From Escherichia phage nepoznato: a stretch of 64,000 bases of DNA. How positions within the stretch are numbered: the stretch's first letter is position 1; each line of letters begins with the position of its first letter. The DNA is taken from sequence record NC_052658.1; one strand, 5' to 3'. This document shows, one piece after another, positions 1-64,000 of this stretch. The position numbers and the translations under genes were made by a program. The notes beneath the pieces were generated by a model, which was not told the DNA's origin, ran no database searches, and was given only the letters and a program-made list of their open reading frames with translations.

Positions 1-178
1 CAGCTTTAGCAGCTTCAGTGTTGTCAGCTTTCAGGATAGAACCAATTTTCATGGTTGCTGTTTTAACCAGGTTAACTTCACGTACACAGTGTCCAAGGTC
101 AGAGCTAAACACTCCACCCAGAACCAGGTGTCCGAATTCCTGGCGAGAGTTAGATAAAGTAATTCCTTTAGCCATTTA
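1..178 (-). CDS. major capsid protein-like, N-terminal part (gene runs past window start)
   Basis: Minus-strand ORF starting ATG at 178 after RBS AGGAGA; translation MAKGITLSNSRQEFGHLVLGG...; sits downstream of scaffold-like gene. Identity is positional inference only. Confidence 0.35.
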
Positions 179-194
179 ATTTAATCTCCTAAGA

Positions 195-1310
195 TTATTG
201 TTTCTGGGCTTTTTTAAGTTCAGCAGCTTTCTGACTAATCAGTTCAGAAGAAGATTTAGCTACAGGTTGAGTATTGATCACATCAACACCACGTTCTGCT
301 CCAAATTCTTTCTTAACTGCGTCCACTTCTGCACGTGCTTTTTCGAATGCTTTGACGATAGTTTCAGCGATATCTTTATTGTCTACCAGATATTTAACGA
401 GAGCTTCAACTTTGTCTTCTTCTACGAAAGAATAGGATTTAACAACAGTTGTATATTCTTCTTCGATACGAGCTTGTTCAGCTTTACGAAGTTCTTCTGC
501 TTCCTGTTCTGCCTTAGCGATTTTTTCCTGTGCTTCAAGTTCTGCGGCTGCACGTGCATCTGCGGCTGCTTTTTCTACAGCTTCAGCGATCTGTGCTTTC
601 ATCAGTTCTTGGAATTCAGCAGATTTCAGGAATTCTTCTTTGTTGATATTTTCCAAAGGGGTTTCTCCTTTATTGATTCCAGTTGTGTTTGCAGATTTAT
701 CACCTGCGGGGTTAGCCTCTGCATCCACAGAGTTTGTATTAGCTTTAGCGTGAGCTTTCACTAAATAATCTTTAACTTGACTTTGTTTCAAGGAACTCTT
801 AACGAGATTACTCAAAGCATCGTCTAAAACGTCCTCAAAGAAATCAATGGAGATCATTACATCACCATCAACAACTTGATAATCAGTAACACGAACAACA
901 GGTTTAGCAACCTCTTCAACTTCAACATTCAGTCCGTCAACTTTAAAGCCAACAGAGAACATACCGTTATCTGAACAGAAAATTGCAACGTTCGCATCGA
1001 AGTCAGCATCAATAACGTAAACCCAATCCCAACCAGCTTCAAATTTTTCACGCACTTTTTCAGAAATGCGATCCATCACTTGTTGAATATAGCTTTTACG
1101 TAACTCTGTAACATCTTCTCCCATTTTAGTGAGAGCTTCTAACTTTTCAAAAGTTATGTCTGGAGATCCGTCTGACTTAAATAAAAGGGGGGTATTATAA
1201 CCAGATGCCGCTCCACCTTGAAAATCAAAAGTGTAAGCAATATGAGCACCTAGTGACTCTTCCGTAGCTTTTCCTGAAAAGTCTACGTTAGTTAAATATG
1301 TATTTGCCAC
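195..1310 (-). CDS. head scaffolding-like protein
   Basis: 371 aa; C-terminal third is an Ala/Glu/Lys-rich predicted coiled coil typical of scaffolds; lies between portal-like and capsid-like genes. Confidence 0.4.
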   Translation of the reverse strand: MANTYLTNVDFSGKATEESLGAHIAYTFDFQGGAASGYNTPLLFKSDGSPDITFEKLEALTKMGEDVTELRKSYIQQVMDRISEKVREKFEAGWDWVYVIDADFDANVAIFCSDNGMFSVGFKVDGLNVEVEEVAKPVVRVTDYQVVDGDVMISIDFFEDVLDDALSNLVKSSLKQSQVKDYLVKAHAKANTNSVDAEANPAGDKSANTTGINKGETPLENINKEEFLKSAEFQELMKAQIAEAVEKAAADARAAAELEAQEKIAKAEQEAEELRKAEQARIEEEYTTVVKSYSFVEEDKVEALVKYLVDNKDIAETIVKAFEKARAEVDAVKKEFGAERGVDVINTQPVAKSSSELISQKAAELKKAQKQ

Positions 1311-1312
1311 GA

Positions 1313-1792
1313 TTAGTCCTTCTTGACTTTAACGCCCATTGCGCCTATACTCAAACCTTTAAGAACGCCGTCTTTACGAGCTTGATATAATTCAGGGTCG
1401 TTGAATTGGATTTTAACGAGGGGAGTTCCTTCCACAACGAGTTCGTCACCAATGTAACAATCGACTTCATTTACCCAAGCTTTAATTGGAGAAAACTTAT
1501 CGGTGTTCTTCATGTGACCAAGATTACCACTAATGTTGGTAATATTCTCATTGAAGTTGTCAACCATCTTCCTGATTTCCAAATCAGACATGCGCTCTCC
1601 GTGGAGATCGTCTTCTTCAGGTGGACAATACAAGACCTCAATAACCTGCATCTTTTCTTCATCAAATTTATTTTGTTTGACTAGAGTTTCAGGTTTTTGA
1701 GATGGTATAGAATCTTGTTGGGATTCAGAATTCTCTTTAAAACCAGCGAAGGTTTTGAAGAGTTCCCACAGTGTATCTTTATTGAGTTCCAT
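1313..1792 (-). CDS. hypothetical head-morphogenesis protein
   Basis: 159 aa ORF directly downstream of promoter at 1829-1857 and upstream of scaffold-like gene; no recognisable motif. Confidence 0.35.
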   Translation of the reverse strand: MELNKDTLWELFKTFAGFKENSESQQDSIPSQKPETLVKQNKFDEEKMQVIEVLYCPPEEDDLHGERMSDLEIRKMVDNFNENITNISGNLGHMKNTDKFSPIKAWVNEVDCYIGDELVVEGTPLVKIQFNDPELYQARKDGVLKGLSIGAMGVKVKKD

Positions 1793-1828
1793 TTGAAACC
1801 TCTTAAAAACAGATATCCCATAAATCTT

Positions 1829-1857
1829 AGTCTACAGGATATTTGTTGTTTTGTCAA
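1829..1857 (-). promoter_or_regulatory. sigma70-like promoter (TTGACA, 17 bp spacer, TAGACT) with CTATTGACA context
   Basis: Minus-strand reading ...TTTTTCTATTGACAAAACAACAAATATCCTGTAGACT...; upstream of CDS 1313-1792. Confidence 0.5.
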
Positions 1858-1885
1858 TAGAAAAATTAAAAAATATTAAATATTT

Positions 1886-3451
1886 TTAATTCGACAGGTT
1901 TTGTGCTGAAGGATCTAAAGCAGAAACAGTATCAGACGTTCCAGTTCCCGCTGTAGCTAAACCATCTCCTGATCGTGAAGTTTTGTCAGGCATATAGTTA
2001 TCCATGAATTCAAAGAATTTCTCTTTATTGGCAACAATATCGTCAGGGATGCGATATTCAAAACCAATTTTTTCAAGGAACTCGTTAATAACTTCTGGGG
2101 TTAAAGGTATTGCACCAGAGGCTACCAACTGTTGAATAGCTTTAGCATTTACTTCAATATCAGGATCACCCATTTCACCACTGACAAACTTAGGCATATC
2201 TTCATCAGAAAGGAAGATATTGTTTAGTCGTAGTGTTTGAGGGATCAGTTGAGAGTTTATAGCTTCTACAACAATATCTACATCTCGCTCAATAAAATGA
2301 GACAATAGTGTTTGTTTGTTGTCAGAGAGCGCAAAACTTCCTGCATCACCATCACCCATAATCAACACACCCGCACCAAAGCGGTTATAAATATCTAGTT
2401 TGCGTTGTTTGATTAGTGCTTGAGTGTCAAACTGTTTACCCGTGCCATCAACACCTTGGAATACAAGATCGTATTGACGCATCACTGTACCTTCATAAAC
2501 GTCTGAAGGCAATACCATGTAGGCTTGCTCACCAGAGTGCAGGTTAGCGATGTTGGCTTGGAGAACTCGAAGAGATTGTGCTTCATCCCCAGCAGGATCT
2601 AAAGATGCCCTGTTTAGAATGTCACTTGGAACCTTAAGAACTGGCATACCGCCTAAATCTTTAGATACCCCAATAACCTCAAATTCCTGAATAAGAGATT
2701 TTTCACGCCAGCTACGATATACAGCTAAAAGCGGACTAACTCCTAGTGGGTTATTTTCTGTAATGTTGCTACCAACAAATAAAACTTTACTGAAAGGAAT
2801 TTCTTTAATACCAGTTTCTAAAGTTGTATTCCCTGGGGCTAACATTGTATTGGTGATATTCTGGTTAACAGACAAGATAGAACGTCCGTCTGCCGAATAT
2901 GTAAAAGGTTGAGCCATGTGAAGAGTATCTTGTGGTCTAAAAGCCAGCTTAGTTAATCGCCAATACCCAAAGTAAGGACTCTTAGGATCTTCATCCAACT
3001 CATAAACTTTTTCTGCGAATGCAAACCCATATTGCTTATATGTCAAAAGTGATCTAACATATTGACGTAGAGGGGCTTGCATATTACGTAACATATAATC
3101 AATAAACTTAGCAGCTTTTCTTGACTTTGCCGAGTTTACATTGTATTTTATCTTGAAATCAAAGAATGCTCTATCTACAAAGATATATGTAGCGTCAAGA
3201 GCAGTAGCTACATCAGGGTCTTCACCCATCTCTTTAAAAGTGCGAATACATTCTGGGAAACGAGTCTCATAAGGTTGCATGAAATTCGTAAATGCTTTGA
3301 TTGAGTTTAATCCGATCGTTCCTATTTCAGGTGACAGGAGTAACGTTTTCTCTTTCTCTGCCTCTTTTGTTGGAGAGAGAGCAGCTTTATTTGCAGCACC
3401 TTTGTCCCAGTATTCTGACTTTTTAGTGTACGTTCTTTTTCCTGTTGACAC
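1886..3451 (-). CDS. portal protein (putative)
   Basis: 521 aa ORF between terminase and scaffold genes, the usual portal position; size fits; no motif verified by eye. Confidence 0.45.
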   Translation of the reverse strand: MSTGKRTYTKKSEYWDKGAANKAALSPTKEAEKEKTLLLSPEIGTIGLNSIKAFTNFMQPYETRFPECIRTFKEMGEDPDVATALDATYIFVDRAFFDFKIKYNVNSAKSRKAAKFIDYMLRNMQAPLRQYVRSLLTYKQYGFAFAEKVYELDEDPKSPYFGYWRLTKLAFRPQDTLHMAQPFTYSADGRSILSVNQNITNTMLAPGNTTLETGIKEIPFSKVLFVGSNITENNPLGVSPLLAVYRSWREKSLIQEFEVIGVSKDLGGMPVLKVPSDILNRASLDPAGDEAQSLRVLQANIANLHSGEQAYMVLPSDVYEGTVMRQYDLVFQGVDGTGKQFDTQALIKQRKLDIYNRFGAGVLIMGDGDAGSFALSDNKQTLLSHFIERDVDIVVEAINSQLIPQTLRLNNIFLSDEDMPKFVSGEMGDPDIEVNAKAIQQLVASGAIPLTPEVINEFLEKIGFEYRIPDDIVANKEKFFEFMDNYMPDKTSRSGDGLATAGTGTSDTVSALDPSAQNLSN

Positions 3452-3552
3452 TTGTTCCTCCAGTCAGGTATAAAATCGTTAAGGCAAGGCTGTATTATAT
3501 ACAACCTCACCTATCTAGTTATAATACACTTTAAAGTGACTTTTGTCAACAA

Positions 3553-4380
3553 TTATCTTTTACGGACACTATACGGTTGGTGAAATCCGCTGTTCATTCT
3601 ACTGTATCCTGTAGGAGCATTTGTTGTTGCAGGGATAGCTACTGCTTTGAAAGTATTCTCTTTTGACAGAGTATTGAAACAAGAAGCAGCAGCATCGGGA
3701 ATGTCATCTTTAATAGTGGCTGTAGATCTTTCACCATTGAAAGATTCCAATTCTTTATAAAAGTGGGTTAAAGTTTCCACATTAGGGAAAGAATCTTCAA
3801 CAATATAAACAAAACCGTTTTGACACGCACTACTAAAAGGCATAAAACGCTGAAGCTTTTTCTTGTTGCCTGGCATAGCATCTGGTTTAACAACAAAACC
3901 CTCTAGAATAAGTTTCTTTGCAGACTCTGTATATTCTATTGTCCCAGCACCAGATGGGTCTTTAGGAAGAACTACTGTAACTTCTGGTCCATCAATCTTA
4001 CATTGATTTAGAATCAGGTTATCCCTTTCCCCAGGTAATCTTCGAAACCTTCCGAAAATTTTACTTTTCTCATCCACAGCATCATAATCATAGTCACCAA
4101 AGATGTAGATATTACCATCTTGGTCTTTACCCATTTTGACAGATGTTGTATAGTCTGGATAACGATAAGTTTCTGTAGGAACTGAAACAGCTTTATCCCA
4201 TGCTCGCATTAGTTTAAGATTATTAGGAACATCTTTATAAGATATCTTATGCAACCATTCACGTTGGAAGAAAGACTCTTTCTGTATACGTGCAAACCAA
4301 CAGCCGTCCAAGAGTTGTGCTCTTTTGATTGCTGTTTGTGATTTAAGCTGTGCTAAATAATTAGGGTTAAGCCTAATCAA
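3553..4380 (-). CDS. terL: terminase large subunit, C-terminal nuclease segment
   Basis: 275 aa; track start is TTG with no RBS; reading frame stays open upstream to an in-frame TAG at 4423-4425; C-terminal ...IKDDIPDAAAS... resembles terminase nuclease-domain end; same strand as ATPase segment 5356-6597. Confidence 0.5.
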   Translation of the reverse strand: MIRLNPNYLAQLKSQTAIKRAQLLDGCWFARIQKESFFQREWLHKISYKDVPNNLKLMRAWDKAVSVPTETYRYPDYTTSVKMGKDQDGNIYIFGDYDYDAVDEKSKIFGRFRRLPGERDNLILNQCKIDGPEVTVVLPKDPSGAGTIEYTESAKKLILEGFVVKPDAMPGNKKKLQRFMPFSSACQNGFVYIVEDSFPNVETLTHFYKELESFNGERSTATIKDDIPDAAASCFNTLSKENTFKAVAIPATTNAPTGYSRMNSGFHQPYSVRKR

Positions 4381-4559
4381 TTCTGGGTTATCAAATCTTT
4401 TTATTCTGGAGTAGTCGCAACTCTACTCCACGTTCTCTTATGAACTGCTGCACATCACTGTGCAGAATAGACTATATCATCATCTCCTAAGAGATGCTTT
4501 GCTTTTCGAGCAGCATTTGCTTCTGCCCTACTCCCTTTCGGGATAGTCGTTGAACTACA

Positions 4560-5240
4560 TCACCAATTGTAGTTATTAGATAAGTACGTATAGGTTTTCC
4601 TATCTTTAATACTCTTAACTACATTAAAACTTACACCGTATTTTTTAGCTATTTTATTTATTGATAGAATATTTTCTTGCAGCTTTTCACAAATCCCTAA
4701 GACTTTATCTTCACTTATTCTGTTGGAAGAGGGTATTTTTCTAAAGTTAAAGTCTTGTGAAATGTCTTTATATGTTCTGCCAGCTTTTATATCACTAACA
4801 ACAGATTGTGCCACATTATACATCTGACAGATATCTTTGTTACGTGATCCTTGCTCTAACAGTTTGCAAATTTCCACAGCAACAGTGTCTGGAATAGGTC
4901 TGTAGTCATTTATGACTTCTGTTCGTCTTAACCCTGTGGACATAGCATGAAGAGTATTCTCTTGTTCTGTTGTCCACTCAAGATTGTCTGCACAATTATT
5001 AAGTTTGTTGCCATCTTTGTGATTAACAAAAGGCTTATTTTCAGGGTTAGGCACAAATGCTTTTGCTATCAACCTGTGCTGTAATTCTTCTATCCTACTA
5101 CCATTTTCACAAATGGTTACTCCCTTGTAATCTCCAAGCATCTTATTTTCGCTTAGGAATTTTTGGGTGTATAAACTAAAAATACGACCATCGTATGTGG
5201 CGCAATAATGCGGGTATCCGATGAAACCTAAGTTTTTCAT
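4560..5240 (-). CDS. HNH homing endonuclease
   Basis: 226 aa; His-Me finger motif ...NHKDGNKLNNCADNLEWTTEQENTLHA; own promoter and RBS; inserted between the two terminase segments. Confidence 0.7.
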   Translation of the reverse strand: MKNLGFIGYPHYCATYDGRIFSLYTQKFLSENKMLGDYKGVTICENGSRIEELQHRLIAKAFVPNPENKPFVNHKDGNKLNNCADNLEWTTEQENTLHAMSTGLRRTEVINDYRPIPDTVAVEICKLLEQGSRNKDICQMYNVAQSVVSDIKAGRTYKDISQDFNFRKIPSSNRISEDKVLGICEKLQENILSINKIAKKYGVSFNVVKSIKDRKTYTYLSNNYNW

Positions 5241-5272
5241 TTTACTCTCCTACTAATATTTTTGGAGAAGTG

Positions 5273-5301
5273 ATTATAGCTGCTGATTATCTATTTGTCA
5301 A
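5273..5301 (-). promoter_or_regulatory. strong sigma70-like promoter (TTGACA, 17 bp, TATAAT) for the HNH gene
   Basis: Minus-strand reading GTCTATTGACAAATAGATAATCAGCAGCTATAAT, followed by RBS and the ATG at 5240. Confidence 0.6.
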
Positions 5302-5355
5302 TAGACTTCCCAGCAATTAACAAAGTTATTCGATGTGCATCGCTGCACAAAGCCA

Positions 5356-6597
5356 CTATTGATTAATGGTTCCACCAATGAACACAAATGTTTGTGGTTC
5401 AATAACCACTGTTTCACCTGTATTAGGGTTTTCCATGAAACAGTTTTCTGGATATTTTTCTTTCAGTTCTTCAGGTGTGTCAGCAAAAACAGGTTCATCG
5501 TTAACAATGATGAAATATTTTTGTTTACCACACATATCTTCTCTAGGATAACCGCCCTCATCGAGATAAGGTAATACCCAATTCAAAACCCAACTATCTG
5601 CATCGGGGTTACATGTGCACAACATGAAGCTTGTTTCTGATTCTGAACGCATACGTCCCAGAAGATAGAGCATTTCATATTGCGTGAAGTGGGTTAACTC
5701 GTCAAAACCTACCATTGAATACTGTGTACCCTGATGGTTTGTTTCTGCTGTTACGTTATCATTTTCCAAATGATCGAATTTGAGGGTTCCACCACCAGTG
5801 GCTTCAAAAATGATATCCATTGTACTTTCTTTTACGTGTGGTTGTAAAGGAAGATACAAACGTTTTGCTTCTGTAAACAGACCACCTGGTTTACGGTGAG
5901 CAGTGGTGTTCTTACGGAAAAGTATTCCACCAAACAAAGGATCTTTGTAGGCGTATTTTAAAGCTTTCAGCAATAGCAGACGAGACTTGCCGCTATTCCC
6001 AGTAACGAAGCAGTGATCGCCACGTCTAAAGACAATATAGCTGCTTGGAGTCTCAAAACAATATTTCTTATCATCTGTTGAAATAACCTCGTGTATTTTT
6101 AAGTAAGTGCTCTTTTTACCAGGTATGTTAAAAGGAACACGTTTACCGAATGGATTTTCTACATAACCTTGAAGTGGTTTTCCTATTTGCTGTAATGCAA
6201 TAAGATCTCCTACAAGAATCTCGAAATGTTTCTTTGATTTCTTTTTCTTATAGAATACAAAACGGTGTTCCATACTAAGTTCTTGGAACAATCCTACACC
6301 ATTTGTTATTCTGTATAGGTTATCTCCATTTAAATCGTATTCTACAAAATAAGGTGTTACCAATTCTAAACGCTTATTCTTAGGGTTGTATTGGTAAATA
6401 TCCTCTCCCGAATATTCACTAATCTGTCTCCAACCATCTTTTGTAAGATATTCCGTTTCAGCAGAAACACATCCAGCGGCACCACCATAAATCATAACTT
6501 CTGGCATTAAATCCATTGCAAGAGTCTGTTTACCTGGTTGAGCCTTTACTTCAATATCTACTCCAGCTAAACTACCTGCTGCCTTTTTCTTTGCCAC
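5356..6597 (-). CDS. terL: terminase large subunit, N-terminal ATPase segment, with putative mini-intein
   Basis: 413 aa; Walker B-like YSMVGFDELTHF; residues 43-201 start with Cys (CVSAETEYLTKDGWRQISE, Hint block A-like) and end with Asn followed by Ser; removing them joins ...YGGAAG to SGKSRLL..., giving a canonical Walker A GAAGSGKS. Confidence 0.55.
   Translation of the reverse strand: MAKKKAAGSLAGVDIEVKAQPGKQTLAMDLMPEVMIYGGAAGCVSAETEYLTKDGWRQISEYSGEDIYQYNPKNKRLELVTPYFVEYDLNGDNLYRITNGVGLFQELSMEHRFVFYKKKKSKKHFEILVGDLIALQQIGKPLQGYVENPFGKRVPFNIPGKKSTYLKIHEVISTDDKKYCFETPSSYIVFRRGDHCFVTGNSGKSRLLLLKALKYAYKDPLFGGILFRKNTTAHRKPGGLFTEAKRLYLPLQPHVKESTMDIIFEATGGGTLKFDHLENDNVTAETNHQGTQYSMVGFDELTHFTQYEMLYLLGRMRSESETSFMLCTCNPDADSWVLNWVLPYLDEGGYPREDMCGKQKYFIIVNDEPVFADTPEELKEKYPENCFMENPNTGETVVIEPQTFVFIGGTINQ
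5995..6471 (-). other. putative mini-intein (Hint domain, about 159 aa) inside terminase Walker A
   Basis: Codon 6469-6471 is TGT (Cys1); codon 5995-5997 is AAT (terminal Asn); next codon is AGC (Ser+1). Penultimate residue is Gly, not His, so splicing competence is uncertain. Confidence 0.45.
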
Positions 6598-6606
6598 ATT
6601 TCCTCC

Positions 6607-6951
6607 TTATTCAGCAATAATACCTTTTTCTTGCAGTGTTTTAATATATGTTTGTAAACCTAAAACCTTTCGTCTATCTTGCTCCCAAAGAGCGTTGTTT
6701 TGAGTTTGGTTGTTAACAACTTCAGATCTACTGACCCCTTTTGCAATTTGATTTTTAGTGTATGGCACAGGTGTCGATACTTTATCCATCAAATCAGAAT
6801 CTGGACCTCTAACCTTTTCTATTGCTACGGCCTTACACTCATCAATAAGAACTGGGGAAACTTTTGTTGATGATGAACAACCCGTCATCATTAGGGGCAA
6901 AGCAAGACATACTGCCAGAATTAGTTTTTGCATAATTCGTTGTATCCTCAT
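6607..6951 (-). CDS. o-spanin (Rz1-like outer-membrane lipoprotein)
   Basis: 114 aa; signal peptide with lipobox LMMTGC; overlaps the 3' end of the i-spanin gene in another frame, the usual Rz/Rz1 arrangement. Confidence 0.5.
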   Translation of the reverse strand: MRIQRIMQKLILAVCLALPLMMTGCSSSTKVSPVLIDECKAVAIEKVRGPDSDLMDKVSTPVPYTKNQIAKGVSRSEVVNNQTQNNALWEQDRRKVLGLQTYIKTLQEKGIIAE

Positions 6952-7234
6952 TGATCGTTTGTTTCTTCTTCTCTAAATCTGCTTTTAATTGTGCATTGTT
7001 TTTAGACAAGTTGTTTATTTGGGTATTTAATAATGCTCTTTCTTCATCTGCTCTTTTTTGAAGAACATCAAAATCCTGTTTTGCTTTTGCTTGGGCTGCT
7101 TGATATAATTGCGCTTGATAGGCAACACCATCTTTGTAGCCAGACTCATGTATCTTGTTATAAGCAAACATTCCGGCAAGAATAAGAACAACAATTAAAA
7201 CAAAACCTAATACAGTTTTAGTCTTTAGATTCAT
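6842..7234 (-). CDS. i-spanin (Rz-like)
   Basis: 130 aa; N-terminal transmembrane helix (VLGFVLIVVLILAGMFAY) followed by a long coiled-coil-type region. Confidence 0.5.
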   Translation of the reverse strand: MNLKTKTVLGFVLIVVLILAGMFAYNKIHESGYKDGVAYQAQLYQAAQAKAKQDFDVLQKRADEERALLNTQINNLSKNNAQLKADLEKKKQTINEDTTNYAKTNSGSMSCFAPNDDGLFIINKSFPSSY

Positions 7235-7433
7235 TATCTTCTACTTCCTCATAAAATTTTATTTTAGGAAGAGAAGGGGCGTTGTTAACTATCTTCTTCA
7301 CTTCCATCGGTTGAGCCTCCGCTAGGATCTCTTCCCACGTCTTCTCTGTCATCATAAAGTTCTTCCTCCAAGTTCCAAGCCCGTGTGTAATCATTCTTTT
7401 TATCTTTATGATAAGAAGAACGGTTAAAATCAT
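7218..7433 (-). CDS. hypothetical protein
   Basis: 71 aa ORF upstream of spanins; start uncertain. Confidence 0.3.
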   Translation of the reverse strand: MILTVLLIIKIKRMITHGLGTWRKNFMMTEKTWEEILAEAQPMEVKKIVNNAPSLPKIKFYEEVEDNESKD

Positions 7434-7510
7434 TTTTAACTACAAAATTGCGCATATTTTATCCTCCTCATATCTGATCTTATCACAAAAGTATATACAA
7501 TTGCAAGCAT

Positions 7511-7545
7511 TAAAAATAAAAAGCCCCTAACCTTTCGGAGAGGGG
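7511..7545 (-). terminator. intrinsic terminator-like hairpin with U-tract
   Basis: Minus-strand CCCCT...AGGGG stem followed by CTTTTTATTTTT, just after the stop of CDS 7597-7893. Confidence 0.4.
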
Positions 7546-7596
7546 TGTTAAAAATAACAAGGAGGAGGGGGGCAAAGCCCCAAGAGAGGAGAGGGA

Positions 7597-7893
7597 TTAG
7601 ATTACGATCTTTTTAGGAACGTCATCTGTATTCTGCACGGCAGGAGTTTCTTCTTCCATAGCTTCATAATGTTCTTCTAACCATTCTTCTACTTGCTCTT
7701 TAATAGCTTTAGCTGCTTGGAAGCGGAGAGGTTTTGCTGCATCCTTATCATTAACAAGTTCAACAATATATCGCATAGCTTCTAAATAATGCTCTGCAAA
7801 TAATTCTTTTACACTTGCTTGCGCCGCATCCATTGCGTAGATCTGTTGCATTTCGGCTGTTGGTCTTCCACGACCACGTTTTAGTTTAGGCAT
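7597..7893 (-). CDS. small basic DNA-binding-like protein
   Basis: 98 aa; N-terminal KRGRGRP (AT-hook-like); RBS AGGAGGA; first gene after promoter 7915-7943. A small-terminase role is possible from position but unproven. Confidence 0.35.
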   Translation of the reverse strand: MPKLKRGRGRPTAEMQQIYAMDAAQASVKELFAEHYLEAMRYIVELVNDKDAAKPLRFQAAKAIKEQVEEWLEEHYEAMEEETPAVQNTDDVPKKIVI

Positions 7894-7914
7894 AATAAAA
7901 TCCTCCTAAACTTT

Positions 7915-7943
7915 ATCTTAACATATAAAAAATAATAAGTCAA
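7915..7943 (-). promoter_or_regulatory. sigma70-like promoter (TTGACT, 17 bp, TAAGAT)
   Basis: Minus-strand reading CTATTGAATAAAACTTGACT...TAAGAT, upstream of CDS 7597-7893. Confidence 0.45.
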
Positions 7944-7960
7944 GTTTTATTCAATAGATA

Positions 7961-7985
7961 GCAAAAAGCCTCCAATAAGGAGGCT
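7961..7985 (-). terminator. intrinsic terminator closing the tRNA operon
   Basis: Hairpin AGCCTCC-TTATT-GGAGGCT followed on the minus strand by TTTTTGCT; located 3' of the last tRNA. Confidence 0.55.
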
Positions 7986-8100
7986 AGTAAATACTGTTAA
8001 GTTGAAATGCTTTATTATAATTGTGCGTTAAGGAGTCGCACCCCTCCATCTTAGAAGGAACCAGGCAAGGTCTTCAAAGATACCGCTGGCAAGCGATATT

Positions 8101-8179
8101 TGGAGGCGGGAATCGGATTTGAACCGATGATCTCCAGCATATGAAACTGGCGAGGACGACCAGACTCCTCTATCCCGCT
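8101..8179 (-). tRNA. tRNA-Met or Ile2 (anticodon CAU), CCA encoded
   Basis: Hand-folded cloverleaf: T-arm ATCGG-TTCAAAT-CCGAT, anticodon loop TTCATAT, D-stem GAGG/CCTC; A1-C72 mismatch at top of acceptor stem. Confidence 0.65.
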
Positions 8180-8185
8180 ATTATG

Positions 8186-8257
8186 TATCCCGTGCTGGAT
8201 TCGAACCAGCATCACAATAAGCTGTGGAACTCTTATCCTGTAAGTCTAACGGGAAAC
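8186..8257 (-). tRNA. tRNA-like element, anticodon arm not resolvable (possible pseudo-tRNA)
   Basis: Canonical T-arm GCTGG-TTCGAAT-CCAGC and a 6 bp acceptor pairing, but no 5+7+5 anticodon stem-loop found by hand. Confidence 0.3.
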
Positions 8258-8331
8258 TGGTTGTTTCGACAAGAATCGAACTTGTATCTCACGATTATCA
8301 GTCGTGGGTTCTACCATTGAACTACGAAACA
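8258..8331 (-). tRNA. tRNA-Ile (anticodon GAU), CCA encoded
   Basis: Acceptor TGTTTCG/CGAAACA, D-stem GTTC/GAAC, anticodon stem CACGA/TCGTG with loop CTGATAA, T-arm ACAAG-TTCGATT-CTTGT. Confidence 0.75.
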
Positions 8332-8394
8332 TTTAAAAGAATATCTCACGTCTGATACAGACTAACCTTTTGTCTGACGCATGAAATATTTAAT

Positions 8395-8471
8395 TGGTCG
8401 GAATTGCAGGATTCGAACCTGCGACCCTACGCTCCCAAAGCGTATGCTCTACCAAACTGAGCTAAATTCCG
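8395..8471 (-). tRNA. tRNA-Pro (anticodon UGG), CCA encoded
   Basis: Acceptor CGGAATT/AATTCCG, D-arm GCTC-AGTTTGGTA-GAGC, anticodon stem TACGC/GCGTA with loop TTTGGGA, T-arm GCAGG-TTCGAAT-CCTGC. The 5' end overlaps the stop of CDS 8462-8980. Confidence 0.8.
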
Positions 8472-8980
8472 TTATTAATGTGCTTCCATGTGGTGTAAGT
8501 AACAATATCCTGTATTGTCCATCTTGAAACTTCATACTTTTTTGCCAATGCTCGTTGACTAATTTTAGTAGTCTCATACTCCATACGGATTTGAATAACA
8601 TCTTTTTCTGATAACTTGGCTTTATTATTTTCTTCCCCTTTAGGATTAACAAGTAATCCTGTGCTAACAGCGTGTGTCATATTCTCATGCTGTGTCGCCC
8701 ACTCCACGTTATCCTTGTGGTTGTTAAGCTTGTTACCATCTTTGTGATTAACAGATTTCTTGTTTTCAGGATTAGGATGAAAAGCTTTACAAACCAAACG
8801 GTGAATCTTAAAACAAATACTTTTTCCTTTTCTACCGCCAATTTTTGTTGCGTGGGTATAGTAACCTGTTTTAGATATGGTTTGGGATAGTATCTTATTA
8901 GTTCTCTTACTTCTTAATCTTCCGAGGTCACTTATTTGGAAGTAATTCTCATAACCAGCTACATCACGCCATTCTTCCAT
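8462..8980 (-). CDS. HNH homing endonuclease embedded in tRNA cluster
   Basis: 172 aa; motif ...VNHKDGNKLNNHKDNVEWATQHENMTHA, closely similar to the HNH protein at 4560-5240. Confidence 0.7.
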   Translation of the reverse strand: MEEWRDVAGYENYFQISDLGRLRSKRTNKILSQTISKTGYYTHATKIGGRKGKSICFKIHRLVCKAFHPNPENKKSVNHKDGNKLNNHKDNVEWATQHENMTHAVSTGLLVNPKGEENNKAKLSEKDVIQIRMEYETTKISQRALAKKYEVSRWTIQDIVTYTTWKHINNGI

Positions 8981-9106
8981 TTATACCTACTTATACCTGA
9001 ATAAAACAATAAATCATTTAATGAAGGGCAACCAGAAGAAGTGTGAGAGAAGGAGAAAACCATGAGTAAAAGAGAAAGTTTTCTGGCAACCCTTTATTAA
9101 ATAATT

Positions 9107-9183
9107 TGGAGCGTTATATCGGATTCGAACCGATGCCACCGACTTGGAAGGACGGGATGCTGAACCGCTAACACTAATAACGC
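9107..9183 (-). tRNA. tRNA-Gly (anticodon UCC), CCA encoded
   Basis: Acceptor GCGTTAT/ATAACGC, anticodon loop CTTCCAA, T-arm ATCGG-TTCGAAT-CCGAT; one U-U mismatch in the anticodon stem. Confidence 0.7.
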
Positions 9184-9196
9184 TTTGTATATATTT

Positions 9197-9226
9197 ACTA
9201 TACTACATTTTACTATCGAATGTCAA
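9197..9226 (-). promoter_or_regulatory. sigma70-like promoter (TTGACA, 18 bp, TATAGT) for the tRNA-Gly unit
   Basis: Minus-strand reading TTAAATAACTATTGACATTCGATAGTAAAATGTAGTATAGT, immediately upstream of tRNA-Gly. Confidence 0.55.
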
Positions 9227-9501
9227 TAGTTATTTAATAGGTGGGACAGTGACGAGTATCCCATTGGGTGACTAGCCCTACGTTCGGTAAGCTAACTTAA
9301 AATAATACAAAACCAAAGTCAAATATTATTCTTCGTTGCTGTCGATGGGAGAGCCGCTTCTTCTTTTGCCCCATCCAACCCTACTCCGGTCAAGTTTCAG
9401 GTAACTCTTTTTGTGATCAACACAATACTAAGAACACTGTCTTTCGAACAGACCTTGTGCACAGGATACGACGATCAATCACAGTGCCCTTAATGTTGTG
9501 T

Positions 9502-9576
9502 TGGTGCTCCCACTCTGAATCGAACAGAGATCCACGGATTACAAAACCGTTGTAATAGCCATTATACTATAGGAGC
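9502..9576 (-). tRNA. tRNA-Thr (anticodon UGU), CCA encoded
   Basis: Acceptor GCTCCTA/TGGGAGC, anticodon stem ACGGT/TCCGT with loop TTTGTAA, T-arm CTCTG-TTCGATT-CAGAG. Confidence 0.65.
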
Positions 9577-9583
9577 AAAGCTG

Positions 9584-9657
9584 GGACTCGGCAGGATTCG
9601 ATACCTGCAATTCCAGAAGCCTATTGGCGACTGGGGGTTTACCTTAACTCTACAAGT
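9584..9657 (-). tRNA. tRNA-like element, atypical (8-nt T-loop, no clean anticodon arm)
   Basis: Acceptor GGACTTG/CGAGTCC pairs and a T-stem GCAGG/CCTGC exists, but the loop is TATCGAAT and the anticodon arm is non-canonical. Confidence 0.3.
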
Positions 9658-9666
9658 CCATAATTC

Positions 9667-9752
9667 TGGCGATGAGTATAGGATTCGAACCTATATTGTT
9701 CTTTCGAACACGGATTAACAGTCCGCCGCTTAAACCATTCAGCCAACTCATC
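9667..9752 (-). tRNA. tRNA-Asn-like (anticodon GUU) with a long variable arm, CCA encoded
   Basis: 86 nt; anticodon arm GCGGA-CTGTTAA-TCCGT; acceptor GATGAGT/ACTCATC; 15-nt variable hairpin GTTC-GAAA-GAAC; T-arm ATAGG-TTCGAAT-CCTAT. Confidence 0.55.
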
Positions 9753-9758
9753 TTAATT

Positions 9759-9846
9759 TGGTGGTGAGTGATGGAGTCGAACCACCCGAATCGCAATGAT
9801 AACAGATTTACAGTCTGCCCCGCTACCCCTACGGAATTAACTCACC
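9759..9846 (-). tRNA. tRNA-Tyr (anticodon GUA), type II, CCA encoded
   Basis: 88 nt; acceptor GGTGAGT/ACTCACC; anticodon arm GCAGA-CTGTAAA-TCTGT; long variable arm; T-arm GGTGG-TTCGACT-CCATC. Confidence 0.75.
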
Positions 9847-9976
9847 TAAATACTAATATTTAAATTCTTTTTAAAATAGCCAGTGTTCACACCACTAACT
9901 ATGAGTTATCGGTAAAGTGGTTACCGCCACTTGCCGAAGATTTACTCTGCTAAAGTAAGCTACATTAAAAAGAACT

Positions 9977-10062
9977 TGGCGGTAGATGTAGGACTCGAAC
10001 CTACACGCCGTTTCCGACTACAGTTTAGCAAACTGTCGTGGCTACCATTTCACCAATCTACC
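9977..10062 (-). tRNA. tRNA-Ser (anticodon GCU), type II, CCA encoded
   Basis: 86 nt; acceptor GGTAGAT/ATCTACC; D-stem GTG/CAC; anticodon arm ACAGT-TTGCTAA-ACTGT; long variable arm; T-loop TTCGAGT. Confidence 0.75.
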
Positions 10063-10067
10063 TAATC

Positions 10068-10158
10068 TGGTGGAAGGAGGGAGAGTCGAACTCCCAAGGC
10101 TCTTTCAAGCTCGGCGGTTTTCAAGACCGTTTTCGTCGCCACATCGATTTGCCCTTCC
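10068..10158 (-). tRNA. tRNA-Ser (anticodon UGA), type II, CCA encoded
   Basis: 91 nt; anticodon region ACGGTCTTGAAAACCG; acceptor GGAAGGG/TCCTTCC; T-arm GGGAG-TTCGACT-CTCCC. Confidence 0.7.
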
Positions 10159-10167
10159 ATACTTATA

Positions 10168-10196
10168 ATCTAACATAAAATAATGTTTGTTGTCAA
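10168..10196 (-). promoter_or_regulatory. sigma70-like promoter (TTGACA, 17 bp, TTAGAT) for the tRNA-Ser unit
   Basis: Minus-strand reading AAAAAACTATTGACAACAAACATTATTTTATGTTAGAT, upstream of tRNA-Ser(UGA). Confidence 0.5.
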
Positions 10197-10392
10197 TAGT
10201 TTTTTAAAACATTTTACCATGAATGGTGACTCCACCAACCCCCGTTCTCCACGAACGGTGCTCTTCGAGCATTTATGTCTTCTAATATAACCGTGGCCTT
10301 TGTTTATAATGTCTGACATACTTGCCTCATTCTCTGCCACCATGATCAGTAGTGGGTTCAAATCACTTGAGCTAATTCATGTTAAAATGTTC

Positions 10393-10467
10393 TGGTGTCT
10401 TTACAAGGAATCGAACCTTGACTAAGAGTTTAGAAGACTCCTGTGCTATCCATTACACCATAAAGAC
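10393..10467 (-). tRNA. tRNA-Arg (anticodon UCU), CCA encoded
   Basis: Acceptor GTCTTTA/TAAAGAC, D-arm GTGT-AATGGATA-GCAC, anticodon arm GGAGT-CTTCTAA-ACTCT, T-arm AAGG-TTCGATT-CCTT. Confidence 0.8.
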
Positions 10468-10469
10468 TT

Positions 10470-10544
10470 TGGTGGCCCTGGCTGGTTTCGATCCAGCTAC
10501 CTATCGGTTATGAGCCGACAGCTCTCCCATTGAGCTACAGGGCC
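10470..10544 (-). tRNA. tRNA-Met or Ile2 (anticodon CAU), CCA encoded
   Basis: Acceptor GGCCCTG/CAGGGCC, D-arm GCTC-AATGGGA-GAGC, anticodon arm GTCGG-CTCATAA-CCGAT, T-stem GCTGG/CCAGC with loop ATCGAAA. Confidence 0.7.
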
Positions 10545-10546
10545 AT

Positions 10547-10743
10547 AAATGTGGTAACAGAGACGCTGACGATTGTAGAGAACCGCTACATTCTCTAAGA
10601 CCAAGCCCAACTTTCAGCGTAAAAGTTCTTGAGCCGAGACTGTTCCTTTTCCTCTTTGGTAGCTAACCTCTGAAGAAGTAGTCTCTAACACTACCGCAGT
10701 GCAAGCCCCCTCTTAACAAAAGTCAACGACCCTGTTACCACAC
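10547..10743 (-). ncRNA. candidate structured leader RNA of the tRNA operon
   Basis: About 197 nt with no ORF between promoter 10756-10784 and the first tRNA; bounded by a perfect 10 bp inverted repeat GTGGTAACAG (10547-10556) / CTGTTACCAC (10734-10743). Confidence 0.3.
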
Positions 10744-10755
10744 TTGATGAACGTA

Positions 10756-10784
10756 TCCTAACATATGAAGGATACGTTTGTCAA
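10756..10784 (-). promoter_or_regulatory. sigma70-like promoter (TTGACA with weak -10) for distal tRNA unit
   Basis: Minus-strand reading TTAAATAACTATTGACAAACG...; same extended -35 context as promoter 9197-9226; -10 hexamer not confidently placed. Confidence 0.35.
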
Positions 10785-10791
10785 TAGTTAT

Positions 10792-11040
10792 TTAAGCATA
10801 TTCTGCTACTTCTTCACTATCTCTCTTTTCCAGAAGAGCAACAACCAAAGCTTCTGCGTTAAAAGTGTTAATTTCAAGATCCATCTCTCGCATCAGAGCC
10901 AAGAAATCAATAACTTTAACATCTTTAGTGATTACAATAGAAGTTGTACCATTGTTTTCAGATGTGTATTTTTCTGGATGGAAAAGAAAAACTGCATTGC
11001 CGTTACCATCTTCAAACACGTGTTTTTCTAATAGAGACAT
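10792..11040 (-). CDS. hypothetical protein
   Basis: Track ORF 10792-11106 trimmed to the ATG at 11040, which follows RBS AGGAGG (MSLLEKHVFEDGNGN...). Confidence 0.4.
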   Translation of the reverse strand: MSLLEKHVFEDGNGNAVFLFHPEKYTSENNGTTSIVITKDVKVIDFLALMREMDLEINTFNAEALVVALLEKRDSEEVAEYA

Positions 11041-11048
11041 TGTTCCTC

Positions 11049-11300
11049 CTAATCTGTTAGTTGTTCGTCCTCTACCAAGTTTGACACGAGAACGTCTGTT
11101 ATACATTGATGCTGATAAACCCTTTCGGGACTATCATCAAAAGCCAAACCTGTGCAAATAGAACAGAGGTCTGATTCCTTGATGACTCCATTTTTATCAC
11201 GTCTGGAGTGGTTTGTCAAATGCCTATTACAAGCACGGCACCTAAAATAAAAACTATTTTGCATATATCCTTCGAACCCCAAATGGGGAGTGATCGGCAT
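11049..11300 (-). CDS. hypothetical Cys-rich small protein
   Basis: 83 aa with CRACNRH...CSICTG (possible zinc-binding pairs). Confidence 0.35.
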   Translation of the reverse strand: MPITPHLGFEGYMQNSFYFRCRACNRHLTNHSRRDKNGVIKESDLCSICTGLAFDDSPERVYQHQCITDVLVSNLVEDEQLTD

Positions 11301-11337
11301 CTCCTCACTTCTAGTTTAGCACGAAGGATATCTTAAG

Positions 11338-11523
11338 TCAACTAGGAATAATTTTATCCTTTTTGGTTTCATAACCAGTCCAATCTAAATCCTCCCAGCC
11401 TTCATCATCGTCTAACACATTGTCATCGTCATAAGATGCAATGTTATAAATAGAACGTGGATTACAAGACATACAATCTTTAATAGGTACATGATGCCAT
11501 TTGCACGGATTCTCGCTAATCAT
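11338..11523 (-). CDS. hypothetical protein
   Basis: 61 aa ORF; first minus-strand gene next to the divergent control region. Confidence 0.3.
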   Translation of the reverse strand: MISENPCKWHHVPIKDCMSCNPRSIYNIASYDDDNVLDDDEGWEDLDWTGYETKKDKIIPS

Positions 11524-11569
11524 TGCACACCTCCATTCTTGTTAAGATGTTCCGTACTGTACTTCATAC

Positions 11570-11583
11570 TGATCTATAGATCA
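11570..11583. repeat. perfect 14 bp palindrome TGATCTATAGATCA in the divergent control region
   Basis: Read directly; flanked by GTACTGTAC-type inverted repeats (11552-11565 and 11720-11736) around an AT-rich core. Confidence 0.6.
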
Positions 11584-12004
11584 AGTATTATTTATAATAA
11601 TTTATTATTTTATTTTTAATTGATAGAAGTTGATCTGTACGTACCAGTTCTGATACACTGTACCTGTTTGTTAGATCTAATAATTATTTATTATTAATAT
11701 TTAATAATTATTAATCTAGTACGGAGTACAGTACTTGAGTACAGAGTACTACATCAACAACCTAAAACCTTAACTCGCTGCGCTCGTTAATAGATTTCTA
11801 GGGTAGCATACTTCGAACACAAAAGTCAAGAGTTTTATTAAAATTATTTTCTGTGTGCAAAAAACCTTGCTTAAACAGGTAGCAATAGTATAGCCTATAA
11901 CATAAGCTTCATAAGAGGCTCGTAGAGCAAGTTCACTTACTAGGTAAGGTGATTTATCATCTTATATATAAAAAGTGCGTCAGAGACGCGTTTAGGAGGC
12001 TAGA

Positions 12005-12328
12005 ATGAGATTTACAAGACAAGAGGTAGTTGTGCTGGACGAAGCAATGACAATGATCGTCTTTTACTACGAGGATATCTTCTGTGCAGCATATCATTTA
12101 AATGACATTCAGATCGAATGGCAGCAGATAGCATTTTTGTTGGACAAGAGTACTCATTTGGATGGCTTTGAGTATTTGGAATGGGATGGTGCAAAGGAAG
12201 TTAAAATTGTAGGGTTAAATCACGATCAGATTGTTGACATGCAATGTAAGTTGTGTCATTATCAGTTCTCAAACAAAGTCAAACTCGAAAGGCAATTGGA
12301 GGTGGTTAAAGATGATAGCACTAATTAG
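12005..12328 (+). CDS. hypothetical early protein
   Basis: 107 aa; RBS AGGAGG before the ATG; first plus-strand gene. Confidence 0.45.
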   Translation: MRFTRQEVVVLDEAMTMIVFYYEDIFCAAYHLNDIQIEWQQIAFLLDKSTHLDGFEYLEWDGAKEVKIVGLNHDQIVDMQCKLCHYQFSNKVKLERQLEVVKDDSTN

Positions 12329-12428
12329 TGAGAATCCAGTCCTGACAACAATTGTTCTGATTTTTGCCATGTGTGTGGTTCACGATGTTCTGGTAAGTTA
12401 TTTTGACAACAAAGGAGGTAAGAAATGA
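12312..12428 (+). CDS. hypothetical small membrane peptide
   Basis: 38 aa hydrophobic peptide (MIALISENPVLTTIVLIFAMCVV...); RBS GGAGG before the ATG at 12312. Confidence 0.3.
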   Translation: MIALISENPVLTTIVLIFAMCVVHDVLVSYFDNKGGKK

Positions 12429-12619
12429 AAGACGTTATTCAAATGGTATTCCGTGTAACTCTAGATGGTATACACGTTGTTAAAGGCACACAGAACTACA
12501 CAGAAGCGAAAGAACATTTCCTGGAATGGATTGAGACGTTGAAGACACAAAACGTTTCCTACAACCGTGTGACGCTCACTGGCGACCATACCCCAATCAT
12601 GGAGTACGTAAAGAAATGA
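12425..12619 (+). CDS. hypothetical protein
   Basis: 64 aa; RBS GGAGG; stop/start overlap with the next gene. Confidence 0.4.
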   Translation: MKDVIQMVFRVTLDGIHVVKGTQNYTEAKEHFLEWIETLKTQNVSYNRVTLTGDHTPIMEYVKK

Positions 12620-12855
12620 GCAAATATCCAATTACAGGTGTAACCTATTCTTGTGTATCAAAAGGTGGCTTATATACGGTCGTGGAATTTCCAAAACCTG
12701 CCGGAATATCTAAAGTGTTTGATCCTGTTGTTATCTATGAAGATCTTAGAACAGGTCAACGTTATTGGAGATTTGTGAATGACTTTTTAGATCGTATGGA
12801 GGTAGTAAGTGGCGAAAACACCGAAGAAGTTATCAAAGCCAAAGAACGTTACTAA
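12616..12855 (+). CDS. hypothetical protein
   Basis: 79 aa ORF, co-oriented. Confidence 0.4.
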   Translation: MSKYPITGVTYSCVSKGGLYTVVEFPKPAGISKVFDPVVIYEDLRTGQRYWRFVNDFLDRMEVVSGENTEEVIKAKERY

Positions 12856-13162
12856 GAAACCGAAAAACGAGGTTCTCAAAGTAGCCAAATCAGTTCCTAA
12901 GAAAGATAAGTTTGATACGGAGGCATTCGTCTTTGACACACCAATCGAGAAGATTGAAGAAGCGTTGCAACGTCTTGAGGAGCAGGAGGCAGATCCAATG
13001 GCTGAACCACTCACGGAAGACCAAATCTACTGGTTCGGATGGTGGACGCTCAACCTGCCCGATGCAAAGCGAAGAGGAATGACTTCAGTCCCTACTTGTG
13101 CAAAAGAGGCTGCTGTGTTAGGTTTGTATGATAAATCTAAGAAGAGGAGCAAAAAGAAATGA
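12809..13162 (+). CDS. hypothetical Lys-rich protein
   Basis: GTG start 6 nt after RBS GGAGG; Lys-rich N- and C-termini; overlaps the previous gene. Confidence 0.35.
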   Translation: MAKTPKKLSKPKNVTKKPKNEVLKVAKSVPKKDKFDTEAFVFDTPIEKIEEALQRLEEQEADPMAEPLTEDQIYWFGWWTLNLPDAKRRGMTSVPTCAKEAAVLGLYDKSKKRSKKK

Positions 13163-13440
13163 TCAAGACTTTCCTGAAGTGTGTAAAAGCAACAGATAGT
13201 GAGTGGTACTCTGGATTATTCACTGTTGGCAAGAAATATGAGATCCTCAACGGGACAGGCAAGAAGTTTTCTCTCGTTGTAAACGATGAAGGCACGAAGC
13301 AAATGGTATTTGCTGAAAGCTCTGTCTATGGTATCTTTGAAGTGGTGCAAGAAGGCTCTCCAATGATTCTGGAGTATCATGGCACTAATAAACCATATAC
13401 TGCTATGGATGTTATCAACAACAAGAGGAATGCAAAATGA
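13159..13440 (+). CDS. hypothetical protein
   Basis: 93 aa ORF with ATGA start/stop overlap. Confidence 0.4.
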   Translation: MIKTFLKCVKATDSEWYSGLFTVGKKYEILNGTGKKFSLVVNDEGTKQMVFAESSVYGIFEVVQEGSPMILEYHGTNKPYTAMDVINNKRNAK

Positions 13441-13619
13441 TTTTGCTCTATTCCGGTAAGGCAAAATACATGCAAGGTGTTAAACGCGTAGAGGTTACTA
13501 GAACAGTAACAATAGGGAAATCTTTTATCGTTTATTGTTTCCTTGTTAATGGGAAGGAGTATGCTGTAGCAAAGACCTTGGTTGATAATGGTAAAACTTG
13601 GAAAGTGGAGGCACTATGA
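13437..13619 (+). CDS. hypothetical protein
   Basis: 60 aa ORF, overlap-coupled. Confidence 0.35.
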   Translation: MILLYSGKAKYMQGVKRVEVTRTVTIGKSFIVYCFLVNGKEYAVAKTLVDNGKTWKVEAL

Positions 13620-13813
13620 TCACTGTAGCTGGGTGGGTGGTATTGGCAACACTTAATGGGAATGTTACTGTGGAGACTAAAACCATCTTCAAAGCACCAG
13701 AAGATTGCTATAACTCCTTGGTAACTTGGCCTCGTGATGAGGATGATAAGGCAGAGTATCAGTGTTTTTACATTGAGGGTAAGCCTGTAGAATTTGAGGT
13801 GAGGGTGAAATGA
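13598..13813 (+). CDS. hypothetical protein
   Basis: 71 aa ORF; N-terminal hydrophobic segment. Confidence 0.35.
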   Translation: MESGGTMITVAGWVVLATLNGNVTVETKTIFKAPEDCYNSLVTWPRDEDDKAEYQCFYIEGKPVEFEVRVK

Positions 13814-14295
13814 AAATAAAAATTACTAAAGCACATGTAGATAACCCACAATTCTTTTCTTTGAATACAAGCTACGATATTAAAAACGGAGATGAGTTTG
13901 AGGTTGTTGATATTGTAACAGATTCCGATGGCGTGGATTTTGGATATATGATTGTTCCTCCTTGTGGCGGTAGTCCTATTGTTGTATTGCGTGACGAAGC
14001 TGTAGAAGTGAGTTATGATGAATCCCAATACGACAGTCCATATATGACAGAGTGGATCGTGGCTGTAGATGTTGGAGGTATGGTTTCTGTACTGAAAGCT
14101 CCAAATCTCCACCCTAGTTTTACAGAGAACGGTAAGACAGCTTTGGATTATGGGTTGCCAGAAGATGTTGAGAATACACCGCCAGGTATGTACCGTTGGA
14201 TTTGCTCTTTCCATGAAGAGAAGGATTGGGAATCAGGGCTTGTGGAGGATTGGCATTTTGAAGTAGAGAGTTCTTTTTTAATCATGCCTGCTTAG
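13810..14295 (+). CDS. hypothetical protein
   Basis: 161 aa ORF. Confidence 0.4.
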   Translation: MKIKITKAHVDNPQFFSLNTSYDIKNGDEFEVVDIVTDSDGVDFGYMIVPPCGGSPIVVLRDEAVEVSYDESQYDSPYMTEWIVAVDVGGMVSVLKAPNLHPSFTENGKTALDYGLPEDVENTPPGMYRWICSFHEEKDWESGLVEDWHFEVESSFLIMPA

Positions 14296-14305
14296 AGGAG
14301 GTTAT

Positions 14306-14662
14306 ATGGGTACTATTATTTGGCTTGATGATTTACGTGATCCAAAAGATTATGGTTATCCAGATGCAATCTGGTTTAAAACATCACAGGAACTTCTTGC
14401 CTCTCGTTACATGAATGAGGTGCAGAAGGGTTATCGTTTTGTAGACGAGTGGCATTTTGACAACGATTTGGGTGAAGACTCTGATCGAGATGGGTATGAT
14501 GTTTTCTTACATTTGGAAGAACTCCTGATGTTTGGTAAACCTTGTTTTGGTTCACCTACTATTTTCGTGCATACTTCTAATCCCTCCGCTGGGGATAAAT
14601 TCATGCTTGCAAAAGAATCCATGCTGCGTTATGGTATTCAAATGAAGCGTGTTCACTATTAA
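14306..14662 (+). CDS. hypothetical protein
   Basis: 118 aa ORF preceded by RBS GGAGG. Confidence 0.4.
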   Translation: MGTIIWLDDLRDPKDYGYPDAIWFKTSQELLASRYMNEVQKGYRFVDEWHFDNDLGEDSDRDGYDVFLHLEELLMFGKPCFGSPTIFVHTSNPSAGDKFMLAKESMLRYGIQMKRVHY

Positions 14663-14673
14663 GGAGAAACTTA

Positions 14674-15030
14674 ATGAGCAGTATTGATCAGAACATTTGT
14701 TACCAACCTCTCACTTGGATCGGTGAGGGGCATTATGCGCAACGTGTTATCGTCTGTGCTGCGAATAAGTATATTTTGAATAATGGTGAAGAATTAATTA
14801 TTCCTTGCGTTCGACATGCAAATCCTGTACTATATGCACAGTTAAACGTGTTGAAAGAAGCAGGTGTAATCAACAAAACTTTGTGCACACCAGATAATCA
14901 AGGCTTTATCGATCAGTATTACAATTGGTGGAGTCGTGCGGATGCTTACATCATCGCGGAAAATGCTGACCAGATCGACCATGAGCGTAATGGTCACGAC
15001 CATGAATTATTTAGCGAGGGATTATACTAA
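14674..15030 (+). CDS. hypothetical protein
   Basis: 118 aa ORF. Confidence 0.4.
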   Translation: MSSIDQNICYQPLTWIGEGHYAQRVIVCAANKYILNNGEELIIPCVRHANPVLYAQLNVLKEAGVINKTLCTPDNQGFIDQYYNWWSRADAYIIAENADQIDHERNGHDHELFSEGLY

Positions 15031-15581
15031 TGTTTATTACAAGCGATTTGCATTTTATGCATAAACGTATTCGAGAGTTTGCTCCTGAATATCGTCCGTG
15101 GGAAGATATGGACCACATGACAGAAGCCTTGATCGAAGCATGGAACAAATGTGCTACTACTCCTGGTGTTAAGATGTGGCATTTGGGCGACTTCTGTTTC
15201 GGAACTGAAGAAGATACCCGTAAAATTGCTTCCCGTCTCCAAGGAGATATCACCTACTGTGTTGGGAACCATGACTACAGCAAACACCGAGAAGTGCTTG
15301 CAGAGTATGGCGAAGTGGTGTATTATGACGAAGTGAAATACCAGAAGCTGTTCTTCGTCTTAAGTCATTACCCTATTGCCTCCTGGAATAAACAAGGTCG
15401 TGGATCAATCATGCTACACGGGCATTCCCACGGATCTTTCCCTGATGAAGCTTATGGTAAAATGTTAGATGTGGGTTGGGATGCACACGGAAAAATCTTG
15501 CATTTTGATGAGATAATTTCTATGATGAGTAAACGAGATATCGTGACTGTAGACCATCACAAAATAATCAAAGGAGAGTAA
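15030..15581 (+). CDS. calcineurin-like metallophosphoesterase (candidate RNA end-healing phosphatase)
   Basis: 183 aa; metallophosphatase motifs DLHF, GDFCFG, GNHD, HGHSH; directly upstream of RNA ligase and kinase. Confidence 0.6.
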   Translation: MFITSDLHFMHKRIREFAPEYRPWEDMDHMTEALIEAWNKCATTPGVKMWHLGDFCFGTEEDTRKIASRLQGDITYCVGNHDYSKHREVLAEYGEVVYYDEVKYQKLFFVLSHYPIASWNKQGRGSIMLHGHSHGSFPDEAYGKMLDVGWDAHGKILHFDEIISMMSKRDIVTVDHHKIIKGE

Positions 15582-15582
15582 T

Positions 15583-16515
15583 GTGACTAAATTTAATTGC
15601 GACGATTTGGTTGAAAAAGGTTTAGTTCATAAGAAAACATATAAAGAAGGAGAGTATTCTGGTCTATCTGTTCTTAAGTATAAGAACAAAGTTTTCTGGG
15701 ATAACTTATGGAGTATTGATTCTCGTCTTCTAGAATGTCGCGGGATCGTTGTTGATGCTGATGACAATGTTGTTATTTGGCCTTTCACTAAGATTTTTAA
15801 TCGTTTTGAGAATGGCACAGATCTACCAGCGGATGAACTTGTAGATGTGGTTCGTAAAGTAAATGGTTTTATGGCCTCTGTAGGTGTATATAAAGGTCAA
15901 CTTATTGTATCGACAACAGGAAGCCTTGAATCAGATTTTGCAAGTATTGCAAAGAATCGTATTGTTTCAGAGTGTGATGACATAGAACATTTCATCAAAT
16001 GGACAGAGAGTGCAAAAGCAACTTTCCTTTTTGAAATCTGTGATCCTTCTGATCCGCATATTGTCGAAGAAGAACCAGGTGCATACTTAATTGGTGCCAG
16101 AATTCAAAATCCTGATGGGACAAGTTTTATGTTACCTGAAGGTGCTCTTGATGGAATTGCTTCTGTCACCAAATTTAAGCGTCCTGAAGTTCATTCGATG
16201 GTTAAGTTTTCAGATGTTGTTGAAATGTCTAAACATTGTAAACACGAAGGGTTTGTAGTTCGTGAAACAAACTATCCGTTCAACTTGCTTTTAAAAATTA
16301 AATCACCACACTATCTTACTAAGAAGTTTCTTATGCGTGGTGGAGATAAAAAGTGGGATCTGATTTGGGATAATCCAAAAAATGCCAAACAAATGGTTGA
16401 CGAAGAATATTACGCTTTGTTAGAATGGATTCGAAATAATTTTACGAAGACTCAATGGGCTGCTTTAAATCAGCAAGAGCGACGTGAAAAAATCGAAAAC
16501 TTTTTTGGAGGATAA
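15583..16515 (+). CDS. RNA ligase, Rnl1 family
   Basis: 310 aa; ECRGIVVD matches T4 Rnl1 ECRGIMFE; nucleotidyltransferase motif I VRKVNGFMASV matches T4 Rnl1 LTKEDGSLVS (KxNG variant). Confidence 0.6.
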   Translation: MTKFNCDDLVEKGLVHKKTYKEGEYSGLSVLKYKNKVFWDNLWSIDSRLLECRGIVVDADDNVVIWPFTKIFNRFENGTDLPADELVDVVRKVNGFMASVGVYKGQLIVSTTGSLESDFASIAKNRIVSECDDIEHFIKWTESAKATFLFEICDPSDPHIVEEEPGAYLIGARIQNPDGTSFMLPEGALDGIASVTKFKRPEVHSMVKFSDVVEMSKHCKHEGFVVRETNYPFNLLLKIKSPHYLTKKFLMRGGDKKWDLIWDNPKNAKQMVDEEYYALLEWIRNNFTKTQWAALNQQERREKIENFFGG

Positions 16516-16920
16516 ATGAAACAACTTATCATTTTACGTGGCGTTTCAGGTGCTGGTAAATCTACAGTAGCAGAAATTATTTCTGAAGGTTATTGGCCTA
16601 TCTGTGAGGCAGATCAATATCATTACACAGAGAGTGGTGTTTACGATTGGAAGCCAGAAAATGTAGGTAAAGCACACGCATGGTGTCAGGGTATTGTTCG
16701 TGATGCTATGGCATCTAATCTTAACAAGATTATTGTTTCTAATACTTCAACCACAGAGAAAGAACTTAAACCTTATCTAGCTCTTGCTGAAGAGTTTGGT
16801 TATCAAGTTATCTCTTTAATTGTTGAAAATAGGCACGGTAATGATTCAATTCACGAGGTTCCACAATATATCCGTGATCAGCAAGAGAAACGTCTTCGTG
16901 GTTCACTTAAACTTCAATAA
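16516..16920 (+). CDS. polynucleotide 5'-kinase (T4 Pnk kinase-domain-like)
   Basis: 134 aa; P-loop LRGVSGAGKSTVA matches T4 Pnk TIGCPGSGKSTWA; VSNTSTT matches ISDTNLN; no HAD phosphatase domain attached. Confidence 0.6.
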   Translation: MKQLIILRGVSGAGKSTVAEIISEGYWPICEADQYHYTESGVYDWKPENVGKAHAWCQGIVRDAMASNLNKIIVSNTSTTEKELKPYLALAEEFGYQVISLIVENRHGNDSIHEVPQYIRDQQEKRLRGSLKLQ

Positions 16921-16929
16921 GGAGAAATA

Positions 16930-17256
16930 ATGCAGATTTATACAGATGATCGTAAATATGAGACAATTTTAGATGAAGATACTGGACGAATTACCGTTCT
17001 CCGTCACGGTGAAGAGTGGCGTGATGAAACGGGAGACAATTATATCTTGTCTCTGATTCATCTTATTGAACAAATGCGTGATGATTACGCTGAACTGCAT
17101 TATGAAAATGAGGCTAATAAAGTAAAATTTGAAAATGAATTAGAAGAGAAAGAATCTGAAATGGTATATCTAAAAGAAGAGATCTCCCGTTTGGAGGAAG
17201 AGATTGATGCTCTTCAAGAAGAGATTTACGAACTCAACAACGAACTGAACGCTTAA
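16930..17256 (+). CDS. hypothetical coiled-coil protein
   Basis: 108 aa; C-terminal heptad-like Glu/Leu-rich segment. Confidence 0.4.
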   Translation: MQIYTDDRKYETILDEDTGRITVLRHGEEWRDETGDNYILSLIHLIEQMRDDYAELHYENEANKVKFENELEEKESEMVYLKEEISRLEEEIDALQEEIYELNNELNA

Positions 17257-17265
17257 GGAGGGATT

Positions 17266-17457
17266 ATGAAAAAAGATATCGTTGTTGTTGGTTGGCTGAC
17301 TTGCCCTTGTGGTAGTAATGACATAACTGTAAACACAGAGGGTGATAAAAATTATTTATTCTACGGGGATAAAATCACTTGCAATACCTGCGGACGTGTT
17401 GGTATTATAGAAACCGATGATTGTTGTGCTTTTGAATCTTGGGATGAAGAAGAATGA
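17266..17457 (+). CDS. hypothetical zinc-ribbon protein
   Basis: 63 aa with CPCGS...CNTCGR. Confidence 0.35.
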   Translation: MKKDIVVVGWLTCPCGSNDITVNTEGDKNYLFYGDKITCNTCGRVGIIETDDCCAFESWDEEE

Positions 17458-17675
17458 GTACTGCATTTTATGTTCGTAGCGGAGACGAGGATTTTCTAGC
17501 TACTTTTGATGACGGTGATCTTGAAGATATGTATGAAGATATGCTTGACTATGCCAAAGGGCAAGGTTTCACAAGCATTGATTATATGTTGGCAACATCT
17601 ACAACGTTACTCGACGCAGATTTGGATGAAGTGTGTAACAGATTGAAAATTTCAGTTTTTAAATGGGAGGACTAA
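17454..17675 (+). CDS. hypothetical acidic protein
   Basis: 73 aa ORF. Confidence 0.35.
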   Translation: MSTAFYVRSGDEDFLATFDDGDLEDMYEDMLDYAKGQGFTSIDYMLATSTTLLDADLDEVCNRLKISVFKWED

Positions 17676-18790
17676 TGCAACAAACAAATCAAACGCTGTA
17701 TGGTAAAGATTCAAAAGGAAAACTTAAACAGTGGACAGTGTATACAGATGGTGCAGTTGTTACTGTAGCTCATGGAAGAGTAGGTGGAAAGATCACAGAA
17801 AAATCTTATACAGCAGAAGCAAAAAACATTGGTCGTTCCAATGAAACAACACCGGAAGAACAAGCTGAACTTGAAGCTTTTGCCAAATGGACAAAACAGT
17901 TAAAGAATGGCTATTATAAAACAAAAGAAGAAGCTGAAAACCATGTTCCTTCCACACCAATGAAATGCCAGGATTATAAAGATTATCCTGAAAGGGTTGT
18001 GTTCCCTGGTTATGCACAATACAAACTGAACGGGTTACGTTCTATGATTAACATGAAAGGGGAGTGTTTATCAAAAGCTGGGGAAGTGTATAACCTGCCA
18101 CCTCATTGGAAAGGTATTCCAAACTTTATTAGTGAAGTTGTTGGTCATCCTCTTGATGGTGAAGTGTTTGCTGGGTTAGGTGTCCTTAGTCTGCAACAAA
18201 TTAACAGTGCTTGGAAGAAGCATAATGCAAATACACCTTTGCTGAATTATTACGTATACGATATTCCAGTTCCAGGTCTACCGTTTGAAAAACGTGTTGA
18301 TGCTCTTGCTGCTCTTAAGGCAGTAGTTGAAGATTATGGTCTTGACGAGCTTATTTGTGTAGTTCATACAGAGTATATTGAAAACCAAGAGCAGTTTGAC
18401 GCTTTCTATGAAAAAGCTTTACTTGAGAAAGCTGAAGGTGTAGTATATCGTAATGCTCACGGAGTTTACGAATTTGATAAACGTTCTTATGACGTTATTA
18501 AACGTAAGCCTCGCCACACCCTTGAAGTTAAAGTAACAAATTCAAAAAGCGATAAAAATGGCGATGGAGTGTTGACAGGTGAGATGGAAAATGGTAAAGT
18601 AGTCGAATTCTTAATGCGTAAAGATGCTCATGAGACTATCAATTATCGTAAAGCAGAGAATGCTTCTACCTTGATTAATCAGTTCGTTGAAATAGAGTAT
18701 GAAGAATTTTCAGATGAAGGTATTCCAACAAAACCTGTTGGTGTTCGTATTCGAGAAATGATTCCAGGCACTTGGGAACCAGCAGAGTAA
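17663..18790 (+). CDS. ATP-dependent polynucleotide ligase (DNA ligase-like, KxNGxR motif I)
   Basis: 375 aa; motif I YKLNGLR (KxDGxR with Asn in place of Asp); EGVVYRNAHG resembles motif IV; downstream KRKP resembles motif V. Confidence 0.5.
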   Translation: MGGLMQQTNQTLYGKDSKGKLKQWTVYTDGAVVTVAHGRVGGKITEKSYTAEAKNIGRSNETTPEEQAELEAFAKWTKQLKNGYYKTKEEAENHVPSTPMKCQDYKDYPERVVFPGYAQYKLNGLRSMINMKGECLSKAGEVYNLPPHWKGIPNFISEVVGHPLDGEVFAGLGVLSLQQINSAWKKHNANTPLLNYYVYDIPVPGLPFEKRVDALAALKAVVEDYGLDELICVVHTEYIENQEQFDAFYEKALLEKAEGVVYRNAHGVYEFDKRSYDVIKRKPRHTLEVKVTNSKSDKNGDGVLTGEMENGKVVEFLMRKDAHETINYRKAENASTLINQFVEIEYEEFSDEGIPTKPVGVRIREMIPGTWEPAE

Positions 18791-18799
18791 GGAGGAAAA

Positions 18800-18994
18800 A
18801 TGTTCTTAGCCATTTTAATCGTTTTCAGTGTACTTTCTTTTTATTGTATGAATGCTTCGGAAAACTTTCCTAAGAATTCAAAGAAAAGAACCGTATGTGT
18901 TGTGATTGATTCATGTATGTCTGGAGTTGGGTATGCGGTAGTTTCTTGTTTCTTAGCTTATCATTGTTCAAAATACCTGGAGGCATTTTTATGA
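18800..18994 (+). CDS. hypothetical membrane protein
   Basis: 64 aa hydrophobic ORF. Confidence 0.3.
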   Translation: MFLAILIVFSVLSFYCMNASENFPKNSKKRTVCVVIDSCMSGVGYAVVSCFLAYHCSKYLEAFL

Positions 18995-19173
18995 TAATTT
19001 TAGCAACAATTCTTATGATGCTGATAGCAATTGCTATTGTAATACTGGCATCTTTTCCAGCGGATAAATGGTATTTCAATATTCCACGTATGCTTGTTTT
19101 CGGTTTTGCAGGAATTTACATGGGTGAGTCTGTAGTAAATATTAGCAACTTTCTAGAAAGCTATTTTAAATAA
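18991..19173 (+). CDS. hypothetical membrane protein
   Basis: Track ORF 18913-19173 trimmed to the ATG at 18991 after RBS GGAGG; two predicted transmembrane segments. Confidence 0.3.
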   Translation: MIILATILMMLIAIAIVILASFPADKWYFNIPRMLVFGFAGIYMGESVVNISNFLESYFK

Positions 19174-19182
19174 GGAGTTATA

Positions 19183-19908
19183 ATGATCGAGAATTTTTTT
19201 AAAGATATTAAATTCGATACTGAATTTTTCAAAAATGCAGCGAAGCACGTGATTGATTGGAATGCTAAAGCACGAGGTGGTGAACAACCTGAATTCACTC
19301 AAGAGCTATTTATGTCCCAAATCGGATTCGTTCGTGAAGAGCTTAAAGAGTATGAAACAGCCGCGAAAGTAAACGATCATGTAGAACTCTTGGATGCAGC
19401 AGCGGATATTTTTGTAGTATCCAGTTATCTGACCTACATGTTCTTTGGTGAAGAACATACGATGAATTTCTTGGACTATGCTGTAGGCGATGTTTTTACT
19501 CCAACTGTGTATACTGATTTTGATGCTTTGGAACAAACATTTACAGAGCCAGTTCAAATGGCACTAATGGCTGCTGGTATTATGCGTATGTCTCGTGACA
19601 CTCTAATCCGTTCAAAATATCCAGAAAAGAAAATTATTAAAGAAGTATTGAAAAGTAACGATTCCAAGTATCCAACTAAACAACAGTTGCTGAAAACTTG
19701 GAAAACTTCAGATATCGATTCAGCCATTGCACAAGAATGCACTGCAATTGAAGAACGAAACGCCAATCGTCCAGAAGGAGCATACACGGGTGTTCATGCT
19801 GTTTATAATGAAAAACAGAAAGTGTATGTGTTCTTTGATGATAAAGGTAAGATCATGAAGTGGTCAGGTTTCATTAAACCTAACATTGCAGCCATTATTA
19901 ACAAGTAA
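19183..19908 (+). CDS. MazG-like nucleotide pyrophosphohydrolase (putative)
   Basis: 241 aa; helical EExxE...ELLDAAADI pattern typical of all-alpha NTP pyrophosphatases. Confidence 0.4.
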   Translation: MIENFFKDIKFDTEFFKNAAKHVIDWNAKARGGEQPEFTQELFMSQIGFVREELKEYETAAKVNDHVELLDAAADIFVVSSYLTYMFFGEEHTMNFLDYAVGDVFTPTVYTDFDALEQTFTEPVQMALMAAGIMRMSRDTLIRSKYPEKKIIKEVLKSNDSKYPTKQQLLKTWKTSDIDSAIAQECTAIEERNANRPEGAYTGVHAVYNEKQKVYVFFDDKGKIMKWSGFIKPNIAAIINK

Positions 19909-19964
19909 TGTTGTAAGCCGCCCTTTACGGGCGGTAATGTGAGATGTATTAAATAGGAGGAAAC

Positions 19965-20843
19965 ATGTTTGTAAAATCTTTTAAATCCGCTCTGCCTATG
20001 GTTGTTGGTGACAATGCTTCTGTAGCATCCCTTAACAGCATTACAGATATTCCTCTGGAATTTGTAACAGCAGAAGGCTCCCAGTCACACACTATCGGTC
20101 TTGTTCGTTTCGAAGATGACTCTAAATTTGTAAAAGAGTTTTCAGATCTTGAACTGCTTAATGTAGGTCAATCTGTGAAGAAGGTAGATAAAAAGAAAGT
20201 TAAACGTATTCTGAATGAACGTCTAGAAGAAATGCGTCAGGACATGGAGAGCGAAGGTAAAGAGTTTTATGTCGATAAAGAAGTAGTCAAAGCAATGAAA
20301 GAAGATATTGAATTTGCACTATTGCCTGAAACAGAACCTGAAGATTTCTTTAACTATGTTGTCTTGGATAAAACTACGAATCTTCTTTATGTTCTTAATG
20401 GAAGTAAGAAGGTTGCAGAAGAGATTACTTCTTTCCTCCGTTCCGTCCTGGGGACTTTCCCTTCGGTAGGTTTTAGTGTGCACGAAGAAGCTATTGTAAA
20501 AGGTTTTGGTGAATTGCTGGAGAATCACGAAGCAGATCGTATTACTCTCGGAAATTATATCAAAATGGAGGATAGCGAGGGCGTTGTTGTTTGGAGTAAA
20601 GAATCTCTATACGAGTCTAAAGCTGTCGAACTAAAAGAAGATGGTAAAGATGTTGTTGCAATCGGTCTTGAATATGACGGTGTTGTAGATTTTGTAGTGG
20701 ATAAAGAGTTTAAACTTTCTAAACTACGTTTTCCGAAATATTTTGCAGACGAAGAAGGTAGTATTGAAGCTTCAGTCCTTCTGTGCTTCAATGAGATTCG
20801 AGGTCTGATGGAAGATTTAACCAAAGCAACAATCCTTAAATAA
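19965..20843 (+). CDS. RdgC-like recombination-associated protein (putative)
   Basis: 292 aa; ...KEDIEFALLPETEPEDFFNYVVLDKTTNLLYV... resembles E. coli RdgC ...[31 protein letters not shown].... Confidence 0.4.
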   Translation: MFVKSFKSALPMVVGDNASVASLNSITDIPLEFVTAEGSQSHTIGLVRFEDDSKFVKEFSDLELLNVGQSVKKVDKKKVKRILNERLEEMRQDMESEGKEFYVDKEVVKAMKEDIEFALLPETEPEDFFNYVVLDKTTNLLYVLNGSKKVAEEITSFLRSVLGTFPSVGFSVHEEAIVKGFGELLENHEADRITLGNYIKMEDSEGVVVWSKESLYESKAVELKEDGKDVVAIGLEYDGVVDFVVDKEFKLSKLRFPKYFADEEGSIEASVLLCFNEIRGLMEDLTKATILK

Positions 20844-20847
20844 GTTC

Positions 20848-20876
20848 TTGACTTGCGGGATTAGTTATGATATTAT
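20848..20876 (+). promoter_or_regulatory. sigma70-like promoter (TTGACT, 17 bp, TATTAT)
   Basis: cTTGACTtgcgggattagttatgaTATTAT; overlaps the upstream flank of terminator 20877-20905. Confidence 0.45.
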
Positions 20877-20905
20877 GCCTACCTACTTAATGAGGTAGGC
20901 TTTTT
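20877..20905 (+). terminator. intrinsic terminator
   Basis: Hairpin GCCTACCT-acttaatg-AGGTAGGC followed by TTTTT. Confidence 0.6.
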
Positions 20906-20915
20906 AGGAGGCGTT

Positions 20916-21125
20916 ATGAAAAAGATTCTGACAGTCGTTCTTTTAGCTTTTAGTTTCACAGTAGCAGCAGGTCAAATTACTTTAATCTTGTCTGATTCTG
21001 AAGTTAATGGCAACACAAAATATTGCTACTATTCTAACGCTAACCAAGATGAAGTTATAGCAATCCCGAAAAGTCGTCAATGTCCGTATACTAAAACATT
21101 CTCAACAGAGGATGACGATGAATAA
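20916..21125 (+). CDS. small secreted protein (signal peptide)
   Basis: 69 aa; N-terminal MKKILTVVLLAFSFTVAAG signal-like segment; RBS AGGAGG; ends with TAA at 21123-21125 in the same frame as the RNase H-like gene. Confidence 0.4.
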   Translation: MKKILTVVLLAFSFTVAAGQITLILSDSEVNGNTKYCYYSNANQDEVIAIPKSRQCPYTKTFSTEDDDE

Positions 21126-21137
21126 TTAGGGGGAAAT

Positions 21138-22256
21138 ATTAGCGGTTATATTTTAATTAAACCTGAAGATCTTCATTTATATGTCAACGAAGAAACAATA
21201 GCTGCAATTGATTATGATCAGATCGCTTTCCAAGCAGCGTCTGCATTAGAGAAAAGAACAATCATTGCGAAGCACATCCCTTCAGGTGCTCAAAAGGAAT
21301 TTAAAAATAAGACAGAGTTTTGGGGTAAAAGCAAGACTAAAATTGGAGGTTGGCTAGGAGATACAAATGCAGAAAGAGCCTCCAAAAACAAACGTCCCTT
21401 CACAAAGGAAGAGTTCGAAATCATTGATAAGCAATATCCGCCAGAAGATATCGGACACACCTTCCAAGCAGCTAAAACAAAAGTCTTAGGTATTCTAAAA
21501 CATCTACGTTTAGAAAAATATTGCGGAGTTATTGGCGTAGGAAAAACTTTCAGACACGCCTTCAAAATGCCTGTAGAATATAAATCTGAACGATTAGATA
21601 TCAAACCACTCCAGCTTTCAGAAACCAAAGATTATCTTGTGGAGTTCCACAATGGTGATGTTGTTACTGTAATAGAAGCTGATGATGAGTTAGAGAAGTA
21701 TGGTTTCCAAGGTTATAAAGATTATAAAAGAACGGGTAAATTTTCTTATATCGTAGTGTCTATAGATAAAGATAGTTTACATACTCCTAGTATTCTTTTT
21801 AATTTCTATAAAGAAGATGGAGTCTTTAAAAACCCAGATATAATTCTTATTGATGAATCTATTGGCGACATATGGATCGTAGATAAAGGTAAAAAGAAAG
21901 AAGTTAAAGGTTGGGGCAGTTACTGGTTAGCATATCAGATGCTAATGGGAGATAAAACAGATAGTATCCGACCTTATCAAGATTTTGATATTAAGTTTGG
22001 AGATATTACTTGTTTTAATCTTCTTTCAGCTTGTAAAACTCAAGCAGAGCTTTTCCAAACAGTTAAAGATACTTACTACTCATGGTTCCCAGATGGTGTT
22101 AATTTTACTTCTTGGGATGGAGAAGAAGTCCATATGACAACAGATGAATGGATAGAAACAATTTTCCAGTTGGTATACATGAAACGCTGGGATAATGACG
22201 ATACAACATTTGAGAGTATGCTTCAGTCATACATCTCGCAACAGGAGGAAGAGTGA
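21138..22256 (+). CDS. RNase H / flap endonuclease (T4 RNase H-like 5'-3' exonuclease); start codon not canonical
   Basis: The frame of track ORF 21567-22256 is open back to 21126. N-terminal IAAIDYDQIAF matches T4 RNase H ICLIDFSQIAL; also TFRHAFKMPVEYKSER, EADD, SIDKD and LMGDKTDSI. No in-frame ATG, GTG or TTG before 21567. Confidence 0.55.
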   Translation: MSGYILIKPEDLHLYVNEETIAAIDYDQIAFQAASALEKRTIIAKHIPSGAQKEFKNKTEFWGKSKTKIGGWLGDTNAERASKNKRPFTKEEFEIIDKQYPPEDIGHTFQAAKTKVLGILKHLRLEKYCGVIGVGKTFRHAFKMPVEYKSERLDIKPLQLSETKDYLVEFHNGDVVTVIEADDELEKYGFQGYKDYKRTGKFSYIVVSIDKDSLHTPSILFNFYKEDGVFKNPDIILIDESIGDIWIVDKGKKKEVKGWGSYWLAYQMLMGDKTDSIRPYQDFDIKFGDITCFNLLSACKTQAELFQTVKDTYYSWFPDGVNFTSWDGEEVHMTTDEWIETIFQLVYMKRWDNDDTTFESMLQSYISQQEEE

Positions 22257-23212
22257 GCAGATTAACAGAAGAGCAGAAAGCAGATATCCTTAGTATGAGT
22301 GCAGAGGGTATGTCTTCTCGCAATATTGCAGCAATTGTTTTAGGTAGTCCAACAAGAAAAAGCACAGTGAACGATTTCCTTGCACGATTCGGAGCAAGTA
22401 AACAAGAGCCAGTTAAAAAGAAACAACCAGTTATTAAAATTATTGATGTTGAAACTGCACCAGAGATTGCATATACTTTCCGTCGATTCAAAGCCTTCAT
22501 TTCTCCAGATCAAGTAATTCGTAGGGGTTATTTGTTATCTTACTCTTCTGCTGACCTGTATACTGGTGAAGTGGAAGGTAAGAACTTGTCTTCTTATCCT
22601 CTTTTTGATATTGATCATACAGATGATTGGGAGCTTTGCCAAGATCTTTGGAACCTTCTAAATGAGGCAGATGTAGTTGTGGCACACAACGGATACAAGT
22701 TTGACCGTGCATATATTAACCAACGATTTGCATATCATGATATGGCTCCTCCTTCTAACTATGTAGTTGTTGATACATTGAAGGCAGCTAAGAAACAATT
22801 TGCACTTCCTTCCAACTCCCTTAAAGAAATGGGAGCATATTTCGAAACAGAAAGTGAAAAACTGGATAACGAGGGGTTCCCTTTATGGAAAGCATGTTGT
22901 GAAGGTGATCGTGATGCTTTTGAACGTATGCAGATTTACAATGACGGTGATGTTGTTTCACTCCGCGATTTGTATATGAAAATCCTTCCGTGGATTCCAC
23001 AACATCCTAACTTATCCGCTTATTATCCAGATGAGAAGGTCCGTTGTTCTCGTTGTGGCAGTGATCACGTTCACGTTGTTACTGGTAAGCAATACCACAC
23101 TGCGGTAAGTTCTTTCGATATCATTCGTTGTGAATCTTGCGGAGGTTTGTCACGTAGTAGAGCAAACACCAGATCCAAGGATAAACGAGCAGCAACTATC
23201 ATCGGAATCTAA
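22253..23212 (+). CDS. DnaQ-like 3'-5' exonuclease (DEDD family) with C-terminal zinc ribbon
   Basis: 319 aa; Exo I IIDVETAPE, Exo II VVAHNGYKFD, Exo III YNDGD; C-terminal CSRCGS...CESCGG. Confidence 0.55.
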   Translation: MSRLTEEQKADILSMSAEGMSSRNIAAIVLGSPTRKSTVNDFLARFGASKQEPVKKKQPVIKIIDVETAPEIAYTFRRFKAFISPDQVIRRGYLLSYSSADLYTGEVEGKNLSSYPLFDIDHTDDWELCQDLWNLLNEADVVVAHNGYKFDRAYINQRFAYHDMAPPSNYVVVDTLKAAKKQFALPSNSLKEMGAYFETESEKLDNEGFPLWKACCEGDRDAFERMQIYNDGDVVSLRDLYMKILPWIPQHPNLSAYYPDEKVRCSRCGSDHVHVVTGKQYHTAVSSFDIIRCESCGGLSRSRANTRSKDKRAATIIGI

Positions 23213-23218
23213 TAATAA

Positions 23219-23241
23219 GGGAGCTTCTTGCTCCCTTTTTT
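23219..23241 (+). terminator. intrinsic terminator
   Basis: Hairpin GGGAGC-ttctt-GCTCCC followed by TTTTTT. Confidence 0.65.
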
Positions 23242-23242
23242 A

Positions 23243-23271
23243 TTGACAAAAATTTGATATTAGTGTATACT
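23243..23271 (+). promoter_or_regulatory. sigma70-like promoter (TTGACA, 17 bp, TATACT)
   Basis: tTATTGACAaaaatttgatattagtgTATACT, followed by RBS AGGAGG and the ATG at 23299. Confidence 0.55.
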
Positions 23272-23298
23272 CTGCTAACCACAATAAAAGGAGGAAAT

Positions 23299-23526
23299 AT
23301 GAGCATTACATTAACAGGTAACGAAATTTTCGAACTGTTTGAAATGTTAGGTTTGAACTATACCATCGAGAAAGACCCAGATTTACTTGACGTTGAAATA
23401 ACAATTCAAGAAGATACAGCAATCTACAATAACGATGGTGATGTTATCTATCAAGGTAGGGTAGCTTATTATACAGACTACCCAGAAGAAGGCGCAGTAG
23501 GAATTCAGGAGGAAAATTATGTCTAA
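23299..23526 (+). CDS. hypothetical protein
   Basis: Track ORF 23254-23526 trimmed to the ATG at 23299, which follows an RBS and lies downstream of the promoter. Confidence 0.4.
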   Translation: MSITLTGNEIFELFEMLGLNYTIEKDPDLLDVEITIQEDTAIYNNDGDVIYQGRVAYYTDYPEEGAVGIQEENYV

Positions 23527-23914
23527 TGCTTTTGATAATCAGGTTGACGGTGATCACTACACAAAAATGGCAATGCAACCTATCGAATTAGCTTATTTGG
23601 TTGGTGGCACACCTTGTTTTTGCAAATTGGCAAAATACGCAACACGTATTAAAGGTGAGCGTCAGATTAACCTGGATAAAGCTATCCATTGTATTGAACT
23701 GGAAAGAACGCTCATGGAAAATAACACGTATATGGTTCGTGAAAATTATCCGTCTATGACTAGTGCAGCTAAACATGATCAAGCTATGCTTCTTATCGAT
23801 TTCTTCACAAAAGATCCTTTAATCCGAGTAGCACTGAAACACATGTATAACTCTTCTTATGTAGATGCAATCGAAGCTATTAAACAACTTAAGGAACGTA
23901 TTAGTGGCGAGTAA
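23519..23914 (+). CDS. hypothetical protein
   Basis: 131 aa ORF. Confidence 0.4.
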   Translation: MSNAFDNQVDGDHYTKMAMQPIELAYLVGGTPCFCKLAKYATRIKGERQINLDKAIHCIELERTLMENNTYMVRENYPSMTSAAKHDQAMLLIDFFTKDPLIRVALKHMYNSSYVDAIEAIKQLKERISGE

Positions 23915-24087
23915 TACTAAACAATATGGAGCAGGAGAAGTTTATAAAATATTCAACCGCAAAGGTGATAAACTTTTACTAACTTTGACTATTCCAGAAA
24001 CAATGTGCAAGGCGGGGTTAGACCGCCTTTTGTTTTTTAAACATAATATCCCACCAGGGGAATATACAGCTAAAAAGGTGAGCAATA

Positions 24088-24663
24088 TTGGCAGGTGAAC
24101 CAAAAATAATGTGGGGTGAAGGAACACCCTGGAAAACACAAGCTGAATTTTATACTTATCTTAGGGGATGTTTTAGAAAAGCATGGATGAGACACCCTAA
24201 TAAAATTAAGGTTATCAATGCAAGGCGTTTTAAAGTTGATCGTGTAGATAAAGACGGCAATGTAATGATAGACAAGAAAACTGGAAAACCAAAACAAGTT
24301 TGGAATTGTGAGTGTGAAATATGTGGACATAAAGGAGGAATGAAAGACTTCCAAGTGGATCATATTCACGCAGCAAAACAACTTCAATGTTTTGATGATA
24401 TTCCTCTTTTTGTTTTCCGTTTAATCTATGTGAAAGAAGAAGATTTGCGCATGGTTTGTAAATTGTGCAACTCTATTCTTGCTTATGCAGACAAACAAGG
24501 TATATCTTTTGAAGAAGCGAAAGCTGAAAAAGAAGCGATAGCTTTGTGTAGAGCTAAGAAAGATAAAGCTTGGTTGAAGAAGCGTAAAATAGAACCTGAA
24601 AGCACAGTAGCGAAACGCCGTAAACAAATAGTCAAAATCCTATTGCAGGAAATTGAAAGTTAG
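24088..24663 (+). CDS. endonuclease VII-like Holliday junction resolvase (putative)
   Basis: 191 aa (track start is TTG); CECEICGH...FQVDHIH...MVCKLCN matches T4 gp49 CLICQ...HLDHDH...LLCNLCN. Confidence 0.5.
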   Translation: MAGEPKIMWGEGTPWKTQAEFYTYLRGCFRKAWMRHPNKIKVINARRFKVDRVDKDGNVMIDKKTGKPKQVWNCECEICGHKGGMKDFQVDHIHAAKQLQCFDDIPLFVFRLIYVKEEDLRMVCKLCNSILAYADKQGISFEEAKAEKEAIALCRAKKDKAWLKKRKIEPESTVAKRRKQIVKILLQEIES

Positions 24664-24699
24664 TATAAGATAACTATACTAAAAGAGAGAGGAGGTTTT

Positions 24700-25308
24700 A
24701 TGCAGATCGTATGTGATTGGGATTTAGTTGTGGCTCCATTAGATGTTGCTTGGTTAGAATGGTTGAATAAGATTAGTGGACTTGGTGTTAAGATAGACAC
24801 ATTCACAAAAAATGCAGACTACGATCTTACCAACTACTTCCCTGGTTTCAGGGAGGAGTTCAATATAGATCCTTACGGATTCCTGGATAATCCTCATCTC
24901 TATGATACAATGGGTTTTGTTACAGGTATGCCGGATTTCTTAAAATATGTTTCAAGAAAAGGTAGCAATCTTTTGATCGCAAGTGTTACAAAAGGTGGTC
25001 ACTTAAGTTCTAAACATAAACATGTTTTAAGAACATTAGATACGATTGATTTTAGCAAAGGATCTGGTAACGGCTTTTTTGCTACAAAAGAAAAATATTT
25101 ATTGCCTTGTGATATAGCAATAGATGACAGGGCTGATAACCTACTATATTTTCCAGATGAAGTGGTTAAAATATATTTTAATACACCTTATAAAGATAAC
25201 CATCTAGAAGAACTAAAGAAAAAACCAAATGTTGTGATCACAGGTTTAGAAGATCAGTGGCTAACATGTTTGGATGTTTTTAACACTTTGAACAATTTTA
25301 AAAACTAA
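24700..25308 (+). CDS. HAD-superfamily 5'-deoxyribonucleotidase-like phosphatase
   Basis: 202 aa; N-terminal MQIVCDWDLVV (DxD motif I); RBS GGAGG. Confidence 0.45.
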   Translation: MQIVCDWDLVVAPLDVAWLEWLNKISGLGVKIDTFTKNADYDLTNYFPGFREEFNIDPYGFLDNPHLYDTMGFVTGMPDFLKYVSRKGSNLLIASVTKGGHLSSKHKHVLRTLDTIDFSKGSGNGFFATKEKYLLPCDIAIDDRADNLLYFPDEVVKIYFNTPYKDNHLEELKKKPNVVITGLEDQWLTCLDVFNTLNNFKN

Positions 25309-25317
25309 GGAGAAAAA

Positions 25318-26316
25318 ATGACAAAACAGATTTCGGCTAGTATTATTGCGCATTCCATCACTGAAGACGGAAAAGAGATTGTAACTTTTGAACTGGAATA
25401 TCCACGTATTATTCATTCAGAATTGATGACTCACCGCCTGTTCAGTCGTAATGCTGCTTCTAGCCGTGCTATACCTGTTAAAACACTGATTGAAATGGTG
25501 CGAAATCAGCCTGCTCGTCCTTATCGTTTTGGGGCTAACCAACCTGGTATGCAGGACAAAGGTGTTGACCATGATGCTCTTATTGATGCAGGTTATACTG
25601 CTCAAGAGTGGTGGGATCTTGCCGCGCTTAGTGCAGCACGTTTTGCAGAAGAATTCTCTTTGGCAGGGTACCACAAACAAGTTGCAAACCGTCTTCTGGA
25701 ACCTTTCCAACGAATTAAAACAGTTCTGACAGCAACAGAATATGAAAATTTCTGGTGGCTACGTGATGACAAAGAAGCCGATCCTACTATCGAAGCTTTG
25801 GCTAAAGAGATGCACAAAGAGTATGAAGGATCTACACCAGAAGTGCTGAAACCAGGGCAATGGCACACACCTTATGTAGACCATTTCTATGATAGTATTG
25901 GCACAGAAGGTGACGATCATTTTGTTTTTGGTGGATACTACGTTCAAGATGAATCTGGAGAAGTTGTTGTGCTTACTTTGGAAGAAGCCAAAGCTATTTC
26001 AGCTTCGTGTTGTGCACAGGTTAGCTATCGTCGTTTAAATGCAACTAAAGATAAAGCTTTAGATATCTATGGTCGTTTGCTGACTGGGCGTAAGGTTCAT
26101 GCTTCTCCGTTTGAACATCAAGCTACTCCAATGCAAGAAACATGCGAACAATATGGAGAGAACTGTTTTGAAGATTTGTTTATCAATGCTCCTTGGGATT
26201 TTAACTCTTGGGAACCAGGTATTACCCATGTAGATCGTAATGGTAAGTTTTGGTCTGGCAATTTCAAAGGCTGGATTCAACATCGTCAACTTTTAACAAA
26301 TCATACTAAATGGTGA
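25318..26316 (+). CDS. ThyX-like protein (flavin-dependent thymidylate synthase family)
   Basis: 332 aa; ELMTHRLFSRNAASSRAIP resembles the ThyX RHRx7S motif but first Arg is Thr and the protein is longer than typical ThyX. Confidence 0.45.
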   Translation: MTKQISASIIAHSITEDGKEIVTFELEYPRIIHSELMTHRLFSRNAASSRAIPVKTLIEMVRNQPARPYRFGANQPGMQDKGVDHDALIDAGYTAQEWWDLAALSAARFAEEFSLAGYHKQVANRLLEPFQRIKTVLTATEYENFWWLRDDKEADPTIEALAKEMHKEYEGSTPEVLKPGQWHTPYVDHFYDSIGTEGDDHFVFGGYYVQDESGEVVVLTLEEAKAISASCCAQVSYRRLNATKDKALDIYGRLLTGRKVHASPFEHQATPMQETCEQYGENCFEDLFINAPWDFNSWEPGITHVDRNGKFWSGNFKGWIQHRQLLTNHTKW

Positions 26317-26332
26317 TCTGTTTAAATAGTTA

Positions 26333-26360
26333 TTGACTTTAGTATTAGTTTTAGTATAAT
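26333..26360 (+). promoter_or_regulatory. sigma70-like promoter (TTGACT, 16 bp, TATAAT)
   Basis: aaatagttaTTGACTttagtattagttttagTATAAT, upstream of CDS 26414-26825. Confidence 0.55.
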
Positions 26361-26413
26361 ATAGCACAATACTGGGAGGAGGTGAGTTCTCCCATTCAAA
26401 ATGAAGGAGAAAA

Positions 26414-26825
26414 TATGTCATTAGTAAATACTACAACTTGGGCTACCGTAAGCATGTCTACTGTAATGTCTACCCCTATCTGGAAACTAGAATCAAATAA
26501 ACACAATGGCAATATCCCACACGAGAAACAAAATGCTGTTATTAGAGCGTCGCTTGTAATGCTGGGTATGGCTGAAGATTCACACTATTCTGTTGAGCGT
26601 AATGTGAATATCCGAAGCAATAACGATAAGCGAGTAGTGTTTGCAAATACAACGCTTTTCACTTTCCCTGTTTCACCTAATTGTGGTTTTAAACGAATCT
26701 ACCAAGAAAATGATATTTTTCATTTTGGTGATGAAGAATTTACAGGTTGGGGTGCGTCACATATTAAGATGGATGATTTCGGTAACTCTTATGATCCTGC
26801 GAAAGCAGATGATACTAATCAATGA
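26414..26825 (+). CDS. hypothetical protein
   Basis: Track ORF 26382-26825; start more likely the ATG at 26414 after RBS GGAGAA. Confidence 0.35.
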
Positions 26826-27076
26826 GAGGGACAATGACTGATAATAAATATGAAGGCTGTGAAATCGAAGTCTATTTTGATGAAACTGTTGGTTGTAATG
26901 TAACTGTAATTCTAGACACTTCAAAACGTTTATCTCCTAAAAGACAAGAAGCAGACCGTCGAGCAAAAGCAAAAGGGTTTGATGACATAACTCATTTTGA
27001 AGGTTTTCTATATGCTAATGGACTTTTTAATGAAATGAAGTTCGGTTATGATGTAGATGTTTTGAATATGCATTAA
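26822..27076 (+). CDS. hypothetical protein
   Basis: 84 aa ORF. Confidence 0.35.
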   Translation: MRGTMTDNKYEGCEIEVYFDETVGCNVTVILDTSKRLSPKRQEADRRAKAKGFDDITHFEGFLYANGLFNEMKFGYDVDVLNMH

Positions 27077-27092
27077 TAATAGGGAGGAGAAG

Positions 27093-29333
27093 TTGATTCG
27101 TTTTGTAACTAAATCTAATGGTAAGACAGAGGAGTTTAATCCAGAAAAACTTCGCAAGTGGTCTGAATTTGCAGCAGGTAAACTAAACTGGTCTGAAATT
27201 GAATTAGAAGCTGTGAAGCGGTGTTATGACGGTGTGTCTACACGTGATCTGCATAAAGCAATGATTGCAGCGTGTATTGACAAGAAAACACAAGCTTACA
27301 GTGATATGGCAGGAAGACTTCTTCTGGGTATGATTTACAAACAGGCTCATGGGGGATACCACAGTATCCCTTCACTGAATACCTTTTATCATGATATGGT
27401 AGAACGTGGACATTGGGCTAAAATGGATTATACTGATGAAGAGATCAAAGAAATCGGTAAGATTGTAAAGCATAATAAAAATCTAACTTATGGTTATTCT
27501 GTTTTACGTCAGATGGTAGATAAATATCTTATTCGAGATGCAGTAAACGATGTGGTGCATGAGTCTCCACAGTTTCTTTTCATTGGTATCGCAATGAAGG
27601 TTATGGAGATCCAACCAAAAGAACGCCGTATAGAAGATATTAAAAAACTTTATACTTATGTTAGCGATCTTAAGATTAATCTGCCATCGCCGTATCTGAC
27701 AACTCTACGAACTCCAATCAAAGGAAGTGCGTCTTGTTGTTTATTCCGTGCAGACGATACGGCAGAATCTTTAGCCATTGCTAATTACTTAGCTCATGAG
27801 TATACGTTGAATAACGCAGGTATTGGTGTTAATCTTCAAACTCGTGCCACTGGTCAAGGTGTTAAGAATAATCGTATTATTCATGGTGGTCTTCTTCCGT
27901 ATCTGAAATGGATGGAAGATAGTGTTGGAGCTTCGAAACAAGCAAGCCGTGGAGGTAGTGCTACAGTTACCTTTACCATACTTGAACCAGACTTCGACGA
28001 TCTGATTCGACTGAAGAATCCAACAACACCTATAGATAAACGAGTAGACAAACTGGATTATTCTATTGTTGTTAACCGTTCGTTCTTGCGTCGAGCAGCA
28101 AAAAACGAAGATTGGATGTTAGTTAGTTGTGATGATGCTCCTGAACTTTATGAAGCTTTGTATAAAAGTGAAGAAGAGTTTGATGCAGTTTATGACAAAG
28201 TAAGCCGTCGTCGCATTAAGAAAAAATTTGTTAAGGCTCGTGATCTTCTGACAGAGATTATTGTTCAACGTGCAGAAACAGGACGTATTTACATGTTCTT
28301 TGCTGACAACGTTAACAACCATACACCTTTCTTGGATACGGTGTATCAATCAAACCTGTGTCAAGAGATCTTCTTACCAACTAAAGCTTTCCACAGTATG
28401 CCGGATCTCTTTACTGGTGAGAATACAGAAGATCAAGAATTGGCTTTATGCTTCTTATCTTCTATTGTTGCTGGTCGTGTCTTACCTGAAGAATATGAGG
28501 ATGTTGCATACTACACTGTATTGACAATTGACAACGTTATTGAAACAATGGATTATCCATTTAAACATAACGAAATAACTGCTAAAGCACGTAGATCTAT
28601 TGGTGTAGGCATTACAAACTTAGCGCATTACTTGGCAAGTAATTTTGTAAATTATTCAGATGCTTATGCTAAAAAATTAATGCATGAACTTGCAGAACGT
28701 CATTACTTTTGGTTGGCAAAAGCCTCTCTGCGTCTGGCTAAGGAAAAAGGTAATGCGGAATGGATCGATAAAACCAAATGGCCTCAAGGTTGGCTACCAA
28801 TTGACACTTATGCTAAAACAGTAGATAGTATCGGTAATTTTGATCTTAAAATGGACTGGGAAGGCTTACGTGCTGAAATCATTGAACAAGGTGGTATCCG
28901 TAACAGTGTCTTGGCTGCTATTGCACCTAATGAGTCCAGCAGTTTGGTAAGCAATACTACTAACTCTCTGTACCCTGTTCGTGATACTATTATGTATAAA
29001 CAAAGTCAGAAAGGTAGCGTATTATTTATTGTTCCAGACTACGAAAAACTGAAAATGTTCTACCAATCCGCCTGGGATACTCCGGCTAAAGACCTTGCAG
29101 AAATGTATGGTATCTTTACCAAGTTTACGGACCAAGGAATTTCTTGTGATTCTTGGCTAGATTATTCTAAATTGGTAGGTGGACGTTTATCAGTGAAAGC
29201 CGAGATGCAGTTTATTCTGAATTTTGCTAGATTGGGTGGCAAGTCGTTGTATTATCTTAACAGTAGAACGAAATCAGCAGATTCTTTAGCACAAGAAGAT
29301 TCTGATGGCGGTTGTGAAGCTTGCAAGATGTGA
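27093..29333 (+). CDS. nrdA: ribonucleotide reductase large subunit (class I NrdA-like)
   Basis: 746 aa; TTG start after RBS AGGGAGGAG; N-terminal ATP-cone-like region; NLCQEIFLP motif; C-terminal Cys pair ...GGCEACKM. Confidence 0.8.
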   Translation: MIRFVTKSNGKTEEFNPEKLRKWSEFAAGKLNWSEIELEAVKRCYDGVSTRDLHKAMIAACIDKKTQAYSDMAGRLLLGMIYKQAHGGYHSIPSLNTFYHDMVERGHWAKMDYTDEEIKEIGKIVKHNKNLTYGYSVLRQMVDKYLIRDAVNDVVHESPQFLFIGIAMKVMEIQPKERRIEDIKKLYTYVSDLKINLPSPYLTTLRTPIKGSASCCLFRADDTAESLAIANYLAHEYTLNNAGIGVNLQTRATGQGVKNNRIIHGGLLPYLKWMEDSVGASKQASRGGSATVTFTILEPDFDDLIRLKNPTTPIDKRVDKLDYSIVVNRSFLRRAAKNEDWMLVSCDDAPELYEALYKSEEEFDAVYDKVSRRRIKKKFVKARDLLTEIIVQRAETGRIYMFFADNVNNHTPFLDTVYQSNLCQEIFLPTKAFHSMPDLFTGENTEDQELALCFLSSIVAGRVLPEEYEDVAYYTVLTIDNVIETMDYPFKHNEITAKARRSIGVGITNLAHYLASNFVNYSDAYAKKLMHELAERHYFWLAKASLRLAKEKGNAEWIDKTKWPQGWLPIDTYAKTVDSIGNFDLKMDWEGLRAEIIEQGGIRNSVLAAIAPNESSSLVSNTTNSLYPVRDTIMYKQSQKGSVLFIVPDYEKLKMFYQSAWDTPAKDLAEMYGIFTKFTDQGISCDSWLDYSKLVGGRLSVKAEMQFILNFARLGGKSLYYLNSRTKSADSLAQEDSDGGCEACKM

Positions 29334-29341
29334 TGAAACTA

Positions 29342-29361
29342 GGGGCTTCGGCCCCTTTTTA
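29342..29361 (+). terminator. intrinsic terminator (GGGGC-UUCG-GCCCC)
   Basis: Hairpin followed by TTTTTATT. Confidence 0.6.
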
Positions 29362-29377
29362 TTGAGGAGAATTTTAA

Positions 29378-30463
29378 ATGGCAGCAATTAATTTACACAA
29401 TGAAGTTTACAAGACAGGGAAATATCCAGTATTTTTGGGGGAGCAATTAGGGATCTTTGATTCTGTTAACGTGACTTATCCAGAAATGCACAAACTCTAC
29501 AAACTTCAAAAAGCACAAGATTGGGATGAAAACGAAGTTAACTTGGATCAGACACGTAAAGATTTCGTAGCTTGTTCTAAAAACAACTATGATGTTATGA
29601 TTAAAAACTTATCGTTCCAATGGGAAAATGATTCTCTTGCAAAATCAATCATCACTTTGTTCTCTCCATTCTTGAGTAACAATGAAGCCTGTGCTATGAT
29701 GATGAAGCAGAGTGAAATGGAAGTTCTCCATGCGTTAACGTATTCTGAAATAATCCGTCAATGTACTCCAGATCCAATCGAAGTCATCAATCAGATTATG
29801 ATTAATGATAAAATTTTCAATCGTATGGGTATCATTGCTGATATCATGGGTCAGTTGGAAGAAGCTGGTCATAAGTATGCTCTAGGATTGATTGAAGCTA
29901 ACGATGAACTTCGACTGCTGATTCTTAAAGGGATGGTAGCCCTGATTGGGTTAGAAGGTATCCAGTTTATATCTTCCTTCTCTGCTACTTTTGCTATGGC
30001 AGAACAACAACTGTTTGTTGGAGCTTGTAAACTGATCCAGAAAATTATGCTAGATGAAATCTTGCATGTTAAGATGGATTATGCTGTAATTGATGCATTG
30101 ATGCATGACCCAATTTGGCGTAAAATTTACGAAGACAACATTGAAGAGTTGACTTTGATCCTCGACACTGTTGTTGAACAAGAGGAACAGTGGTGTGACT
30201 ACCTGTTTAGTGAAGGTCGTTTTATTGTAGGTCTTAACGCCGAATTGTCTAAACAGTGGGTTTATTTCAATGCTGCTCCTATTTATCGTCGATTGAAAAT
30301 GAAAGCCAAGTTTAAAGCACCTAAACATAGTCCTTTAGCTTGGATGGAAAAATGGTTGAATCCTGATTTGATTCAGTCAGCAGCCCAAGAGATTCAGTTA
30401 ACTAATTACAAATTGAATTCAGCTAACAAAGATCTCTCTGATGATGAGGAGCTTGACTTCTAA
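29378..30463 (+). CDS. nrdB: ribonucleotide reductase small subunit (NrdB-like)
   Basis: 361 aa immediately after nrdA; size and position fit a class I R2 subunit; iron-ligand motifs not individually verified. Confidence 0.75.
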   Translation: MAAINLHNEVYKTGKYPVFLGEQLGIFDSVNVTYPEMHKLYKLQKAQDWDENEVNLDQTRKDFVACSKNNYDVMIKNLSFQWENDSLAKSIITLFSPFLSNNEACAMMMKQSEMEVLHALTYSEIIRQCTPDPIEVINQIMINDKIFNRMGIIADIMGQLEEAGHKYALGLIEANDELRLLILKGMVALIGLEGIQFISSFSATFAMAEQQLFVGACKLIQKIMLDEILHVKMDYAVIDALMHDPIWRKIYEDNIEELTLILDTVVEQEEQWCDYLFSEGRFIVGLNAELSKQWVYFNAAPIYRRLKMKAKFKAPKHSPLAWMEKWLNPDLIQSAAQEIQLTNYKLNSANKDLSDDEELDF

Positions 30464-30672
30464 TGATTTTGAGATGTGTTGGTATAATCGACACATTCAA
30501 AGACGTTTTTGACAAAGGGGCTTCTTATGAAGCCTCCGAAATGAAGAATGGTTTTTGTGATGTATTCGGTAAACGCCTGAAGAAAAACGGCGATCCTTGG
30601 CTAGGAGTTATGTCTTGTGGTCATATTATTGTAAATGGTGTTGCCAAGTTTGAAATAATTAAGGAGGAATAA
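30463..30672 (+). CDS. hypothetical protein
   Basis: 69 aa ORF with ATGA overlap to nrdB stop. Confidence 0.35.
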   Translation: MILRCVGIIDTFKDVFDKGASYEASEMKNGFCDVFGKRLKKNGDPWLGVMSCGHIIVNGVAKFEIIKEE

Positions 30673-30818
30673 TGGCTGAAAAACTTATTTTTTGTCCTGT
30701 GTGCGGTGGGACTGGACAGATGGAAGTGGAAATTATGGTAACATTTCCTTGCCTGAATTGTCATGGTGAGGGACGAGTAGTAGTCTTTGAAAAAGAAGAG
30801 GTGGAAGATGGAGAATGA
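30672..30818 (+). CDS. small DnaJ-type zinc-finger protein
   Basis: 48 aa (below track cutoff): MAEKLIFCPVCGGTGQ...CLNCHGEG, two CxxCxGxG repeats; RBS AAGGAGG. Confidence 0.35.
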   Translation: MAEKLIFCPVCGGTGQMEVEIMVTFPCLNCHGEGRVVVFEKEEVEDGE

Positions 30819-30961
30819 AAAAGAGTATGTCCGTATTCCACGAGAATTAACAGATCACATTGCAGAAGCAATAGCTTTCGAAGCTAGATGTTGTGGAGGC
30901 ATTGCTTACGATATTTATGAAGCAATTATTAAAGCTGCTCAAGAAGAGGAGGAGATGAAAA

Positions 30962-31288
30962 ATGGGTATTGATATCGAATGGCGTATGTTACAGGGTGCA
31001 CCTTTTAATAAGTGGGAAGAGGCTGTAGGAGAAGATCCTAGAATTGAAGAAGAATTTGATGGAGATTTTAACTGGTTCTTACAAGAAGGTCTTGACTTAA
31101 GTCGCATCTCTCCTTTCTACGATGCGGATGAGTCTTATTGCATATATGGCATTTATTTAGAAGGTGGAGAAGGAAGCGTAGCTGTAGATCTTGAACAACT
31201 AAATGCAAATGCAAAAGAAGCCTATGCAGAGCTACTTGAAAAATATAACATTAAAACGGAGACTATTATTTCTCAACATGTCTGGTAA
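30962..31288 (+). CDS. hypothetical acidic protein
   Basis: 108 aa ORF. Confidence 0.35.
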   Translation: MGIDIEWRMLQGAPFNKWEEAVGEDPRIEEEFDGDFNWFLQEGLDLSRISPFYDADESYCIYGIYLEGGEGSVAVDLEQLNANAKEAYAELLEKYNIKTETIISQHVW

Positions 31289-31297
31289 GGAGAGAAA

Positions 31298-31864
31298 ATG
31301 AAAGTAGAAAAAACAAAAATTGAAGGTGCGGTAATTATCAAACCAGACGTTTATAAAGATGATCGTGGTTTCTTTTTAGAAACATACAATGAACAAAAAT
31401 ACGAAGATATCATTGGTAAACAGACTTTCGTTCAAGATAATATGTCTAAATCAAACTTCGGTGTTTTGCGAGGAATGCACTTTCAAACAAATAATCCGCA
31501 AGGTAAGCTTGTTCGTTGTGTAAGTGGGGAAGTATTGGATTTCGCTGTAGACTTACGTAAAGACAGTCCAACTTACGGTGCTTGGGACGGTGTTGTTCTT
31601 CGTGCACGACACCATACGCAGTTTTGGCTTCCTCCTGGTTTGGCACATGGTTTTATAGTTTTGAGTATGGATGCGATCTTTGAATACAAATGCACAACTC
31701 CATACGACCCTTCTAGTGAACAAAGTTTACGTTGGGATGATCCTGACATAGGGATCGATTGGGGCTTCGATATGATTTTTGACGAAGGTTTTAAACCTAT
31801 CTTATCAACAAAAGATGCAATGGCTAAATCTTTTCAACAGTTACGTAGCGAGGGTGTATGCTAA
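31298..31864 (+). CDS. rmlC: dTDP-4-dehydrorhamnose 3,5-epimerase (RmlC-like cupin)
   Basis: 188 aa; strings shared with E. coli RmlC: DDRGFF, VLRG.HFQ, KLVRCV.GEVLDFAVDLRK.SPTYG, HGF.VLS, WDDPDIGI.W. Confidence 0.75.
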   Translation: MKVEKTKIEGAVIIKPDVYKDDRGFFLETYNEQKYEDIIGKQTFVQDNMSKSNFGVLRGMHFQTNNPQGKLVRCVSGEVLDFAVDLRKDSPTYGAWDGVVLRARHHTQFWLPPGLAHGFIVLSMDAIFEYKCTTPYDPSSEQSLRWDDPDIGIDWGFDMIFDEGFKPILSTKDAMAKSFQQLRSEGVC

Positions 31865-32700
31865 CATATCTGGTATTGGGCGGTAATGGACAACTGGGAC
31901 AAGCTTTACGTAAAGTGGTTCCTTCAAATGTATCTTTAATTTATCCTAAAGAACGTGTAGATATTACAAATTTTGAAGCTGTGCGAAACACTATTGTTGA
32001 AGATTATGTAGATGGTGTTATTAATTGCGCCGCTTATACGGCTGTAGATAAGGCAGAACATGATTTTGCTACTGCTTTGGCTGTTAATGCGTATGGACCT
32101 GCAAATATTGCGGCAGTGTGCAGCAAACTTAAAATTGATTTTGTGCATATTTCTACAGATTATATTTTTAATTATTCTCATCCTATTTTTGAAGATACTA
32201 CACCTAACCCAATAAACAATTATGGGTATACGAAAGAACTTGGTGAAAAAATGGTGCGAGGAGTTAACCCAAATGCATATATTATTCGAACAACCTCGGT
32301 ATATAGAGAATTTGGAAATAACTTTCTAAAAACCATGTTGTCTCGCTATAATGATGGACAACGTGATTTTATTATTGTTGCTGATCAGTTCTCTTGTCCA
32401 ACATATGCTCCAGATTTAGCAGAAGCTATTTTTGAAGTATTAAAAACAGGTTGGTCAAGGTCTGTTAAGACTTACCATTTTGCAGGAAGCCATCTTATTT
32501 CTTGGGCGGAGTTTGCGGAAAAGATCTTGACACAGATGCCAGAACCTGTTAAGATATCGGCGGTATCAGCTTCAACCTATAATGCTCCAGCAGCACGTCC
32601 GGTGAAGTCACAACTAGTAACCAGTCACTATCTTACAAAATCAGATTTAAATAAAGGTATTGAACAGTCTTTAGCAGTATTACTTAATAAGGAGAGGTAA
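31858..32700 (+). CDS. rmlD: dTDP-4-dehydrorhamnose reductase (RmlD-like)
   Basis: 280 aa; GGNGQLG Rossmann motif, AAYTAVDKAE, STDYIF, YGYTKELGEK, NNFLKTML, PTYAPDLAEA, all alignable to E. coli RfbD. Confidence 0.75.
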   Translation: MLTYLVLGGNGQLGQALRKVVPSNVSLIYPKERVDITNFEAVRNTIVEDYVDGVINCAAYTAVDKAEHDFATALAVNAYGPANIAAVCSKLKIDFVHISTDYIFNYSHPIFEDTTPNPINNYGYTKELGEKMVRGVNPNAYIIRTTSVYREFGNNFLKTMLSRYNDGQRDFIIVADQFSCPTYAPDLAEAIFEVLKTGWSRSVKTYHFAGSHLISWAEFAEKILTQMPEPVKISAVSASTYNAPAARPVKSQLVTSHYLTKSDLNKGIEQSLAVLLNKER

Positions 32701-32960
32701 TGGAATTTGTAATTTTTGGTAAACCTAACTGTCAATTTTGCGAAATGTCAAAACAACTATTAACCATGCGCAATAAACAGTTTGAATATTTAAGTCTTGA
32801 TCAAGACTATGATTTAGAATCAATGACTAAAACAGTTGTTGATCTTACCGGAGTTCCTCCACGCACATTTCCACAAATTCTGTCTGAAGTGAACGGGGAG
32901 GTAACATACGTAGGCGGTTTTACCGAACTGCGTGATCTCATGGCTCAAATTGCGGAGTAA
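32700..32960 (+). CDS. glutaredoxin / NrdH-like redoxin
   Basis: 86 aa; MEFVIFGKPNCQFCEM with CxxC active site. Confidence 0.55.
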   Translation: MEFVIFGKPNCQFCEMSKQLLTMRNKQFEYLSLDQDYDLESMTKTVVDLTGVPPRTFPQILSEVNGEVTYVGGFTELRDLMAQIAE

Positions 32961-32965
32961 CAATT

Positions 32966-33115
32966 ATGAAAAGTAAACAGAAACGTAAGATCTTTTCTCG
33001 TGCTTTGGCAAATGAGCTGAAGTCCAACATAAAGAAAACGAAACCAAAACGTGAAACTTCTCCAGAACATCTGTTGTTTAACGAGTTGGATCACGGAGTA
33101 GGAGACGACGAATAG
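32966..33115 (+). CDS. hypothetical small basic protein
   Basis: 49 aa (below track cutoff), MKSKQKRKIFSRALANELKSNIKK...; weak RBS. Confidence 0.25.
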   Translation: MKSKQKRKIFSRALANELKSNIKKTKPKRETSPEHLLFNELDHGVGDDE

Positions 33116-33122
33116 GAAGTAA

Positions 33123-33623
33123 ATGGCTAAAGTAGTAGATGAGTTTGATATGCTACGAGTCGATGAAGGACTGAAGCTTACTGTTTATCAAGACCATCTT
33201 GGTTATTGGACAGTCGGCATAGGACACCTTCTGACTAAAATAAAAGATAAAGCAAAGGCTATTCAAATCTTAGATAATCTTCTTGGTCGTAAGACTAATG
33301 GAGTTATCACAGAAAAAGAAGCCCGTCAAATCTTTGCTGACGATGTTGCAAAAGTGAAGAGAGACATAAAAAACAGTGCTATCTTATCACCAATCTATGA
33401 TAAGGTGAGTGATACTCGTAAATTGGGAATAATTAACATGGTTTTCCAGTTGGGGTTAAAAGGTGCTGAAGGGTTTCAAAATAGCTTGACTTTAATCAGC
33501 AATGCATATTATACTCAAGCAGGTAAAAACATGCGTAAAAGCCGATGGTATAGCCAGACGCCAAACCGTGCTGAACGAGTAATTAAAGTTCTGACTTCTG
33601 GAACTTTAGATGCTTACAACTAA
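33123..33623 (+). CDS. endolysin, T4 lysozyme (gene e)-like
   Basis: 166 aa; [28 protein letters not shown] matches T4 lysozyme [44 protein letters not shown] matches KSRWYNQTPNRAKRVI. Confidence 0.8.
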   Translation: [166 protein letters not shown]

Positions 33624-33627
33624 TAAA

Positions 33628-33645
33628 GGGGCTTCGGCCCCTTCT
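33628..33645 (+). terminator. hairpin GGGGC-UUCG-GCCCC with weak U-tract (partial terminator or processing site)
   Basis: Same hairpin as at 29342 and 47124 but followed by TTCT only. Confidence 0.35.
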
Positions 33646-33660
33646 AAAAGGAGTGCTACT

Positions 33661-34419
33661 ATGGGAAATAAAACCGCAGCTAAAACACAACGGCAGAAAC
33701 TGGCTAATTCAGCAAAGATTGAAAGCCGTTATGCAGCAAAAGCGGTAGGTAATGACGATTACCGTTTAGATGAATTTATGCCTGAAGGGGACCAAAATAA
33801 GATTGTTCAAAGCATGATTTGGAATGATCTGACTGTTGTAAATGCTCCGGCAGGGACTGGTAAAACCTCTGTTGCTTTATGGAAAGCTTTGCAGATGCTT
33901 CGTTCAGGAGACTTCCGTAAACTACTTTTTATCAAGAACCCTACTGAAGTAGGAGATGATCAGATTGGTTTCTTGTCTGGGGATAAAACAGATAAACTAG
34001 CAGCACACTATGAATCTACAAAACGTATTTTCCAGCAATTCATGACAGCCAACAAATTGGAAAACGATATTGGATCAGGTAAGATCGAATTGAATATTCC
34101 TAACTATTTGTTGGGAGCTACCCTGGATAATACAATTGTCATTATTGACGAAGCACAACTTATGTCAACAGAAACACTTAAACTTCTTATTGAACGTGCA
34201 GGTATTAATACGCATGTTATTGTATTAGGCGATGTTCGCCAGACATATGCAATTAAAAAACGTAGCAATGGTCTGCATCAAATTTTGGAACTTTTATATC
34301 CAGAAAATGAAGAAGGTGTTCGTGAGCCAATTGTAGATTTTATTGGATATGTTGAACTGACAACGGACGATAATAAACGTGGACGTTTGTCTAAACTGAT
34401 TACTGAAGTGTTTATTTAA
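33661..34419 (+). CDS. phoH: PhoH-like ATPase
   Basis: Track ORF 33610-34419 trimmed to the ATG at 33661 after RBS AAGGAG; Walker A APAGTGKTS; Walker B-like IVIIDEAQ. Confidence 0.7.
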   Translation: MGNKTAAKTQRQKLANSAKIESRYAAKAVGNDDYRLDEFMPEGDQNKIVQSMIWNDLTVVNAPAGTGKTSVALWKALQMLRSGDFRKLLFIKNPTEVGDDQIGFLSGDKTDKLAAHYESTKRIFQQFMTANKLENDIGSGKIELNIPNYLLGATLDNTIVIIDEAQLMSTETLKLLIERAGINTHVIVLGDVRQTYAIKKRSNGLHQILELLYPENEEGVREPIVDFIGYVELTTDDNKRGRLSKLITEVFI

Positions 34420-34451
34420 TAACGTGGCAGGGAAGCCATTTATAAGGAGGA

Positions 34452-34955
34452 TTGATGGGTGTAGCAACAATAGCTATCGGAAGAAGCGGTATAGATGAGT
34501 GCTATCAAACGGGACTCGTAAAACCTAACGAATTTCGTCAAATTTGTGTAAACCATATTGAAAAAGAGATTGCTCTTACTTTAGAGAATATGACCCTCCG
34601 AGATAAACTGGAAATGTTTAAATGTTGGTGTCTAGGAGAAGATTGGCTTTTAAACCATTTTCAAGAACTTTCTGATAGTAAAGAAAGCTTGTTTGATTGT
34701 ATAATAGGAATAGCTGGCTCCGATCCCAGCCTTCTGCACATAACAGAAGAAGAGGCGAAGTTACTGTTCTTAAGTAATTTGTTTAATAAGAAAGCACTGC
34801 TTGTTCGTGATTGTAGTGATCTTCTTAATAACCCGCTCGCAACGTCTGATCAAATTTTTGTTGACAAAGAGACACTACGTGCGATAGAATACATCTGCAA
34901 ATATGTGAATGGCGGGAAAGCGGTTCTTAAAACATTAACAGAGGAGGAAGAATAG
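34452..34955 (+). CDS. hypothetical protein
   Basis: 167 aa ORF; RBS AGGAGG. Confidence 0.4.
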   Translation: MMGVATIAIGRSGIDECYQTGLVKPNEFRQICVNHIEKEIALTLENMTLRDKLEMFKCWCLGEDWLLNHFQELSDSKESLFDCIIGIAGSDPSLLHITEEEAKLLFLSNLFNKKALLVRDCSDLLNNPLATSDQIFVDKETLRAIEYICKYVNGGKAVLKTLTEEEE

Positions 34956-35647
34956 TGACGACAATTATTGCAACCAAGAATAAGATTTTGAGTGATGGTA
35001 AGGTAACTTTTGGCGGACGTGTAGATTCTATTAATTTCAAAAAGGTCCGAAAAATTGGAGATTACCTTGTAGGTGGTGCTGGTCGTCTGACCTCCGTGCT
35101 TTCTTTCTTTCAATGGTTTGAACAAAACCTACAGTGCGAAGCAGCACGTGATGCTGTCCCTGGTTTGATGATTCATTCTGATCCAGACAAAGAAGATGAA
35201 GAGTTTATTGCGCTTGTTGTTCATCCAGACGGACGTATTTTCCTGCACGAAGGTAACAATCCAACACGTGCATATCCGATTGATGAAGAATATTATGCAG
35301 TAGGAAGTGGGTCAGACTTTGCTTTAGCTGCTCTTGATGCAGGGGCAACACCAGAACAAGCTATGGAAGTAGCTAAAAAGCGAGATGCTTTTTCTGGTGG
35401 TGAAACATTTATTGAAGAACAAGACGAGATTATTGAATTAACAGACGATGATTTAGAAAACTTCTCCAAAGAAGAATTAATCAATCTTTTGAAATTCGGT
35501 AATCCCTACGGTGAAGAAGAACCTCGTAACGTGGCAGGTAACGAGGCGGATACTGAAGAAAAATCTGTTGCAGAAAACAACTTGACTTCTAAATCTGAAA
35601 ATATTAATCTCGTAAATGTGGCGGATTTCGAAGGAACCGCTATTTAA
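34955..35647 (+). CDS. HslV-like Ntn-hydrolase peptidase (putative)
   Basis: 230 aa; MTTIIATKNKILSDGKVTFGG...KKVRKIGDYLVGGAG resembles E. coli HslV MTTIVSVRRNG...KKVRRL...AGFAGG, with Thr directly after the initiator Met; acidic C-terminal extension. Confidence 0.5.
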   Translation: MTTIIATKNKILSDGKVTFGGRVDSINFKKVRKIGDYLVGGAGRLTSVLSFFQWFEQNLQCEAARDAVPGLMIHSDPDKEDEEFIALVVHPDGRIFLHEGNNPTRAYPIDEEYYAVGSGSDFALAALDAGATPEQAMEVAKKRDAFSGGETFIEEQDEIIELTDDDLENFSKEELINLLKFGNPYGEEEPRNVAGNEADTEEKSVAENNLTSKSENINLVNVADFEGTAI

Positions 35648-35653
35648 CAAACT

Positions 35654-35676
35654 GCCCCTTCGGGGGCATTTCTTAA
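35654..35676 (+). terminator. intrinsic terminator-like hairpin
   Basis: GCCCC-ttcg-GGGGC followed by ATTTCTT. Confidence 0.45.
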
Positions 35677-35692
35677 ACATAGGAGATTAATA

Positions 35693-36127
35693 ATGTTACA
35701 AGTTCCTGCTAAGTTTGTTGAAGGCGCTATCCACTCTTACCGTCAAACATGTAAGAGGGCAAGAAACTGTTTAGATGGTCTGGTGGCAAAAACCTATACT
35801 GTTGAAAAGAAGAAACGTTGGTTTGGCAAAGATGTTTACGAAGTTAATATTTTTGGTGAACATAAACTAAACCACGATACTCCTGAAAACATGTTAGAAA
35901 TATTTCTAAGAGATGACAAAATATCTCCTATGGATTACCAACTTTTAAAATTTTATGATTCTTCTTTGGCTATTGATAAGTTTGTTGAGGATATTCTGTC
36001 TAGAAAAACAGATAAAAACACTTATCCTCTAGAGGCTGATCAAATAGGATTATTAAACGAGATTTCATCTTTTAAAGAGTTGGATAATATTACAAAAGAG
36101 GAGATTTTAGATGGCATTAGATTATGA
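35693..36127 (+). CDS. hypothetical protein
   Basis: 144 aa ORF. Confidence 0.4.
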   Translation: MLQVPAKFVEGAIHSYRQTCKRARNCLDGLVAKTYTVEKKKRWFGKDVYEVNIFGEHKLNHDTPENMLEIFLRDDKISPMDYQLLKFYDSSLAIDKFVEDILSRKTDKNTYPLEADQIGLLNEISSFKELDNITKEEILDGIRL

Positions 36128-36620
36128 TCGCCCAACGAGCGATTATTATCCAACACCGCAAAAAGCAATCAATAGTTTGTTTAGTGTTATAGATTTCAAA
36201 AATCTAAAGGAAGAAGGTTGGGTTTTTGCAGAACCTTGCAGAGGTGAAGCTGAAGCGATTTATCGCCATTTTCCTGAAGGTTCAGAATATTGTGAACTTG
36301 AAGAAGGTAAGGATTATTTTAGTCACGAGTGGGAAAATCGTCCCGACATTATAATCACAAACCCTCCATTTAAGTTAGCAATGGAGTTCTTGGAAAAGAG
36401 CTTAAAAGAGGCGGATGTTTGTATTTATCTTCTTCGGTTGGGCTTCTTGGAGTCAAAGAAACGACGAGAGTTCCATCAAAAGAATCCACCGACAAACCTT
36501 ATAGTTCTTTCAGAACGGCCTTCGTTTGTTGCAGGTGGAACAGATAAGACAGCATACGCTTGGTATGTATACGACCCAAAGAATCGTTTGGGCCTCTCTC
36601 AACCATTTTATTTTGTTTAA
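36111..36620 (+). CDS. DNA N6-adenine (or N4-cytosine) methyltransferase-like
   Basis: 169 aa; DYYPTP near N-terminus and catalytic-type IIITNPPF. Confidence 0.5.
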   Translation: MALDYDRPTSDYYPTPQKAINSLFSVIDFKNLKEEGWVFAEPCRGEAEAIYRHFPEGSEYCELEEGKDYFSHEWENRPDIIITNPPFKLAMEFLEKSLKEADVCIYLLRLGFLESKKRREFHQKNPPTNLIVLSERPSFVAGGTDKTAYAWYVYDPKNRLGLSQPFYFV

Positions 36621-36632
36621 GGAGTGTGAACT

Positions 36633-36869
36633 ATGGGTAAACTAATTATGACAGTGGCTATTGATTTTGATGAAGTAGATGAAAGCCTCAACCTTTCACT
36701 TTCTACTGATGTAGAGGGTGAAATGGATAATATTGAAGCAGCTACTGCTCTTTTCTTCAAAAAAGCTATTGAAGTTTATGCCGAACATGCTGCAAACCAA
36801 GCAGTAGACTATGGCGGCATCGTGCGAGCTTTGGTTCACTCTACCGAGGACAATGACTGGGAAGACTAA
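36633..36869 (+). CDS. hypothetical acidic protein
   Basis: 78 aa ORF. Confidence 0.35.
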   Translation: MGKLIMTVAIDFDEVDESLNLSLSTDVEGEMDNIEAATALFFKKAIEVYAEHAANQAVDYGGIVRALVHSTEDNDWED

Positions 36870-37072
36870 TGGCTTACAATTATTACTGCATTTATGCACA
36901 TGAAAAGAAAAAAGGTGACACTGGGACTAACGTTTATGCGGAGTCTGAATCTCATGCAAAAGAGATTGGTGCTATCCTTCTATCACGCTGGACTGGAAAT
37001 AATTACAGTGCAGAAGATATGTTTGCAGAAGTAGATTCTGGTATCCAAGAAGACAACATAACAACTACGTGA
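36869..37072 (+). CDS. hypothetical protein
   Basis: 67 aa ORF. Confidence 0.35.
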   Translation: MAYNYYCIYAHEKKKGDTGTNVYAESESHAKEIGAILLSRWTGNNYSAEDMFAEVDSGIQEDNITTT

Positions 37073-37080
37073 TATACTTA

Positions 37081-37106
37081 TACTCCCTTCTCGGAGGGAG
37101 TATTTT
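37081..37106 (+). terminator. intrinsic terminator
   Basis: Perfect 8 bp stem TACTCCCT/AGGGAGTA followed by TTTTAAGG. Confidence 0.55.
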
Positions 37107-37117
37107 AAGGAGGGATT

Positions 37118-37312
37118 ATGCAGAGCGGAGAAGAACTTTTAGAGAAACAATTCTCAACGCGTCAACAAGCTTTAAGTTATATGGTTTTTCTAAGCAATCT
37201 TGATGTGAATGAGATACTTTTACGGCGCGAAGGTAATTTCTGGAGCGTTAAATATCATGCAACAAGGTCTGTAATCTACCTGGAAGAGGCGGAATTCTCT
37301 TTGGTAGAATGA
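37118..37312 (+). CDS. hypothetical protein
   Basis: 64 aa ORF. Confidence 0.35.
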   Translation: MQSGEELLEKQFSTRQQALSYMVFLSNLDVNEILLRREGNFWSVKYHATRSVIYLEEAEFSLVE

Positions 37313-37899
37313 TCCGAGGAGTAGTTATGCGTTCAACTTTCACTGGCAAAATAAACGCTGGTTTGATTTTTACCGCAGTAAGCATTCTTAGCAAAAAGTT
37401 TAAAGTTGTTAACTTACCTGTGTGTGTCGATTTCGATCATGTTTTTGATCCTTCGAACCCCACTCGTTGCATAGTAAGGAGTAATGTTGAAAACCCAACA
37501 GAAAATCTTTTTTATGTAACAAAACCATCTCAAAGCATACTTAACCAGGTTGAGGCGAAATTGATACCTAACGGTAAATATTACTCCTTTTTACCTTGTA
37601 AGTCGGTTGAAGTAGAGAATAGCAGTACTTTCGCTAACAACTTGTCTGTATTCGTTTTCTTTGTTTCGCACGAAGATGAAACAGATGAAATGGTAGCAAC
37701 AGTGAGATCACTTTATGACTCTTTAGGGGTTGTTTATAGACAACAAGTGTGCGAAAATAATAAAGCCTGTGTAGATTTCATTATCAACGGTATTTGTGTT
37801 TGTAGAGTAGAATCTTTTTGGCTGCACGATACATATGTGACTGTAGCAGAGGTTATATCTGAACCAAAATTTAGTCATGCTGTTTCGTTAATAATTTGA
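37309..37899 (+). CDS. hypothetical protein
   Basis: 196 aa ORF. Confidence 0.4.
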   Translation: MIRGVVMRSTFTGKINAGLIFTAVSILSKKFKVVNLPVCVDFDHVFDPSNPTRCIVRSNVENPTENLFYVTKPSQSILNQVEAKLIPNGKYYSFLPCKSVEVENSSTFANNLSVFVFFVSHEDETDEMVATVRSLYDSLGVVYRQQVCENNKACVDFIINGICVCRVESFWLHDTYVTVAEVISEPKFSHAVSLII

Positions 37900-37909
37900 G
37901 GAGGAAGGA

Positions 37910-38239
37910 ATGGAAATTACTACAGAACAAGCCCTTATCGACGAGGGTCGTAAAATCTTAGAAAAGCATTTAGGGGAGATTCATAAAACTCCTGGCTATT
38001 TGGGTTGGAGAATTGTTGAAGCTGTAGATTTCCTTCCTCGTAACAGTAAAAGCGTCGAAATGCGATCTCTTTTCTTATTAGTAAAGGTGGATGGGGATAC
38101 ACCTTTTAAAGATGCCGCAGAGCATATTGAAAAAGTTGAAGAGAAAGCTTATGCAGAATTTGCCGATCTTGTTTTAGAACAAGAGATTGAAGGAAAGGTG
38201 AATATTTTTATTTTCTTAGATTTTGAGGAGGATAAGTGA
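37910..38239 (+). CDS. hypothetical protein
   Basis: 109 aa ORF; RBS GGAGGAAGG. Confidence 0.4.
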   Translation: MEITTEQALIDEGRKILEKHLGEIHKTPGYLGWRIVEAVDFLPRNSKSVEMRSLFLLVKVDGDTPFKDAAEHIEKVEEKAYAEFADLVLEQEIEGKVNIFIFLDFEEDK

Positions 38240-38979
38240 TCATACATAGAGAAATTACTGTTAAAAGCGATCAAGATCTTTTTATAATTGGAGATCTACA
38301 CGGTTGTTATAATTTGTATGAAAAAGGAAAGGCAAAGTTAGGTATCCGAGATACAGATGTAGTTGTATCTTTAGGAGATCTTACTGACCGTGGAAAGCAA
38401 AACTTTCGTTGTGTTTTAGAATTTACTCGTAAACACAATCGCTACGCTATTCGTGGAAATCATGAAGACATGATGATTAAAGGTATGCTGGAAGGAGATC
38501 GTAGCTACTTCGAGTGTTGGTATCAAAATGGAGGATATACAGTCCTTGAAGAATGTGGTGAAGAAGGAGCTACAGCCTTAGCAATGATGACAGAAGATTT
38601 ACCTGTTGTTCTCATTGTTAACTACAGAGGCATGAAACTTGCGTTTATTCATGGTGGGTATCCATCTTCTTTGGAATATCTCCCTGTAACAGATATTCCA
38701 GAATACACTTTGAAGATGACAAAAACACAGGAAAACCGTTTTGCTGAAGCACTTATGTGGGACAGAGATATGGTGGACTGTGCTAAAGAGGGAATGAAAC
38801 TTCCTGTTGTGATGGGTGTGGACTATGTGTTTCATGGACACTCTTATGTAAAAACACCTATTATCAATGCGAATCGTGTTTATATGGATACTGGATCTGT
38901 GTTCAATAATAACTTAACATTTGCTTATTTCGATATGGACGGTGGTCTTCAATTTTATTCAACTCTTGAGGAGGATTAA
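38236..38979 (+). CDS. Ser/Thr protein phosphatase (lambda-phosphatase-like metallophosphoesterase)
   Basis: 247 aa; GDLHGCY, GDLTDRG, RGNHE and later HGH motifs. Confidence 0.65.
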   Translation: MIIHREITVKSDQDLFIIGDLHGCYNLYEKGKAKLGIRDTDVVVSLGDLTDRGKQNFRCVLEFTRKHNRYAIRGNHEDMMIKGMLEGDRSYFECWYQNGGYTVLEECGEEGATALAMMTEDLPVVLIVNYRGMKLAFIHGGYPSSLEYLPVTDIPEYTLKMTKTQENRFAEALMWDRDMVDCAKEGMKLPVVMGVDYVFHGHSYVKTPIINANRVYMDTGSVFNNNLTFAYFDMDGGLQFYSTLEED

Positions 38980-39287
38980 TGTATAAGATTACAATTATTC
39001 AAAGTGTAGGTAATATCCGTAAAGAAGTTATCTTAGAAACAGAAGATGTTAATCTTGTTCGTGAGATTGTTTTTAAGGAAGATAACCTGCAAACTGTAGA
39101 ATCGGATGCACCGAATCTTATGGTGGATCAAGAATATTCTGAACTTCGTCGTATTTTTGAAGAGATTCAGAAGAAAGAAACACAACCTACCATAAAACCT
39201 TTTGGTCCTTATGATCCGAGCAATCCTAGCAGTCCTTGGATCATGAGAAATACGGAACCCTATACACCTTTTGAAATTACTTGTTGA
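38979..39287 (+). CDS. hypothetical protein
   Basis: 102 aa ORF. Confidence 0.35.
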   Translation: MYKITIIQSVGNIRKEVILETEDVNLVREIVFKEDNLQTVESDAPNLMVDQEYSELRRIFEEIQKKETQPTIKPFGPYDPSNPSSPWIMRNTEPYTPFEITC

Positions 39288-39294
39288 GGTGATT

Positions 39295-39876
39295 ATGGCA
39301 GAACTGTTCTATACGGGAGTTGGAAGTAGAGACATATCTGAAGAAGAGTGGGCTTTGATGGTAGGCATAGGAAAATGGCTTTCAAACCTTGGGTTTAAAT
39401 TAAGGTCTGGGAAGGCAGAGGGTAGTGATTCTGCTTTTGAAACAGGTGTCCAAGAGTCTGAAAATCCTACTAACAAGGAGATTTATGTTCCTTGGGAAAA
39501 TTTCAAAGGTAATCAGATTCCAGGTGATGTTATTGTTCTTGCAAAACCAGATACAATGAACTATGCTATCTCTGTGCAATGGATCAAAGATGTTCACCCA
39601 GCTTATGAAAAGCTTAAGCAGGGTGCTAGAAAATTGCACCAACGTAATGTGCATCAGGTGTTAGGCAGAGATTTGGAGAATCCTGCTCCATCGTGTTTCT
39701 TGTTGGCTTGTGCTAATACTGATAAACATGGGGATGCAAAAGGTGGAACAGCTACGGCTTGGAAGATAGCTAAAGCCAATAATGTTCCTTGTTTAAACAT
39801 TCGTGGGAAAACAAAACAAGAGATTTACGATTTTCTACGACCTTTGGTAATGAGGGCAATAACAAGTGATTCCTAA
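39295..39876 (+). CDS. DprA/SLOG-like Rossmann-fold protein
   Basis: Track ORF 39271-39876 trimmed to the ATG at 39295 after RBS GAGGTGA; YTGVGSR and LRSGKAEGSDSAFETG resemble the DprA/Smf signature. Confidence 0.4.
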   Translation: MAELFYTGVGSRDISEEEWALMVGIGKWLSNLGFKLRSGKAEGSDSAFETGVQESENPTNKEIYVPWENFKGNQIPGDVIVLAKPDTMNYAISVQWIKDVHPAYEKLKQGARKLHQRNVHQVLGRDLENPAPSCFLLACANTDKHGDAKGGTATAWKIAKANNVPCLNIRGKTKQEIYDFLRPLVMRAITSDS

Positions 39877-40378
39877 ACGTAAACGTGGTGAACAAAGAAC
39901 AAATTTGGCAGAAATCTTAGATTACAACATGGTTAATGATGTGACAAAAGAAATTCTCCCTATTGTAGAAGATATTCTTCGTAGAGGGTTACGATTCTGC
40001 TCGGATCGGGTACATTTCATGTGGACACATAAAAGTGACTCCGCTTTGAATTTCTATCCTTTAGATTATACTCTGAACAATACAGAGATGAAAGATATCA
40101 ACAAATACTTAATGGGATATAAAGATATAACCGAAACTGTTCTTGGAGAATTGGCAGAGATCTTGGCTAATGATATCCTTAGAAATATTAATAAGGCTCT
40201 TGACAGAAGTCCAGCAGGAGTAGTAGTATCTTTTGCTGTGCCAGATATGGTTAAATATGAGTCTACAATACCTAATAAAGCTTATGCCTTTCTTCGGAGA
40301 GACGTTCGTGGAAATGTGTTGGAGATGGAGTCAAACTACAAGATTGAGGAGGTTTTATGGCAGAGTTCGGATCAGTAA
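39866..40378 (+). CDS. hypothetical protein
   Basis: 170 aa ORF. Confidence 0.4.
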   Translation: MIPKRKRGEQRTNLAEILDYNMVNDVTKEILPIVEDILRRGLRFCSDRVHFMWTHKSDSALNFYPLDYTLNNTEMKDINKYLMGYKDITETVLGELAEILANDILRNINKALDRSPAGVVVSFAVPDMVKYESTIPNKAYAFLRRDVRGNVLEMESNYKIEEVLWQSSDQ

Positions 40379-40647
40379 CAAGTTTTGAAAGTAACTTCGT
40401 TACCGCTTGGGAAGCTTGGGATGAAATGGGTGTTGGGGAACTTTATTTTTACAATGTAACACTACGTCCAGAGTATGCTTACCTGGTACCAGAAGGAACA
40501 GTTCAAATTGGCATGTATTTGTCTTCTCAAGACGGTGTTGTTCAATTTGAGTTTTATTCTAACACAACGGACAACGAATTTACATACCGCGCATTTCATG
40601 TCAACATGTCTTTAGGAGAGGAGAAATTTTATGACGACCAAGTTTAA
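40357..40647 (+). CDS. hypothetical protein
   Basis: 96 aa ORF. Confidence 0.35.
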   Translation: MAEFGSVTSFESNFVTAWEAWDEMGVGELYFYNVTLRPEYAYLVPEGTVQIGMYLSSQDGVVQFEFYSNTTDNEFTYRAFHVNMSLGEEKFYDDQV

Positions 40648-40828
40648 AACAGTAGAAGAAGCCGTAAAAGCAGCTTATGAGGCTTTAGCGGAAGCAGAGC
40701 AGTTAGCAGATGAGACTGGTAAAGGTTTCCGTTTCTCCCCTGAATATGGGATGGGTGGTTATTATGATCCAGAAGACGAAAATGAGAACACTGGAACAAA
40801 TTGGCATCCATCTTCTTTAAGTTGTTAA
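40631..40828 (+). CDS. small acidic protein, W-x-S-S-x-x-C C-terminal family member 1
   Basis: 65 aa ending ...TGTNWHPSSLSC. Confidence 0.4.
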   Translation: MTTKFKTVEEAVKAAYEALAEAEQLADETGKGFRFSPEYGMGGYYDPEDENENTGTNWHPSSLSC

Positions 40829-41109
40829 TAGGAGGTAAAGTGGGAATCGAAGATATCAAAGGTTATAAACCGCATACCGATGACAAAATTGGTAAAGTGA
40901 ATGCTATTAAAGATGCTGAAGTTCGATTAGGATTAATCTTTGATGCTCTAATGTCTGAATTGTGGGCTGAACTGGATGATTGTGAAGATTTGGAAGAGTC
41001 TACCAATATATCCACCCGCCTTGACCAAATTTCAATAGCAAAGACTAAGTTGAAAGAAGCTTCTATGTGGGCCTGTCGTTCCGTTTTCCAACCAGAGGAG
41101 AAATACTAA
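40801..41109 (+). CDS. hypothetical protein
   Basis: 102 aa ORF. Confidence 0.35.
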   Translation: MASIFFKLLIGGKVGIEDIKGYKPHTDDKIGKVNAIKDAEVRLGLIFDALMSELWAELDDCEDLEESTNISTRLDQISIAKTKLKEASMWACRSVFQPEEKY

Positions 41110-41327
41110 TGAGTGATCGTAATGTTGAAGAATTAACTGAAAAAGCCCAAGCTATTATGGCTTTAGTGGACGAACTTACAAAAGAAGCTGAAGATGCTGG
41201 TTTTGGTCTTAGTTTAGAAAATGACGCAATCTGTTTTGAAGATTGGCAATCCTCTTCTTGTTATGGTGAAGGTGATGATGGTTTCGTCGTTAATTCTCAA
41301 GGCGTTTGGCACAGTAGTAGCTGTTAA
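41109..41327 (+). CDS. small acidic protein, W-x-S-S-S-C family member 2
   Basis: Track ORF 41067-41327 trimmed to the ATG at 41109 after RBS GGAGAA; contains WQSSSC internally and ends VWHSSSC. Confidence 0.4.
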   Translation: MSDRNVEELTEKAQAIMALVDELTKEAEDAGFGLSLENDAICFEDWQSSSCYGEGDDGFVVNSQGVWHSSSC

Positions 41328-41336
41328 GGAGAGATT

Positions 41337-41609
41337 GTGGAGTCTGAAGGCGAACTGCTGATAAAAAAGAAAGTTAAAGAGATGGAACAAGCACAAAGAA
41401 AGTTTCGTAAGGAGATTGAAGAACTTTGTGAACAGTTTCAGGAACAAGCTTGGATAGGTGACTACGGTAACGGAGAAACTTATTACCCTACAGGAACGCC
41501 AGCCGCAGATCACTATATTGATTTCATTTGTGAAGATTATGGTGTAGAGTTGGATGAAAATGGTTTAACCACAAGAGGTGTTTGGATCTCTTCTTCCTCA
41601 ATGTGTTAG
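41337..41609 (+). CDS. small acidic protein, W-x-S-S-S-x-C family member 3
   Basis: GTG start after RBS AAGGAGAG; ends ...TTRGVWISSSSMC. Confidence 0.4.
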   Translation: MESEGELLIKKKVKEMEQAQRKFRKEIEELCEQFQEQAWIGDYGNGETYYPTGTPAADHYIDFICEDYGVELDENGLTTRGVWISSSSMC

Positions 41610-41619
41610 TAAATAATAA

Positions 41620-41640
41620 CCCGCTTCGGCGGGTTTTTTA
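41620..41640 (+). terminator. intrinsic terminator
   Basis: CCCGC-ttcg-GCGGG followed by TTTTTTA. Confidence 0.65.
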
Positions 41641-41669
41641 TTGACAGAAATCTGGAAGCTTGATAAACT
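41641..41669 (+). promoter_or_regulatory. sigma70-like promoter (TTGACA, 17 bp, TAAACT)
   Basis: ttttttaTTGACAgaaatctggaagcttgaTAAACT, upstream of CDS 41700-42635. Confidence 0.45.
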
Positions 41670-41699
41670 TAACCTATCAACCAATAGAGGAGAAATATT

Positions 41700-42635
41700 A
41701 TGGTGTTAATTGGTAGCCGTGCATTACAAATTCATGCTATGGATATGGGAAAAGACTTGTATCGCCCTTGTGTAGATTTAGATTACCTCTGTACAGAACA
41801 AGAATGGGAAGAATTATCAAAAATGTTCTCTCAAGATGAGTTTGTTGAACTTGTAGAGCGTAAAGGGAACAAGGGCCATGTCAAAATGATAGCTGGTGCA
41901 CATTTGGAATACGATATTGCTTCTCAAGGAGATAGCACAGAAGCTTTGATTAGTTATTGTGAAGACTCTGATGATATTCGTCGAACTTACGCTGGACACG
42001 TTGTTGCTCCTTTAGATGTGCTCTACCTTCTTAAAATGAGTCATCGTTTTAAAAAGGATAGTCCTCACTTCTTTAAAACTATGAAAGATATTCATTTCAT
42101 GCGGTCACTGGGCGCAAAGATCCCAGAAAATCTTAAGAGTATTTATGAGTTGCGTGAGAAAGAAACATACACTTACTCTCATCCAAACTTAAACGTGAGA
42201 AGTAAAGACTTCTTTAAAGGTGATGAGGTTCCGTATGTTTATGATCATGACTCTATTCATGAAGCAATCGCAGTAATGGATGCTCCAGCATATAAATCTT
42301 ATATGAAAGATGGAAGTGAAGTTATGACCAGCAAAGAAAAGTTTTTTGCTCAACCAAAACATGTGCGCCTGTTAGGTGTTTATGAAGAAGCGTGTGTTTT
42401 GGCTTTGGAACGTTCACAAATTCCTTTCGGTGAAGAGATCGGAGGTCCAACCCCTAAGCAAAGTTTTATGATGGCTTTATCTAAAGTTTGCACATCTATC
42501 ACTAGTGGTTGGTTTCGTGAATATGCCTATGAATCCTTCCATGTCGTGATGAAGCTTTATGAAAGTATGGGAGAAGATGATTACATCAAAAGATTCCACG
42601 CTAATAAACACTTACTTAAACCTTTTGAGGAATAG
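41700..42635 (+). CDS. hypothetical protein, possible nucleotidyltransferase fold
   Basis: 311 aa; N-terminal LIGSRALQIHAMDMGKD...CVDLDYL loosely resembles the GS...DxD nucleotidyltransferase signature but spacing is atypical. Confidence 0.3.
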   Translation: MVLIGSRALQIHAMDMGKDLYRPCVDLDYLCTEQEWEELSKMFSQDEFVELVERKGNKGHVKMIAGAHLEYDIASQGDSTEALISYCEDSDDIRRTYAGHVVAPLDVLYLLKMSHRFKKDSPHFFKTMKDIHFMRSLGAKIPENLKSIYELREKETYTYSHPNLNVRSKDFFKGDEVPYVYDHDSIHEAIAVMDAPAYKSYMKDGSEVMTSKEKFFAQPKHVRLLGVYEEACVLALERSQIPFGEEIGGPTPKQSFMMALSKVCTSITSGWFREYAYESFHVVMKLYESMGEDDYIKRFHANKHLLKPFEE

Positions 42636-42636
42636 T

Positions 42637-43308
42637 ATGGGGAGGAAATTAGAAAACCTGTCTGGAATGGTATTCAATGGTATAACAGTTCTTGATGTAG
42701 CAATTAAGGAGACTGGATGATCTACAAAATGGAATTGTATTTGTCATTGCGGTGAGAAGTTTGTTACTACAGCCGAAAGATTAAAATCTGGTAAAACTAA
42801 ATCTTGTGGTTGTGAGCGTTACCATTACAAGTTCATTGAGGATAGATATACATATAATTCCTACAATGCCATGATAGACAGGTGCACCAATGAGAACTCA
42901 CCGAATTATCCTAAGTATGGAGGTAGTGGAGTTTCTGTATGCTGTAGATGGTTAGAGAAGGGGGACTTAGGTTTTTTGAATTTCGTTGAGGATATGGGTA
43001 GTAGACCACAAAACACAACCTTAAACAGAATTAATTCTGCTGATGTTTATAGCAAAGAAACCTGTGAGTGGGCTTCACTCGCAATGCAATCTTATGATCA
43101 AAAACTAAGGAAAGATAATCTATCCGGTATTTGTGGGGTAAAATACAGAAAAGATAGGGGCAAATGGATTGCATACATCCGAGTCAATGGAGAGCATATT
43201 AGTTTATACTATGGTAACAGTAAAGAAGAAGCTATTCGTAAACGGAAGGAGGCAGAGATGTTATATTATGATAGGGCTAAGGTGAAACCTTACGAAGGAG
43301 GTTATTGA
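42637..43308 (+). pseudogene. AP2/HNH-family endonuclease-like gene interrupted by an in-frame TGA
   Basis: ATG at 42637 gives MGRKLENLSGMVFNGITVLDVAIKETG, then TGA at 42718-42720, then the same frame continues STKWNCICHCGEKF...KSGKTKSCGC...YGGSGVSVCCRWL... to the stop at 43308. Confidence 0.4.
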
Positions 43309-43309
43309 T

Positions 43310-43708
43310 ATGGGTTGGTGTGATCAGTCACAAAGTTACTTCAAAGTAACACATGCGGATCTCAACAAAGCAAGAGTGAAGTTGTTGAGTATCGAAAAAG
43401 AAACAGTGGCTATTGACAAACGTCTCCGAGAGAGTAAAGTGGTAATCACTTCTTGGTTTGGACTGAAACGTAAAGTCATGACGCAACGAGAGCATGTAGT
43501 TAAAAATATGCACGGTTGGGCTTGGTTCCACGATATGGCAGAACATTTGGGATACATTTCTCCTGAAGAACATGATCTCTTGGAGTTACGCTACCGCCTT
43601 CCAGATGTAGAAGATTTAGATTTGTGGATCAGTTCAGAACAGATCTTCCTAACAGAAAGTGATTGGCGTAAAGTTATGGCTTGTCTTGAATGGAGGGGTA
43701 ATGAGTAA
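43310..43708 (+). CDS. hypothetical protein
   Basis: 132 aa ORF. Confidence 0.4.
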   Translation: MGWCDQSQSYFKVTHADLNKARVKLLSIEKETVAIDKRLRESKVVITSWFGLKRKVMTQREHVVKNMHGWAWFHDMAEHLGYISPEEHDLLELRYRLPDVEDLDLWISSEQIFLTESDWRKVMACLEWRGNE

Positions 43709-44384
43709 AACAGTTTTGTCTATGTTTGACGGATCTGGGATCATGGTGTTACGTTATGCCGAAGCAGGTCACAAGTGTTTTTGTGTAAACGCTGATGAAG
43801 GGGACCACGGTAAATACGAGGTTAGGATGGAGCACCCAAACATAACCTATGTGAATGCTTGGATAGATTCTACATTCAACCCTGAAGATCATGGAATACC
43901 TAAACCCGATATTATTTTTGGATTTCCACCTTGCACTATGTTAGCAGGTAGTGGTAGCAAACACGAACGCAGCACAGAGGAATTAGATGAAGCTTTAGCT
44001 AATATTCGTGTAGTGGAAGATTTGGGTAACAAATACAATGTTCCTTGGATGATTGAGAACCCAGTAGGTAAACTTTCAACCTTATGGCGTAAACCAGATT
44101 TTTACTTTGATCCTTATGAGTATGGTGGGTATTTGTTTGAAGAGGAAGGAAGCTTTCATCCTAAAATGCCTACCCGTGATGGGTATACAAAGAAAACTTG
44201 TATTTGGCACGGCAATGGTTTTGTTCAACCAGTGAAGAAACCAGTAGATCATATAGGCTGCTTCTGGGGTTGGAAAAGCTTAGGTGGAGCTAGTGCAAAA
44301 ACAAAACAACTTAGATCACTAACCGCACGTGGTTTTGCTCGTGCAGTGTTTTTGTCTAACAATCTTCTAGATAAGGAGAAATAA
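43701..44384 (+). CDS. DNA cytosine-C5 methyltransferase-like protein
   Basis: Track ORF 43659-44384 trimmed to the ATG at 43701 after RBS GGAGGGG; motif I SMFDGSG, motif IV GFPPCT, ENP (ENV-like). Confidence 0.45.
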   Translation: MSKTVLSMFDGSGIMVLRYAEAGHKCFCVNADEGDHGKYEVRMEHPNITYVNAWIDSTFNPEDHGIPKPDIIFGFPPCTMLAGSGSKHERSTEELDEALANIRVVEDLGNKYNVPWMIENPVGKLSTLWRKPDFYFDPYEYGGYLFEEEGSFHPKMPTRDGYTKKTCIWHGNGFVQPVKKPVDHIGCFWGWKSLGGASAKTKQLRSLTARGFARAVFLSNNLLDKEK

Positions 44385-45034
44385 TGTCAAATTCAAAACC
44401 AGTGGTTGCTTATCAAGTAGATCGTAATGATGGTGAAGGAAGTGTTGTTATTTTCAGTACACACGGTCTTGAGGCTCGTCGAAAAGGTGCATATCGTTTA
44501 GAATGTGAGTTTGAAGACTGCACAAGCCACCGTGTCAAACAATTCGATCAATATGCTGATAAAGGCTTCGTCCCTATCAAAGCCTTACTGGAAGATGGTT
44601 GGTGGGTATATTCTGCTTTTGATGGTGTTAGACTCGACGAACCTGTAGGAGGTCTTGAGGCAGATTTTGATGAATGCGAAGATGGCTTGTATATTGAAGA
44701 GGATCTTGTATTCTCCCTTGACGAGAAAAGTGTGTGGAAGAACTGGGAAGAAATGGAACGTCACGCGCATTTTATCAACAATGCTTTGATTCGTAAAGCT
44801 TGGTTTATGGAGGCGGTGAAGGTAGCGTATCCGCAGTTCACCTTTACAGAGGTTTGGGGCGGTCCACACCACATCACCCATACAGCATTTTTCGACTTCC
44901 CTGGTTCACGTTACAAAGGTAATATAATGTGGGACTGGGATGAGAATAAAGTACCATCTGTTAAAGACTTTCGTTGCTATGTTTGCCAAGGTGATCAAGA
45001 AGCCCTTGACAAATACCTACAAAGTCTGGTATAG
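44384..45034 (+). CDS. hypothetical protein
   Basis: 216 aa ORF. Confidence 0.4.
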   Translation: MSNSKPVVAYQVDRNDGEGSVVIFSTHGLEARRKGAYRLECEFEDCTSHRVKQFDQYADKGFVPIKALLEDGWWVYSAFDGVRLDEPVGGLEADFDECEDGLYIEEDLVFSLDEKSVWKNWEEMERHAHFINNALIRKAWFMEAVKVAYPQFTFTEVWGGPHHITHTAFFDFPGSRYKGNIMWDWDENKVPSVKDFRCYVCQGDQEALDKYLQSLV

Positions 45035-45052
45035 TGCCAACATCTGAACAAA

Positions 45053-45080
45053 GCCTCCTGTTTCAGGGGGCTTTTCTTTT
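45053..45080 (+). terminator. intrinsic terminator
   Basis: GCCTCCTG-tttc-AGGGGGC followed by TTTTCTTTT. Confidence 0.55.
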
Positions 45081-45092
45081 ATAGGAGGGAAT

Positions 45093-45572
45093 ATGTTTCA
45101 AGTAAATATCAATGTGCATAATAGTTACTCTGATTGTGAAACGTGTGGCTATAATTCATCTAATGTTGTTCGTATTAGTGGCGATTTAGGAGAAGCTTCT
45201 TTTGGAGAAGAAGCAAGTTGCTTTAGTGGTATGGATGCAGAATGGAATGATATTGCACATTGGTTGGTGAGCAAACTAAAAGAAAAAGAGAAACCCTTTC
45301 CTACTCTGCTTGATCGTTCCTTTGTAGAAGATGCAGGTAAAGCATATGCGGATTATGCTTATGCAGACGGGAAATATTTGGAAGATGATAAGGCTAACCA
45401 TTTGCTTTATGTTTATTATGAAGCTGAATCTGCCTACGATAATTATTATAGCATGTCTAACATCCTCCGTCTATTTGCAGAGTTTGATATTTATTTTGAA
45501 GTAGAATTTTCAGAAGATGATACTTACGAATATGATTCTTATGATCCATTTGAGGAGGACGAGGGTGAATGA
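45093..45572 (+). CDS. hypothetical highly acidic protein
   Basis: 159 aa rich in Asp/Glu/Tyr; C-terminus ...EDDTYEYDSYDPFEEDEGE. Confidence 0.4.
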   Translation: MFQVNINVHNSYSDCETCGYNSSNVVRISGDLGEASFGEEASCFSGMDAEWNDIAHWLVSKLKEKEKPFPTLLDRSFVEDAGKAYADYAYADGKYLEDDKANHLLYVYYEAESAYDNYYSMSNILRLFAEFDIYFEVEFSEDDTYEYDSYDPFEEDEGE

Positions 45573-46309
45573 TAGAACGAAAACCCTTACCAGATAGAGA
45601 TTACTTGTTATCAAGGTTTAGTGTGGAGAATGGTCGTCTTGTTTGGAAACCTAAACCTTCTACAACAAAAGAGAACAAAAGGTGGAATAGCAGATACGCA
45701 GGGAAGATTGCAGGGACTATTGATAAAGTTGGTTACTCTCATGTCAAAATAGATGGTATTGTATACTTGGAGCACAGAGTTTGTTTTAAAATGTACCATA
45801 ATTACTGTCCAGATGTTATAGATCATGATGATGGCAATAAGCTTAATAATGCGGAAAGTAATTTATTGGATAGTAACTATTTATTAAATAATAACAATAG
45901 ACATGTGGATGGGTTAGAAGGTATTTATGAAAAGGATGGTGTTTTTCTTTGGGTTATAAACTACAACCAAGAAACTTTCTCTGTTTCAGGTTTCAAAACT
46001 AAAGAGGAAGCTACTGTAGCTAGAGCTTTAGCAAAACAAGAAATTTTGAAAGGATCTTATATCAAAAAAGAAAAGAAGCGTATAGATAACACTTCAGGAT
46101 TAAGTTGTGTGTTTGTGGCAACAAGAGAGAGAACATTCTTTTTCAAGTTTGTGTTTGACAAGACCACGTATTGCAAATATGGTTTCAACGATCCAGAGAG
46201 ATGTGCTATAGCTCTGGAGAAGCTAAGGTTGAAGGTGATGAAAGAAAAATATAAACCTGCAAATAAAAGCATTTGCGAAAAACATAAGGAGGAGATTTAT
46301 GCCGCGTAG
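45569..46309 (+). CDS. HNH endonuclease
   Basis: 246 aa; ...DVIDHDDGNKLNNAESNLL HNH core. Confidence 0.6.
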   Translation: MIERKPLPDRDYLLSRFSVENGRLVWKPKPSTTKENKRWNSRYAGKIAGTIDKVGYSHVKIDGIVYLEHRVCFKMYHNYCPDVIDHDDGNKLNNAESNLLDSNYLLNNNNRHVDGLEGIYEKDGVFLWVINYNQETFSVSGFKTKEEATVARALAKQEILKGSYIKKEKKRIDNTSGLSCVFVATRERTFFFKFVFDKTTYCKYGFNDPERCAIALEKLRLKVMKEKYKPANKSICEKHKEEIYAA

Positions 46310-47114
46310 AGTCATATTCATAACTGGCGCAGGACTATCTGTGGATAGCGGTATCCCAGCTTTTAGAACAGATACTTCTTCAGGGGAGGCGTTATGGTCT
46401 TCTTATAATCTTTCTGAAGTCTGTGACATTTTCAACTTCCGTGACGGTTATCAGCAAGAACAAGGTATTCTTGATGCTATGGGCGGTTTAGATGCGGAAG
46501 GATATAACCTCTACCGTAAAACTCACGACTTTTACAATAAACGTCGCGCGGAATTAGAGAAAGTTGACCCGAATCCGGCACATCTTCAGATTGGGGAATG
46601 GTTCAAAAAACATGGTGCAGAAAAGATTATTAACATCACTACTAACGTTGATGACCTCCTTGAACGAGCAGGAGTAGATAGGGAAGAAGTGCTACATGTG
46701 CATGGTTTTCTTCCTGAAATTACTTTTCAAAGAAAAGCTGGACAACCTACAATTGTAAAAGATGTTGGTTATCAAGCCATAGATGTAGATGACTACCATT
46801 ATGTAAAACCTAATGTAATCTTCTTTGGGGAAGCTGCTCCACTTTACACAGATATGTATCATATTTTTGATACACTGACGGCTCAAGATATGGTTATCGT
46901 TGTAGGCTGCTCTAACCAAGTAATCAACTTCAACTGGGAACTCTTCCCTGCCCTGAATATTGGGGTTAAGATGGTTGTAGTTAACCCAGGTTTGAATTTT
47001 GTAGAACAAACTCTCTACGAAGAACGTGGAGTGCTTGTCTACCGAGAGAAAGCAGGAACAGTCTTCAGTGATGAAGGCTTTATCAAAATGGTCGAAGACC
47101 ACTTAAACAAATAA
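46299..47114 (+). CDS. Sir2-family protein (NAD-dependent deacylase / ADP-ribosyltransferase-like)
   Basis: 271 aa; ITGAGLSVDSGIPAFR, TTNVDDLLERAG, LHVHG, NVIFFGEAAP; no CxxC zinc module. Confidence 0.65.
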   Translation: MPRRVIFITGAGLSVDSGIPAFRTDTSSGEALWSSYNLSEVCDIFNFRDGYQQEQGILDAMGGLDAEGYNLYRKTHDFYNKRRAELEKVDPNPAHLQIGEWFKKHGAEKIINITTNVDDLLERAGVDREEVLHVHGFLPEITFQRKAGQPTIVKDVGYQAIDVDDYHYVKPNVIFFGEAAPLYTDMYHIFDTLTAQDMVIVVGCSNQVINFNWELFPALNIGVKMVVVNPGLNFVEQTLYEERGVLVYREKAGTVFSDEGFIKMVEDHLNK

Positions 47115-47123
47115 ACCACTCAA

Positions 47124-47146
47124 GGGGCTTCGGCCCCTTTCTTATT
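47124..47146 (+). terminator. intrinsic terminator (GGGGC-UUCG-GCCCC)
   Basis: Hairpin followed by TTTCTTATT. Confidence 0.55.
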
Positions 47147-47157
47147 AGGAGAATAAA

Positions 47158-47430
47158 ATGACTGAAGAAATCCGTGATTACTACCTTGCACATTACGTTT
47201 ACTACTTTGCTAATGCTACACAAAAAGGGGAAGGTAATCTTTACTTGGCAACAGGGCATGGAACAGGTGTTAGGAAATCAAATATTGATAATGCCTTGGC
47301 TCAAGTGGCTGCTGGGCTAGAAGATAAACTTAAAACACCTGTAGTTGTAGTGATGCAAAACATAAGTTACCTAGCAAGTTGTACTGAAACCGAATTTAAC
47401 GCGTCTGAAACGCAATCTAACGAAGAATAA
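47158..47430 (+). CDS. hypothetical protein
   Basis: 90 aa ORF; last plus-strand gene before the convergent terminator. Confidence 0.4.
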   Translation: MTEEIRDYYLAHYVYYFANATQKGEGNLYLATGHGTGVRKSNIDNALAQVAAGLEDKLKTPVVVVMQNISYLASCTETEFNASETQSNEE

Positions 47431-47440
47431 AATAAAGGCA

Positions 47441-47475
47441 CCCACTTGGGTGCCTTTCCTATTTTAGAGCGTCTC
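47441..47475. terminator. bidirectional intrinsic terminator at the convergence point
   Basis: Hairpin GGCACCC-actt-GGGTGCC with T-run downstream on the plus strand and A-run upstream. Confidence 0.6.
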
Positions 47476-47499
47476 TGTTTGATTTAGGTGGGTTCTAGC

Positions 47500-47730
47500 T
47501 TACTTGTGTAGTGCTCTCTCGTATAACTCAATAATCAATTCATCCTCTACTGTAATACGCGCCATTTGATCCGTCTTAAGGATTGTTGGTTGGTAGTGGT
47601 GCATTTCACTATTGATACTACAATCCCATTCGTCATTACCTAAATACTCTCCTATGTGGATCTTAACCATAAACGGAAACGGGTTATCTACCAAAAATGC
47701 CATACAACCTTCTTCGATTTTATTTAACAC
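47500..47730 (-). CDS. hypothetical protein
   Basis: 76 aa ORF. Confidence 0.35.
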   Translation of the reverse strand: MLNKIEEGCMAFLVDNPFPFMVKIHIGEYLGNDEWDCSINSEMHHYQPTILKTDQMARITVEDELIIELYERALHK

Positions 47731-47821
47731 ACGACCTCCTATTGCTACAGATATGAAAAAACCCGCCGAAGCGGGTTCTATTGCTACGATAGAATCACTA
47801 TCCTATAGTATTGTTTCTGTG

Positions 47822-48103
47822 TCAAGCCTTAGCGTAGAAAAACTTCTCATATTCAGCTTTTGTTACGATTGTGGGGCAACCTTTTGTTCCATCCTCGATA
47901 ACAGGGGCTTCTACCATTCTGGTGTTGAATAAGCAATAATTTCCACGCATGTAAATACCCAGTTTTGTTTCTACGATGTGCTCTTTACTTACACTTGAAA
48001 ACTTAATCTCACCATCGGAGTCTCTTATAGCAATAAGCGCATGTTCGGGCCAATCTTTTCCTTTTGCTCCTAAAGCATTATACAATTCTTGAACGAGTTC
48101 CAT
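47822..48103 (-). CDS. hypothetical protein
   Basis: 93 aa ORF. Confidence 0.35.
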   Translation of the reverse strand: MELVQELYNALGAKGKDWPEHALIAIRDSDGEIKFSSVSKEHIVETKLGIYMRGNYCLFNTRMVEAPVIEDGTKGCPTIVTKAEYEKFFYAKA

Positions 48104-48115
48104 ATGACCTCCTTA

Positions 48116-48316
48116 TTAAATAACAAATTTTTCTTCTTCTGGCTTATCGTAATCTGGAGAATAAACATGTGCGGGATTAAAACCTTTAAAATTTCCGCGA
48201 CCTTTACGTGGACAGTTGAATGTGCGAGCTTGATGATCCCCAAAAGATTTCCCACAATGCATACATTTAAAATCAGTGCGTTTAGTCATGCCATATCTCC
48301 TTTTAAAAGGCTGCAC
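48116..48316 (-). CDS. hypothetical zinc-ribbon protein
   Basis: 66 aa with CMHCGK...FNCPRKG. Confidence 0.35.
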   Translation of the reverse strand: MQPFKRRYGMTKRTDFKCMHCGKSFGDHQARTFNCPRKGRGNFKGFNPAHVYSPDYDKPEEEKFVI

Positions 48317-48452
48317 CTATTGAAGATGCAGCTTTGATAGATTATTTAGATGAGTCTAAAATGTCTTTTACTTTTGCCGTGATAACGTCTTGATATTTGT
48401 TAATAAGATAGCCTACAACTACACCTACGATAAATGAAACCATTATTTCTCC

Positions 48453-49061
48453 TTATTTAAGTGGTGAGAGAACAATCTCTCGGTTTTTTAAGAACCAAAG
48501 CATGTCATCTTGATCATAGTCTGATCCCTCTGTAGTAGAATTTTTGATAGAATCAAAAAACCAACGAGGTATGCCAAAACAACTTCCAGATGACTGCACG
48601 TCTTTCTGCGACATTTTAAATGTGATTGGAAAATCACAATTCTCAATCTCTCGGATATCTGCTGAAGATAATATTGTAACTTCAACCAGTTCGTCGTTAG
48701 ATGTAGTATCGTTGTCTTCCTCAATAATGTCAAGTGCTTTTTGCACATCTTTTACATCTAATGTTAAACCTGTGGCTTTCTGAAAAGCCGAAACAAAAAT
48801 GAGAGCTTCTTCAGAGCAAGGGGCTTCCAGCAAATGAGCCATAATAGGTGACAAGCAAATGTTAAGATCTTTGTCATACCAACGAACAATCCACACAGGT
48901 GTTGATCCGTTTTGTTTGTCACGAGCCAAAATTGTAACGTGCTGACCCTCTTCTGGTATATGATACAAACCAGAAAAACCAGGGCCTGTAGTAGATTTTT
49001 TGACACGTGCTACATGTCCCACTTCTAAAGGATCTTTACCATCCCAAATCTTCTCTTCCAT
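48453..49061 (-). CDS. hypothetical protein
   Basis: 202 aa ORF. Confidence 0.4.
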   Translation of the reverse strand: MEEKIWDGKDPLEVGHVARVKKSTTGPGFSGLYHIPEEGQHVTILARDKQNGSTPVWIVRWYDKDLNICLSPIMAHLLEAPCSEEALIFVSAFQKATGLTLDVKDVQKALDIIEEDNDTTSNDELVEVTILSSADIREIENCDFPITFKMSQKDVQSSGSCFGIPRWFFDSIKNSTTEGSDYDQDDMLWFLKNREIVLSPLK

Positions 49062-49069
49062 ATAACCTC

Positions 49070-49333
49070 CTAAATAACATCTTTGAAATAGTGAATCACT
49101 TCAATATTATGATACAAAGTGCTTCGCTCTTTTGTGTACTCTGTTTTAGTAACAAACACTTTTGCAATACCGTACTTATGTGCTGGTAGGTTTGGATTAG
49201 TTTGCATAATTTCTTTCACTACGCTTATAGTTTCGTGCTCGGATTCCCAATAAGTGAAGTAACCCTCACTATCAACGATTAAAGACTCGTTTTCAAGATC
49301 TACAAAACAGAAAAATATTGACGGATGGCTCAT
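49070..49333 (-). CDS. hypothetical protein
   Basis: 87 aa ORF. Confidence 0.35.
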   Translation of the reverse strand: MSHPSIFFCFVDLENESLIVDSEGYFTYWESEHETISVVKEIMQTNPNLPAHKYGIAKVFVTKTEYTKERSTLYHNIEVIHYFKDVI

Positions 49334-49497
49334 TCTTTTTCTTCAACCTTCCTCAAAGCTTTTTGATCGAATATGGCGTGTTGCAATTCCCCGTTTTCAT
49401 CGAACCAAGTTACTTTACAAGATTCACCATAACTTTCTATTACTGTCATTTGTTTGTTTGCACCTTTAAGGCAAACCACATCACCTACTTGCATCAT
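49330..49497 (-). CDS. hypothetical small protein
   Basis: 55 aa (below track cutoff), MMQVGDVVCLKGANKQMTVIESYGESCKVTWFDENGELQHAIFDQKALRKVEEKE; ATGA overlaps with both neighbours. Confidence 0.35.
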   Translation of the reverse strand: MMQVGDVVCLKGANKQMTVIESYGESCKVTWFDENGELQHAIFDQKALRKVEEKE

Positions 49498-49943
49498 GAT
49501 TGAGTTCCTTTTTGTTTTTCAATAGCTGCACGAATTTCTGCTAAAGGTTCTGCTACCAAGTCTTCAACTTCTTGGATTTGTTCATTCATCACATCACGAA
49601 CCATTTGAATACGCTCTTCAAGGGAAACAGCAAGTTCATCTGCATAAGCCATATTAAGAACGTGGTAGAAATTTTCTTGTGCACTTAAAGCACCAGATAA
49701 CAAATAATCCTGATCTTCCTCTGGTAAAAGCATGTGTTGCTCATATTCAGCAAAAGTGTTTTTGTTAATCTCAAGCAAAGCACCCATCATAACATCATAC
49801 TGATAATCTTTATGACCAGGATTGTTTAAAATAATATCTTCAAAGATATTAAGAAGAATCTTAGTAACAAAAGCATTGTTTTCGGCACCTTCCATCTGAC
49901 GGATTACCGTGATTACTTCTTTTTCTTTAGCGTTTTGGCTCAT
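49494..49943 (-). CDS. hypothetical protein
   Basis: 149 aa ORF. Confidence 0.4.
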   Translation of the reverse strand: MSQNAKEKEVITVIRQMEGAENNAFVTKILLNIFEDIILNNPGHKDYQYDVMMGALLEINKNTFAEYEQHMLLPEEDQDYLLSGALSAQENFYHVLNMAYADELAVSLEERIQMVRDVMNEQIQEVEDLVAEPLAEIRAAIEKQKGTQS

Positions 49944-50133
49944 AGTGTTTCTCCTCTGATTCTATTTCGATATAGCCTGTGGTTTTGCACGGGTTACACT
50001 CGTAAATTTGACCTACATCCGCCATAACATATCCTGCACCACCACAATAGGGGCAAGGCATAGGAGGACAAGGTATGGACGTAGTGATTGTTACGACATT
50101 ATCAATTTCCAACATTTTCGCCATTATTACCAT
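49927..50133 (-). CDS. hypothetical Cys-rich protein
   Basis: 68 aa with CPPMPCPYCGG...CNPCKTTG. Confidence 0.35.
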   Translation of the reverse strand: MVIMAKMLEIDNVVTITTSIPCPPMPCPYCGGAGYVMADVGQIYECNPCKTTGYIEIESEEKHYEPKR

Positions 50134-50372
50134 TCCGCTATTAACGTCAAACCAAGTGCATCGTTAAAACGCTCAACATTTGAGTATAGGTATGGAGGGG
50201 TTATTTGCTCTAAAATTTGTGCTGCTTCCACTTGGTGCTCTATGTTTTGAGAAGTTCGGGCATAAACTAAGACACCCATTTTATTCAAAATAAAAACAGA
50301 ATCAGACCCATCCAGCTTATCAACGGCTGCATACATTTTAGTCATATTTTCTCCTGGATTACCATTCAGCAA
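50127..50372 (-). CDS. hypothetical protein
   Basis: 81 aa ORF. Confidence 0.35.
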   Translation of the reverse strand: MLNGNPGENMTKMYAAVDKLDGSDSVFILNKMGVLVYARTSQNIEHQVEAAQILEQITPPYLYSNVERFNDALGLTLIAEW

Positions 50373-50574
50373 TAAGACTAGGATTCATAGCAAAAGCTTT
50401 GAAAGTTGTTATGTCATGACTAACATTAAAACTAACGCCTTTTACTTTCTCTAGTATTTGAACTTTCGTCTCTCCGTCCCACGGTAGTATGATAACACCA
50501 TCTTCTGTGATCAACCACCAATGGTTCTCTCCATCTCGTGAATCTTTTGCTTTGTATAGAAAATTGGAACTCAT
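50359..50574 (-). CDS. hypothetical protein
   Basis: 71 aa ORF after RBS AGGAGGAAG; first gene after promoter 50613-50641. Confidence 0.4.
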   Translation of the reverse strand: MSSNFLYKAKDSRDGENHWWLITEDGVIILPWDGETKVQILEKVKGVSFNVSHDITTFKAFAMNPSLIAEW

Positions 50575-50612
50575 TCTTCCTCCTGTTCGGTATTATTCAC
50601 TTGTGAGACACA

Positions 50613-50641
50613 ATGTAACACAAGCTTTGTGAGTTTGTCAA
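50613..50641 (-). promoter_or_regulatory. sigma70-like promoter (TTGACA, 17 bp, TTACAT) with operator-like inverted repeat in spacer
   Basis: Minus-strand reading CCTTGACAAACTCACAAAGCTTGTGTTACAT; spacer contains CACAAAGCTTGTG. Confidence 0.45.
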
Positions 50642-50934
50642 GGATCTAATTACATTCTACAGAAGAAGAGGGTTAATAACTATAGGAATAGTCTTACTAT
50701 AGGTGCAATACTAGTTAAGAGTTAGATTGATAGGTAAGATTTATCTTAAACACATAATTGATAGGTGAACCAGCATTGACTTTTTCAAAAAAATATGGTA
50801 CCCTAAACATATGTTTACGAGCGATAGCGAGTAGTAGATTTCTATATAATAATGTTTCATGTTACTCACGATAGTGAGGTATGAAACGTAAGTGAAGGTA
50901 GATAAACTATGATCATCTATCTACCATCTATTAA

Positions 50935-51144
50935 TCAGTATAGATCTAATGTTAGACTAACAGTTATCCAACAAACAATAACAGTCCATATAACAAGTAA
51001 TGATCTACAAAATACATCCCATTCAAATACATTGTATGTTAACCATTCTCCCATCACAACAGAAGAACCTAACCAACATCCAACAATAACTATAATCCAA
51101 TAAAAGAATCCTACAGTGGAGTATATAGCAAAAGCTTTTAACAT
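50935..51144 (-). CDS. hypothetical small membrane protein
   Basis: 69 aa with two hydrophobic segments. Confidence 0.35.
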   Translation of the reverse strand: MLKAFAIYSTVGFFYWIIVIVGCWLGSSVVMGEWLTYNVFEWDVFCRSLLVIWTVIVCWITVSLTLDLY

Positions 51145-51557
51145 CTTTCCTCCAGAAGTTGTTCAACAGTTTGACGAGTATGATTGTCCCAGTAAACCTT
51201 AGTGAAGTCAAGAGTTCCTTGTTCGTTTCTCTTAGTTTCGAAGAAGTATCCGCCTTCTCTTTCTACTCTGTCTCTAATGTGCTCTATGAGGTGCTTTTTA
51301 CAAGATGCTGATAAACAGTAGTCATACTCCCCACGAAGTAACGCTATAGCTGCAAGTCTGTTATCACCAACTTGAGATATTGTCCAAGAAAGCATACTAC
51401 CTTCTATACCTAAAGGTGTTTGTCGGATTGAATATCCACCATACCGACTGATAGAAATTATGGAGAGTGGTTCTCCTGTTAGAGATCTTCCTAATGCACC
51501 TTCTGTTGGACTTCCTTCAATAATACGTTTGAAAAAAGCTTTGATCTTACCTAACAT
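51138..51557 (-). CDS. hypothetical protein
   Basis: 139 aa ORF. Confidence 0.4.
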   Translation of the reverse strand: MLGKIKAFFKRIIEGSPTEGALGRSLTGEPLSIISISRYGGYSIRQTPLGIEGSMLSWTISQVGDNRLAAIALLRGEYDYCLSASCKKHLIEHIRDRVEREGGYFFETKRNEQGTLDFTKVYWDNHTRQTVEQLLEERC

Positions 51558-51701
51558 AAGTCCCCCTTAAAAACTTACTTGTTTAAAGTATCTCTTACTT
51601 GTTCTGCTTGACGTTTAGTAATAAAAGTTCCAACAGAAACATTAAACTCATTGACTACAGAGAACGATCCATCACGATTCTCACGAATATTAAACAACTT
51701 C

Positions 51702-51905
51702 TTACTCATTACTACCTCCTTCAATGCTTTGTGCCGTACCGTCCCAAGACATTAGAATGTTTGCCAATAGTTCACGAGGCTCTTTAAACCAAACTTCCAT
51801 CTCATCTAGAATCTCGTCCGTGTCGTAAGTATAACCTGGAACACCAAGTTCACATTTCTTAAGGTAGCTTTCTAACCAACGGTGATAATTCTTAACCCCA
51901 TTCAT
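51702..51905 (-). CDS. hypothetical protein
   Basis: 67 aa ORF. Confidence 0.35.
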   Translation of the reverse strand: MNGVKNYHRWLESYLKKCELGVPGYTYDTDEILDEMEVWFKEPRELLANILMSWDGTAQSIEGGSNE

Positions 51906-52230
51906 ACTGTGCTACCTTTTCTTTTACCCAATTTACACGATCTTTGTCATAATGTTGAGTGCCAATGAAAAGAGCATTGTGGAAGCTTTCAGCACCGAAA
52001 GGGTAGATTGGATCTAAACCATCTTCTTCAAATAACATTTTTAGTCTCTTTGATGTAGATTTCTTAGTTTCTGAATCGTAGCTTGTGGTTATAAGCCAAT
52101 CTTCCAAACAACGACATAACCCTTGACGAGAATCCCAAGGAAAAACACAATCTCCGACAGGAGCTTGTTCAGCCCATTTCAACCAGCCTTTAAAAAAGTT
52201 ATACAATATGTAGTCTTCAGTGTAATACAT
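51892..52230 (-). CDS. paralog family member A (GLCxCL / [YL]PF / WVK[DE]R motif family)
   Basis: Track ORF 51892-52278 trimmed to the second Met at 52230, which follows RBS AAGGAGG and matches the starts of the paralogs. Confidence 0.45.
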   Translation of the reverse strand: MYYTEDYILYNFFKGWLKWAEQAPVGDCVFPWDSRQGLCRCLEDWLITTSYDSETKKSTSKRLKMLFEEDGLDPIYPFGAESFHNALFIGTQHYDKDRVNWVKEKVAQYEWG

Positions 52231-52245
52231 TAGCGCCTCCTTTAC

Positions 52246-52276
52246 GTATACAATAACACCCCGCAGAACGGGGTGC
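52246..52276 (-). terminator. intrinsic terminator/attenuator hairpin
   Basis: Minus-strand CACCCCG-TTCTG-CGGGGTG followed by TTATTGTAT; between CDS 52282-52893 and CDS 51892-52230. Confidence 0.45.
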
Positions 52277-52281
52277 AACTA

Positions 52282-52893
52282 TTATTTAATCTGTTTAAAA
52301 ATTTCGTTTGGAACGGTACCGTTTAAAATACCTTCTACGATCTCTTGTGCAGATGTGTAAGAGAGTCCAAAAGAAGCTACGCCTAAAATTGCCTCCTTCA
52401 AAGGATCTGGCAGGGGTTCAAAATTACCTGCAACAAAGCCACCTGCACAAGCAGCGCCTTCATCATCCCAGAAAACAACTGCTACATCGTTACCATGCGA
52501 AGTTGTGCGATGTGCAATAACTTCAACTTCTGTTCCTTCTTTAGGAACAGAATAAGAACTGTCCCAAGAATATCTTTCCAAATCAGGAACAAAGATAACC
52601 TTTTCACCTACTGGCGGCAGTTCACAACGATAATACCAAGAATTTTTTTCGTTCATTGTTTTATTTTCCTCCACGTCTTCAAAAGTAACGATCCAATCGT
52701 AGCCGTAAGAAAACGGATATTTTAGATCTAAAGAATAAGTTTGACCTAGATCGTCCTCAACAAGAACCATCCTGTCAAAGTTTGCGATGTTAGGATTATG
52801 TTTAATGACAGGGTATGTTTCCCCTACAGTAAATTGTCCCAAATGGTAAAGTTCATCTCTCCAAGTAATTTGGATATGAGTGCATTGAATCAT
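52282..52893 (-). CDS. hypothetical protein
   Basis: 203 aa ORF. Confidence 0.4.
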   Translation of the reverse strand: MIQCTHIQITWRDELYHLGQFTVGETYPVIKHNPNIANFDRMVLVEDDLGQTYSLDLKYPFSYGYDWIVTFEDVEENKTMNEKNSWYYRCELPPVGEKVIFVPDLERYSWDSSYSVPKEGTEVEVIAHRTTSHGNDVAVVFWDDEGAACAGGFVAGNFEPLPDPLKEAILGVASFGLSYTSAQEIVEGILNGTVPNEIFKQIK

Positions 52894-52897
52894 AAAA

Positions 52898-53170
52898 TCA
52901 CCCCCAAGAAATATTTATATATCTTACAATGTTTGCACTGTCTAAAGCCATGTTTGCACCACACCCACGCTCGCGCCAATAACTAACAATACCTTCACAG
53001 ATACTCTCTTGTATCTTCTTATCACTTGGCATTTCTAGTATAAGACTTGGGTTGTGGATGTTTATGTTATAATATCCTTCCTCTGCGGCTTGAGCTACCA
53101 ATTTACTTACTTTTTCAAAGTACGGGGAATTAGTGGCATCTGCCATTGCTTTTAAGGTTTGTCTATCCAT
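52898..53170 (-). CDS. hypothetical protein
   Basis: 90 aa ORF. Confidence 0.35.
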   Translation of the reverse strand: MDRQTLKAMADATNSPYFEKVSKLVAQAAEEGYYNINIHNPSLILEMPSDKKIQESICEGIVSYWRERGCGANMALDSANIVRYINISWG

Positions 53171-53568
53171 TATTCTGCCTCATCATAGAAGAAATCCAAC
53201 TCTTGTTCCAGTTGTTTAACTCGCTCCTTAACCCACTGTACACGTTTTTCATTAAACATGCAACGTTTTTCCTTACACTCTTGCTCAAAAGATTTTGCTG
53301 TGTTAAACGGGAAAGTTGTATCTAAACCAGCATTTTCAAAACTGGCTAATTGCATACCATAAACAGAATATGCTAAAGAATGATCGGCTCGAAATTCATC
53401 ACTTATATACATACGTAGACCTCGGCATAAGCCAACATCAGCGTAACCACTTTCTCGTGGAAAGAGACGGAGGTGTTCTAACCAATTATTATAGAAATCT
53501 AAAAGAATCCTCTTACACTTCAAATCAATTGTCATAAAAAGTTTCTCCTTCATCGAACAAGTTGGCAA
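53170..53568 (-). CDS. paralog family member B
   Basis: 132 aa; shares LLDFYNNWL...GLCRGL...FPF...RVQWVKERV with members A, C, D, E. Confidence 0.45.
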   Translation of the reverse strand: MPTCSMKEKLFMTIDLKCKRILLDFYNNWLEHLRLFPRESGYADVGLCRGLRMYISDEFRADHSLAYSVYGMQLASFENAGLDTTFPFNTAKSFEQECKEKRCMFNEKRVQWVKERVKQLEQELDFFYDEAE

Positions 53569-53935
53569 GATTGTTCACCGCAATTTGGGTGGAAAGAAGA
53601 CAACTGTTTGCAGACACATAAGCACGGGCTATTTTGTAAACATAAACTTTCGTATTGCAATCTTCTAAAATCGGAAGACTTTCATCGATAGCATCTATAA
53701 CACTAAACATCACATCTAAAACTTTAATTGTAAGTATTGTATCTATATCTTCGTAACCTTTTTCAATCCGACCTGAATAGAAAGTATAGTCCTCAACAGT
53801 TCGTCGTTTAAATTGGCGCATAAAATCAGAACCATCTGTAGCAGAATTGAACAAATTTTCAAAAAATACCTCCCATCCGGCAAAAAGGGCTGACAGCATG
53901 ATTAAGTGATCTACAGATTCATTTTCTTGTTTCAT
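53525..53935 (-). CDS. hypothetical protein
   Basis: 136 aa ORF. Confidence 0.4.
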   Translation of the reverse strand: MKQENESVDHLIMLSALFAGWEVFFENLFNSATDGSDFMRQFKRRTVEDYTFYSGRIEKGYEDIDTILTIKVLDVMFSVIDAIDESLPILEDCNTKVYVYKIARAYVSANSCLLSTQIAVNNLANLFDEGETFYDN

Positions 53936-53943
53936 ATCCTCTC

Positions 53944-54621
53944 CTATTTAATGTTCAATCTAGCACACAAGCGAGAAACAGTTTTAGCATCCCACTTACC
54001 ACCACGTGCTGTTGCGATTTTCTTACTATTGAATTTTTCAGCAATAGTTTTGTAAGGTGTATTTAAATCTCTAAGGATTTCTAAGCGTTCACGGAATGTC
54101 TCTGCAAAAGCATCTGCTTTAACAGAATTGTATTCCATTTTTCCTTTTCTACGTGCAGCGGCAGTTTTAGGATTAGCACTGCCTAATAAAACACCTTTGC
54201 TTTTTGCTACAGCAAGACCCTTTTTAATACGATCAGCAATACCTCTGACTTCTTGTTCAGCCAAAACAGACAGAAGCTGTATAACCATTTTATCTGCGTC
54301 TGGCATGATGGCTATCTTAACATCGATCATTTCTAGAAGAGTTGCTACGGAGGCGTTGTTACGACCCAAGCGGTCAACTTTAGCTACCAATAAAGTTGCT
54401 CCGGTAGCTTTACACATTTCAACCGCTTTAACCAGTTCCTTACGTTGCTTCCAATCGCCCTTACCAGAATAGTATTCAGAAAATTGACCAATAACTTCAG
54501 CATCAGGCACAGAGTCTAAGAAGTAACGGATATCGTTCTCTTGGCTCTCCATACCATATTGTGCCTCACCTTTTTTCTGTTTAGAAAGACGACTGTAAAC
54601 AACAAACTTTTTCATAACCAC
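53944..54621 (-). CDS. serine recombinase (resolvase/invertase family)
   Basis: 225 aa; catalytic-domain VVYSRLSKQ (YxRxS), VDRLGRN, LAEQEVRGIADRIKKG; C-terminal HTH-like segment; own promoter at 54645-54673. Confidence 0.65.
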   Translation of the reverse strand: MVMKKFVVYSRLSKQKKGEAQYGMESQENDIRYFLDSVPDAEVIGQFSEYYSGKGDWKQRKELVKAVEMCKATGATLLVAKVDRLGRNNASVATLLEMIDVKIAIMPDADKMVIQLLSVLAEQEVRGIADRIKKGLAVAKSKGVLLGSANPKTAAARRKGKMEYNSVKADAFAETFRERLEILRDLNTPYKTIAEKFNSKKIATARGGKWDAKTVSRLCARLNIK

Positions 54622-54644
54622 TCCTAAACCATTGCTGTATTCTC

Positions 54645-54673
54645 ACTTTACAAAACGAATAAACACTTGTCAA
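54645..54673 (-). promoter_or_regulatory. sigma70-like promoter (TTGACA, 17 bp, TAAAGT) for the serine recombinase gene
   Basis: Minus-strand reading CCTTGACAAGTGTTTATTCGTTTTGTAAAGT, then RBS TAGGAG and the ATG at 54621. Confidence 0.5.
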
Positions 54674-54685
54674 GGTATTTATTAT

Positions 54686-54898
54686 TTACAGCCATTCTAC
54701 TTTTAAGCAGTATTCTTCGACATGTTGTTTACGCTTGTTTTTGTCTATGTAAGTGTATTCAACAAATGTCCCAAGATAATCCTTGTCCACATTGTGTTGG
54801 CTATTAATTGGACATTTAGTACGACAAACCCGTTGCCACTGACGAAGAATTACGGCTTTGTTTTTAGGATCAAAGGGATGAGGGTAATGTGCCTTCAT
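54686..54898 (-). CDS. hypothetical protein
   Basis: 70 aa ORF. Confidence 0.35.
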   Translation of the reverse strand: MKAHYPHPFDPKNKAVILRQWQRVCRTKCPINSQHNVDKDYLGTFVEYTYIDKNKRKQHVEEYCLKVEWL

Positions 54899-55222
54899 TC
54901 ACGCCTCCTGTTTTAGTCGAAAAATATTTTGAATAACGAGAGATGTATAGTTATCACTTAGTCCCATAAGTTCTACTTCCAAGTTTCGAATATCTTCCAC
55001 CGTAGGAGGATATGTTGGTAAAAATGCTTGAGCATTACCAGATCCAACCTCATTGCTGTAAGCAGTTGTAAAATTGTAAGATACAAAACATGAAACACCT
55101 TTTTGTCGGTACCCGATTAATCGACGAATACACCAGATAAGAGCCAAACCTATGAGAACACCTCCTAAACCAGCTAACAAGAAGGATAAGTTCATAATAG
55201 CTTCGTTAACAACTGCTTGCAT
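54899..55222 (-). CDS. hypothetical membrane protein
   Basis: 107 aa; N-terminal transmembrane segment (LLAGLGGVLIGLALIWCI). Confidence 0.35.
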   Translation of the reverse strand: MQAVVNEAIMNLSFLLAGLGGVLIGLALIWCIRRLIGYRQKGVSCFVSYNFTTAYSNEVGSGNAQAFLPTYPPTVEDIRNLEVELMGLSDNYTSLVIQNIFRLKQEA

Positions 55223-55232
55223 TCTTTTCTCC

Positions 55233-55580
55233 TTAGTTGTGTAAACCCAAATGTGCTACAACTTCTCTACGATAAGATAACTGCATAGCGATTTTATAGC
55301 CAGGATGAAAACCATTTACATCAATGTCATCAAACCAAACCTCAAATGAACCGTGTTTAAGAGTCATTAAGTTAATATACCATTCAATAGTATAATGATC
55401 GTTAGCAATACCTTCGATGTAAAATTCTCGACAACAGTGAGATAAATCTTCACTTGTTTCACGTTTCCAGTCTTTGATAGCACCCTTCTCTTTGGCTTTA
55501 TTCAGAATGTGGATCAGGTCTTCAACTTGCATATTCTCTCCTTTAGTTCCAACTAATAATAATGTGTTTGATAATCCCAA
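55233..55580 (-). CDS. hypothetical protein
   Basis: 115 aa ORF. Confidence 0.35.
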   Translation of the reverse strand: MGLSNTLLLVGTKGENMQVEDLIHILNKAKEKGAIKDWKRETSEDLSHCCREFYIEGIANDHYTIEWYINLMTLKHGSFEVWFDDIDVNGFHPGYKIAMQLSYRREVVAHLGLHN

Positions 55581-56097
55581 AAATACTGTGCTCTGCGGTT
55601 GCCAATGTTACATCCAAACCTTTTGCACGTAGCATTGTAGCTACAACATTTGCCCCTCTTTTCTGTTCACTTATCTGTTCATAAGAAGAAGGGTTATTGC
55701 ACAAACCAAAACTGGAAGGTTCAAAGTATTTTTCAAACTTCCCTTGTTCCGCACAATCTTCAATCTCTAATAGAACGGCGTCTACCATTTCAGTAAAATG
55801 GGAATTTGCTTGCAGTGCTTTATTACGCAGTTTATCACGTAAACTTCCCGTAGATTCTTCCTGCTCTTCTGTCTGTCCATCTTCACAGAAAGGATGAAGT
55901 TCAGCCCAGTCCCAAGCATCTCCTTCTAAAGCAAATAGAGTGTTGTAATTGAAGAAAGTGCAGCGCGGATATTCCCCGTTGAAAGAATCTTTCAGCAGAA
56001 TATATTTCTTACCGTTTGCATGGAAGAGTTCTCCTTTGATAACCTTACCTACAAGGATATCACTGTTAGTGGAACGGGTGCAAATAAACTTTTTCAT
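55543..56097 (-). CDS. hypothetical protein
   Basis: 184 aa ORF after RBS AGGAGAAAA; downstream of promoter 56127-56155. Confidence 0.4.
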   Translation of the reverse strand: MKKFICTRSTNSDILVGKVIKGELFHANGKKYILLKDSFNGEYPRCTFFNYNTLFALEGDAWDWAELHPFCEDGQTEEQEESTGSLRDKLRNKALQANSHFTEMVDAVLLEIEDCAEQGKFEKYFEPSSFGLCNNPSSYEQISEQKRGANVVATMLRAKGLDVTLATAEHSIFGIIKHIIISWN

Positions 56098-56126
56098 GAT
56101 TTTCTCCTCTTTGTTTCGATGAGATG

Positions 56127-56155
56127 ATTATGACAAAGACAGATCCTTCTGTCAA
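56127..56155 (-). promoter_or_regulatory. sigma70-like promoter (TTGACA, 17 bp, CATAAT) with inverted repeat in spacer
   Basis: Minus-strand reading AAATAGTTGACAGAAGGATCTGTCTTTGTCATAAT. Confidence 0.5.
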
Positions 56156-56159
56156 CTAT

Positions 56160-56381
56160 TTATTTCCATTCCCCTTGGTGTTCTTTGATCTCATAAGAGT
56201 AGTATTCGAACATGCTCATACAAACCACACCAGACATTTCTAAACAAAGAGGTTTACTATTATAAAAGGCACTTATCATTCTTCCAGCTTTATCTGCTGA
56301 CTCTTTAGTATCACATCCACAAACTGTTCTCACCCAAGGATCAGGGCCATCATATTTAAGACGCACAATCCACATGATCAT
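56160..56381 (-). CDS. hypothetical protein
   Basis: 73 aa ORF. Confidence 0.35.
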   Translation of the reverse strand: MIMWIVRLKYDGPDPWVRTVCGCDTKESADKAGRMISAFYNSKPLCLEMSGVVCMSMFEYYSYEIKEHQGEWK

Positions 56382-56605
56382 TCTTCCATCTCAAACCATT
56401 CAGGGAACACTTTGCGGAAGACCCGCGTGTTTTCTAAGAGAAATTCCAACTCTTTTTCCAAATCTGCGTTCCAACCGTTTATTTTAACACGGATTGCCAA
56501 TGCACTTGCACGGCGACTCAATTCTTGACAGATTGGATCACGCAGAACTATTGAGTCATAAAACTGACAAACAGCCTCAAGTTCATACCAGTTATAATCC
56601 GACAT
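56378..56605 (-). CDS. hypothetical protein
   Basis: 75 aa ORF. Confidence 0.35.
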   Translation of the reverse strand: MSDYNWYELEAVCQFYDSIVLRDPICQELSRRASALAIRVKINGWNADLEKELEFLLENTRVFRKVFPEWFEMEE

Positions 56606-56931
56606 TATTCATCCTCCTCTGCAATACGATCTCTTACCCAATTAATCCTGTCCACGTTCAGGTGACATACCTCTGCATCTGATTCTAAGACATATGCATC
56701 GTAGTTCTCATTGAAAGGGAGTGCTTGACTCAACCCTTTGTGGTAAAACTGTGCGTGCATTTCATCTGACAAGGTTGTTATAAGGGGATTGTAATTACCT
56801 CTGTGCACATAATCGAACAAGTTGGCACACAAACCACAATCCCGCCGAAAAGGTTTACCATCAGGAGCACCAACATCAATCCATGCTAGATAAATTTTAT
56901 AAAACTCCATCAACCTTGTGCTTGTTTTCAT
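56605..56931 (-). CDS. paralog family member C
   Basis: 108 aa; EFYKIYLAWI...GLCANL...LPFNENYD...RINWVRDRI. Confidence 0.45.
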   Translation of the reverse strand: MKTSTRLMEFYKIYLAWIDVGAPDGKPFRRDCGLCANLFDYVHRGNYNPLITTLSDEMHAQFYHKGLSQALPFNENYDAYVLESDAEVCHLNVDRINWVRDRIAEEDE

Positions 56932-57169
56932 TTAGCCACCTCGTTAGTTTTTCTTGCTCTTTGTTTGCGCGTTCTAAGCTTCTGAACTTTAAACAGAGGG
57001 AACGAGAATCCCTACCCATGCACAAGCTTTCATCTAAGCTGTGCTCCCCAACCAACCAAAGAGAGTATGTTTGAACATCTAACCCATAGTTTCTGTCTTT
57101 CCATAATCTCACCCCAAGAACATCAAAAGGAGCTTCCGCGACTAAAGAAAGAAACCGATCTTTATTCAT
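56897..57169 (-). CDS. hypothetical protein
   Basis: 90 aa ORF. Confidence 0.35.
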   Translation of the reverse strand: MNKDRFLSLVAEAPFDVLGVRLWKDRNYGLDVQTYSLWLVGEHSLDESLCMGRDSRSLCLKFRSLERANKEQEKLTRWLNENKHKVDGVL

Positions 57170-57231
57170 ATTACACCACCTTGCTCACGTTGATAATGTA
57201 TGTATACCATACATAAAATAAATGTCAAGGC

Positions 57232-57432
57232 TTATCGACACAGATAGTTGTAACGATCTGCTTTATCCTCGGCTTCAGCAAAGTCAGCAATCAAGGAAGT
57301 TTTGAGTTCTTCCAACTCTTTCACCCAAGAGTCGTAATCGTTCTGTGTTTCTCCAATAGTTTGGAGAAAACAATCGTCGTAGCCAATAGACATGGCTAAC
57401 TCGATAATACGTTCCAGTTTTTCTTCCATCAC
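57232..57432 (-). CDS. hypothetical protein
   Basis: 66 aa ORF. Confidence 0.35.
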   Translation of the reverse strand: MMEEKLERIIELAMSIGYDDCFLQTIGETQNDYDSWVKELEELKTSLIADFAEAEDKADRYNYLCR

Positions 57433-57798
57433 TTCTCTCCTTCTACAGACTTCTGTTTAACATAAAAGTAAGCACCACGAGCAAGATACAAATCATGTTC
57501 AATATCGCTCACAGGAAAACCATCTGGATTTTTAAAACCGTCTTCTACAGCCAAAATGAGAGATCGTAAACTGATAGCTAACAACTCCATTTGATCTTGT
57601 AGTTTTCTATTTTCTGCATAAAGGTTTTTGCATTTTTGTTCTGCATTTTTCCATTGTTCTAATGCATGATCATAGTTTCGCATAAGGATAGCTTTTTCTT
57701 GTTCACGTTTAAAAGTTTCTTCACAAATGAAACCCGTGCCTAAACCAGTTTCTTCATCTTTGACAAACACTTCAACAAAATCTTTAGACATATTATCT
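57429..57798 (-). CDS. hypothetical protein
   Basis: Track ORF 57429-57923 trimmed to the ATG at 57798 after RBS AGGAGAT (MSKDFVEVF...); avoids overlap with the upstream gene. Confidence 0.35.
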
Positions 57799-58056
57799 CC
57801 TATTTGCTTTTGGATACTCCCAACCCTCTGGGAGATCTTCTTTACACATCCACTCAAAAGGCCAGCGACAATAACTGTGCCACTTTCCATCGAGATACAA
57901 GCAATCTTCATCCACTGGTCCACAAGGGTTGATAACTACAACACACCCTTTTGCTCGCCAATATTGAACTATTTCAGGGTAAAAACAAGAAACGTCGGTC
58001 CACTCCCAAATACGTTCATCATTCAAACGGTATGCTGCTGGCAATGTCTCTTTCAT
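57793..58056 (-). CDS. hypothetical Cys/Trp-rich protein
   Basis: 87 aa ORF. Confidence 0.35.
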   Translation of the reverse strand: MKETLPAAYRLNDERIWEWTDVSCFYPEIVQYWRAKGCVVVINPCGPVDEDCLYLDGKWHSYCRWPFEWMCKEDLPEGWEYPKANRR

Positions 58057-58060
58057 ATTA

Positions 58061-58507
58061 TTAAACCTCTGTCAAAGAGAAACGCCAATCCTTACTACTA
58101 CCTACACCAAGGAAGATATAGTCTCCGGTACTAACGGAATATCTCCAAGCGGGAATCCAATCAGGAATCTCTGGCTTATGGCTGTAGCCATAACGCTCGC
58201 CACTCGAATCTGTTGCAATATAATTAACAAATTCAGGAACCTCTAAAGTTTCACCTTGATACTCTACACGCTTGAAGCCATCTTCCACTTCTTTCTCACC
58301 TTCTACCAGAAGGGCAAGAAGTTTGATGTGAGGGCAAGTGAAATCTTGTCCTGGATAACGTGAACGGATATCTGTTAACAATGCGACTACAGCATCCGAT
58401 AACTCTTTATAATCCTCATATCTTACAAATGTACCTTCTGTCGGATCATCAGGACACAAACGCCAAACATCGTTGCAGTTTACAGCATAATGTCTCATTT
58501 TAGTCAT
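58061..58507 (-). CDS. hypothetical protein
   Basis: 148 aa ORF. Confidence 0.4.
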   Translation of the reverse strand: MTKMRHYAVNCNDVWRLCPDDPTEGTFVRYEDYKELSDAVVALLTDIRSRYPGQDFTCPHIKLLALLVEGEKEVEDGFKRVEYQGETLEVPEFVNYIATDSSGERYGYSHKPEIPDWIPAWRYSVSTGDYIFLGVGSSKDWRFSLTEV

Positions 58508-58579
58508 AAATACCTCTATTCATATATTAAGAAACCCAAAATAATAACCAGAACAATGAAAATGATAGTCTCTATCATA

Positions 58580-58828
58580 TTACCAAGCTGCCACTACCCC
58601 AGTGCGTAGGGTTTCTTCATACCCCCAAATATCTGCACTAAGAGCAACAGCAGTCCATTCTGGGGACCAAGTAAAACCCAACAGATCTGTCATCTTTTCA
58701 GCATCTTTTTTAATGCTTTCTTCATCAGAGAAAACACGGTAAAGATCTTCCAACTCTTTTGTAATCTCTGCACGTTCTTCTTCGGTAATCGGTGTTCCTA
58801 CACGATCAGTAGTAAAAACATTCAGCAT
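58580..58828 (-). CDS. hypothetical protein
   Basis: 82 aa ORF. Confidence 0.35.
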   Translation of the reverse strand: MLNVFTTDRVGTPITEEERAEITKELEDLYRVFSDEESIKKDAEKMTDLLGFTWSPEWTAVALSADIWGYEETLRTGVVAAW

Positions 58829-58837
58829 AATATCCCC

Positions 58838-59236
58838 TTATCGTTGCGTACAATCAGCTTCTAGAGTAAGAACATTCGTTATTGTTTTATCATTTTTTAG
58901 AAATGCAAACCAAGCCAAAGTGTCTCGATACTCTGTGCGCATCATCACAACTTCGGTAGTGCCAATAAACTGCTGTGAACCGTACATAGAACTTCCATCT
59001 TTACTCTTTCCTCCTGTGTTTTGAAGAATACCGCTCATCAAAGCACCACCCGAATTTTTAAGGATAAAAGAGTTATCTTTATTAATGACAACAGAAGCCA
59101 TTTTCTTAGGACCAGAAATCACTTCACCTTTCAGATTTTTAACAACTACATCTGATACACACTCATAAACTTGAGACGCATTTGCTGTTCCAAGAGATGC
59201 AATGAGTAACAATAAACCTACGATAATCTTTTTCAT
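58838..59236 (-). CDS. secreted/periplasmic protein with signal peptide
   Basis: 132 aa; MKKIIVGLLLLIASLGTANA then SQVYE (signal peptidase I-type site, no lipobox). Confidence 0.4.
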   Translation of the reverse strand: MKKIIVGLLLLIASLGTANASQVYECVSDVVVKNLKGEVISGPKKMASVVINKDNSFILKNSGGALMSGILQNTGGKSKDGSSMYGSQQFIGTTEVVMMRTEYRDTLAWFAFLKNDKTITNVLTLEADCTQR

Positions 59237-59331
59237 ATAAACTCTCCTCTTTGTTTACCCGATGCGCCCCTGTTGGGCGGAAAGGGTTGTACGCAAAATT
59301 TTTAGCTCCAATCGTCGGGTGTCCCGACTCC

Positions 59332-59538
59332 TTACGCTTTTAATGTTTTAACAGAATGACAAGCTTTGCAAACCATAACCGGAACAAGTTCGTCTCCACT
59401 ATCCGCATAAATCACTGTTTTCTTCATTCTGCCACCACATGAACAATACTCTGTATGATCCGCTGGAATATTAAATATTCCGTAATCACTTTCATACTGT
59501 TTCTTACATATGGACACTGCTTTTGTAAAACAAGACAT
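59332..59538 (-). CDS. hypothetical zinc-ribbon protein
   Basis: 68 aa with CSCGG...CKACH. Confidence 0.35.
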   Translation of the reverse strand: MSCFTKAVSICKKQYESDYGIFNIPADHTEYCSCGGRMKKTVIYADSGDELVPVMVCKACHSVKTLKA

Positions 59539-59540
59539 AC

Positions 59541-59762
59541 CTACTCCGAAAGAACATTCACTTCGTCAGAGAAAAATACGTAATCACAACCTTCCCAAAC
59601 ATCTTCTTCAAACCACTCCCATCCCTCAACTTTGGACATTTCTTCTATCGTAACAAAGAATGTTGTCATATCATCACTAACAAGATGTGCTTCAACAACA
59701 AAAGGAATCTGAACATTCTCAAAACCAACATAACCCAATACATCACAAACTCTAATTTTCAT
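59541..59762 (-). CDS. hypothetical protein
   Basis: 73 aa ORF. Confidence 0.35.
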   Translation of the reverse strand: MKIRVCDVLGYVGFENVQIPFVVEAHLVSDDMTTFFVTIEEMSKVEGWEWFEEDVWEGCDYVFFSDEVNVLSE

Positions 59763-59763
59763 A

Positions 59764-59964
59764 TTATGCTCCTTTGTAGATTATGTTGGTGCGTTCACAC
59801 TCTGCCACCAGCAAGCGATTAGCAATGTTGTCCATAGGAACATCAATCTCTACGCTCCAGGCATTGATATACACTTCTTCAATCTTTGCTCCAAGCATTT
59901 GTGCGATCAGAGCAACAGCCCCAGCATATTCAAGTTTAATCTCAATTACCATTTTGCACCTCAA
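59764..59964 (-). CDS. hypothetical protein
   Basis: 66 aa ORF. Confidence 0.35.
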   Translation of the reverse strand: MRCKMVIEIKLEYAGAVALIAQMLGAKIEEVYINAWSVEIDVPMDNIANRLLVAECERTNIIYKGA

Positions 59965-59966
59965 GG

Positions 59967-60203
59967 TTATTTATCTTGCTTATATCTTACAAGGCGATCA
60001 CACTCCAGGTCAAGAAATTTCTCCGCATTTCGTTCATGTTTGAGCACAATACATTGTTCTTTCAAGTCTGTAGCTCTTTGCTGCGCGGCTCCTGGGTCAA
60101 AATCCCAAAGCCATGCGGCGAAAAGAACAACCATAACAATTGCCAAGAAAACAAACACTATAGGCATTGCACATCCTCCTGTGTAGCATGATCTTTTACC
60201 CAT
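59967..60203 (-). CDS. hypothetical membrane protein
   Basis: 78 aa; one transmembrane segment (IVFVFLAIVMVVLFAAWLW). Confidence 0.35.
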   Translation of the reverse strand: MGKRSCYTGGCAMPIVFVFLAIVMVVLFAAWLWDFDPGAAQQRATDLKEQCIVLKHERNAEKFLDLECDRLVRYKQDK

Positions 60204-60472
60204 TTTATACGGGCAGCATTCAAATGCAATAGCCCGTTTCTTTGTGCAAAATCATATTTAAACCAGTCTCCGTCATCAAACGGGTATTCTTCAGACAACC
60301 CTGCTTCTCGAAATTGCATTTGCATTTCATAATTTAGGTCATCATAACCACCAGACCAAAGATAGAGGCAACTACATAATCCTTTATCATGCCAGAAAGG
60401 ATTATTATCTGGAGCACCAGCTAATAGCCAGTTATGATATGCCTGATAAAATTCTTTAAGTTCCTCTGACAT
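60158..60472 (-). CDS. paralog family member D
   Basis: 104 aa; EFYQAYHNWL...GLCSCL...YPFDD...RIKWVKDH. Confidence 0.45.
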   Translation of the reverse strand: MSEELKEFYQAYHNWLLAGAPDNNPFWHDKGLCSCLYLWSGGYDDLNYEMQMQFREAGLSEEYPFDDGDWFKYDFAQRNGLLHLNAARIKWVKDHATQEDVQCL

Positions 60473-60649
60473 TTAACCTCCTGTATGCAGTGTTGAAAGA
60501 TACGCAGCAAAAGCATTCTCGGCTGTTTTCACCTCCTCTTCAAGATCTTCACGCTCTGCTGGCGTTAATGCATTCCGCACAGCAGCGTCTGCTTCTCGGA
60601 TTTTTCTTACTAAACGTGAAACATCTTTCAATTGTTGAAAAGTAGCCAT
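60473..60649 (-). CDS. hypothetical small helical protein
   Basis: 58 aa (below track cutoff), MATFQQLKDVSRLVRKIREADAAV...; RBS GGAGAAAG. Confidence 0.3.
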   Translation of the reverse strand: MATFQQLKDVSRLVRKIREADAAVRNALTPAEREDLEEEVKTAENAFAAYLSTLHTGG

Positions 60650-60664
60650 AATCTTTCTCCTGTT

Positions 60665-60949
60665 TTAGTTAGTGTCACGCCATTCGGCAATCTCTTCGGC
60701 TAAACGATCACAAGAATCGAAAGCCACTTTACCTTTAGTCTGATTTTCATGTCGTACTTCCTTCAATGCGAGTAATGCGTTCACCAGATTATCAACACCT
60801 TGATCATCCAGTGCGATAACATCGAAGTTAAACCCTGTATCAGTTGGGACTTTACGTTTTATGGTGTAATAGTCTCCTTCATGACGTTCAACATACGCGT
60901 ATGGGTAACTGCTGTTTGGATCATGTTTCACGCGAATAGATGTTTTCAT
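60665..60949 (-). CDS. hypothetical protein
   Basis: 94 aa ORF. Confidence 0.35.
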   Translation of the reverse strand: MKTSIRVKHDPNSSYPYAYVERHEGDYYTIKRKVPTDTGFNFDVIALDDQGVDNLVNALLALKEVRHENQTKGKVAFDSCDRLAEEIAEWRDTN

Positions 60950-60964
60950 GTTTTGTTCTCCTCT

Positions 60965-61216
60965 TTAATCAAACCAGTTGTATTCGGAAGGGTAACGAGC
61001 GTAGTTTGGCTTGTACCCCAGTCTTTTCATCTTAACAGACATACGAGTGAAGCCAAAAGTTGTTTTGCCCTTAGACATAAACTTCTTCCCACTCTTCATT
61101 GGCTTCTTAGGGTTTTTGATCGTCTGGTGTAACGCTCGCGCAAGCCACAAAGTGTATGCGCTAGGCACTTGATTAACTTTCATCTTGTTACCTTTCATCA
61201 TTTCACCTCGGACCAA
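60965..61216 (-). CDS. hypothetical basic protein
   Basis: 83 aa Lys-rich ORF. Confidence 0.35.
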   Translation of the reverse strand: MVRGEMMKGNKMKVNQVPSAYTLWLARALHQTIKNPKKPMKSGKKFMSKGKTTFGFTRMSVKMKRLGYKPNYARYPSEYNWFD

Positions 61217-61497
61217 TCAATAGTGATCCACTCATATGCTCCGTTTAGGTCCATTTCTTTATAAACAACAAGCCCACGCTCACGAAGAATTGCTACTGCT
61301 TCATCCATCCATTTCACCTGATTGTAGATTTCCCCTGGGTGGGTAGGGGAATTATCCAGACCAAAATCGGATGGCGTGAAATTCCTTGAAGAGTTTCCCG
61401 CTCGTGCTTCAGCAAAACAAGTCTCGATCACTTCTTCAACAGGGAAGTTGAAGGAAGCTTCTTTTGCAATACGGCGTAACTGTTCAGTCAGATTCAT
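61198..61497 (-). CDS. hypothetical protein
   Basis: 99 aa ORF. Confidence 0.35.
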   Translation of the reverse strand: MNLTEQLRRIAKEASFNFPVEEVIETCFAEARAGNSSRNFTPSDFGLDNSPTHPGEIYNQVKWMDEAVAILRERGLVVYKEMDLNGAYEWITIDWSEVK

Positions 61498-61524
61498 CTT
61501 ATTCTCCTTTCGTTGTGTGAAACA

Positions 61525-61962
61525 TTATAACAGATCTAATGCTTTCAACTCTTCTTTCAATGATTCAAGCAGGTCACATTCAACGTCAATCAGAGATAAC
61601 AAGTGACCAACAATGCCTTCCAGATGTTGATACTCACTATAACTTATAAATTCAGAATTGTAAACAGAAACATCCTTAGTTTCTTTCACAACTTCCCCCG
61701 CAGACACGCAAATAAAAAAGTTACGCTCTCCGCGAGCTAACAATATCTCCCAACTTCTGAACGGATACTGTCCAGCCTCAATAATATCCCCGCTGTCCAA
61801 TAAAGTCAATGAGCAAACAGACCCTGATTCACTAACATCTTCGACGCGGAAACAAGACCCGTCAATCAAAGCCGCCATTTTGAAATTTTCATCAGAGATC
61901 ATAGAGAAAGCTTCACATGCAGCTTTACTTTTGAAACAGTAAACAGCATTAACTTTAAACAT
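61525..61962 (-). CDS. hypothetical protein
   Basis: 145 aa ORF. Confidence 0.4.
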   Translation of the reverse strand: MFKVNAVYCFKSKAACEAFSMISDENFKMAALIDGSCFRVEDVSESGSVCSLTLLDSGDIIEAGQYPFRSWEILLARGERNFFICVSAGEVVKETKDVSVYNSEFISYSEYQHLEGIVGHLLSLIDVECDLLESLKEELKALDLL

Positions 61963-62050
61963 AACATTCCCCTTTTAAACAAAAGACACACCGATGGTAG
62001 CAACAACCAGACGCTTATAAACTTCAACCTCTTCTGTAGGATTAGCCATT

Positions 62051-62503
62051 TTATGCTCTGCCTAGTTCATCATACCATTTCAAAGCGTCTTTTGGAAGCA
62101 TACCAAAATCTTCTTTTAGTTCTTTTTCAATCTCTTCTTTCAGTTCATTCAACACTTGCAGTTGGCGTATTTTCTTCCGTAACAAAGCTTCCCGTTCACT
62201 GTTGCTTGGTGTTACTTCATTTCCTGCTATCATCACATATCCTGTCGGAGAGCAAGGAAGATAGTCATCAATATCTTCTAAAGCATAACGATAATTGGAG
62301 TCCAGGAAGTTTACATGCACACGATCACATCCAAACAAGGTAGCACGGAATACTTCGTAACGAGTTTCAGATAGGATATGTTGCACACAGACAATACCTA
62401 CATCATTTTGCACTGCACAGGTTACATCCAACAAACTTGAATGTTCTTTGACATAATCTGCAACACATTGCACATGTGCTTCCAGTATAGATAGTTGTTT
62501 CAT
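62051..62503 (-). CDS. hypothetical protein
   Basis: 150 aa ORF. Confidence 0.4.
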   Translation of the reverse strand: MKQLSILEAHVQCVADYVKEHSSLLDVTCAVQNDVGIVCVQHILSETRYEVFRATLFGCDRVHVNFLDSNYRYALEDIDDYLPCSPTGYVMIAGNEVTPSNSEREALLRKKIRQLQVLNELKEEIEKELKEDFGMLPKDALKWYDELGRA

Positions 62504-62748
62504 TTTCTACCTCCCCATAATGCTAACATTTTATTGAAAATGGAAACGCGTCGTGCGCGAGATGCCATATCATAATTCATTCTTTCCGTCTCTGCAAGAA
62601 ATTGATCTACTGTAATCAACGCTTTTGTCTTCTCTTTCAGAGTTTGCATATTCATCCATTCACATTCAGAGTACCAATTATCGAAATACAAACTATCAAG
62701 AAGATCCATTGCTGCTTCATTCTGTTGTGGTGTGATCATTGCACACAA
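62500..62748 (-). CDS. hypothetical protein
   Basis: 82 aa ORF. Confidence 0.35.
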   Translation of the reverse strand: MCAMITPQQNEAAMDLLDSLYFDNWYSECEWMNMQTLKEKTKALITVDQFLAETERMNYDMASRARRVSIFNKMLALWGGRK

Positions 62749-62751
62749 CCT

Positions 62752-62982
62752 TTAATAAACAATTTCATATTCGTGAGGAAAGAAAACATAATCTTCTCCT
62801 TCTCGTGCATCTATCTCGTCCCAAAACCATTCCTGCACTTCCATCATCTTCGAGAATCGCACATGAGCAAGTCCACTGTATTCCACCGTAGCTTCCAGCA
62901 CAAGTGGAAATTTTGCATGTGCCAAGCCTTTATAACCACCATCATTCTCAATACGAATTTTCATGCGTTTCATGTTATGCAT
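62752..62982 (-). CDS. hypothetical protein
   Basis: 76 aa ORF. Confidence 0.35.
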   Translation of the reverse strand: MHNMKRMKIRIENDGGYKGLAHAKFPLVLEATVEYSGLAHVRFSKMMEVQEWFWDEIDAREGEDYVFFPHEYEIVY

Positions 62983-63184
62983 CCTTCAGACCCTTAATAA
63001 AGTAACGACCAACCGGATTCCCTCGGAAGTATTCGTTAATGAAATCGATAACACACGTTTCACTGCCTGTCACAACGGACGGCTTACAGTTTTGGAATTC
63101 TACAGCTACACGGCTGGCTTTAGCCAGTGCTTGCACACGTGTAGGATTAGTCAAGAACATTGTGACAGTTTTCAAATTCTTCAT
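62975..63184 (-). CDS. hypothetical protein
   Basis: 69 aa ORF. Confidence 0.35.
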   Translation of the reverse strand: MKNLKTVTMFLTNPTRVQALAKASRVAVEFQNCKPSVVTGSETCVIDFINEYFRGNPVGRYFIKGLKDA

Positions 63185-63242
63185 TTCATCTCCTCATTAA
63201 CTGTTTGTTATGCGCGGTATGCAAACTATCATACAAACATCT

Positions 63243-63617
63243 TTATTCAATGCAAGCATTATTTGCATCTTCAATTCTGTCTTTCACCCACTGAAGACGT
63301 AACGTGTTGGTATGACACGCCAAGTTTATACACTCTGAAAGGTAATCCATGCAATCTGCATTGAACGGAAGATTGTAGTCCAGCCCTGCACATGTAAATT
63401 GTTTCCTCATTTCATATTTCAAACGGTCTAACAAATGATCACGCCATCTTCTATCTTCTTCTCTAGTTGTCTCACCAACAAAATCATCTACGTAATCTAC
63501 CAGACAACCACATAAGCCACTCGTTGTGCGATTCATTGCAGGATAGTTGGCAATCCATGCTTTATAGAAGCGAAGCAATGTTGCACTACTCAACGGAACA
63601 TTTTTACTCTCTTGCAC
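63243..63617 (-). CDS. paralog family member E
   Basis: 124 aa; RFYKAWIANYP...GLCGCL...LPFNADCMDY...RLQWVKDRI. Confidence 0.45.
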   Translation of the reverse strand: MQESKNVPLSSATLLRFYKAWIANYPAMNRTTSGLCGCLVDYVDDFVGETTREEDRRWRDHLLDRLKYEMRKQFTCAGLDYNLPFNADCMDYLSECINLACHTNTLRLQWVKDRIEDANNACIE

Positions 63618-63803
63618 GATAATCTCCTCTCATCATTAGCCATCTTTCATGGCAATCATCAATCACCAACATCATACGATCAATCTTCGGCAATTACAAT
63701 CGAATTATCATAGGGGATTCCTATCAATTATCCCATATATACTGATTATTTTTGACACCCCACTCTTGTATAAAAAGTAACCCAAAATATCTACGGGGAG
63801 AGA

Positions 63804-63998
63804 TTATTTCGGGACACCCTGTTTCATGGCAATCATGGCAAGAATATCTAATAGAATCAATATCATATGGCAAAAATCATGGCGTATACGTAAGAAGTGC
63901 TTAACGCGAATTTTCGGGCCGTCAGGTCCACGCAGCGACAATTCCCAAATATCATGCGAATGAGAATAATTATCATTCGTATTCAATGACTTATGCAA
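63804..63998 (-). CDS. hypothetical protein
   Basis: 64 aa ORF at window edge inside a repeat-containing non-coding stretch; weak support. Confidence 0.25.
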   Translation of the reverse strand: MHKSLNTNDNYSHSHDIWELSLRGPDGPKIRVKHFLRIRHDFCHMILILLDILAMIAMKQGVPK

Positions 63999-64000
63999 GG

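Follow-up and report, generated by a model that had tools for sequence, protein, structure and literature searches.

RNA end-healing and sealing has been described in several forms that bear on the locus analyzed here. In phage T4, 3'-end dephosphorylation, 5'-OH phosphorylation and ATP-dependent sealing are carried out by Pnk (pseT) and Rnl1 (rnlA), the genes for which are dispersed in the genome. In the bacterial Pnkp/Hen1 systems (Clostridium thermocellum Pnkp; Capnocytophaga Pnkp1-Rnl-Hen1) a P-loop kinase is combined with a calcineurin-superfamily phosphoesterase and an ATP-dependent RNA ligase, and in fungi and plants Trl1 (LIG-KIN-CPD) is found together with Tpt1. A sirtuin-centered RNA-repair neighborhood of the "phage V5 / Mydo-type" has also been predicted (Iyer, Burroughs, Anantharaman and Aravind, 2022; PMC9503650, section 3.7.3). 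No biochemical or genetic study of members of the phosphoesterase, ligase or kinase subfamilies considered below was found in the literature searched, nor any paper on PF26092 proteins or on the RNA ligase of phAPEC8; in the HIDEN-SEQ preprint T4/Bas37 rnlA is the sole mention, and the cassette is absent from it.

The window, that is, the whole 64,000-nt stretch of Escherichia phage nepoznato (NC_052658.1), represents a Phapecoctavirus (phAPEC8-like) with 96-98% identity to Mt1B1_P17, ukendt, and ESCO25. The initial annotation had placed a three-gene cassette for RNA end-healing and sealing at 15030-16920, and three co-directional, translationally coupled ORFs occupy exactly these positions on the + strand. 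They encode a metallophosphoesterase (15030-15581, 183 aa, ATG start), an RNA ligase (15583-16515, 310 aa, GTG start with AAGGAGAG ahead of it) and a P-loop kinase (16516-16920, 134 aa, ATG start with GGAGG ahead of it), separated by gaps of 1 and 0 nt, respectively. The gene set is not new: in the three close relatives the genes are labeled in GenBank as phosphoesterase, RNA ligase, and ATPase or polynucleotide kinase, and the neighborhood type has already been predicted (PMC9503650).

The cassette forms part of a longer translationally coupled string, which includes genes for a cyclic-phosphate-processing receiver-like (cREC) protein (14306-14662, + strand) and a small PF26092-family protein (14674-15030, + strand); the latter shares 1 nt with the phosphoesterase ORF (TAATG). 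The triad proposed initially stands, but the cREC gene, together with a MazG-like gene and a sirtuin gene elsewhere in the window, had been overlooked. A terminator-like hairpin at 20877-20900 (8-bp stem with 5 GC pairs, then a T-run), the strongest on the + strand, probably closes the co-directional block that holds the cassette (about 12.0-20.9 kb); the annotation of Schickermooser phage has a terminator at the corresponding site. Since sigma-70 sites between 10.5 and 21.5 kb were no more common than in shuffled sequence (34 vs. 31.8 ± 5.8), no promoter is claimed for this region. The surroundings of the cassette are a replication and nucleotide-metabolism block with RdgC and exonucleases and no structural genes. 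An ATP-dependent DNA ligase (17663-18790; PF01068; phrog_114 at 2e-74) is encoded 0.7 kb downstream of the kinase, so the RNA-ligase homolog is not the sole sealing enzyme and DNA joining can fall to the DNA ligase. The tRNA cluster described at first as lying next to the cassette is real (8101-10544; nine tRNAs by ARAGORN, 10 above the Rfam cut-off), but it is on the opposite strand and 4.5 kb away, with a divergent intergenic region and about 10 small ORFs between, and is therefore nearby rather than adjacent. In one close relative (L083) the cREC, PF26092, and phosphoesterase genes are kept while the ligase and kinase are lost, which makes the module dispensable and separable.

Based on sequence profiles, a structure model and analogy with known systems, we consider it likely that the cassette encodes a split RNA end-healing and sealing pathway for 2',3'-cyclic-phosphate/5'-OH breaks, like that of T4 Pnk and Rnl1. 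The metallophosphoesterase would strip the cyclic or mono-phosphate to leave a 3'-OH, a binuclear metal enzyme thereby healing 3'-ends in place of the HAD phosphatase of T4; in this lineage the upstream cREC may open the cyclic phosphate beforehand. The small P-loop kinase would add a phosphate to the 5'-OH, and the Rnl1-type ligase, adenylylated on K92, would seal the 3'-OH/5'-PO4 nick. The targets would most plausibly be tRNA anticodon loops, with translation restored in the infected cell. Profile, structure-prediction, and gene-neighborhood evidence agree with the enzyme assignments and the healing-and-sealing logic of the initial annotation. We infer that the substrate is RNA rather than DNA, and tRNA in particular, and that the module has a counter-defense role, most likely the mending of host-cut tRNAs. 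The choice of PrrC or RloC as the nuclease countered is conjecture, the sequence holding no pointer to any specific nuclease.

As had been suggested, a separate calcineurin-type phosphoesterase precedes the ligase as an ORF of its own. Its sequence assigns it to the aq_1665/COG4186 clade of calcineurin-like superfamily metallophosphoesterases. A profile search gave phrog_547 at 9e-56, the single sequence scored 24.3 bits against Pfam Metallophos_2, slightly under the cut-off of 27, and the family profile matched 1xm7 (aq_1665) in the PDB at 5e-24. The motifs expected of the superfamily (DxH, GD, GNH[DE], H, and GHxH) are all present, as D6-x-H8, G53-D54, G79-N80-H81-D82, H113, and G131-H132-x-H134, and are invariant in 27 homologs at 28-64% identity. 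The predicted binuclear metal site (D6, H8, D54, N80, H81, H113, H132, and H134) is likewise complete and invariant, as are the family-specific residues H11, R22, W119, D147, and D151. Motif II reads GDF, in contrast to the GDxxDRG of the lambda-phosphatase type, and the family profile had no lambda-phosphatase or Pnkp phosphatase match in the PDB at E <= 1. The enzyme is predicted to act as a 2',3'-cyclic-phosphodiesterase or 3'(2')-phosphatase in end healing, and we infer this chemistry for a family whose nearest solved relative, aq_1665, carries no assigned function. The family is found in 1357 phage records, about twice the 680 of the ligase, and Staphylococcus phage K has a member with no annotated RNA ligase within 5 kb; the phosphoesterase is therefore not an obligate RNA-repair enzyme.

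The product of 15583-16515 is assigned by sequence and predicted structure to the Rnl1 clade of ATP-dependent RNA ligases and is the predicted sealing enzyme. It matched PF09511 (RNA_lig_T4_1) at 1.3e-15 (58.4 bits, cut-off 28.3). Searched singly against the PDB, the ligase had no matches and the kinase few, and family profiles were needed; the ligase profile matched T4 Rnl1 (2c5u/9do4) at 1e-10 across the nucleotidyltransferase domain. Motifs I (K92-x-N-G95), III (E151), IV (E222-G223), and V (K238-x-K240) are invariant in 23 homologs at 49-86% identity, as are R53 and K70. The residues of covalent nucleotidyl transfer are intact: K92, E151, E222, and K238/K240 align with K99, E159, E227, and K240/K242 of T4. 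Foldseek searches with the AF2 model (pLDDT 90.7) gave as best matches Trl1-LIG (6n0t, 7.5e-13) and T4 Rnl1 (9do4, 2.3e-12, TM 0.67), with the Trl1-LIG entries (6n0t, 9qw7, and 8rbj) and T4 Rnl1 spanning 7.5e-13 to 1.9e-11. Rnl3 followed at 7e-10 to 2e-6, Rnl2 at ~1e-5, Rnl5 at ~2e-5, and DNA ligases at about 1e-4 or worse (>= 7e-5). The model and profiles thus place the ligase nearer to Rnl1/Trl1 than to Rnl2, Rnl3, Rnl5, or DNA ligases. It scored 24.6 bits against the RnlA equivalog TIGR02308 (NCBIfam; cut-off 242) and falls outside T4 RnlA orthology. The profile alignment to T4 Rnl1 ends at motif V (T4 residue 250), and no counterpart of the C-terminal tRNA-specificity domain was detectable at the sequence level; the last 70 aa are modeled as a shorter helical bundle, and T112 occupies the position aligned with T4 K119. 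The subfamily is essentially phage-restricted, with a single match among 185,579 bacterial and archaeal species genomes, a MAG contig that is probably phage.

The third gene (16516-16920) encodes a stand-alone P-loop kinase that groups by sequence with polynucleotide kinases and is predicted to heal 5'-OH ends. It matched PF13671 (AAA_33) at 3.5e-10 and phrog_505 "polynucleotide kinase" at 1e-7. The best PDB matches of the family profile were T4 Pnk (1ly1, 2.7e-10), Pnkp1 (4xrp, 8e-10), and the CthPnkp kinase (4gp7, 3e-9), with PSTK and mammalian PNKP also among them. Walker A residues G9, G12, G14, K15, and T17 and the catalytic D33, which aligns with T4 Pnk D35, are invariant in 28 homologs. 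The protein aligned solely to residues 1-145 of the 301 of T4 Pnk; the HAD phosphatase domain (DxDxT) is therefore absent, in agreement with the initial annotation. In mutational and structural work on T4 Pnk from the Shuman laboratory, roles were reportedly found for the acceptor-binding Arg38, which is said to touch the acceptor nucleotide, and for the lid Arg126. The Arg38 equivalent is missing here (H36; H/F/W/M/A/L across the family), and the lid R106 (ENRHG), which falls close to R122/R126 of T4 in the alignment, gives way to xxYG in roughly 40% of the family, so the acceptor of the kinase could differ. The pattern RGxPGSGKS...D.Y...G.Y...AH.WC...SNT may resemble that of the N4BP2-type polynucleotide-kinase domain, and serves as a lead only.

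The conservation of the gene set was surveyed in 80 IMG/VR loci (diverged viral contigs) recruited through the ligase alone at 35-87% identity; 35 ligase lineages were defined at 60% identity, and neighbors were counted within 6 kb. The phosphoesterase was found near the ligase in 30 lineages (62/82 loci), the kinase in 29, and both in 26. Gene order varies, with at least three arrangements (MPE-RNL-KIN, KIN-RNL-MPE, and fused KIN-RNL); in 12 loci the kinase is fused N-terminally to the ligase (AAA_33 + RNA_lig_T4_1). No recognizable substitute phosphatase lies beside the fused kinase-ligase genes (L051). Linkage in so many lineages, together with shifting order and fusions, argues strongly for a single pathway. 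The survey points to the phosphoesterase-ligase-kinase triad as the part that is widely conserved, with cREC and sirtuin as extras of a single phage group.

The cREC protein, encoded two genes upstream of the cassette, matched PF20274 (cREC_REC) at 6.9e-14, above the cut-off. The family has been defined previously (PMC7824862), and on its predicted function (PMC7824862; PMC9503650) the protein would be a lineage-specific accessory opening 2',3'-cyclic phosphates. It was found beside or near the ligase in 12/82 loci, all of the rV5/phAPEC8-like group. A MazG/PRA-PH-like nucleotide pyrophosphohydrolase (19183-19908, + strand; PF01503 at 3e-06; phrog_671 at 8e-27) is encoded 2.3 kb downstream of the cassette, and 14/82 ligase loci have such a gene downstream. 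In rV5-like phages a sirtuin gene directly follows the kinase (SIR2 at 2.3e-23 for 7926-8702 of L006), a slot that in this phage holds a coiled-coil ORF plus two small ones. A tblastn search with the L006 sirtuin located the homolog 29 kb downstream, unlinked, at 46299-47114 on the + strand (53% identity, 1.3e-95; PF02146 at 3.2e-21). Sirtuin accompanies the ligase in 11/82 loci, and possibly acts as an NAD+-dependent 2'-phosphate remover, as has been proposed (PMC9503650). The PF26092 protein is coupled to the phosphoesterase here, but among 80 loci recruited via this protein the ligase or kinase was nearby only in its three closest relatives; we therefore set it aside, its membership in the pathway being doubtful. 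Its label "anti-restriction nuclease" appears to be inherited, and no evidence for such a function was found. In T6 a homolog is flanked by motA and by arn, the McrBC-inhibitor gene, presumably in the region of the arn.N ORFs in T4.

These accessory genes bear on an NAD+-dependent, eukaryote-like variant of the pathway (PMC9503650, section 3.7.3), in which cREC would yield 2'-phosphate/3'-OH ends, the kinase and a Trl1-like ligase would join the 2'-phosphate ends, and sirtuin would then act in the manner of Tpt1/KptA, clearing the 2'-phosphate from the junction through ADP-ribosyl transfer, with the phosphoesterase and MazG clearing side products or 3'-phosphate ends. The genome has the cREC, MazG-like, and sirtuin genes that this scheme calls for, the sirtuin being homologous to one that follows the kinase immediately in rV5-like phages, and fungal Trl1-LIG, a 2'-phosphate-requiring enzyme, ranks among the best structural matches of the ligase. 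We nevertheless find the variant unlikely, as cREC and sirtuin occur in few loci of one phage group whereas the triad recurs in 26/35 lineages, the sirtuin is distant in this phage, the functions of cREC and phage sirtuins are themselves predictions (PMC9503650), and the sirtuin step would be needless with a phosphatase that leaves 2'-OH/3'-OH ends.

It is considerably less probable that the kinase and phosphoesterase process DNA, turning 5'-OH/3'-phosphate nicks or breaks left by host nucleases or by replication and recombination into ends for the nearby DNA ligase, with the Rnl1-like protein joining DNA or RNA-DNA hybrids. The ligase groups with RNA-specific Rnl1/Trl1, and it is this ligase, not the DNA ligase, that is the adjacency and fusion partner, even though 42/82 loci have a DNA ligase no more than 6 kb from the RNA ligase and RdgC and exonucleases share the block. 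T4 Pnk and mammalian PNKP, relatives of the kinase, work on DNA; the match of the phosphoesterase to PdeM, a ligase-associated DNA-repair endonuclease (TIGR04123, E 0.004), is weak, far under the cut-off, and not significant. Very improbable, finally, is a set of unrelated auxiliary genes that merely share an early region, the ligase serving in tail-fiber attachment (as T4 gp63), the kinase acting on a small molecule such as nicotinamide riboside, and the phosphoesterase on nucleotide second messengers. The label "RNA ligase and tail fiber protein attachment catalyst" in PHROG and GenBank goes back to T4 gp63, and the low RnlA equivalog score and a position away from structural genes argue against such a role. 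The kinase profile does match nicotinamide riboside kinase weakly, at 1.2e-4, and in Pakpunavirus PaoP5 the ligase-kinase pair adjoins genes for PRPP synthetase and nicotinamide phosphoribosyltransferase; polynucleotide kinases, however, score better by six orders of magnitude, and the triad stays linked despite rearrangement, with kinase-ligase fusions known.

Both phapecoctaviruses and the related rV5-like phages are coliphages with a broad host range, often put forward for use in therapy, and defenses that cleave tRNA or RNA are increasingly recognized (PrrC, RloC, PARIS, retron-PtuAB, Cas13, and bacterial Schlafens). A working repair module would help explain phage tolerance of such defenses and would represent a second, mechanistically distinct phage route to 3'-end healing beside the T4 HAD phosphatase. 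The survey adds to the published picture a triad that is the conserved core over about 35 ligase lineages, with kinase and ligase sometimes fused. Specialists will find neither this predicted repair core nor the add-on status of cREC and sirtuin unexpected.

The likeness to bacterial Pnkp noted in the initial annotation holds for the combination of superfamilies, and the kinase family has Pnkp kinase domains among its best PDB matches. It does not extend further: the three predicted activities reside in separate proteins instead of one polypeptide, the phosphoesterase is of another clade (GDF), and the ligase is Rnl1-like rather than of the Pnkp type. No methyltransferase match indicating Hen1 was seen in the eight proteins scanned between 14.3 and 19.9 kb, a set that left out small ORFs at 12.0-13.8 kb, 17266-17675, and 18.8-19.2 kb. 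With fungal and plant Trl1 and Tpt1 the locus shares the top structural match of the ligase, kinase-ligase fusions among its relatives, and candidates for cyclic-phosphate opening (cREC) and for an NAD+-using step (sirtuin), but the fusions are KIN-LIG where Trl1 is LIG-KIN, and both the 2H CPD domain and Tpt1/KptA are absent. All components of the V5-type neighborhood (T4-like tRNA ligase, cREC, nucleotide kinase, MazG, calcineurin-like phosphoesterase, and sirtuin) occur in this genome, and all except the sirtuin are co-located at 14306-19908; rV5-like loci (L005-L016), whose proteins are homologous to those of the window, show the V5-type arrangement. Here, in contrast, the sirtuin lies outside the neighborhood, the phosphoesterase immediately precedes the ligase, cREC stands upstream instead of separating ligase from kinase, cREC and phosphoesterase have a PF26092 gene between them, and the survey indicates the triad, not the sirtuin, as the widely conserved core. 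The T4 system is likewise phage-encoded, accompanied by a separate DNA ligase, and built on an Rnl1-type ligase fold and motifs and a Pnk-type P-loop kinase with a catalytic Asp, and the same three reactions are predicted here. The present cassette differs from it in a separate binuclear metallophosphoesterase as the predicted 3'-end healer, where the T4 kinase carries a fused HAD domain, in a kinase without an Arg38 equivalent, in a ligase of 310 rather than 374 aa that is far under the RnlA cut-off and unlike the T4 tRNA-specificity domain in its C-terminal sequence, and in genes that are contiguous, whereas those of T4 are dispersed.

A cassette of three genes for RNA end healing and sealing had been proposed at 15030-16920, and the ORF listing gives exactly those frames, all on the plus strand: a phosphoesterase (15030-15581, 183 aa), an RNA ligase homologue (15583-16515, 310 aa, GTG start), and a kinase (16516-16920, 134 aa). 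The phosphoesterase ATG overlaps the TAA stop of the upstream ORF (TAATG), the ligase starts at a GTG 1 nt past the phosphoesterase stop and 3 nt past a AAGGAGAG Shine-Dalgarno sequence, and the kinase ATG, preceded by GGAGG, immediately follows the ligase stop. Profile searches of the three proteins, proposed as a check by the initial annotation, support all three assignments in PHROGs, and those of ligase and kinase in Pfam as well. Based on the ORFs, the tight junctions and these matches, the cassette is real, far beyond chance. The 3.5 kb around it is 96-98% identical to Mt1B1_P17, ukendt, ESCO25, Schickermooser, and other members of Phapecoctavirus (Stephanstirmvirinae, myoviruses of about 150 kb). 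In the GenBank records of these relatives the phosphoesterase gene is labeled "metallophosphatase/phosphoesterase," the ligase gene "putative RNA ligase" or "RNA ligase 1 and tail attachment protein," and the kinase gene "ATPase" or "putative polynucleotide kinase."

The ligase matches Pfam RNA_lig_T4_1 (1.3e-15) and the PHROGs family "RNA ligase and tail fiber attachment catalyst" (2e-70). A profile built from 23 homologues (49-86% identity) matches T4 Rnl1 (2c5u, 9do4) at 1e-10 across the nucleotidyltransferase domain. The lysine of motif I, K92 (KxNG), is among the residues invariant in these homologues, as are E151 (III), E222-G223 (IV), and K238/K240 (V). Near the N-terminus, R53 and K70 correspond to T4 R54 and K75, and the counterpart of T4 K119 is a threonine. 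The PDB structures nearest to an AlphaFold2 model (pLDDT 90.7) are fungal Trl1 ligase domains and T4 Rnl1 (7.5e-13 to 2.8e-12, TM 0.60-0.67), followed by archaeal Rnl3 (about 1e-9 to 1e-6), Rnl2 and Rnl5 (about 1e-5), and, weaker still, DNA ligases. These profile and structure matches place the protein in the Rnl1 clade. It is not an RnlA orthologue, since it scores 24.6 against the NCBIfam RnlA equivalog (cut-off 242) and has no sequence-level match to the T4 C-terminal tRNA-specificity domain. A search of 185,579 species genomes found the subfamily in a single MAG contig, against 680 phage records that contain it; it is essentially confined to phages.

The phosphoesterase falls just under the Pfam cut-off for Metallophos_2 (24.3 bits, cut-off 27) and matches the PHROGs phosphoesterase family at 9e-56. 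All binuclear-site ligands (D6, H8, D54, N80, H81, H113, H132, and H134) are invariant among 27 homologues. Among solved structures, only Aquifex aq_1665 (1xm7, 5e-24) is a strong match; this protein comes from structural genomics and has no function assigned to it. The profile matches to GpdQ and YfcE are marginal. It had been suggested that the domain combination resembles bacterial Pnkp. Because neither lambda phosphatase nor the Pnkp phosphatase appeared among the profile matches at E ≤ 1, the likeness holds as an analogy only: the two enzymes share a superfamily but not a family. The same plus-strand block encodes, at 38236-38979, another calcineurin-like metallophosphatase that is unrelated to this one (PF00149, 2.7e-13).

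The kinase matches Pfam AAA_33 (3.5e-10) and, in PHROGs, "ATPase" (4e-56) and polynucleotide kinase (1e-7). Walker A residues G9, G12, G14, K15, and T17 are invariant in an alignment of 28 members, as is D33, which lines up with D35, the general base in T4. The profile matches T4 Pnk (2.7e-10), Capnocytophaga Pnkp1 (8e-10), and the kinase domain of Clostridium thermocellum Pnkp (3e-9), as well as seryl-tRNA(Sec) kinase and mammalian PNKP; single-domain small-molecule kinases reached only about 1e-5 at best. The multi-P-loop adenylate kinase 9d2f reaches an equally high score, but only through the sum of short P-loop matches. As the initial annotation had noted, the HAD phosphatase of T4 is missing, since the protein corresponds to the kinase half of T4 Pnk alone. 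Conservation does not extend to two acceptor/lid arginines of T4 (R38 is replaced by H36, and R106 occurs in some family members only), so the mode of acceptor binding may differ from that of T4 Pnk.

Linkage was surveyed in 82 loci, comprising 80 IMG/VR loci recruited by the ligase alone (35-87% identity) and two annotated GenBank relatives; each window protein served as query in iterative searches of their ORFs. In 62 of the 82 loci the phosphoesterase gene is no more than 6 kb from the ligase gene, and in 73 this is true of the kinase gene. Grouping the 80 IMG/VR ligases at 60% identity gave 35 lineages, with the phosphoesterase present in 30, the kinase in 29, and both in 26. Gene order varies (phosphoesterase-ligase-kinase, kinase-ligase-phosphoesterase, and interrupted versions), and 12 loci encode a fusion with the kinase at the N-terminus of the ligase, as in L051, where one protein matches AAA_33 and RNA_lig_T4_1. 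That the linkage outlasts rearrangement and that two of the genes can be fused are the best evidence at hand for a single pathway uniting the three proteins. An ATP-dependent DNA ligase is encoded separately (17663-18790), so the RNA ligase homologue is not required for joining DNA. The close relative L083 (IMGVR_UViG_3300014004_000001, 153 kb; positions 6357-7593) keeps the upstream cREC and PF26092 genes and the phosphoesterase, and carries an unrelated 112-aa ORF with a HEAIH motif in place of ligase and kinase; this phage is a possible natural comparison strain.

The phosphoesterase family is about twice as widespread in phage records as the ligase. The ligase-kinase pair of Pakpunavirus PaoP5 adjoins the NAD-salvage genes for PRPP synthetase and nicotinamide phosphoribosyltransferase, and phosphoesterase homologues of PaoP5 and Staphylococcus phage K are located near genes of the same two kinds; the annotation of phage K shows no RNA ligase less than 5 kb from the homologue. 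These neighbors suggest that the module and phage NAD+ salvage genes are repeatedly associated.

The triad stands as first described, but parts of its surroundings had been missed. Two genes upstream of the phosphoesterase, in the same coupled string, lies the gene (14306-14662) for a protein with the receiver-like cREC domain (PF20274, 7e-14), which the Aravind group defined and predicted to open cyclic phosphates (PMC7824862). For a predicted phage V5-type RNA-repair neighborhood of T4-like tRNA ligase, cREC, nucleotide kinase, MazG, calcineurin-like phosphoesterase, and sirtuin, the same group proposed that the sirtuin takes off 2'-phosphates like KptA (PMC9503650, section 3.7.3). Loci of rV5-like phages show exactly the published arrangement, with SIR2 immediately after the kinase, whereas in the window this position holds a coiled-coil ORF (16930-17256) and two small ORFs. 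A sirtuin with 53% identity to the rV5-like protein is encoded at 46299-47114, and a MazG-like gene is present at 19183-19908. With cREC, the MazG-like gene, and sirtuin all encoded alongside the triad, nepoznato has the full published component list, the sirtuin having moved 29 kb away. The ORF immediately preceding the sirtuin (45569-46309) has an HNH_3 endonuclease match (22.2 bits) just under the Pfam cut-off of 24.8; mobile-element activity may have helped the rearrangement. Since cREC (12 of 82 loci) and sirtuin (11 of 82) accompany the ligase in one phage group only, we regard the triad as the core and these two as lineage-specific additions. In GenBank relatives the coiled-coil ORF is labeled "DNA polymerase I" or "hol-like chemotaxis," and the cREC gene of ESCO25 and ukendt "putative RNA ligase and tail attachment protein"; these look like annotation errors passed between records.

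Between cREC and the phosphoesterase lies a PF26092 protein (14674-15030) with invariant VCAAN, RH, QGFID, and C-terminal ELFSExLY motifs. Members of the family are present in 1479 phage records, those of T-even phages among them. The location of the T6 homologue, between motA and the arn region, probably accounts for the inherited label "anti-restriction nuclease." No linkage of PF26092 to ligase or kinase was found outside the closest relatives, and it is therefore not counted as a pathway member, although it is translationally coupled to the phosphoesterase, which leaves room for membership.

The tRNA cluster (8101-10544, minus strand; nine genes by ARAGORN, a tenth by Rfam) had been described as adjacent to the cassette. 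It is nearby, but 4.5 kb off, on the opposite strand and beyond a divergent intergenic region. The set lacks tRNAs for Lys, Tyr, Glu, and His; we infer only that this is compatible with repair covering tRNAs not replaced by the phage. At 9762-9846 and 10072-10158 (minus strand) Rfam gave an extra tRNA (39 bits, cut-off 29) not called by ARAGORN and a tRNA-Sec-like match (35.7 bits, under the cut-off of 47). In the stretch 8472-9106 (minus strand), an insert of about 530 bp replaces the tRNA-Gln that sits between tRNA-Pro and tRNA-Gly in relatives such as ESCO25 and Schickermooser. It encodes an ORF starting MEEWRDVAGYENYFQISDLGRL, which we take to resemble the N-terminus of a NUMOD4/HNH-type homing endonuclease.

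The folds, the intact active sites, and the linkage come directly from our analysis, and the cassette probably functions in RNA end healing and sealing. Ends carrying a 2',3'-cyclic phosphate or a monophosphate would be turned into 3'-OH by the phosphoesterase; the kinase would phosphorylate 5'-OH, and the Rnl1-type ligase would close the nick. This reading calls for some caution in view of the wider spread of the phosphoesterase family, its phage K homologue with no RNA ligase annotated nearby, the NAD-salvage neighbors of the PaoP5 pair, and the replacement of ligase and kinase in L083. An NAD+-dependent variant resembling Trl1/Tpt1 is unlikely but deserves mention beside the Trl1 structural matches and the sirtuin, the latter accompanying the ligase in a single phage group. 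DNA end processing serving the adjacent ATP-dependent DNA ligase is improbable. Least credible of all are unrelated functions, including a gp63-like tail-fiber role; "tail attachment" in the labels speaks for them, and the linkage of the three genes across lineages against. RNA end healing and sealing may serve counter-defence, as had been proposed, but no pointer to PrrC or RloC as the opponent was found anywhere in the sequence. In substance the initial annotation was right and is computationally well supported. Judged from its sequence, the cassette appears to be a further example of a type of phage RNA-repair system that had already been predicted.

Follow-up and report, generated by a model that had tools for sequence, protein, structure and literature searches.

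A conserved AUU codon as the probable start of a FEN-superfamily exonuclease gene in a phAPEC8-like coliphage

Where does translation of a gene start, if its reading frame is open for 147 codons before the first ATG, GTG or TTG is reached? This question is raised by an exonuclease gene of Escherichia phage nepoznato (sequence record NC_052658.1). Here, a stretch of 64,000 nucleotides of this phage was analysed, which is called the window in the following and to which all coordinates refer; the genes and signals of the operon described below lie on the plus strand. A preliminary description of this DNA had claimed that the exonuclease gene extends about 150 codons 5' of its first canonical start codon. 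This claim leads to the questions whether these codons are part of the protein and, if so, which codon is used for initiation.

The locus and its open reading frame

The region from 20700 to 22400 of the window matches 63 phage records at a nucleotide identity of at least 95%, all of which are phAPEC8-like myoviruses (Phapecoctavirus, Stephanstirmvirinae). Judged by these matches, the window is DNA of a phAPEC8-like coliphage (Phapecoctavirus). Along this locus, an rdgC-like gene is followed by a promoter/terminator pair, an ORF of 69 aa, the "putative exonuclease", a DnaQ-like 3'-5' exonuclease and a terminator. The putative promoter of this three-gene operon (20848..20876) is sigma-70-like, with TTGACT and TATTAT separated by 17 nt, a TG element and 10 of 12 consensus matches. 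It adjoins a G+C-rich hairpin with a T-run (20877..20900), which serves the upstream rdgC-like gene as intrinsic terminator. A second intrinsic terminator is predicted at 23217..23237 and closes the operon; in the Schickermooser record, terminators are annotated at the equivalents of both positions. By eye, a comparable upstream element, TTGACT ... TAATAT, is seen in Klebsiella phage phi1_175008.

The first gene of the operon is the 69-aa ORF (20916..21125), which has a signal-peptide-like N-terminus (MKKILTVVLLAFSFTVAAG...) and two Cys residues. Its ATG is preceded by the Shine-Dalgarno (SD) sequence GGAGG at 4 nt and it ends with the TAA at 21123-21125. The product matches PHROG_4641, a family of unknown function, and the ORF is kept 5' of the exonuclease gene in Stephanstirmvirinae. 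The third gene, coding for the DnaQ-like 3'-5' exonuclease (22253..23212), starts with a GTG that is located 4 nt behind the SD sequence AGGAGG and overlaps the stop codon of the exonuclease gene (GTGA). Little space is thus left in this operon: the first two cistrons are separated by 12 nt, and the last two overlap at the GTGA.

Behind the TAA of the 69-aa ORF, no stop codon interrupts frame +1 from 21126 until the TGA at 22254-22256. The first ATG, GTG or TTG within it is located at 21567, and the listing of open reading frames confirmed that none of these three codons occurs in frame between the TAA and this position. The codons following the TAA are TTA GGG GGA AAT ATT (21138) AGC GGT TAT ATT TTA ATT, and a continuous translation of 447 codons, which includes the 69-aa ORF, meets one internal stop only. 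The landmarks of the preliminary description (the 69-aa ORF, the TAA at 21123-21125, AGGGGGA at 21128-21134 and the peptide IAAIDYDQIAF encoded from 21198) were all found to be correct when checked again.

Such a long leader is unusual for this DNA. In the 25 long ORFs of the window ATG, GTG and TTG account for 4.97% of the codons; based on the codon usage of these ORFs, a run of 147 codons devoid of all three has a probability of about 6e-4, and within the 25 ORFs the longest run of this kind comprises 109 codons. The window contains 54 stop-to-stop frames with a length of 150 codons or more; the lead before the first canonical start is by far the longest in the exonuclease frame, with 147 codons versus 75 codons in the next case, which is antisense to real genes. 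Other long open leaders of the window (at 61828, 59734 and 42721) are antisense to minus-strand genes or intergenic and were discarded. The 147 leader codons are present in the 63 phage records with an amino-acid identity of at least 99%. A sequencing error as the cause of the missing start codon is therefore ruled out, since 63 independent genomes agree.

The leader and the protein family

The N-terminal 143 codons, counted from the ATT at 21138, belong to the protein, as shown by family searches and sequence alignment. The family PHROG_107 ("exonuclease") matches the whole protein with an E-value of 9e-56 (residues 14-371) and the 229-aa C-terminal part alone with 6e-43, and it also matches the 147-residue leader alone (5e-7). 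In a search of about 5.8 billion proteins, most homologues were found to have 335-375 aa and to cover 89-99% of the extended protein. The comparison with orthologues, which had been proposed as a check in the preliminary description, revealed that most homologues carry the N-terminal part.

An alignment of 17 family sequences with 32-86% identity was used to identify conserved residues, which are given in a 376-residue numbering counted from 21126. Within the leader, D29 and D31 of the motif IDYDQ are invariant in all 17 sequences; this Asp-x-Asp of the first beta-strand is encoded by GAT TAT GAT at 21210..21218, which is 5' of the annotated start. Likewise invariant are K153, E184, D186, D214, D216, D276 and D279. 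The AlphaFold2 model displays one compact domain with a mean pLDDT of 92.5 and a pTM of 0.85. Here, the leader is integral to the fold, supplying the first four beta-strands as well as helices, and the strand carrying the first Asp comprises residues 25-29.

In comparison with seven diverged relatives, which also have no upstream canonical start, the leader has a pN of 0.16-0.26 versus a pS of 0.66-0.81, the latter being saturated, and it contains no stop codon in frame, whereas the two alternative frames contain 9 and 12. These values indicate that the leader codons are under purifying selection. A pseudogene was also considered and is rejected on the grounds of selection, fold and invariant residues. 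Taken together with the start codons of related loci described below, the family homology of the N-terminal part, the invariant Asp residues, the single-domain model and the purifying selection support the claim that the gene extends about 150 codons 5' of the first canonical start.

The product of the full-length gene (21138..22256; 372 aa plus the TGA) is predicted to belong to the FEN (PIN-like) superfamily, as a 5'-3' exonuclease or flap endonuclease of the T7 gp6, SP6 and rV5 ORF94 type. No Pfam family and no NCBIfam entry matches the window protein, and only one of the 17 family members matches PF02739 (E-value of 5.4e-6). A search of the PDB using the family sequence profile gave no matching chain. 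Since no sequence match was obtained in the PDB, Pfam and NCBIfam, a fold search was needed for the placement. This structure search yielded scores of 14.1 for the FEN of M. smegmatis, 13.8 for E. coli ExoIX, 13.4 for the T5 exonuclease and 13.1 for T4 RNase H, and Foldseek agrees with the FEN placement. The predicted model has the PIN-like alpha/beta core fold common to T5 FEN, ExoIX, T4 RNase H and FEN1. Furthermore, the FEN carboxylate cluster (first-strand Asp, ExD, DxD, GDxxD) and the catalytic Lys of the YK motif are present, the metal sites being assigned from the motifs and from the hhalign alignment with T7 gp6 and not by superposition of coordinates.

Within this superfamily the T7 gene 6 exonuclease is matched by hhalign with a probability of 88% and an E-value of 2.8e-6 over the catalytic core. 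The rV5 orthologue (ORF94), which is annotated as SP6-exonuclease-like, is 38% identical over the N-terminal part. All of these belong to the same family (PHROG_107) and have the motifs DxD, YK, EADD, DKD and GDxxD in common with the window protein. In contrast to T7 gp6, the window protein is about 70 residues longer, with insertions around residues 45-125 and 225-265, and while the T7 gp6/SP6/rV5 ORF94 type starts with ATG, the window gene appears to start with ATT. The D15 flap endonuclease of T5, E. coli ExoIX and T4 RNase H share only 12-16% identity with the window protein. The homology to T4 RNase H, which had been claimed in the preliminary description, therefore holds at the level of the fold. 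At the level of the sequence it does not: using a T4 RNase H query that was verified by 100% identity in T4-like records, hhalign aligned a 16-residue stretch around the first Asp with a probability of 0.7% and an E-value of 0.079, which is not significant, and the nearer relatives are T7 gp6/SP6 and rV5 ORF94.

A further feature of the protein is Val138, encoded by GTA at 21537..21539. This residue had been described as a Val in place of a metal-site Asp of the GDKGK type. In the hhalign alignment V138 indeed stands opposite to Asp86 of T7 gp6 ("FTDSVNWRK"), the second Asp of metal site 1, so that this Asp is replaced by Val here. We take the position to correspond to that of Asp68 in T5 FEN, which is part of the GDKGK motif. 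However, evidence for decay of the gene cannot be derived from it, because a non-acidic residue is common to nearly the whole rV5/phAPEC8 family, in contrast to the Asp of T7: across the 17 sequences the column contains V, K, I, S, G or E, and this includes members with an ordinary ATG start. On the basis of this alignment, V138 is regarded as a family-wide trait and not as a lesion.

The position of the start codon

The homologous junction was located in 39 sequences, namely 38 fetched loci and the window. In the 18 rV5-like loci (40-43% identity) the codon in front of a conserved GYP is ATG (8 loci), GTG (6 loci) or TTG (5 loci, taken as 4 distinct types), preceded by AGGAGG, GGGGGA or GAGGG. 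In the 20 Stephanstirmvirinae-like loci (at least 64% identity) and the window, ATT or ATC is found in front of (S)G[YF]I in 21 out of 21 cases, with AGGAGG or AGGGGG at a distance of 3-5 nt. Two intermediate relatives with 57% and 49% identity also display an SD sequence, 4 nt and ATT, and the starts set by gene finders in these two fall inside the SD sequence or have no SD sequence. An SD sequence (GGAGG, GGGGG or GGGAGG at 3-5 nt) is thus kept in every lineage, despite saturated synonymous sites.

In the window, the ATT at 21138..21140 is located 4 nt behind the SD sequence AGGGGG (21128..21133), and four non-start codons lie between the in-frame stop and this ATT. The same spacing of 4 nt is found at the ATG 20916 and at the GTG 22253, and GG[AG]GG followed by 4 nt is the commonest SD arrangement in the window (11 of 21 cases). 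No in-frame AUG, GUG or UUG is present 5' of the essential N-terminal sequence, and an AUU occurs at a functional SD spacing and at the very position at which orthologues have a canonical start. In addition, the RefSeq entry of phage ESCO13 (YP_009786567.1) contains a 372-aa CDS that is set to start at the same ATT. With high probability ATT 21138, read as fMet, is therefore the start codon, giving a protein of 372 aa that begins with MSGYILIKPEDL. The comparative series of start codons thereby supports the earlier proposal of an ATT- or ATA-type start behind AGGGGGA.

The exact start may differ between lineages because of alternative codons in two of them: in the PsgM04F lineage an ATT ATC tandem occurs together with a TTG located 12 codons further downstream, which is a possible alternative start, and a relative encoding protein P0025 has an ATG 9 codons downstream of the ATT. 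A minimum free energy fold pairs the SD sequence in part, but is not significant (z = -1.4). The literature searched yielded neither an N-terminal sequence nor results of ribosome profiling or reporter assays for any family member.

Most of the 63 close GenBank records use the ATG at 21567..21569, and the cluster of 229-aa proteins comprises 22 members. According to this database model, the 229-aa product would be the only one, and the stretch 21126-21566 would be an untranslated remnant of a gene that has lost its N-terminus. This is very improbable. Across lineages in which synonymous sites are saturated, the leader is kept open with an amino-acid identity of 64-78%, and it holds the invariant first-strand Asp as well as the first four predicted beta-strands; the 229-aa fragment would begin 5 residues before the catalytic Lys and be devoid of half of the PIN core. 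Furthermore, the ATG has no SD sequence (cttcaaaATG) and its residue, Met148, is Leu or Thr in some relatives of the 17-sequence alignment. It is thus very likely an internal Met codon and not a start. Equally improbable is a start at one of the other near-cognate codons (ATT 21150, ATT 21156 or ATA 21198) or frameshifting after a start at ATG 21181, which is out of frame. Although several Ile codons follow the SD sequence and ATG 21181 is present in frame +2, ATT 21150 and ATT 21156 are 16 and 22 nt away from the SD sequence versus the usual 4 nt, and in relatives these two positions drift among ATT, ATC, ATA, ACA or AAA, as ordinary residues do. The frame of ATG 21181 ends after 6 codons (ATG TCA ACG AAG AAA CAA TAG) and contains no slippery heptamer, and the peptide (S)GYILIKPEDLH, which is encoded 5' of this ATG, is conserved. 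More generally, frameshifting from the out-of-frame ATGs 21112, 21118 and 21181 was dismissed, because a stop codon is reached within 2-6 codons in each of these frames and slippery sites are absent.

The upstream cistron, weak initiation and annotation

Since the exonuclease frame follows in phase on the TAA of the signal-peptide ORF, as noted in the preliminary description, a role of the upstream ORF has to be considered. The in-frame arrangement is present in the window and in further loci (L006, L012-L015, L019). However, two lineages, Justusliebigvirus (L004) and the PsgM04F type (L005), have the upstream ORF out of phase with the exonuclease gene, and the N-terminus of the exonuclease is intact in both. 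Because two lineages are out of frame, the frame of the upstream ORF appears to be incidental, and the observation, while true for the window, carries no conserved meaning. This contradicts readthrough or recoding of the TAA at 21123-21125, by which the exonuclease would become a C-terminal extension of the signal-peptide ORF. The in-frame position in the window and several relatives would fit, and a database protein of 444 aa (P0005) resembles a fusion of the two; this protein is an artefact, though, as in its contig the junction of the two ORFs carries a TAG, which the gene caller read as Gln, and translation of the locus does not give the database protein. Moreover, two in-frame stops are present in the L014-L021 clade, the stop context is TAA-T, no suppressor is found among the 9 tRNAs of the window, and a nuclease that acts on DNA would have no functional use for a Sec signal peptide. 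On these grounds readthrough is regarded as extremely improbable and is rejected.

A different role of the upstream cistron would be obligatory termination-reinitiation, in which the AUU serves mainly or exclusively those ribosomes that have finished the 69-aa ORF, with little de novo binding of 30S subunits, so that the output of exonuclease would depend on translation of this ORF. In every lineage examined an upstream ORF ends 8-18 nt before the ATT or ATC, its stop codon abutting or overlapping the SD sequence, and in the window all three cistrons are tightly packed; in addition, with an infC-type junction in a reporter, translation of the preceding cistron doubled the output from AUU (PMC3592434). 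On the other hand, the same packing is found in rV5-like loci with ATG, GTG and TTG starts, so that it reflects general phage compaction and is not specific for a weak start. The conservation of a strong SD sequence at optimal spacing argues for de novo initiation, and the upstream gene varies, being a methyltransferase in one locus (L042). Re-initiation as the obligatory route is therefore unlikely; as a plausible supplement to initiation at the AUU behind its own SD sequence it need not exclude the latter.

As a whole, the explanation that we consider probable is that the locus encodes a 372-aa exonuclease and that its start is the AUU at 21138 behind a strong SD sequence. Here, the initiator tRNA would decode the AUU as fMet, 4 nt 3' of AGGGGG. 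By analogy to pcnB, the weak codon may be kept to hold down the amount of a potentially harmful nuclease. Due to the GTGA overlap (22253-22256), synthesis of the DnaQ-like exonuclease may be limited as well. Ribosomes ending at the TAA of the 69-aa ORF, 12 nt away, would probably add some re-initiation, and the in-frame relation of the two ORFs would be a coincidence of spacing.

Initiation at such codons is known, but inefficient. In E. coli reporters the level of initiation at AUU, AUC and AUA is about 1-2% of that at AUG, with Met as the N-terminal residue, and this organism has only two confirmed AUU genes, infC and pcnB (bioRxiv 10.1101/063800). In another reporter system AUU was 6-8-fold below AUG, and its output was doubled just after a translated cistron, as in an infC-type junction (PMC3592434). 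The exonuclease gene resembles both E. coli genes in being a functional gene whose only possible start appears to be an AUU behind an SD sequence. For pcnB, the weak codon limits the output, which is the logic proposed for the exonuclease, and orthologues elsewhere use AUG, GUG or UUG, as is the case for the exonuclease (10.1101/063800; PMC3592434). Like infC, the exonuclease gene lies a few nt behind the stop codon of an upstream cistron. In contrast to both, it is a phage gene with AUC besides AUU in several lineages, and in contrast to infC, no autoregulatory loop through IF3 is evident. On the comparative evidence, the gene is probably a conserved new example of a known, rare mechanism of initiation.

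A more far-reaching view would be that the AUU/AUC start, maintained throughout the history of Stephanstirmvirinae, is a regulatory switch besides limiting synthesis, by which both exonucleases rise when the proofreading of start codons by IF3 is relaxed in the infected cell, possibly via the phage tRNA-Met(CAU) at 8101-8179. This conserved tRNA resembles an initiator in two features (a 1:72 mismatch and A11:U24), but is devoid of the three G:C pairs that are inspected by IF3 and the 30S P site. We consider this switch quite improbable; if true, it would represent a phage-encoded reprogramming of start-codon choice.

The 372-aa gene model itself is already known from the RefSeq entry of ESCO13, which begins MSGYILIKPEDL and differs from the window protein in one residue near the C-terminus. 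The ESCO13 model is contained in UniRef100_A0A1Q1N971 (12 identical Phapecoctavirus entries). It is a database annotation only, and nearly all of the other 60-odd close genomes have the truncated model: in the close records that were opened, the exonuclease is called from ATG 21567 (229 aa), and the stretch 21126-21566 is empty or filled with spurious small ORFs. The genome announcement of ESCO13 does not mention the start codon (PMC5374246), and no paper discussing it was found in the literature searched. What is added here is the comparison of start positions, the split between AUU/AUC and AUG/GUG/UUG in sister groups and the extent of the misannotation; furthermore, the in-frame upstream ORF and the Val residue are dismissed as meaningful anomalies.

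While confirmed starts that are not AUG, GUG or UUG are very rare, with two in E. coli, the start proposed here would be subfamily-wide, with AUU and AUC alternating. Since canonical codons occupy the same site in the sister group, these phages would provide a clean natural system for the question why a weak start is maintained. The annotation also has a practical side, because most public genomes of the phAPEC8-like and Justusliebigvirus phages, a group of therapeutic coliphages in wide use, contain a core replication/recombination nuclease in truncated form, and such entries, devoid of half of the catalytic core, mislead homology searches, structure prediction and comparisons of gene content. 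In Phapecoctavirus records the protein has 229 instead of 372 aa, and in Justusliebigvirus records an internal GTG is used as the start, by which the first catalytic Asp motif is removed.

Annotated forms of the exonuclease

In the protein database, the FEN-like exonuclease is also represented by a 444 aa entry (P0005, 48 member sequences), in which the upstream signal-peptide ORF is joined to the exonuclease. Here, the source DNA, Logan contig SRR30397360_28145, contains a TAG stop (L043 1705-1712), and the fusion exists only because the gene caller read this TAG as Gln. P0005 was therefore rejected as a real fusion protein.

In other genera, the annotated start of the exonuclease is an internal GTG or TTG, as observed for Escherichia phage PaulScherrer (MZ501100.1; L004 1297) and for PsgM04F (L005 1213). 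The first residue of the annotated PaulScherrer protein falls within the IDYDQ-V motif, and thus this protein lacks the first catalytic Asp pair. Other Justusliebigvirus records probably share a start of this type within the motif.

Genes and signals flanking the exonuclease

The 69 aa ORF (20916-21125, (+) strand; PHROG_4641) is located within the DNA-metabolism operon and is found upstream of the exonuclease across Stephanstirmvirinae. Its product is conserved and displays a signal-peptide-like N-terminus, two Cys residues and an acidic tail.

A predicted promoter, a strong sigma-70-like match (TTGACT, 17 nt, TATTAT, with a TG before the TATTAT), immediately adjoins the hairpin of the upstream gene's terminator, both lying at 20848-20900 on the (+) strand. 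The hairpin consists of GCCTACCT...AGGTAGGC, with TTTTT after it. RNA made from this promoter would begin within the hairpin and would therefore escape termination.

At the other end of the exonuclease gene, its stop codon overlaps the start of the DnaQ-like exonuclease gene in the tetranucleotide GTGA (22253-22256, (+) strand). The GTG at 22253 is preceded by AGGAGG and 4 nt, and translation of the DnaQ-like exonuclease is probably coupled to that of the FEN-like exonuclease. In some records, the start of the DnaQ-like gene is placed at a downstream ATG and not at this GTG.

tRNA genes with a CAT anticodon

Two tRNA genes with this anticodon are present on the (-) strand. The tRNA-Met(CAU) at 8101-8179 is 94-100% identical across Phapecoctavirus, Justusliebigvirus and phi92. 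It displays two initiator-like features, namely a C72 opposite A1 without pairing and an A11:U24 pair in the D stem; its anticodon stem lacks the three G:C pairs that are the mark of bacterial initiator tRNAs.

The second "tRNA-Met" (10470-10544) has an acceptor stem that is paired throughout and presumably resembles E. coli tRNA-Ile2, which decodes AUA once it is lysidine-modified. It is probably an Ile tRNA rather than a Met tRNA.

Follow-up and report, generated by a model that had tools for sequence, protein, structure and literature searches.

A deletion-derived rmlC-rmlD pair in a Phapecoctavirus and its probable dependence on a host-made sugar intermediate

The rmlC and rmlD genes and their surroundings

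The DNA analysed here, referred to as the window, is a stretch of 64,000 nucleotides from Escherichia phage nepoznato (NC_052658.1), a member of Phapecoctavirus that is about 99% identical to phage Mt1B1_P17. Two genes on its plus strand, rmlC (31298..31864) and rmlD (31858..32700), encode a dTDP-4-dehydrorhamnose 3,5-epimerase of 188 amino acids and a dTDP-4-dehydrorhamnose reductase of 280 amino acids. Upstream in the same plus-strand gene array are nrdA (27093-29333; PF02867, E 3e-97) and nrdB (29378-30463; PF00268, E 6e-33) for a class Ia ribonucleotide reductase. In both genera considered here, Phapecoctavirus and Justusliebigvirus, the rml cluster is bounded on its left by a conserved ORF of 108 amino acids with no assigned function (30962..31288, plus strand; phrog_15453). 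The right boundary is a glutaredoxin gene of the nrd module (32700..32960, plus strand; 86 amino acids; PF00462, E 1.8e-9). The start of rmlD overlaps the stop of rmlC by 7 nt and its own stop overlaps the start of the glutaredoxin gene by 1 nt; translation is therefore likely to be coupled. The Pfam searches bore out the neighbours named in a preliminary description of the sequence as far as nrdAB, the glutaredoxin and a ThyX-like gene (25318-26316) are concerned, but the ORFs at 36111-36620 and 43659-44384, which it had called C5- and N6-methyltransferase-like, had no Pfam matches. MazG-like and NT5C-like genes also lie near the rml pair, and the genome is AT-rich with a GC content of about 0.38.

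Both products are full-length homologues of the rhamnose pathway enzymes, as that description had proposed, and each passes its curated equivalog cutoff with the catalytic residues retained. RmlC scored 225.3 bits against TIGR01221 (NCBIfam; cutoff 155.75 bits), covering profile positions 1-174 of 176, and matched PF00908 (Pfam; E 7.8e-67, profile positions 1-167 of 168) and phrog_8784 (E 3e-93). The protein is 99-100% identical across the genus Phapecoctavirus. Alignment with solved RmlC structures and with RfbC of E. coli K-12 identified intact catalytic residues at His61 (RGMHFQ), Lys70 (GKLV), Tyr130 (FEYK) and Asp173 (STKD). We take their equivalents in Salmonella RmlC to be His63 and Asp170, which form the catalytic dyad, Tyr133, which is the acid, and Lys73, which binds the substrate. 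Relatives that are 3-mono-epimerases, such as 4hmz, gave a far weaker match (E 1e-25 versus 1e-56). The reaction expected from the sequence is a double epimerisation of dTDP-4-keto-6-deoxy-D-glucose at C3 and C5.

RmlD matched PF04321 (Pfam; E 1.9e-72) and exceeded the TIGR01214 cutoff of 224.05 bits only narrowly, with a full-length score of 235.8 bits and hence a margin of 12 bits. Its closest solved structures are RmlD proteins of the Bacillus/Clostridium type (3sc6, 1vl0), and an alignment with these and with K-12 RfbD placed an intact nucleotide-binding motif at positions 8-14 (GGNGQLG, corresponding to GxxGxxG) and the residues of the catalytic triad at Thr100 (STDY) and Tyr122/Lys126 (YGYTK). 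The enzyme is expected to catalyse an NAD(P)H-dependent reduction of the 4-keto group. Because the TIGR01214 score is marginal, the product could, depending on the stereochemistry at C4, also be 6-deoxy-L-talose instead of rhamnose.

The pair resembles the bacterial RmlABCD system (E. coli rfbBDAC; Salmonella RmlC 1DZR and RmlD 1KBZ) in the equivalog-level similarity of the two proteins and the conservation of their catalytic residues, but differs in that the phage encodes no more than the final two steps and in that the genes are placed in a nucleotide-metabolism operon rather than in an O-antigen cluster. The proteins are also diverged from those of E. coli K-12, with identities of only 49% to RfbC and 31% to RfbD (288 columns) and with RmlD being nearer to the Firmicute type. 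A recent capture from the E. coli host was rejected on the basis of these identity values.

Deletion of rmlB and rmlA and its distribution

Using phAPEC8 RmlA, phAPEC8 RmlB and K-12 RfbA as queries, tblastn searches gave no match with an E value of 0.01 or lower, neither in the window nor in 150 kb of Mt1B1_P17, the phage with 99% identity. The gene order in phAPEC8 is rmlB-rmlA-rmlC-rmlD-grx, and a base-level comparison revealed that the window is shorter by exactly 1,876 bp, which correspond to rmlB-rmlA. Thus, the earlier observation that the phage encodes the last two steps without RmlA and RmlB holds. In the four-gene relatives the missing segment is flanked by two copies of GGAGA, both of which are ribosome-binding motifs, and a single copy is left in the window at 31289-31293. 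It is part of the sequence GGAGAGAAA (31289..31297, plus strand), which represents both the deletion junction and a ribosome-binding site. The deletion between the two motifs placed rmlC directly behind the ribosome-binding site of rmlB.

The arrangement rmlB-rmlA-rmlC-rmlD is found at this position in about 70% of the sequenced relatives and also in the sister genus, with the same locus and flanks in Phapecoctavirus (phAPEC8, tuntematon, ESCO5) and in Justusliebigvirus (phi92). Since these four genes are also syntenic in phi92, the four-gene state is ancestral, presumably as an operon between nrdB and the glutaredoxin gene in the Stephanstirmvirinae. The two-gene state is a deletion derivative of this operon and not a designed minimal pathway. 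In Eryne, another Justusliebigvirus, RmlB 1-310 is fused to RmlA 159-289 while rmlC and rmlD are intact, which is a second, independent lesion of the upstream half.

Queries spanning the junctions were used in megablast searches, since an IMG/VR scan with RmlC had returned only 2 loci, too few for a census. The two-gene junction was recovered from 20 records, which represent 17 distinct phages; 45 records contained the four-gene junction. Carriers of the two-gene allele include Mt1B1_P17, ZCKP1, anhysbys, ESCO37 and 13 other phages, and their isolation places cover at least four countries (Egypt, Denmark, Indonesia and France). The idea that every two-gene phage goes back to one clonal origin was rejected, as neighbour-joining trees of rmlC and of rmlD mix two-gene and four-gene genomes. 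Either the deletion has recurred, or the indel and its flanking sequences have been uncoupled by recombination, an event that the literature documents between ESCO5 and ESCO37.

Both ORFs were intact in all eight two-gene genomes sampled. The pN/pS ratios were 0.037 for rmlC and 0.148 for rmlD in the two-gene genomes, compared with 0.016 and 0.160 in the four-gene genomes, although part of the polymorphism behind the two-gene values may predate the deletion because these genomes are not monophyletic in either gene. Strong purifying selection on rmlC and rmlD persists in the two-gene phages.

Probable host supply of the intermediate and a conserved glycosyltransferase cassette

The substrate of RmlC is also the product of RffH and RffG at the branch point of ECA synthesis in E. 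coli. An rffG/rffH-type pair, located within the ECA cluster, was present in 5,423 of the 5,426 complete E. coli genomes. For the corresponding census of rfbD the K-12 gene served as the query, the phage rmlC-rmlD DNA being too diverged for this purpose (14 weak matches), and 2,386 of the 5,426 genomes (44%) were found to carry rfbD whereas 56% do not. The loss of rmlA and rmlB would be tolerated because the near-universal host enzymes make the RmlC substrate, and rmlC and rmlD would be kept, with rmlA and rmlB expendable, because more than half of E. coli cannot make dTDP-L-rhamnose.

We infer a pathway that is split between host and phage. In essentially every E. coli, RffH and RffG of the ECA cluster would provide dTDP-4-keto-6-deoxy-D-glucose, with RfbA and RfbB of many strains as a further host source, and the phage 3,5-epimerase and 4-reductase would convert this intermediate to dTDP-L-rhamnose. 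The host enzymes RffA and RffC direct the same intermediate to a different end product, dTDP-Fuc4NAc, and the phage enzymes would compete with them.

The preliminary description had suggested a search beyond the window for glycosyltransferase genes, and such genes do exist: four are adjacent to one another in the near-identical relatives, including Mt1B1_P17 (gp102-gp105), from which the cluster of the present phage is deduced. The taxonomic distribution of these genes is the same as that of the rml genes, and they are kept in the two-gene phages as well as conserved, elsewhere in the genome, in the four-gene relatives. Both sets are core in the Stephanstirmvirinae, so that their co-distribution is phylogenetically non-independent and independent support comes from one prophage, unrelated to these phages, with a dTDP-glucose-4,6-dehydratase-like SDR inside the cassette. 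The products of the phage rml genes would most likely serve as the donor supply for this cassette. Taken together, we consider it reasonably probable that the pair is the functional downstream half of the ancestral operon, fed by the host, and that its product is used by the glycosyltransferases on an acceptor other than DNA.

The gene arrangement itself is already known; the genes are canonical and annotated in dozens of deposited genomes, the pathway in these phages was noted by Olsen 2020, and the variant without rmlAB has been noted in the literature for ESCO37. Searches of the literature retrieved no biochemical or genetic work on these phage proteins or on phage rml genes. The present analysis adds an account of how half a pathway could be lost, based on near-universal ECA enzymes and a patchy rfbD in the host, as well as evidence against the popular guess of DNA glycosylation and a link to a conserved and mobile glycosyltransferase cassette. 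The natural polymorphism between two-gene and four-gene phages offers a genetic handle on the use of rhamnose by large lytic coliphages.

Candidate acceptors and other uses of the sugar

The cassette consisting of gp102, gp103 and gp104 reappears with unchanged gene order in unrelated prophages, and similar cassettes are carried by temperate phages whose hosts are Enterobacter, Serratia and Pseudomonas. In the prophages the terminase and head genes lie shortly downstream of it, and a chromosomal homologue adjoins intimin/invasin-type adhesins in Burkholderia and Trinickia. Sequence searches of the PDB with gp102, gp103 and gp104 gave no usable matches. In fold searches, which indicate a generic likeness to GT-A and GT4 enzymes and are not acceptor-specific, gp103 adopted a generic GT-A fold and gp104 was GT4-like, with the adhesin O-glycosyltransferases SdgB and Gtf3 among its structural neighbours. 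The gene neighbourhoods of the cassette family point to a protein acceptor at least as much as to a host glycan. Our leading guess is a protein, possibly one in the virion. As a tentative proposal, in the split host-phage pathway the mobile three-gene cassette may attach rhamnose to a protein, with a component of the virion as the most plausible target.

Mycobacteriophage virions are reportedly glycosylated by phage-encoded glycosyltransferases. The similarity to the present case lies in the phage-borne glycosyltransferase pairs and in the position of the cassettes of the prophage relatives beside head and packaging genes. The donor sugar and glycosyltransferase families are different, however, and the cassette of the phapecoctaviruses is situated in the replication module and not beside structural genes. 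If a rhamnosylated protein does exist, phages of Gram-negative bacteria would have their first described case of protein glycosylation with rhamnose. Several of these phages are under consideration for therapy or biocontrol, and a glycan on the virion surface would affect immune recognition and stability.

A remodelling of the host envelope, in which the phage glycosyltransferases use dTDP-rhamnose to alter the LPS core, the O-antigen, ECA or another glycan, appears rather doubtful. GT-A and GT4 enzymes commonly make envelope glycans, the fold neighbours include TarP, TarM, PglA and PimB, and the phages themselves recognise surface glycans (wecB-dependent; NGR glycan). Moreover, the pair would enable the 56% of E. 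coli without rfbD to synthesise rhamnose, and an altered surface could block superinfection or the adsorption of progeny to debris. Against this, the phage is strictly lytic and leaves a short time for remodelling, and a flippase, a polymerase and a membrane-embedded partner are all absent; in gp102-106 the Kyte-Doolittle hydropathy of 19-residue segments peaks at no more than 1.65. In addition, the prophage cassettes occupy late, terminase-proximal positions and not those typical of lysogenic conversion genes.

Modification of the phage DNA, with dTDP-rhamnose as the donor for a hydroxylated or hydroxymethylated base in the manner of glucose in T4, has been proposed for this pathway (Olsen et al. 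2020) but is improbable in our assessment. The rml genes do lie within a nucleotide-metabolism module. The gp103 protein has a weak local match to the TAGT family PF20691 (E 1e-3, below its cutoff) and one of 39 residues to phrog_842, the T-even beta-glucosyl-HMC alpha-glucosyltransferase (E 8e-6), and the best fold matches of gp104, 6kih and 3mbo, are the same as reported for putative DNA arabinosyltransferases. The parallels to T4 glucosylation and RB69/DLP3 arabinosylation extend to an NDP-sugar supply that is encoded or relied upon, to several GT-B transferases and to the proximity of nucleotide-metabolism genes, even though the donor here would be a dTDP-6-deoxyhexose. In contrast to those systems, no ThyA-family hydroxymethylase or hydroxylase was detected. 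At the BLAST level, at which remote homologues may be missed, no homologues were detected of the T4 dCMP hydroxymethylase, alpha- and beta-glucosyltransferases or dCTPase, with no match to T4 gp42 better than E 2.3, and only the ThyX-like protein is present. The 16-kb neighbourhoods of the small prophages with the same cassette likewise contained no base-modifying gene, and the GT-A fold of gp103 is generic.

Restriction sites provide a further, indirect argument against DNA modification. As many as 15 of the 54 testable 6-mer palindromes in this genome had observed/expected ratios <= 0.25 (0 of 38 in the T4 control), with GGATCC and CTGCAG absent where 26 and 30 occurrences were expected and GTAC observed 143 times versus 456 expected. 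Such strong avoidance implies exposed DNA. Furthermore, Maffei 2021 describes phi92-like phages as 'exceptionally susceptible' to restriction-modification systems; these relatives possess the whole pathway and share the glycosyltransferases. A rare, site-specific modification would be compatible with these data. The preliminary description was right about the two steps encoded, whereas the use of a sugar donor for DNA hypermodification, its first option, is disfavoured.

It is very unlikely that the pair acts in metabolic control, whereby RmlC and RmlD drain the host dTDP-4-keto-6-deoxyglucose to dTDP-L-rhamnose with no glycosyl acceptor and thereby spare dTTP for the replication of an AT-rich genome or starve ECA synthesis. 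The position between nrdAB and the glutaredoxin gene, near ThyX-like, MazG-like and NT5C-like genes, and the low GC content would be in line with such a role. dTDP-L-rhamnose is a feedback inhibitor of RmlA-type thymidylyltransferases. However, the dTTP-consuming enzymes RmlA and RmlB are likewise encoded by about 70% of the relatives, and the co-inherited glycosyltransferase cassette suggests an actual transfer of the sugar. Starving of the receptor is weakened by the literature, which now names the NGR glycan, and not ECA, as the Justusliebigvirus receptor. For the same reason, and because most relatives encode RmlA and RmlB, a diversion of ECA precursors that would deplete the phage's own receptor was rejected.

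Finally, the deletion of the upstream half might suggest a decaying remnant in which rmlC and rmlD became useless with the loss of rmlAB and have yet to degrade, but this highly improbable reading is effectively refuted by the intact ORFs in 8 of 8 genomes and by pN/pS ratios of 0.04 and 0.15 that equal those of the four-gene phages, and it is further opposed by the spread of the allele over 17 distinct phages from at least four countries and by the availability of the RmlC substrate from the host.

An rmlC-rmlD pair left by deletion of rmlB-rmlA

The two reading frames of the preliminary description, rmlC at 31298-31864 (+ strand, 188 aa) and rmlD at 31858-32700 (+ strand, 280 aa), were recovered with identical boundaries, and their proposed homologies held. 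The RmlC product matched PF00908 in Pfam (E = 7.8e-67), TIGR01221 in NCBIfam (225 bits, cutoff 156) and PHROG 8784 (E = 3e-93), was 49% identical to RfbC of E. coli K-12 and has kept the catalytic residues His61, Lys70, Tyr130 and Asp173. The RmlD product matched PF04321 (E = 1.9e-72), exceeded the TIGR01214 cutoff by a narrow margin (235.8 versus 224.05 bits) and was 31% identical to K-12 RfbD across 288 columns; its closest solved structures are Bacillus and Clostridium enzymes (3sc6, 1vl0), and it has kept the GGNGQLG motif at 8-14 as well as Thr100, Tyr122 and Lys126. Both are canonical members of their families. The end of rmlC runs 7 nt into rmlD, whose stop codon in turn shares 1 nt with the start of the glutaredoxin gene, so that translation of these genes is coupled. 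Among the neighbours named earlier, NrdA, NrdB, glutaredoxin and the ThyX-like gene were verified, but the methyltransferase-like genes lacked Pfam confirmation.

The nearest relatives, iGC_PHA_EC001 and Mt1B1_P17, are both about 99% identical to the window, which maps to about 87.1-151.2 kb of Mt1B1_P17 and by sequence belongs to Phapecoctavirus (Stephanstirmvirinae). As the description had it, RmlA and RmlB are missing: neither is encoded in the window or in 150 kb of Mt1B1_P17, the closest relative with a complete genome. At the same locus, phAPEC8 and many relatives carry the order rmlB-rmlA-rmlC-rmlD-grx, and the RmlB and RmlA of phAPEC8 each exceed the equivalog cutoff. A base-level comparison revealed that exactly 1,876 bp of phAPEC8 are missing from the window. 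The edges of this segment in phAPEC8 are TAAGGAGA|ACTGATG at the rmlB start and GCGGAGA|GAAAATG at the rmlC start, while the window junction reads TAAGGAGAGAAAATG, with one GGAGA only. In the sister genus, Justusliebigvirus, phage phi92 shares this gene set and its surroundings (nrdB ... rmlB-rmlA-rmlC-rmlD-grx-lysozyme-PhoH-HslV), which makes the four-gene form ancestral.

A census of GenBank/RefSeq with junction-spanning queries yielded 20 records (17 distinct phages) with the window-type junction and 45 with the four-gene junction; sampled members of the two-gene group, which have rmlC-rmlD only, were isolated in Egypt, Denmark, Indonesia and France. The Justusliebigvirus phage Eryne contains, at 2586-3896 of its locus, a single 436-aa ORF that is an in-frame fusion of RmlB 1-310 and RmlA 159-289; it stems from a deletion of about 545 bp and leaves rmlC and rmlD intact. 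RmlA function has thus been lost a second time, independently, in the sister genus. Two-gene and four-gene genomes were interleaved in the NJ trees built for rmlC and for rmlD, which fits the recombination documented in the genus (REC derived from ESCO5 and ESCO37), and recurrent deletion at the same microhomology may also lie behind this pattern. In phiWec181 and phiWec188 (LC739534.1, LC739537.1), a phAPEC8-type RmlA (97% identity) adjoins an RmlC about 65% identical to that of the window, indicating a probable mosaic exchange within the rml cluster.

The rmlC-rmlD-only state is already known as an observation, because more than 100 records of the subfamily carry annotated rml clusters, which earlier papers have discussed (Olsen et al. 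2020; Maffei et al. 2021), and an rmlAB-less variant was earlier recorded for ESCO37. A literature search found no experimental study of phage rml function. New here are the deletion mechanism and census, the second lesion in Eryne, a quantified host-redundancy argument, a selection test, the evidence from restriction-site avoidance, and a mobile glycosyltransferase cassette recognised as tied to deoxyhexose metabolism.

Retention of the downstream genes and host redundancy

Both ORFs were intact in all eight sampled two-gene genomes. The pN/pS values in these genomes were 0.037 for rmlC and 0.148 for rmlD, indistinguishable from those in six four-gene genomes (0.016 and 0.160, respectively), and both genes appear to be still used in the two-gene phages.

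Of the 5,426 E. coli genomes that are complete, 5,423 contained a homologous rmlB-rmlA-type pair, annotated rffG and rfbA, located in the ECA cluster wecA-wzzE-wecB-wecC-rffG-rffH-rffC-rffA-wzxE-rffT. The product of this pair is dTDP-4-keto-6-deoxy-D-glucose, the substrate of RmlC. The host RmlD gene, rfbD, was detected in only 2,386 of the 5,426 genomes (44%). Because of this difference, the upstream steps of the phage pathway would be duplicated by practically every host, whereas the downstream steps would provide an ability that most hosts are without. We infer that the loss has been confined to the upstream steps because of this redundancy.

Glycosyltransferases and the acceptor of the sugar

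A search for glycosyltransferase genes beyond the window, proposed in the preliminary description, identified four consecutive ones in Mt1B1_P17 (gp102-gp105, 45046-48190), all four in PHROG glycosyltransferase families. They comprise one protein of unknown fold, one GT-A enzyme (gp103, with an invariant DxD motif; model pLDDT 87.7) and two paralogous GT4-like GT-B enzymes (gp104 and gp105; gp104 model pLDDT 94). The taxonomic ranges of gp104 and the rml genes coincide, taking in Phapecoctavirus and Justusliebigvirus as well as a few Klebsiella relatives; two-gene phages have kept gp104, and no match to it was obtained in Vequintavirus.

Enterobacter and Serratia carry unrelated temperate prophages in which genes homologous to gp102, gp103 and gp104 keep the same order, and a gp103-gp104 pair is found in Pseudomonas and metagenomic phages. 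In all of these, the genes for terminase, portal and capsid follow a short way downstream. Inside the cassette of an Enterobacter huaxiensis prophage (6354-7376 of its locus) lies a dTDP-glucose-4,6-dehydratase-like SDR with STDE and YxxxK motifs, 30% identical to phAPEC8 RmlB, for which TIGR01181 was the top match at 180 bits, under the cutoff. The RmlB-like gene lends independent support to the idea that the cassette enzymes may use a 6-deoxyhexose nucleotide sugar.

Chromosomal GT-B homologues of gp104 (42-45% identity) in Burkholderia dolosa (2821-8236, locus coordinates) and Trinickia symbiotica (1742-8026) adjoin genes for an inverse autotransporter of the intimin/invasin type and for a protein of about 560 aa that has no annotation. 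A glycosyltransferase gene beside an adhesin gene is an arrangement typical of adhesin-glycosylating enzymes, and this neighbourhood suggests that the gp104-type family could act on surface proteins. Among the structural neighbours of gp104 are SdgB and Gtf3, which O-glycosylate adhesins, and also enzymes for small molecules and teichoic acid. From the cassette neighbourhoods and these structural neighbours, an acceptor other than DNA, possibly a protein, seems to us the better choice, which is the weakest step in the argument. A pathway split between host and phage, in which the mobile phage cassette would rhamnosylate a protein, is put forward as a tentative, rather doubtful proposal.

The preliminary idea of a sugar donor for DNA or surface glycans is plausible and glycosyltransferases exist, but its option of DNA hypermodification is disfavoured; a rare, site-specific DNA modification may still occur. 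Rhamnosylation of hydroxymethylated bases was suggested earlier (Olsen et al. 2020), yet phi92-like phages are 'exceptionally susceptible' to restriction-modification 'despite ... a putative dTDP glycosylation machinery' (Maffei et al. 2021). Palindrome purging also argues against it. Among the 54 6-mer palindromes with an expected count of at least 5 in the 150 kb of Mt1B1_P17, 15 had O/E <= 0.25, compared with 19 of 3,908 non-palindromic 6-mers and 0 of 38 palindromes in T4. Observed versus expected counts were 0 versus 26 for GGATCC, 0 versus 30 for CTGCAG, 0 versus 17 for CAGCTG, 0 versus 16 for CCATGG and 143 versus 456 for GTAC. The window (1-64000) contains no GGATCC (8.3 expected), CTGCAG (13.3 expected), CAGCTG, CCATGG or GCATGC, and 55 GTAC (176 expected). 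Purging on this scale implies phage DNA that restriction enzymes can reach. Finally, T4 dCMP hydroxymethylase, alpha- and beta-glucosyltransferase and dCTPase had no detectable homologue, and the matches of gp103 to TAGT and phrog_842 were weak and <40 residues long. The extreme avoidance concerns G/C-containing restriction palindromes; no avoidance is seen for the EcoRV and HindIII sites or for palindromes made of A and T alone.

Other genes in the window

The ThyX-like gene (25318-26316, + strand), flanked by an NT5C-like nucleotidase gene (24700-25308), is unusually long (332 aa) and gave a weak, partial-profile match to Pfam Thy1 (33 bits). Canonical ThyX carries an RHR motif, at the position of which this protein reads ...ELMTHRLFSRNAASSR.... 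Homologues of the ORFs at 1313-1792 (- strand), 36111-36620 (+) and 43659-44384 (+) are labelled 'DNA methyltransferase' in RefSeq. Despite this label, the first matches Peptidase_S78_2 (XkdF-type prohead protease, E = 1.4e-11) in Pfam, where a search with the other two gave no match. Near 12 kb and again near 47 kb the sign of the GC skew flips, at the switches of coding strand from minus to plus and back to minus.
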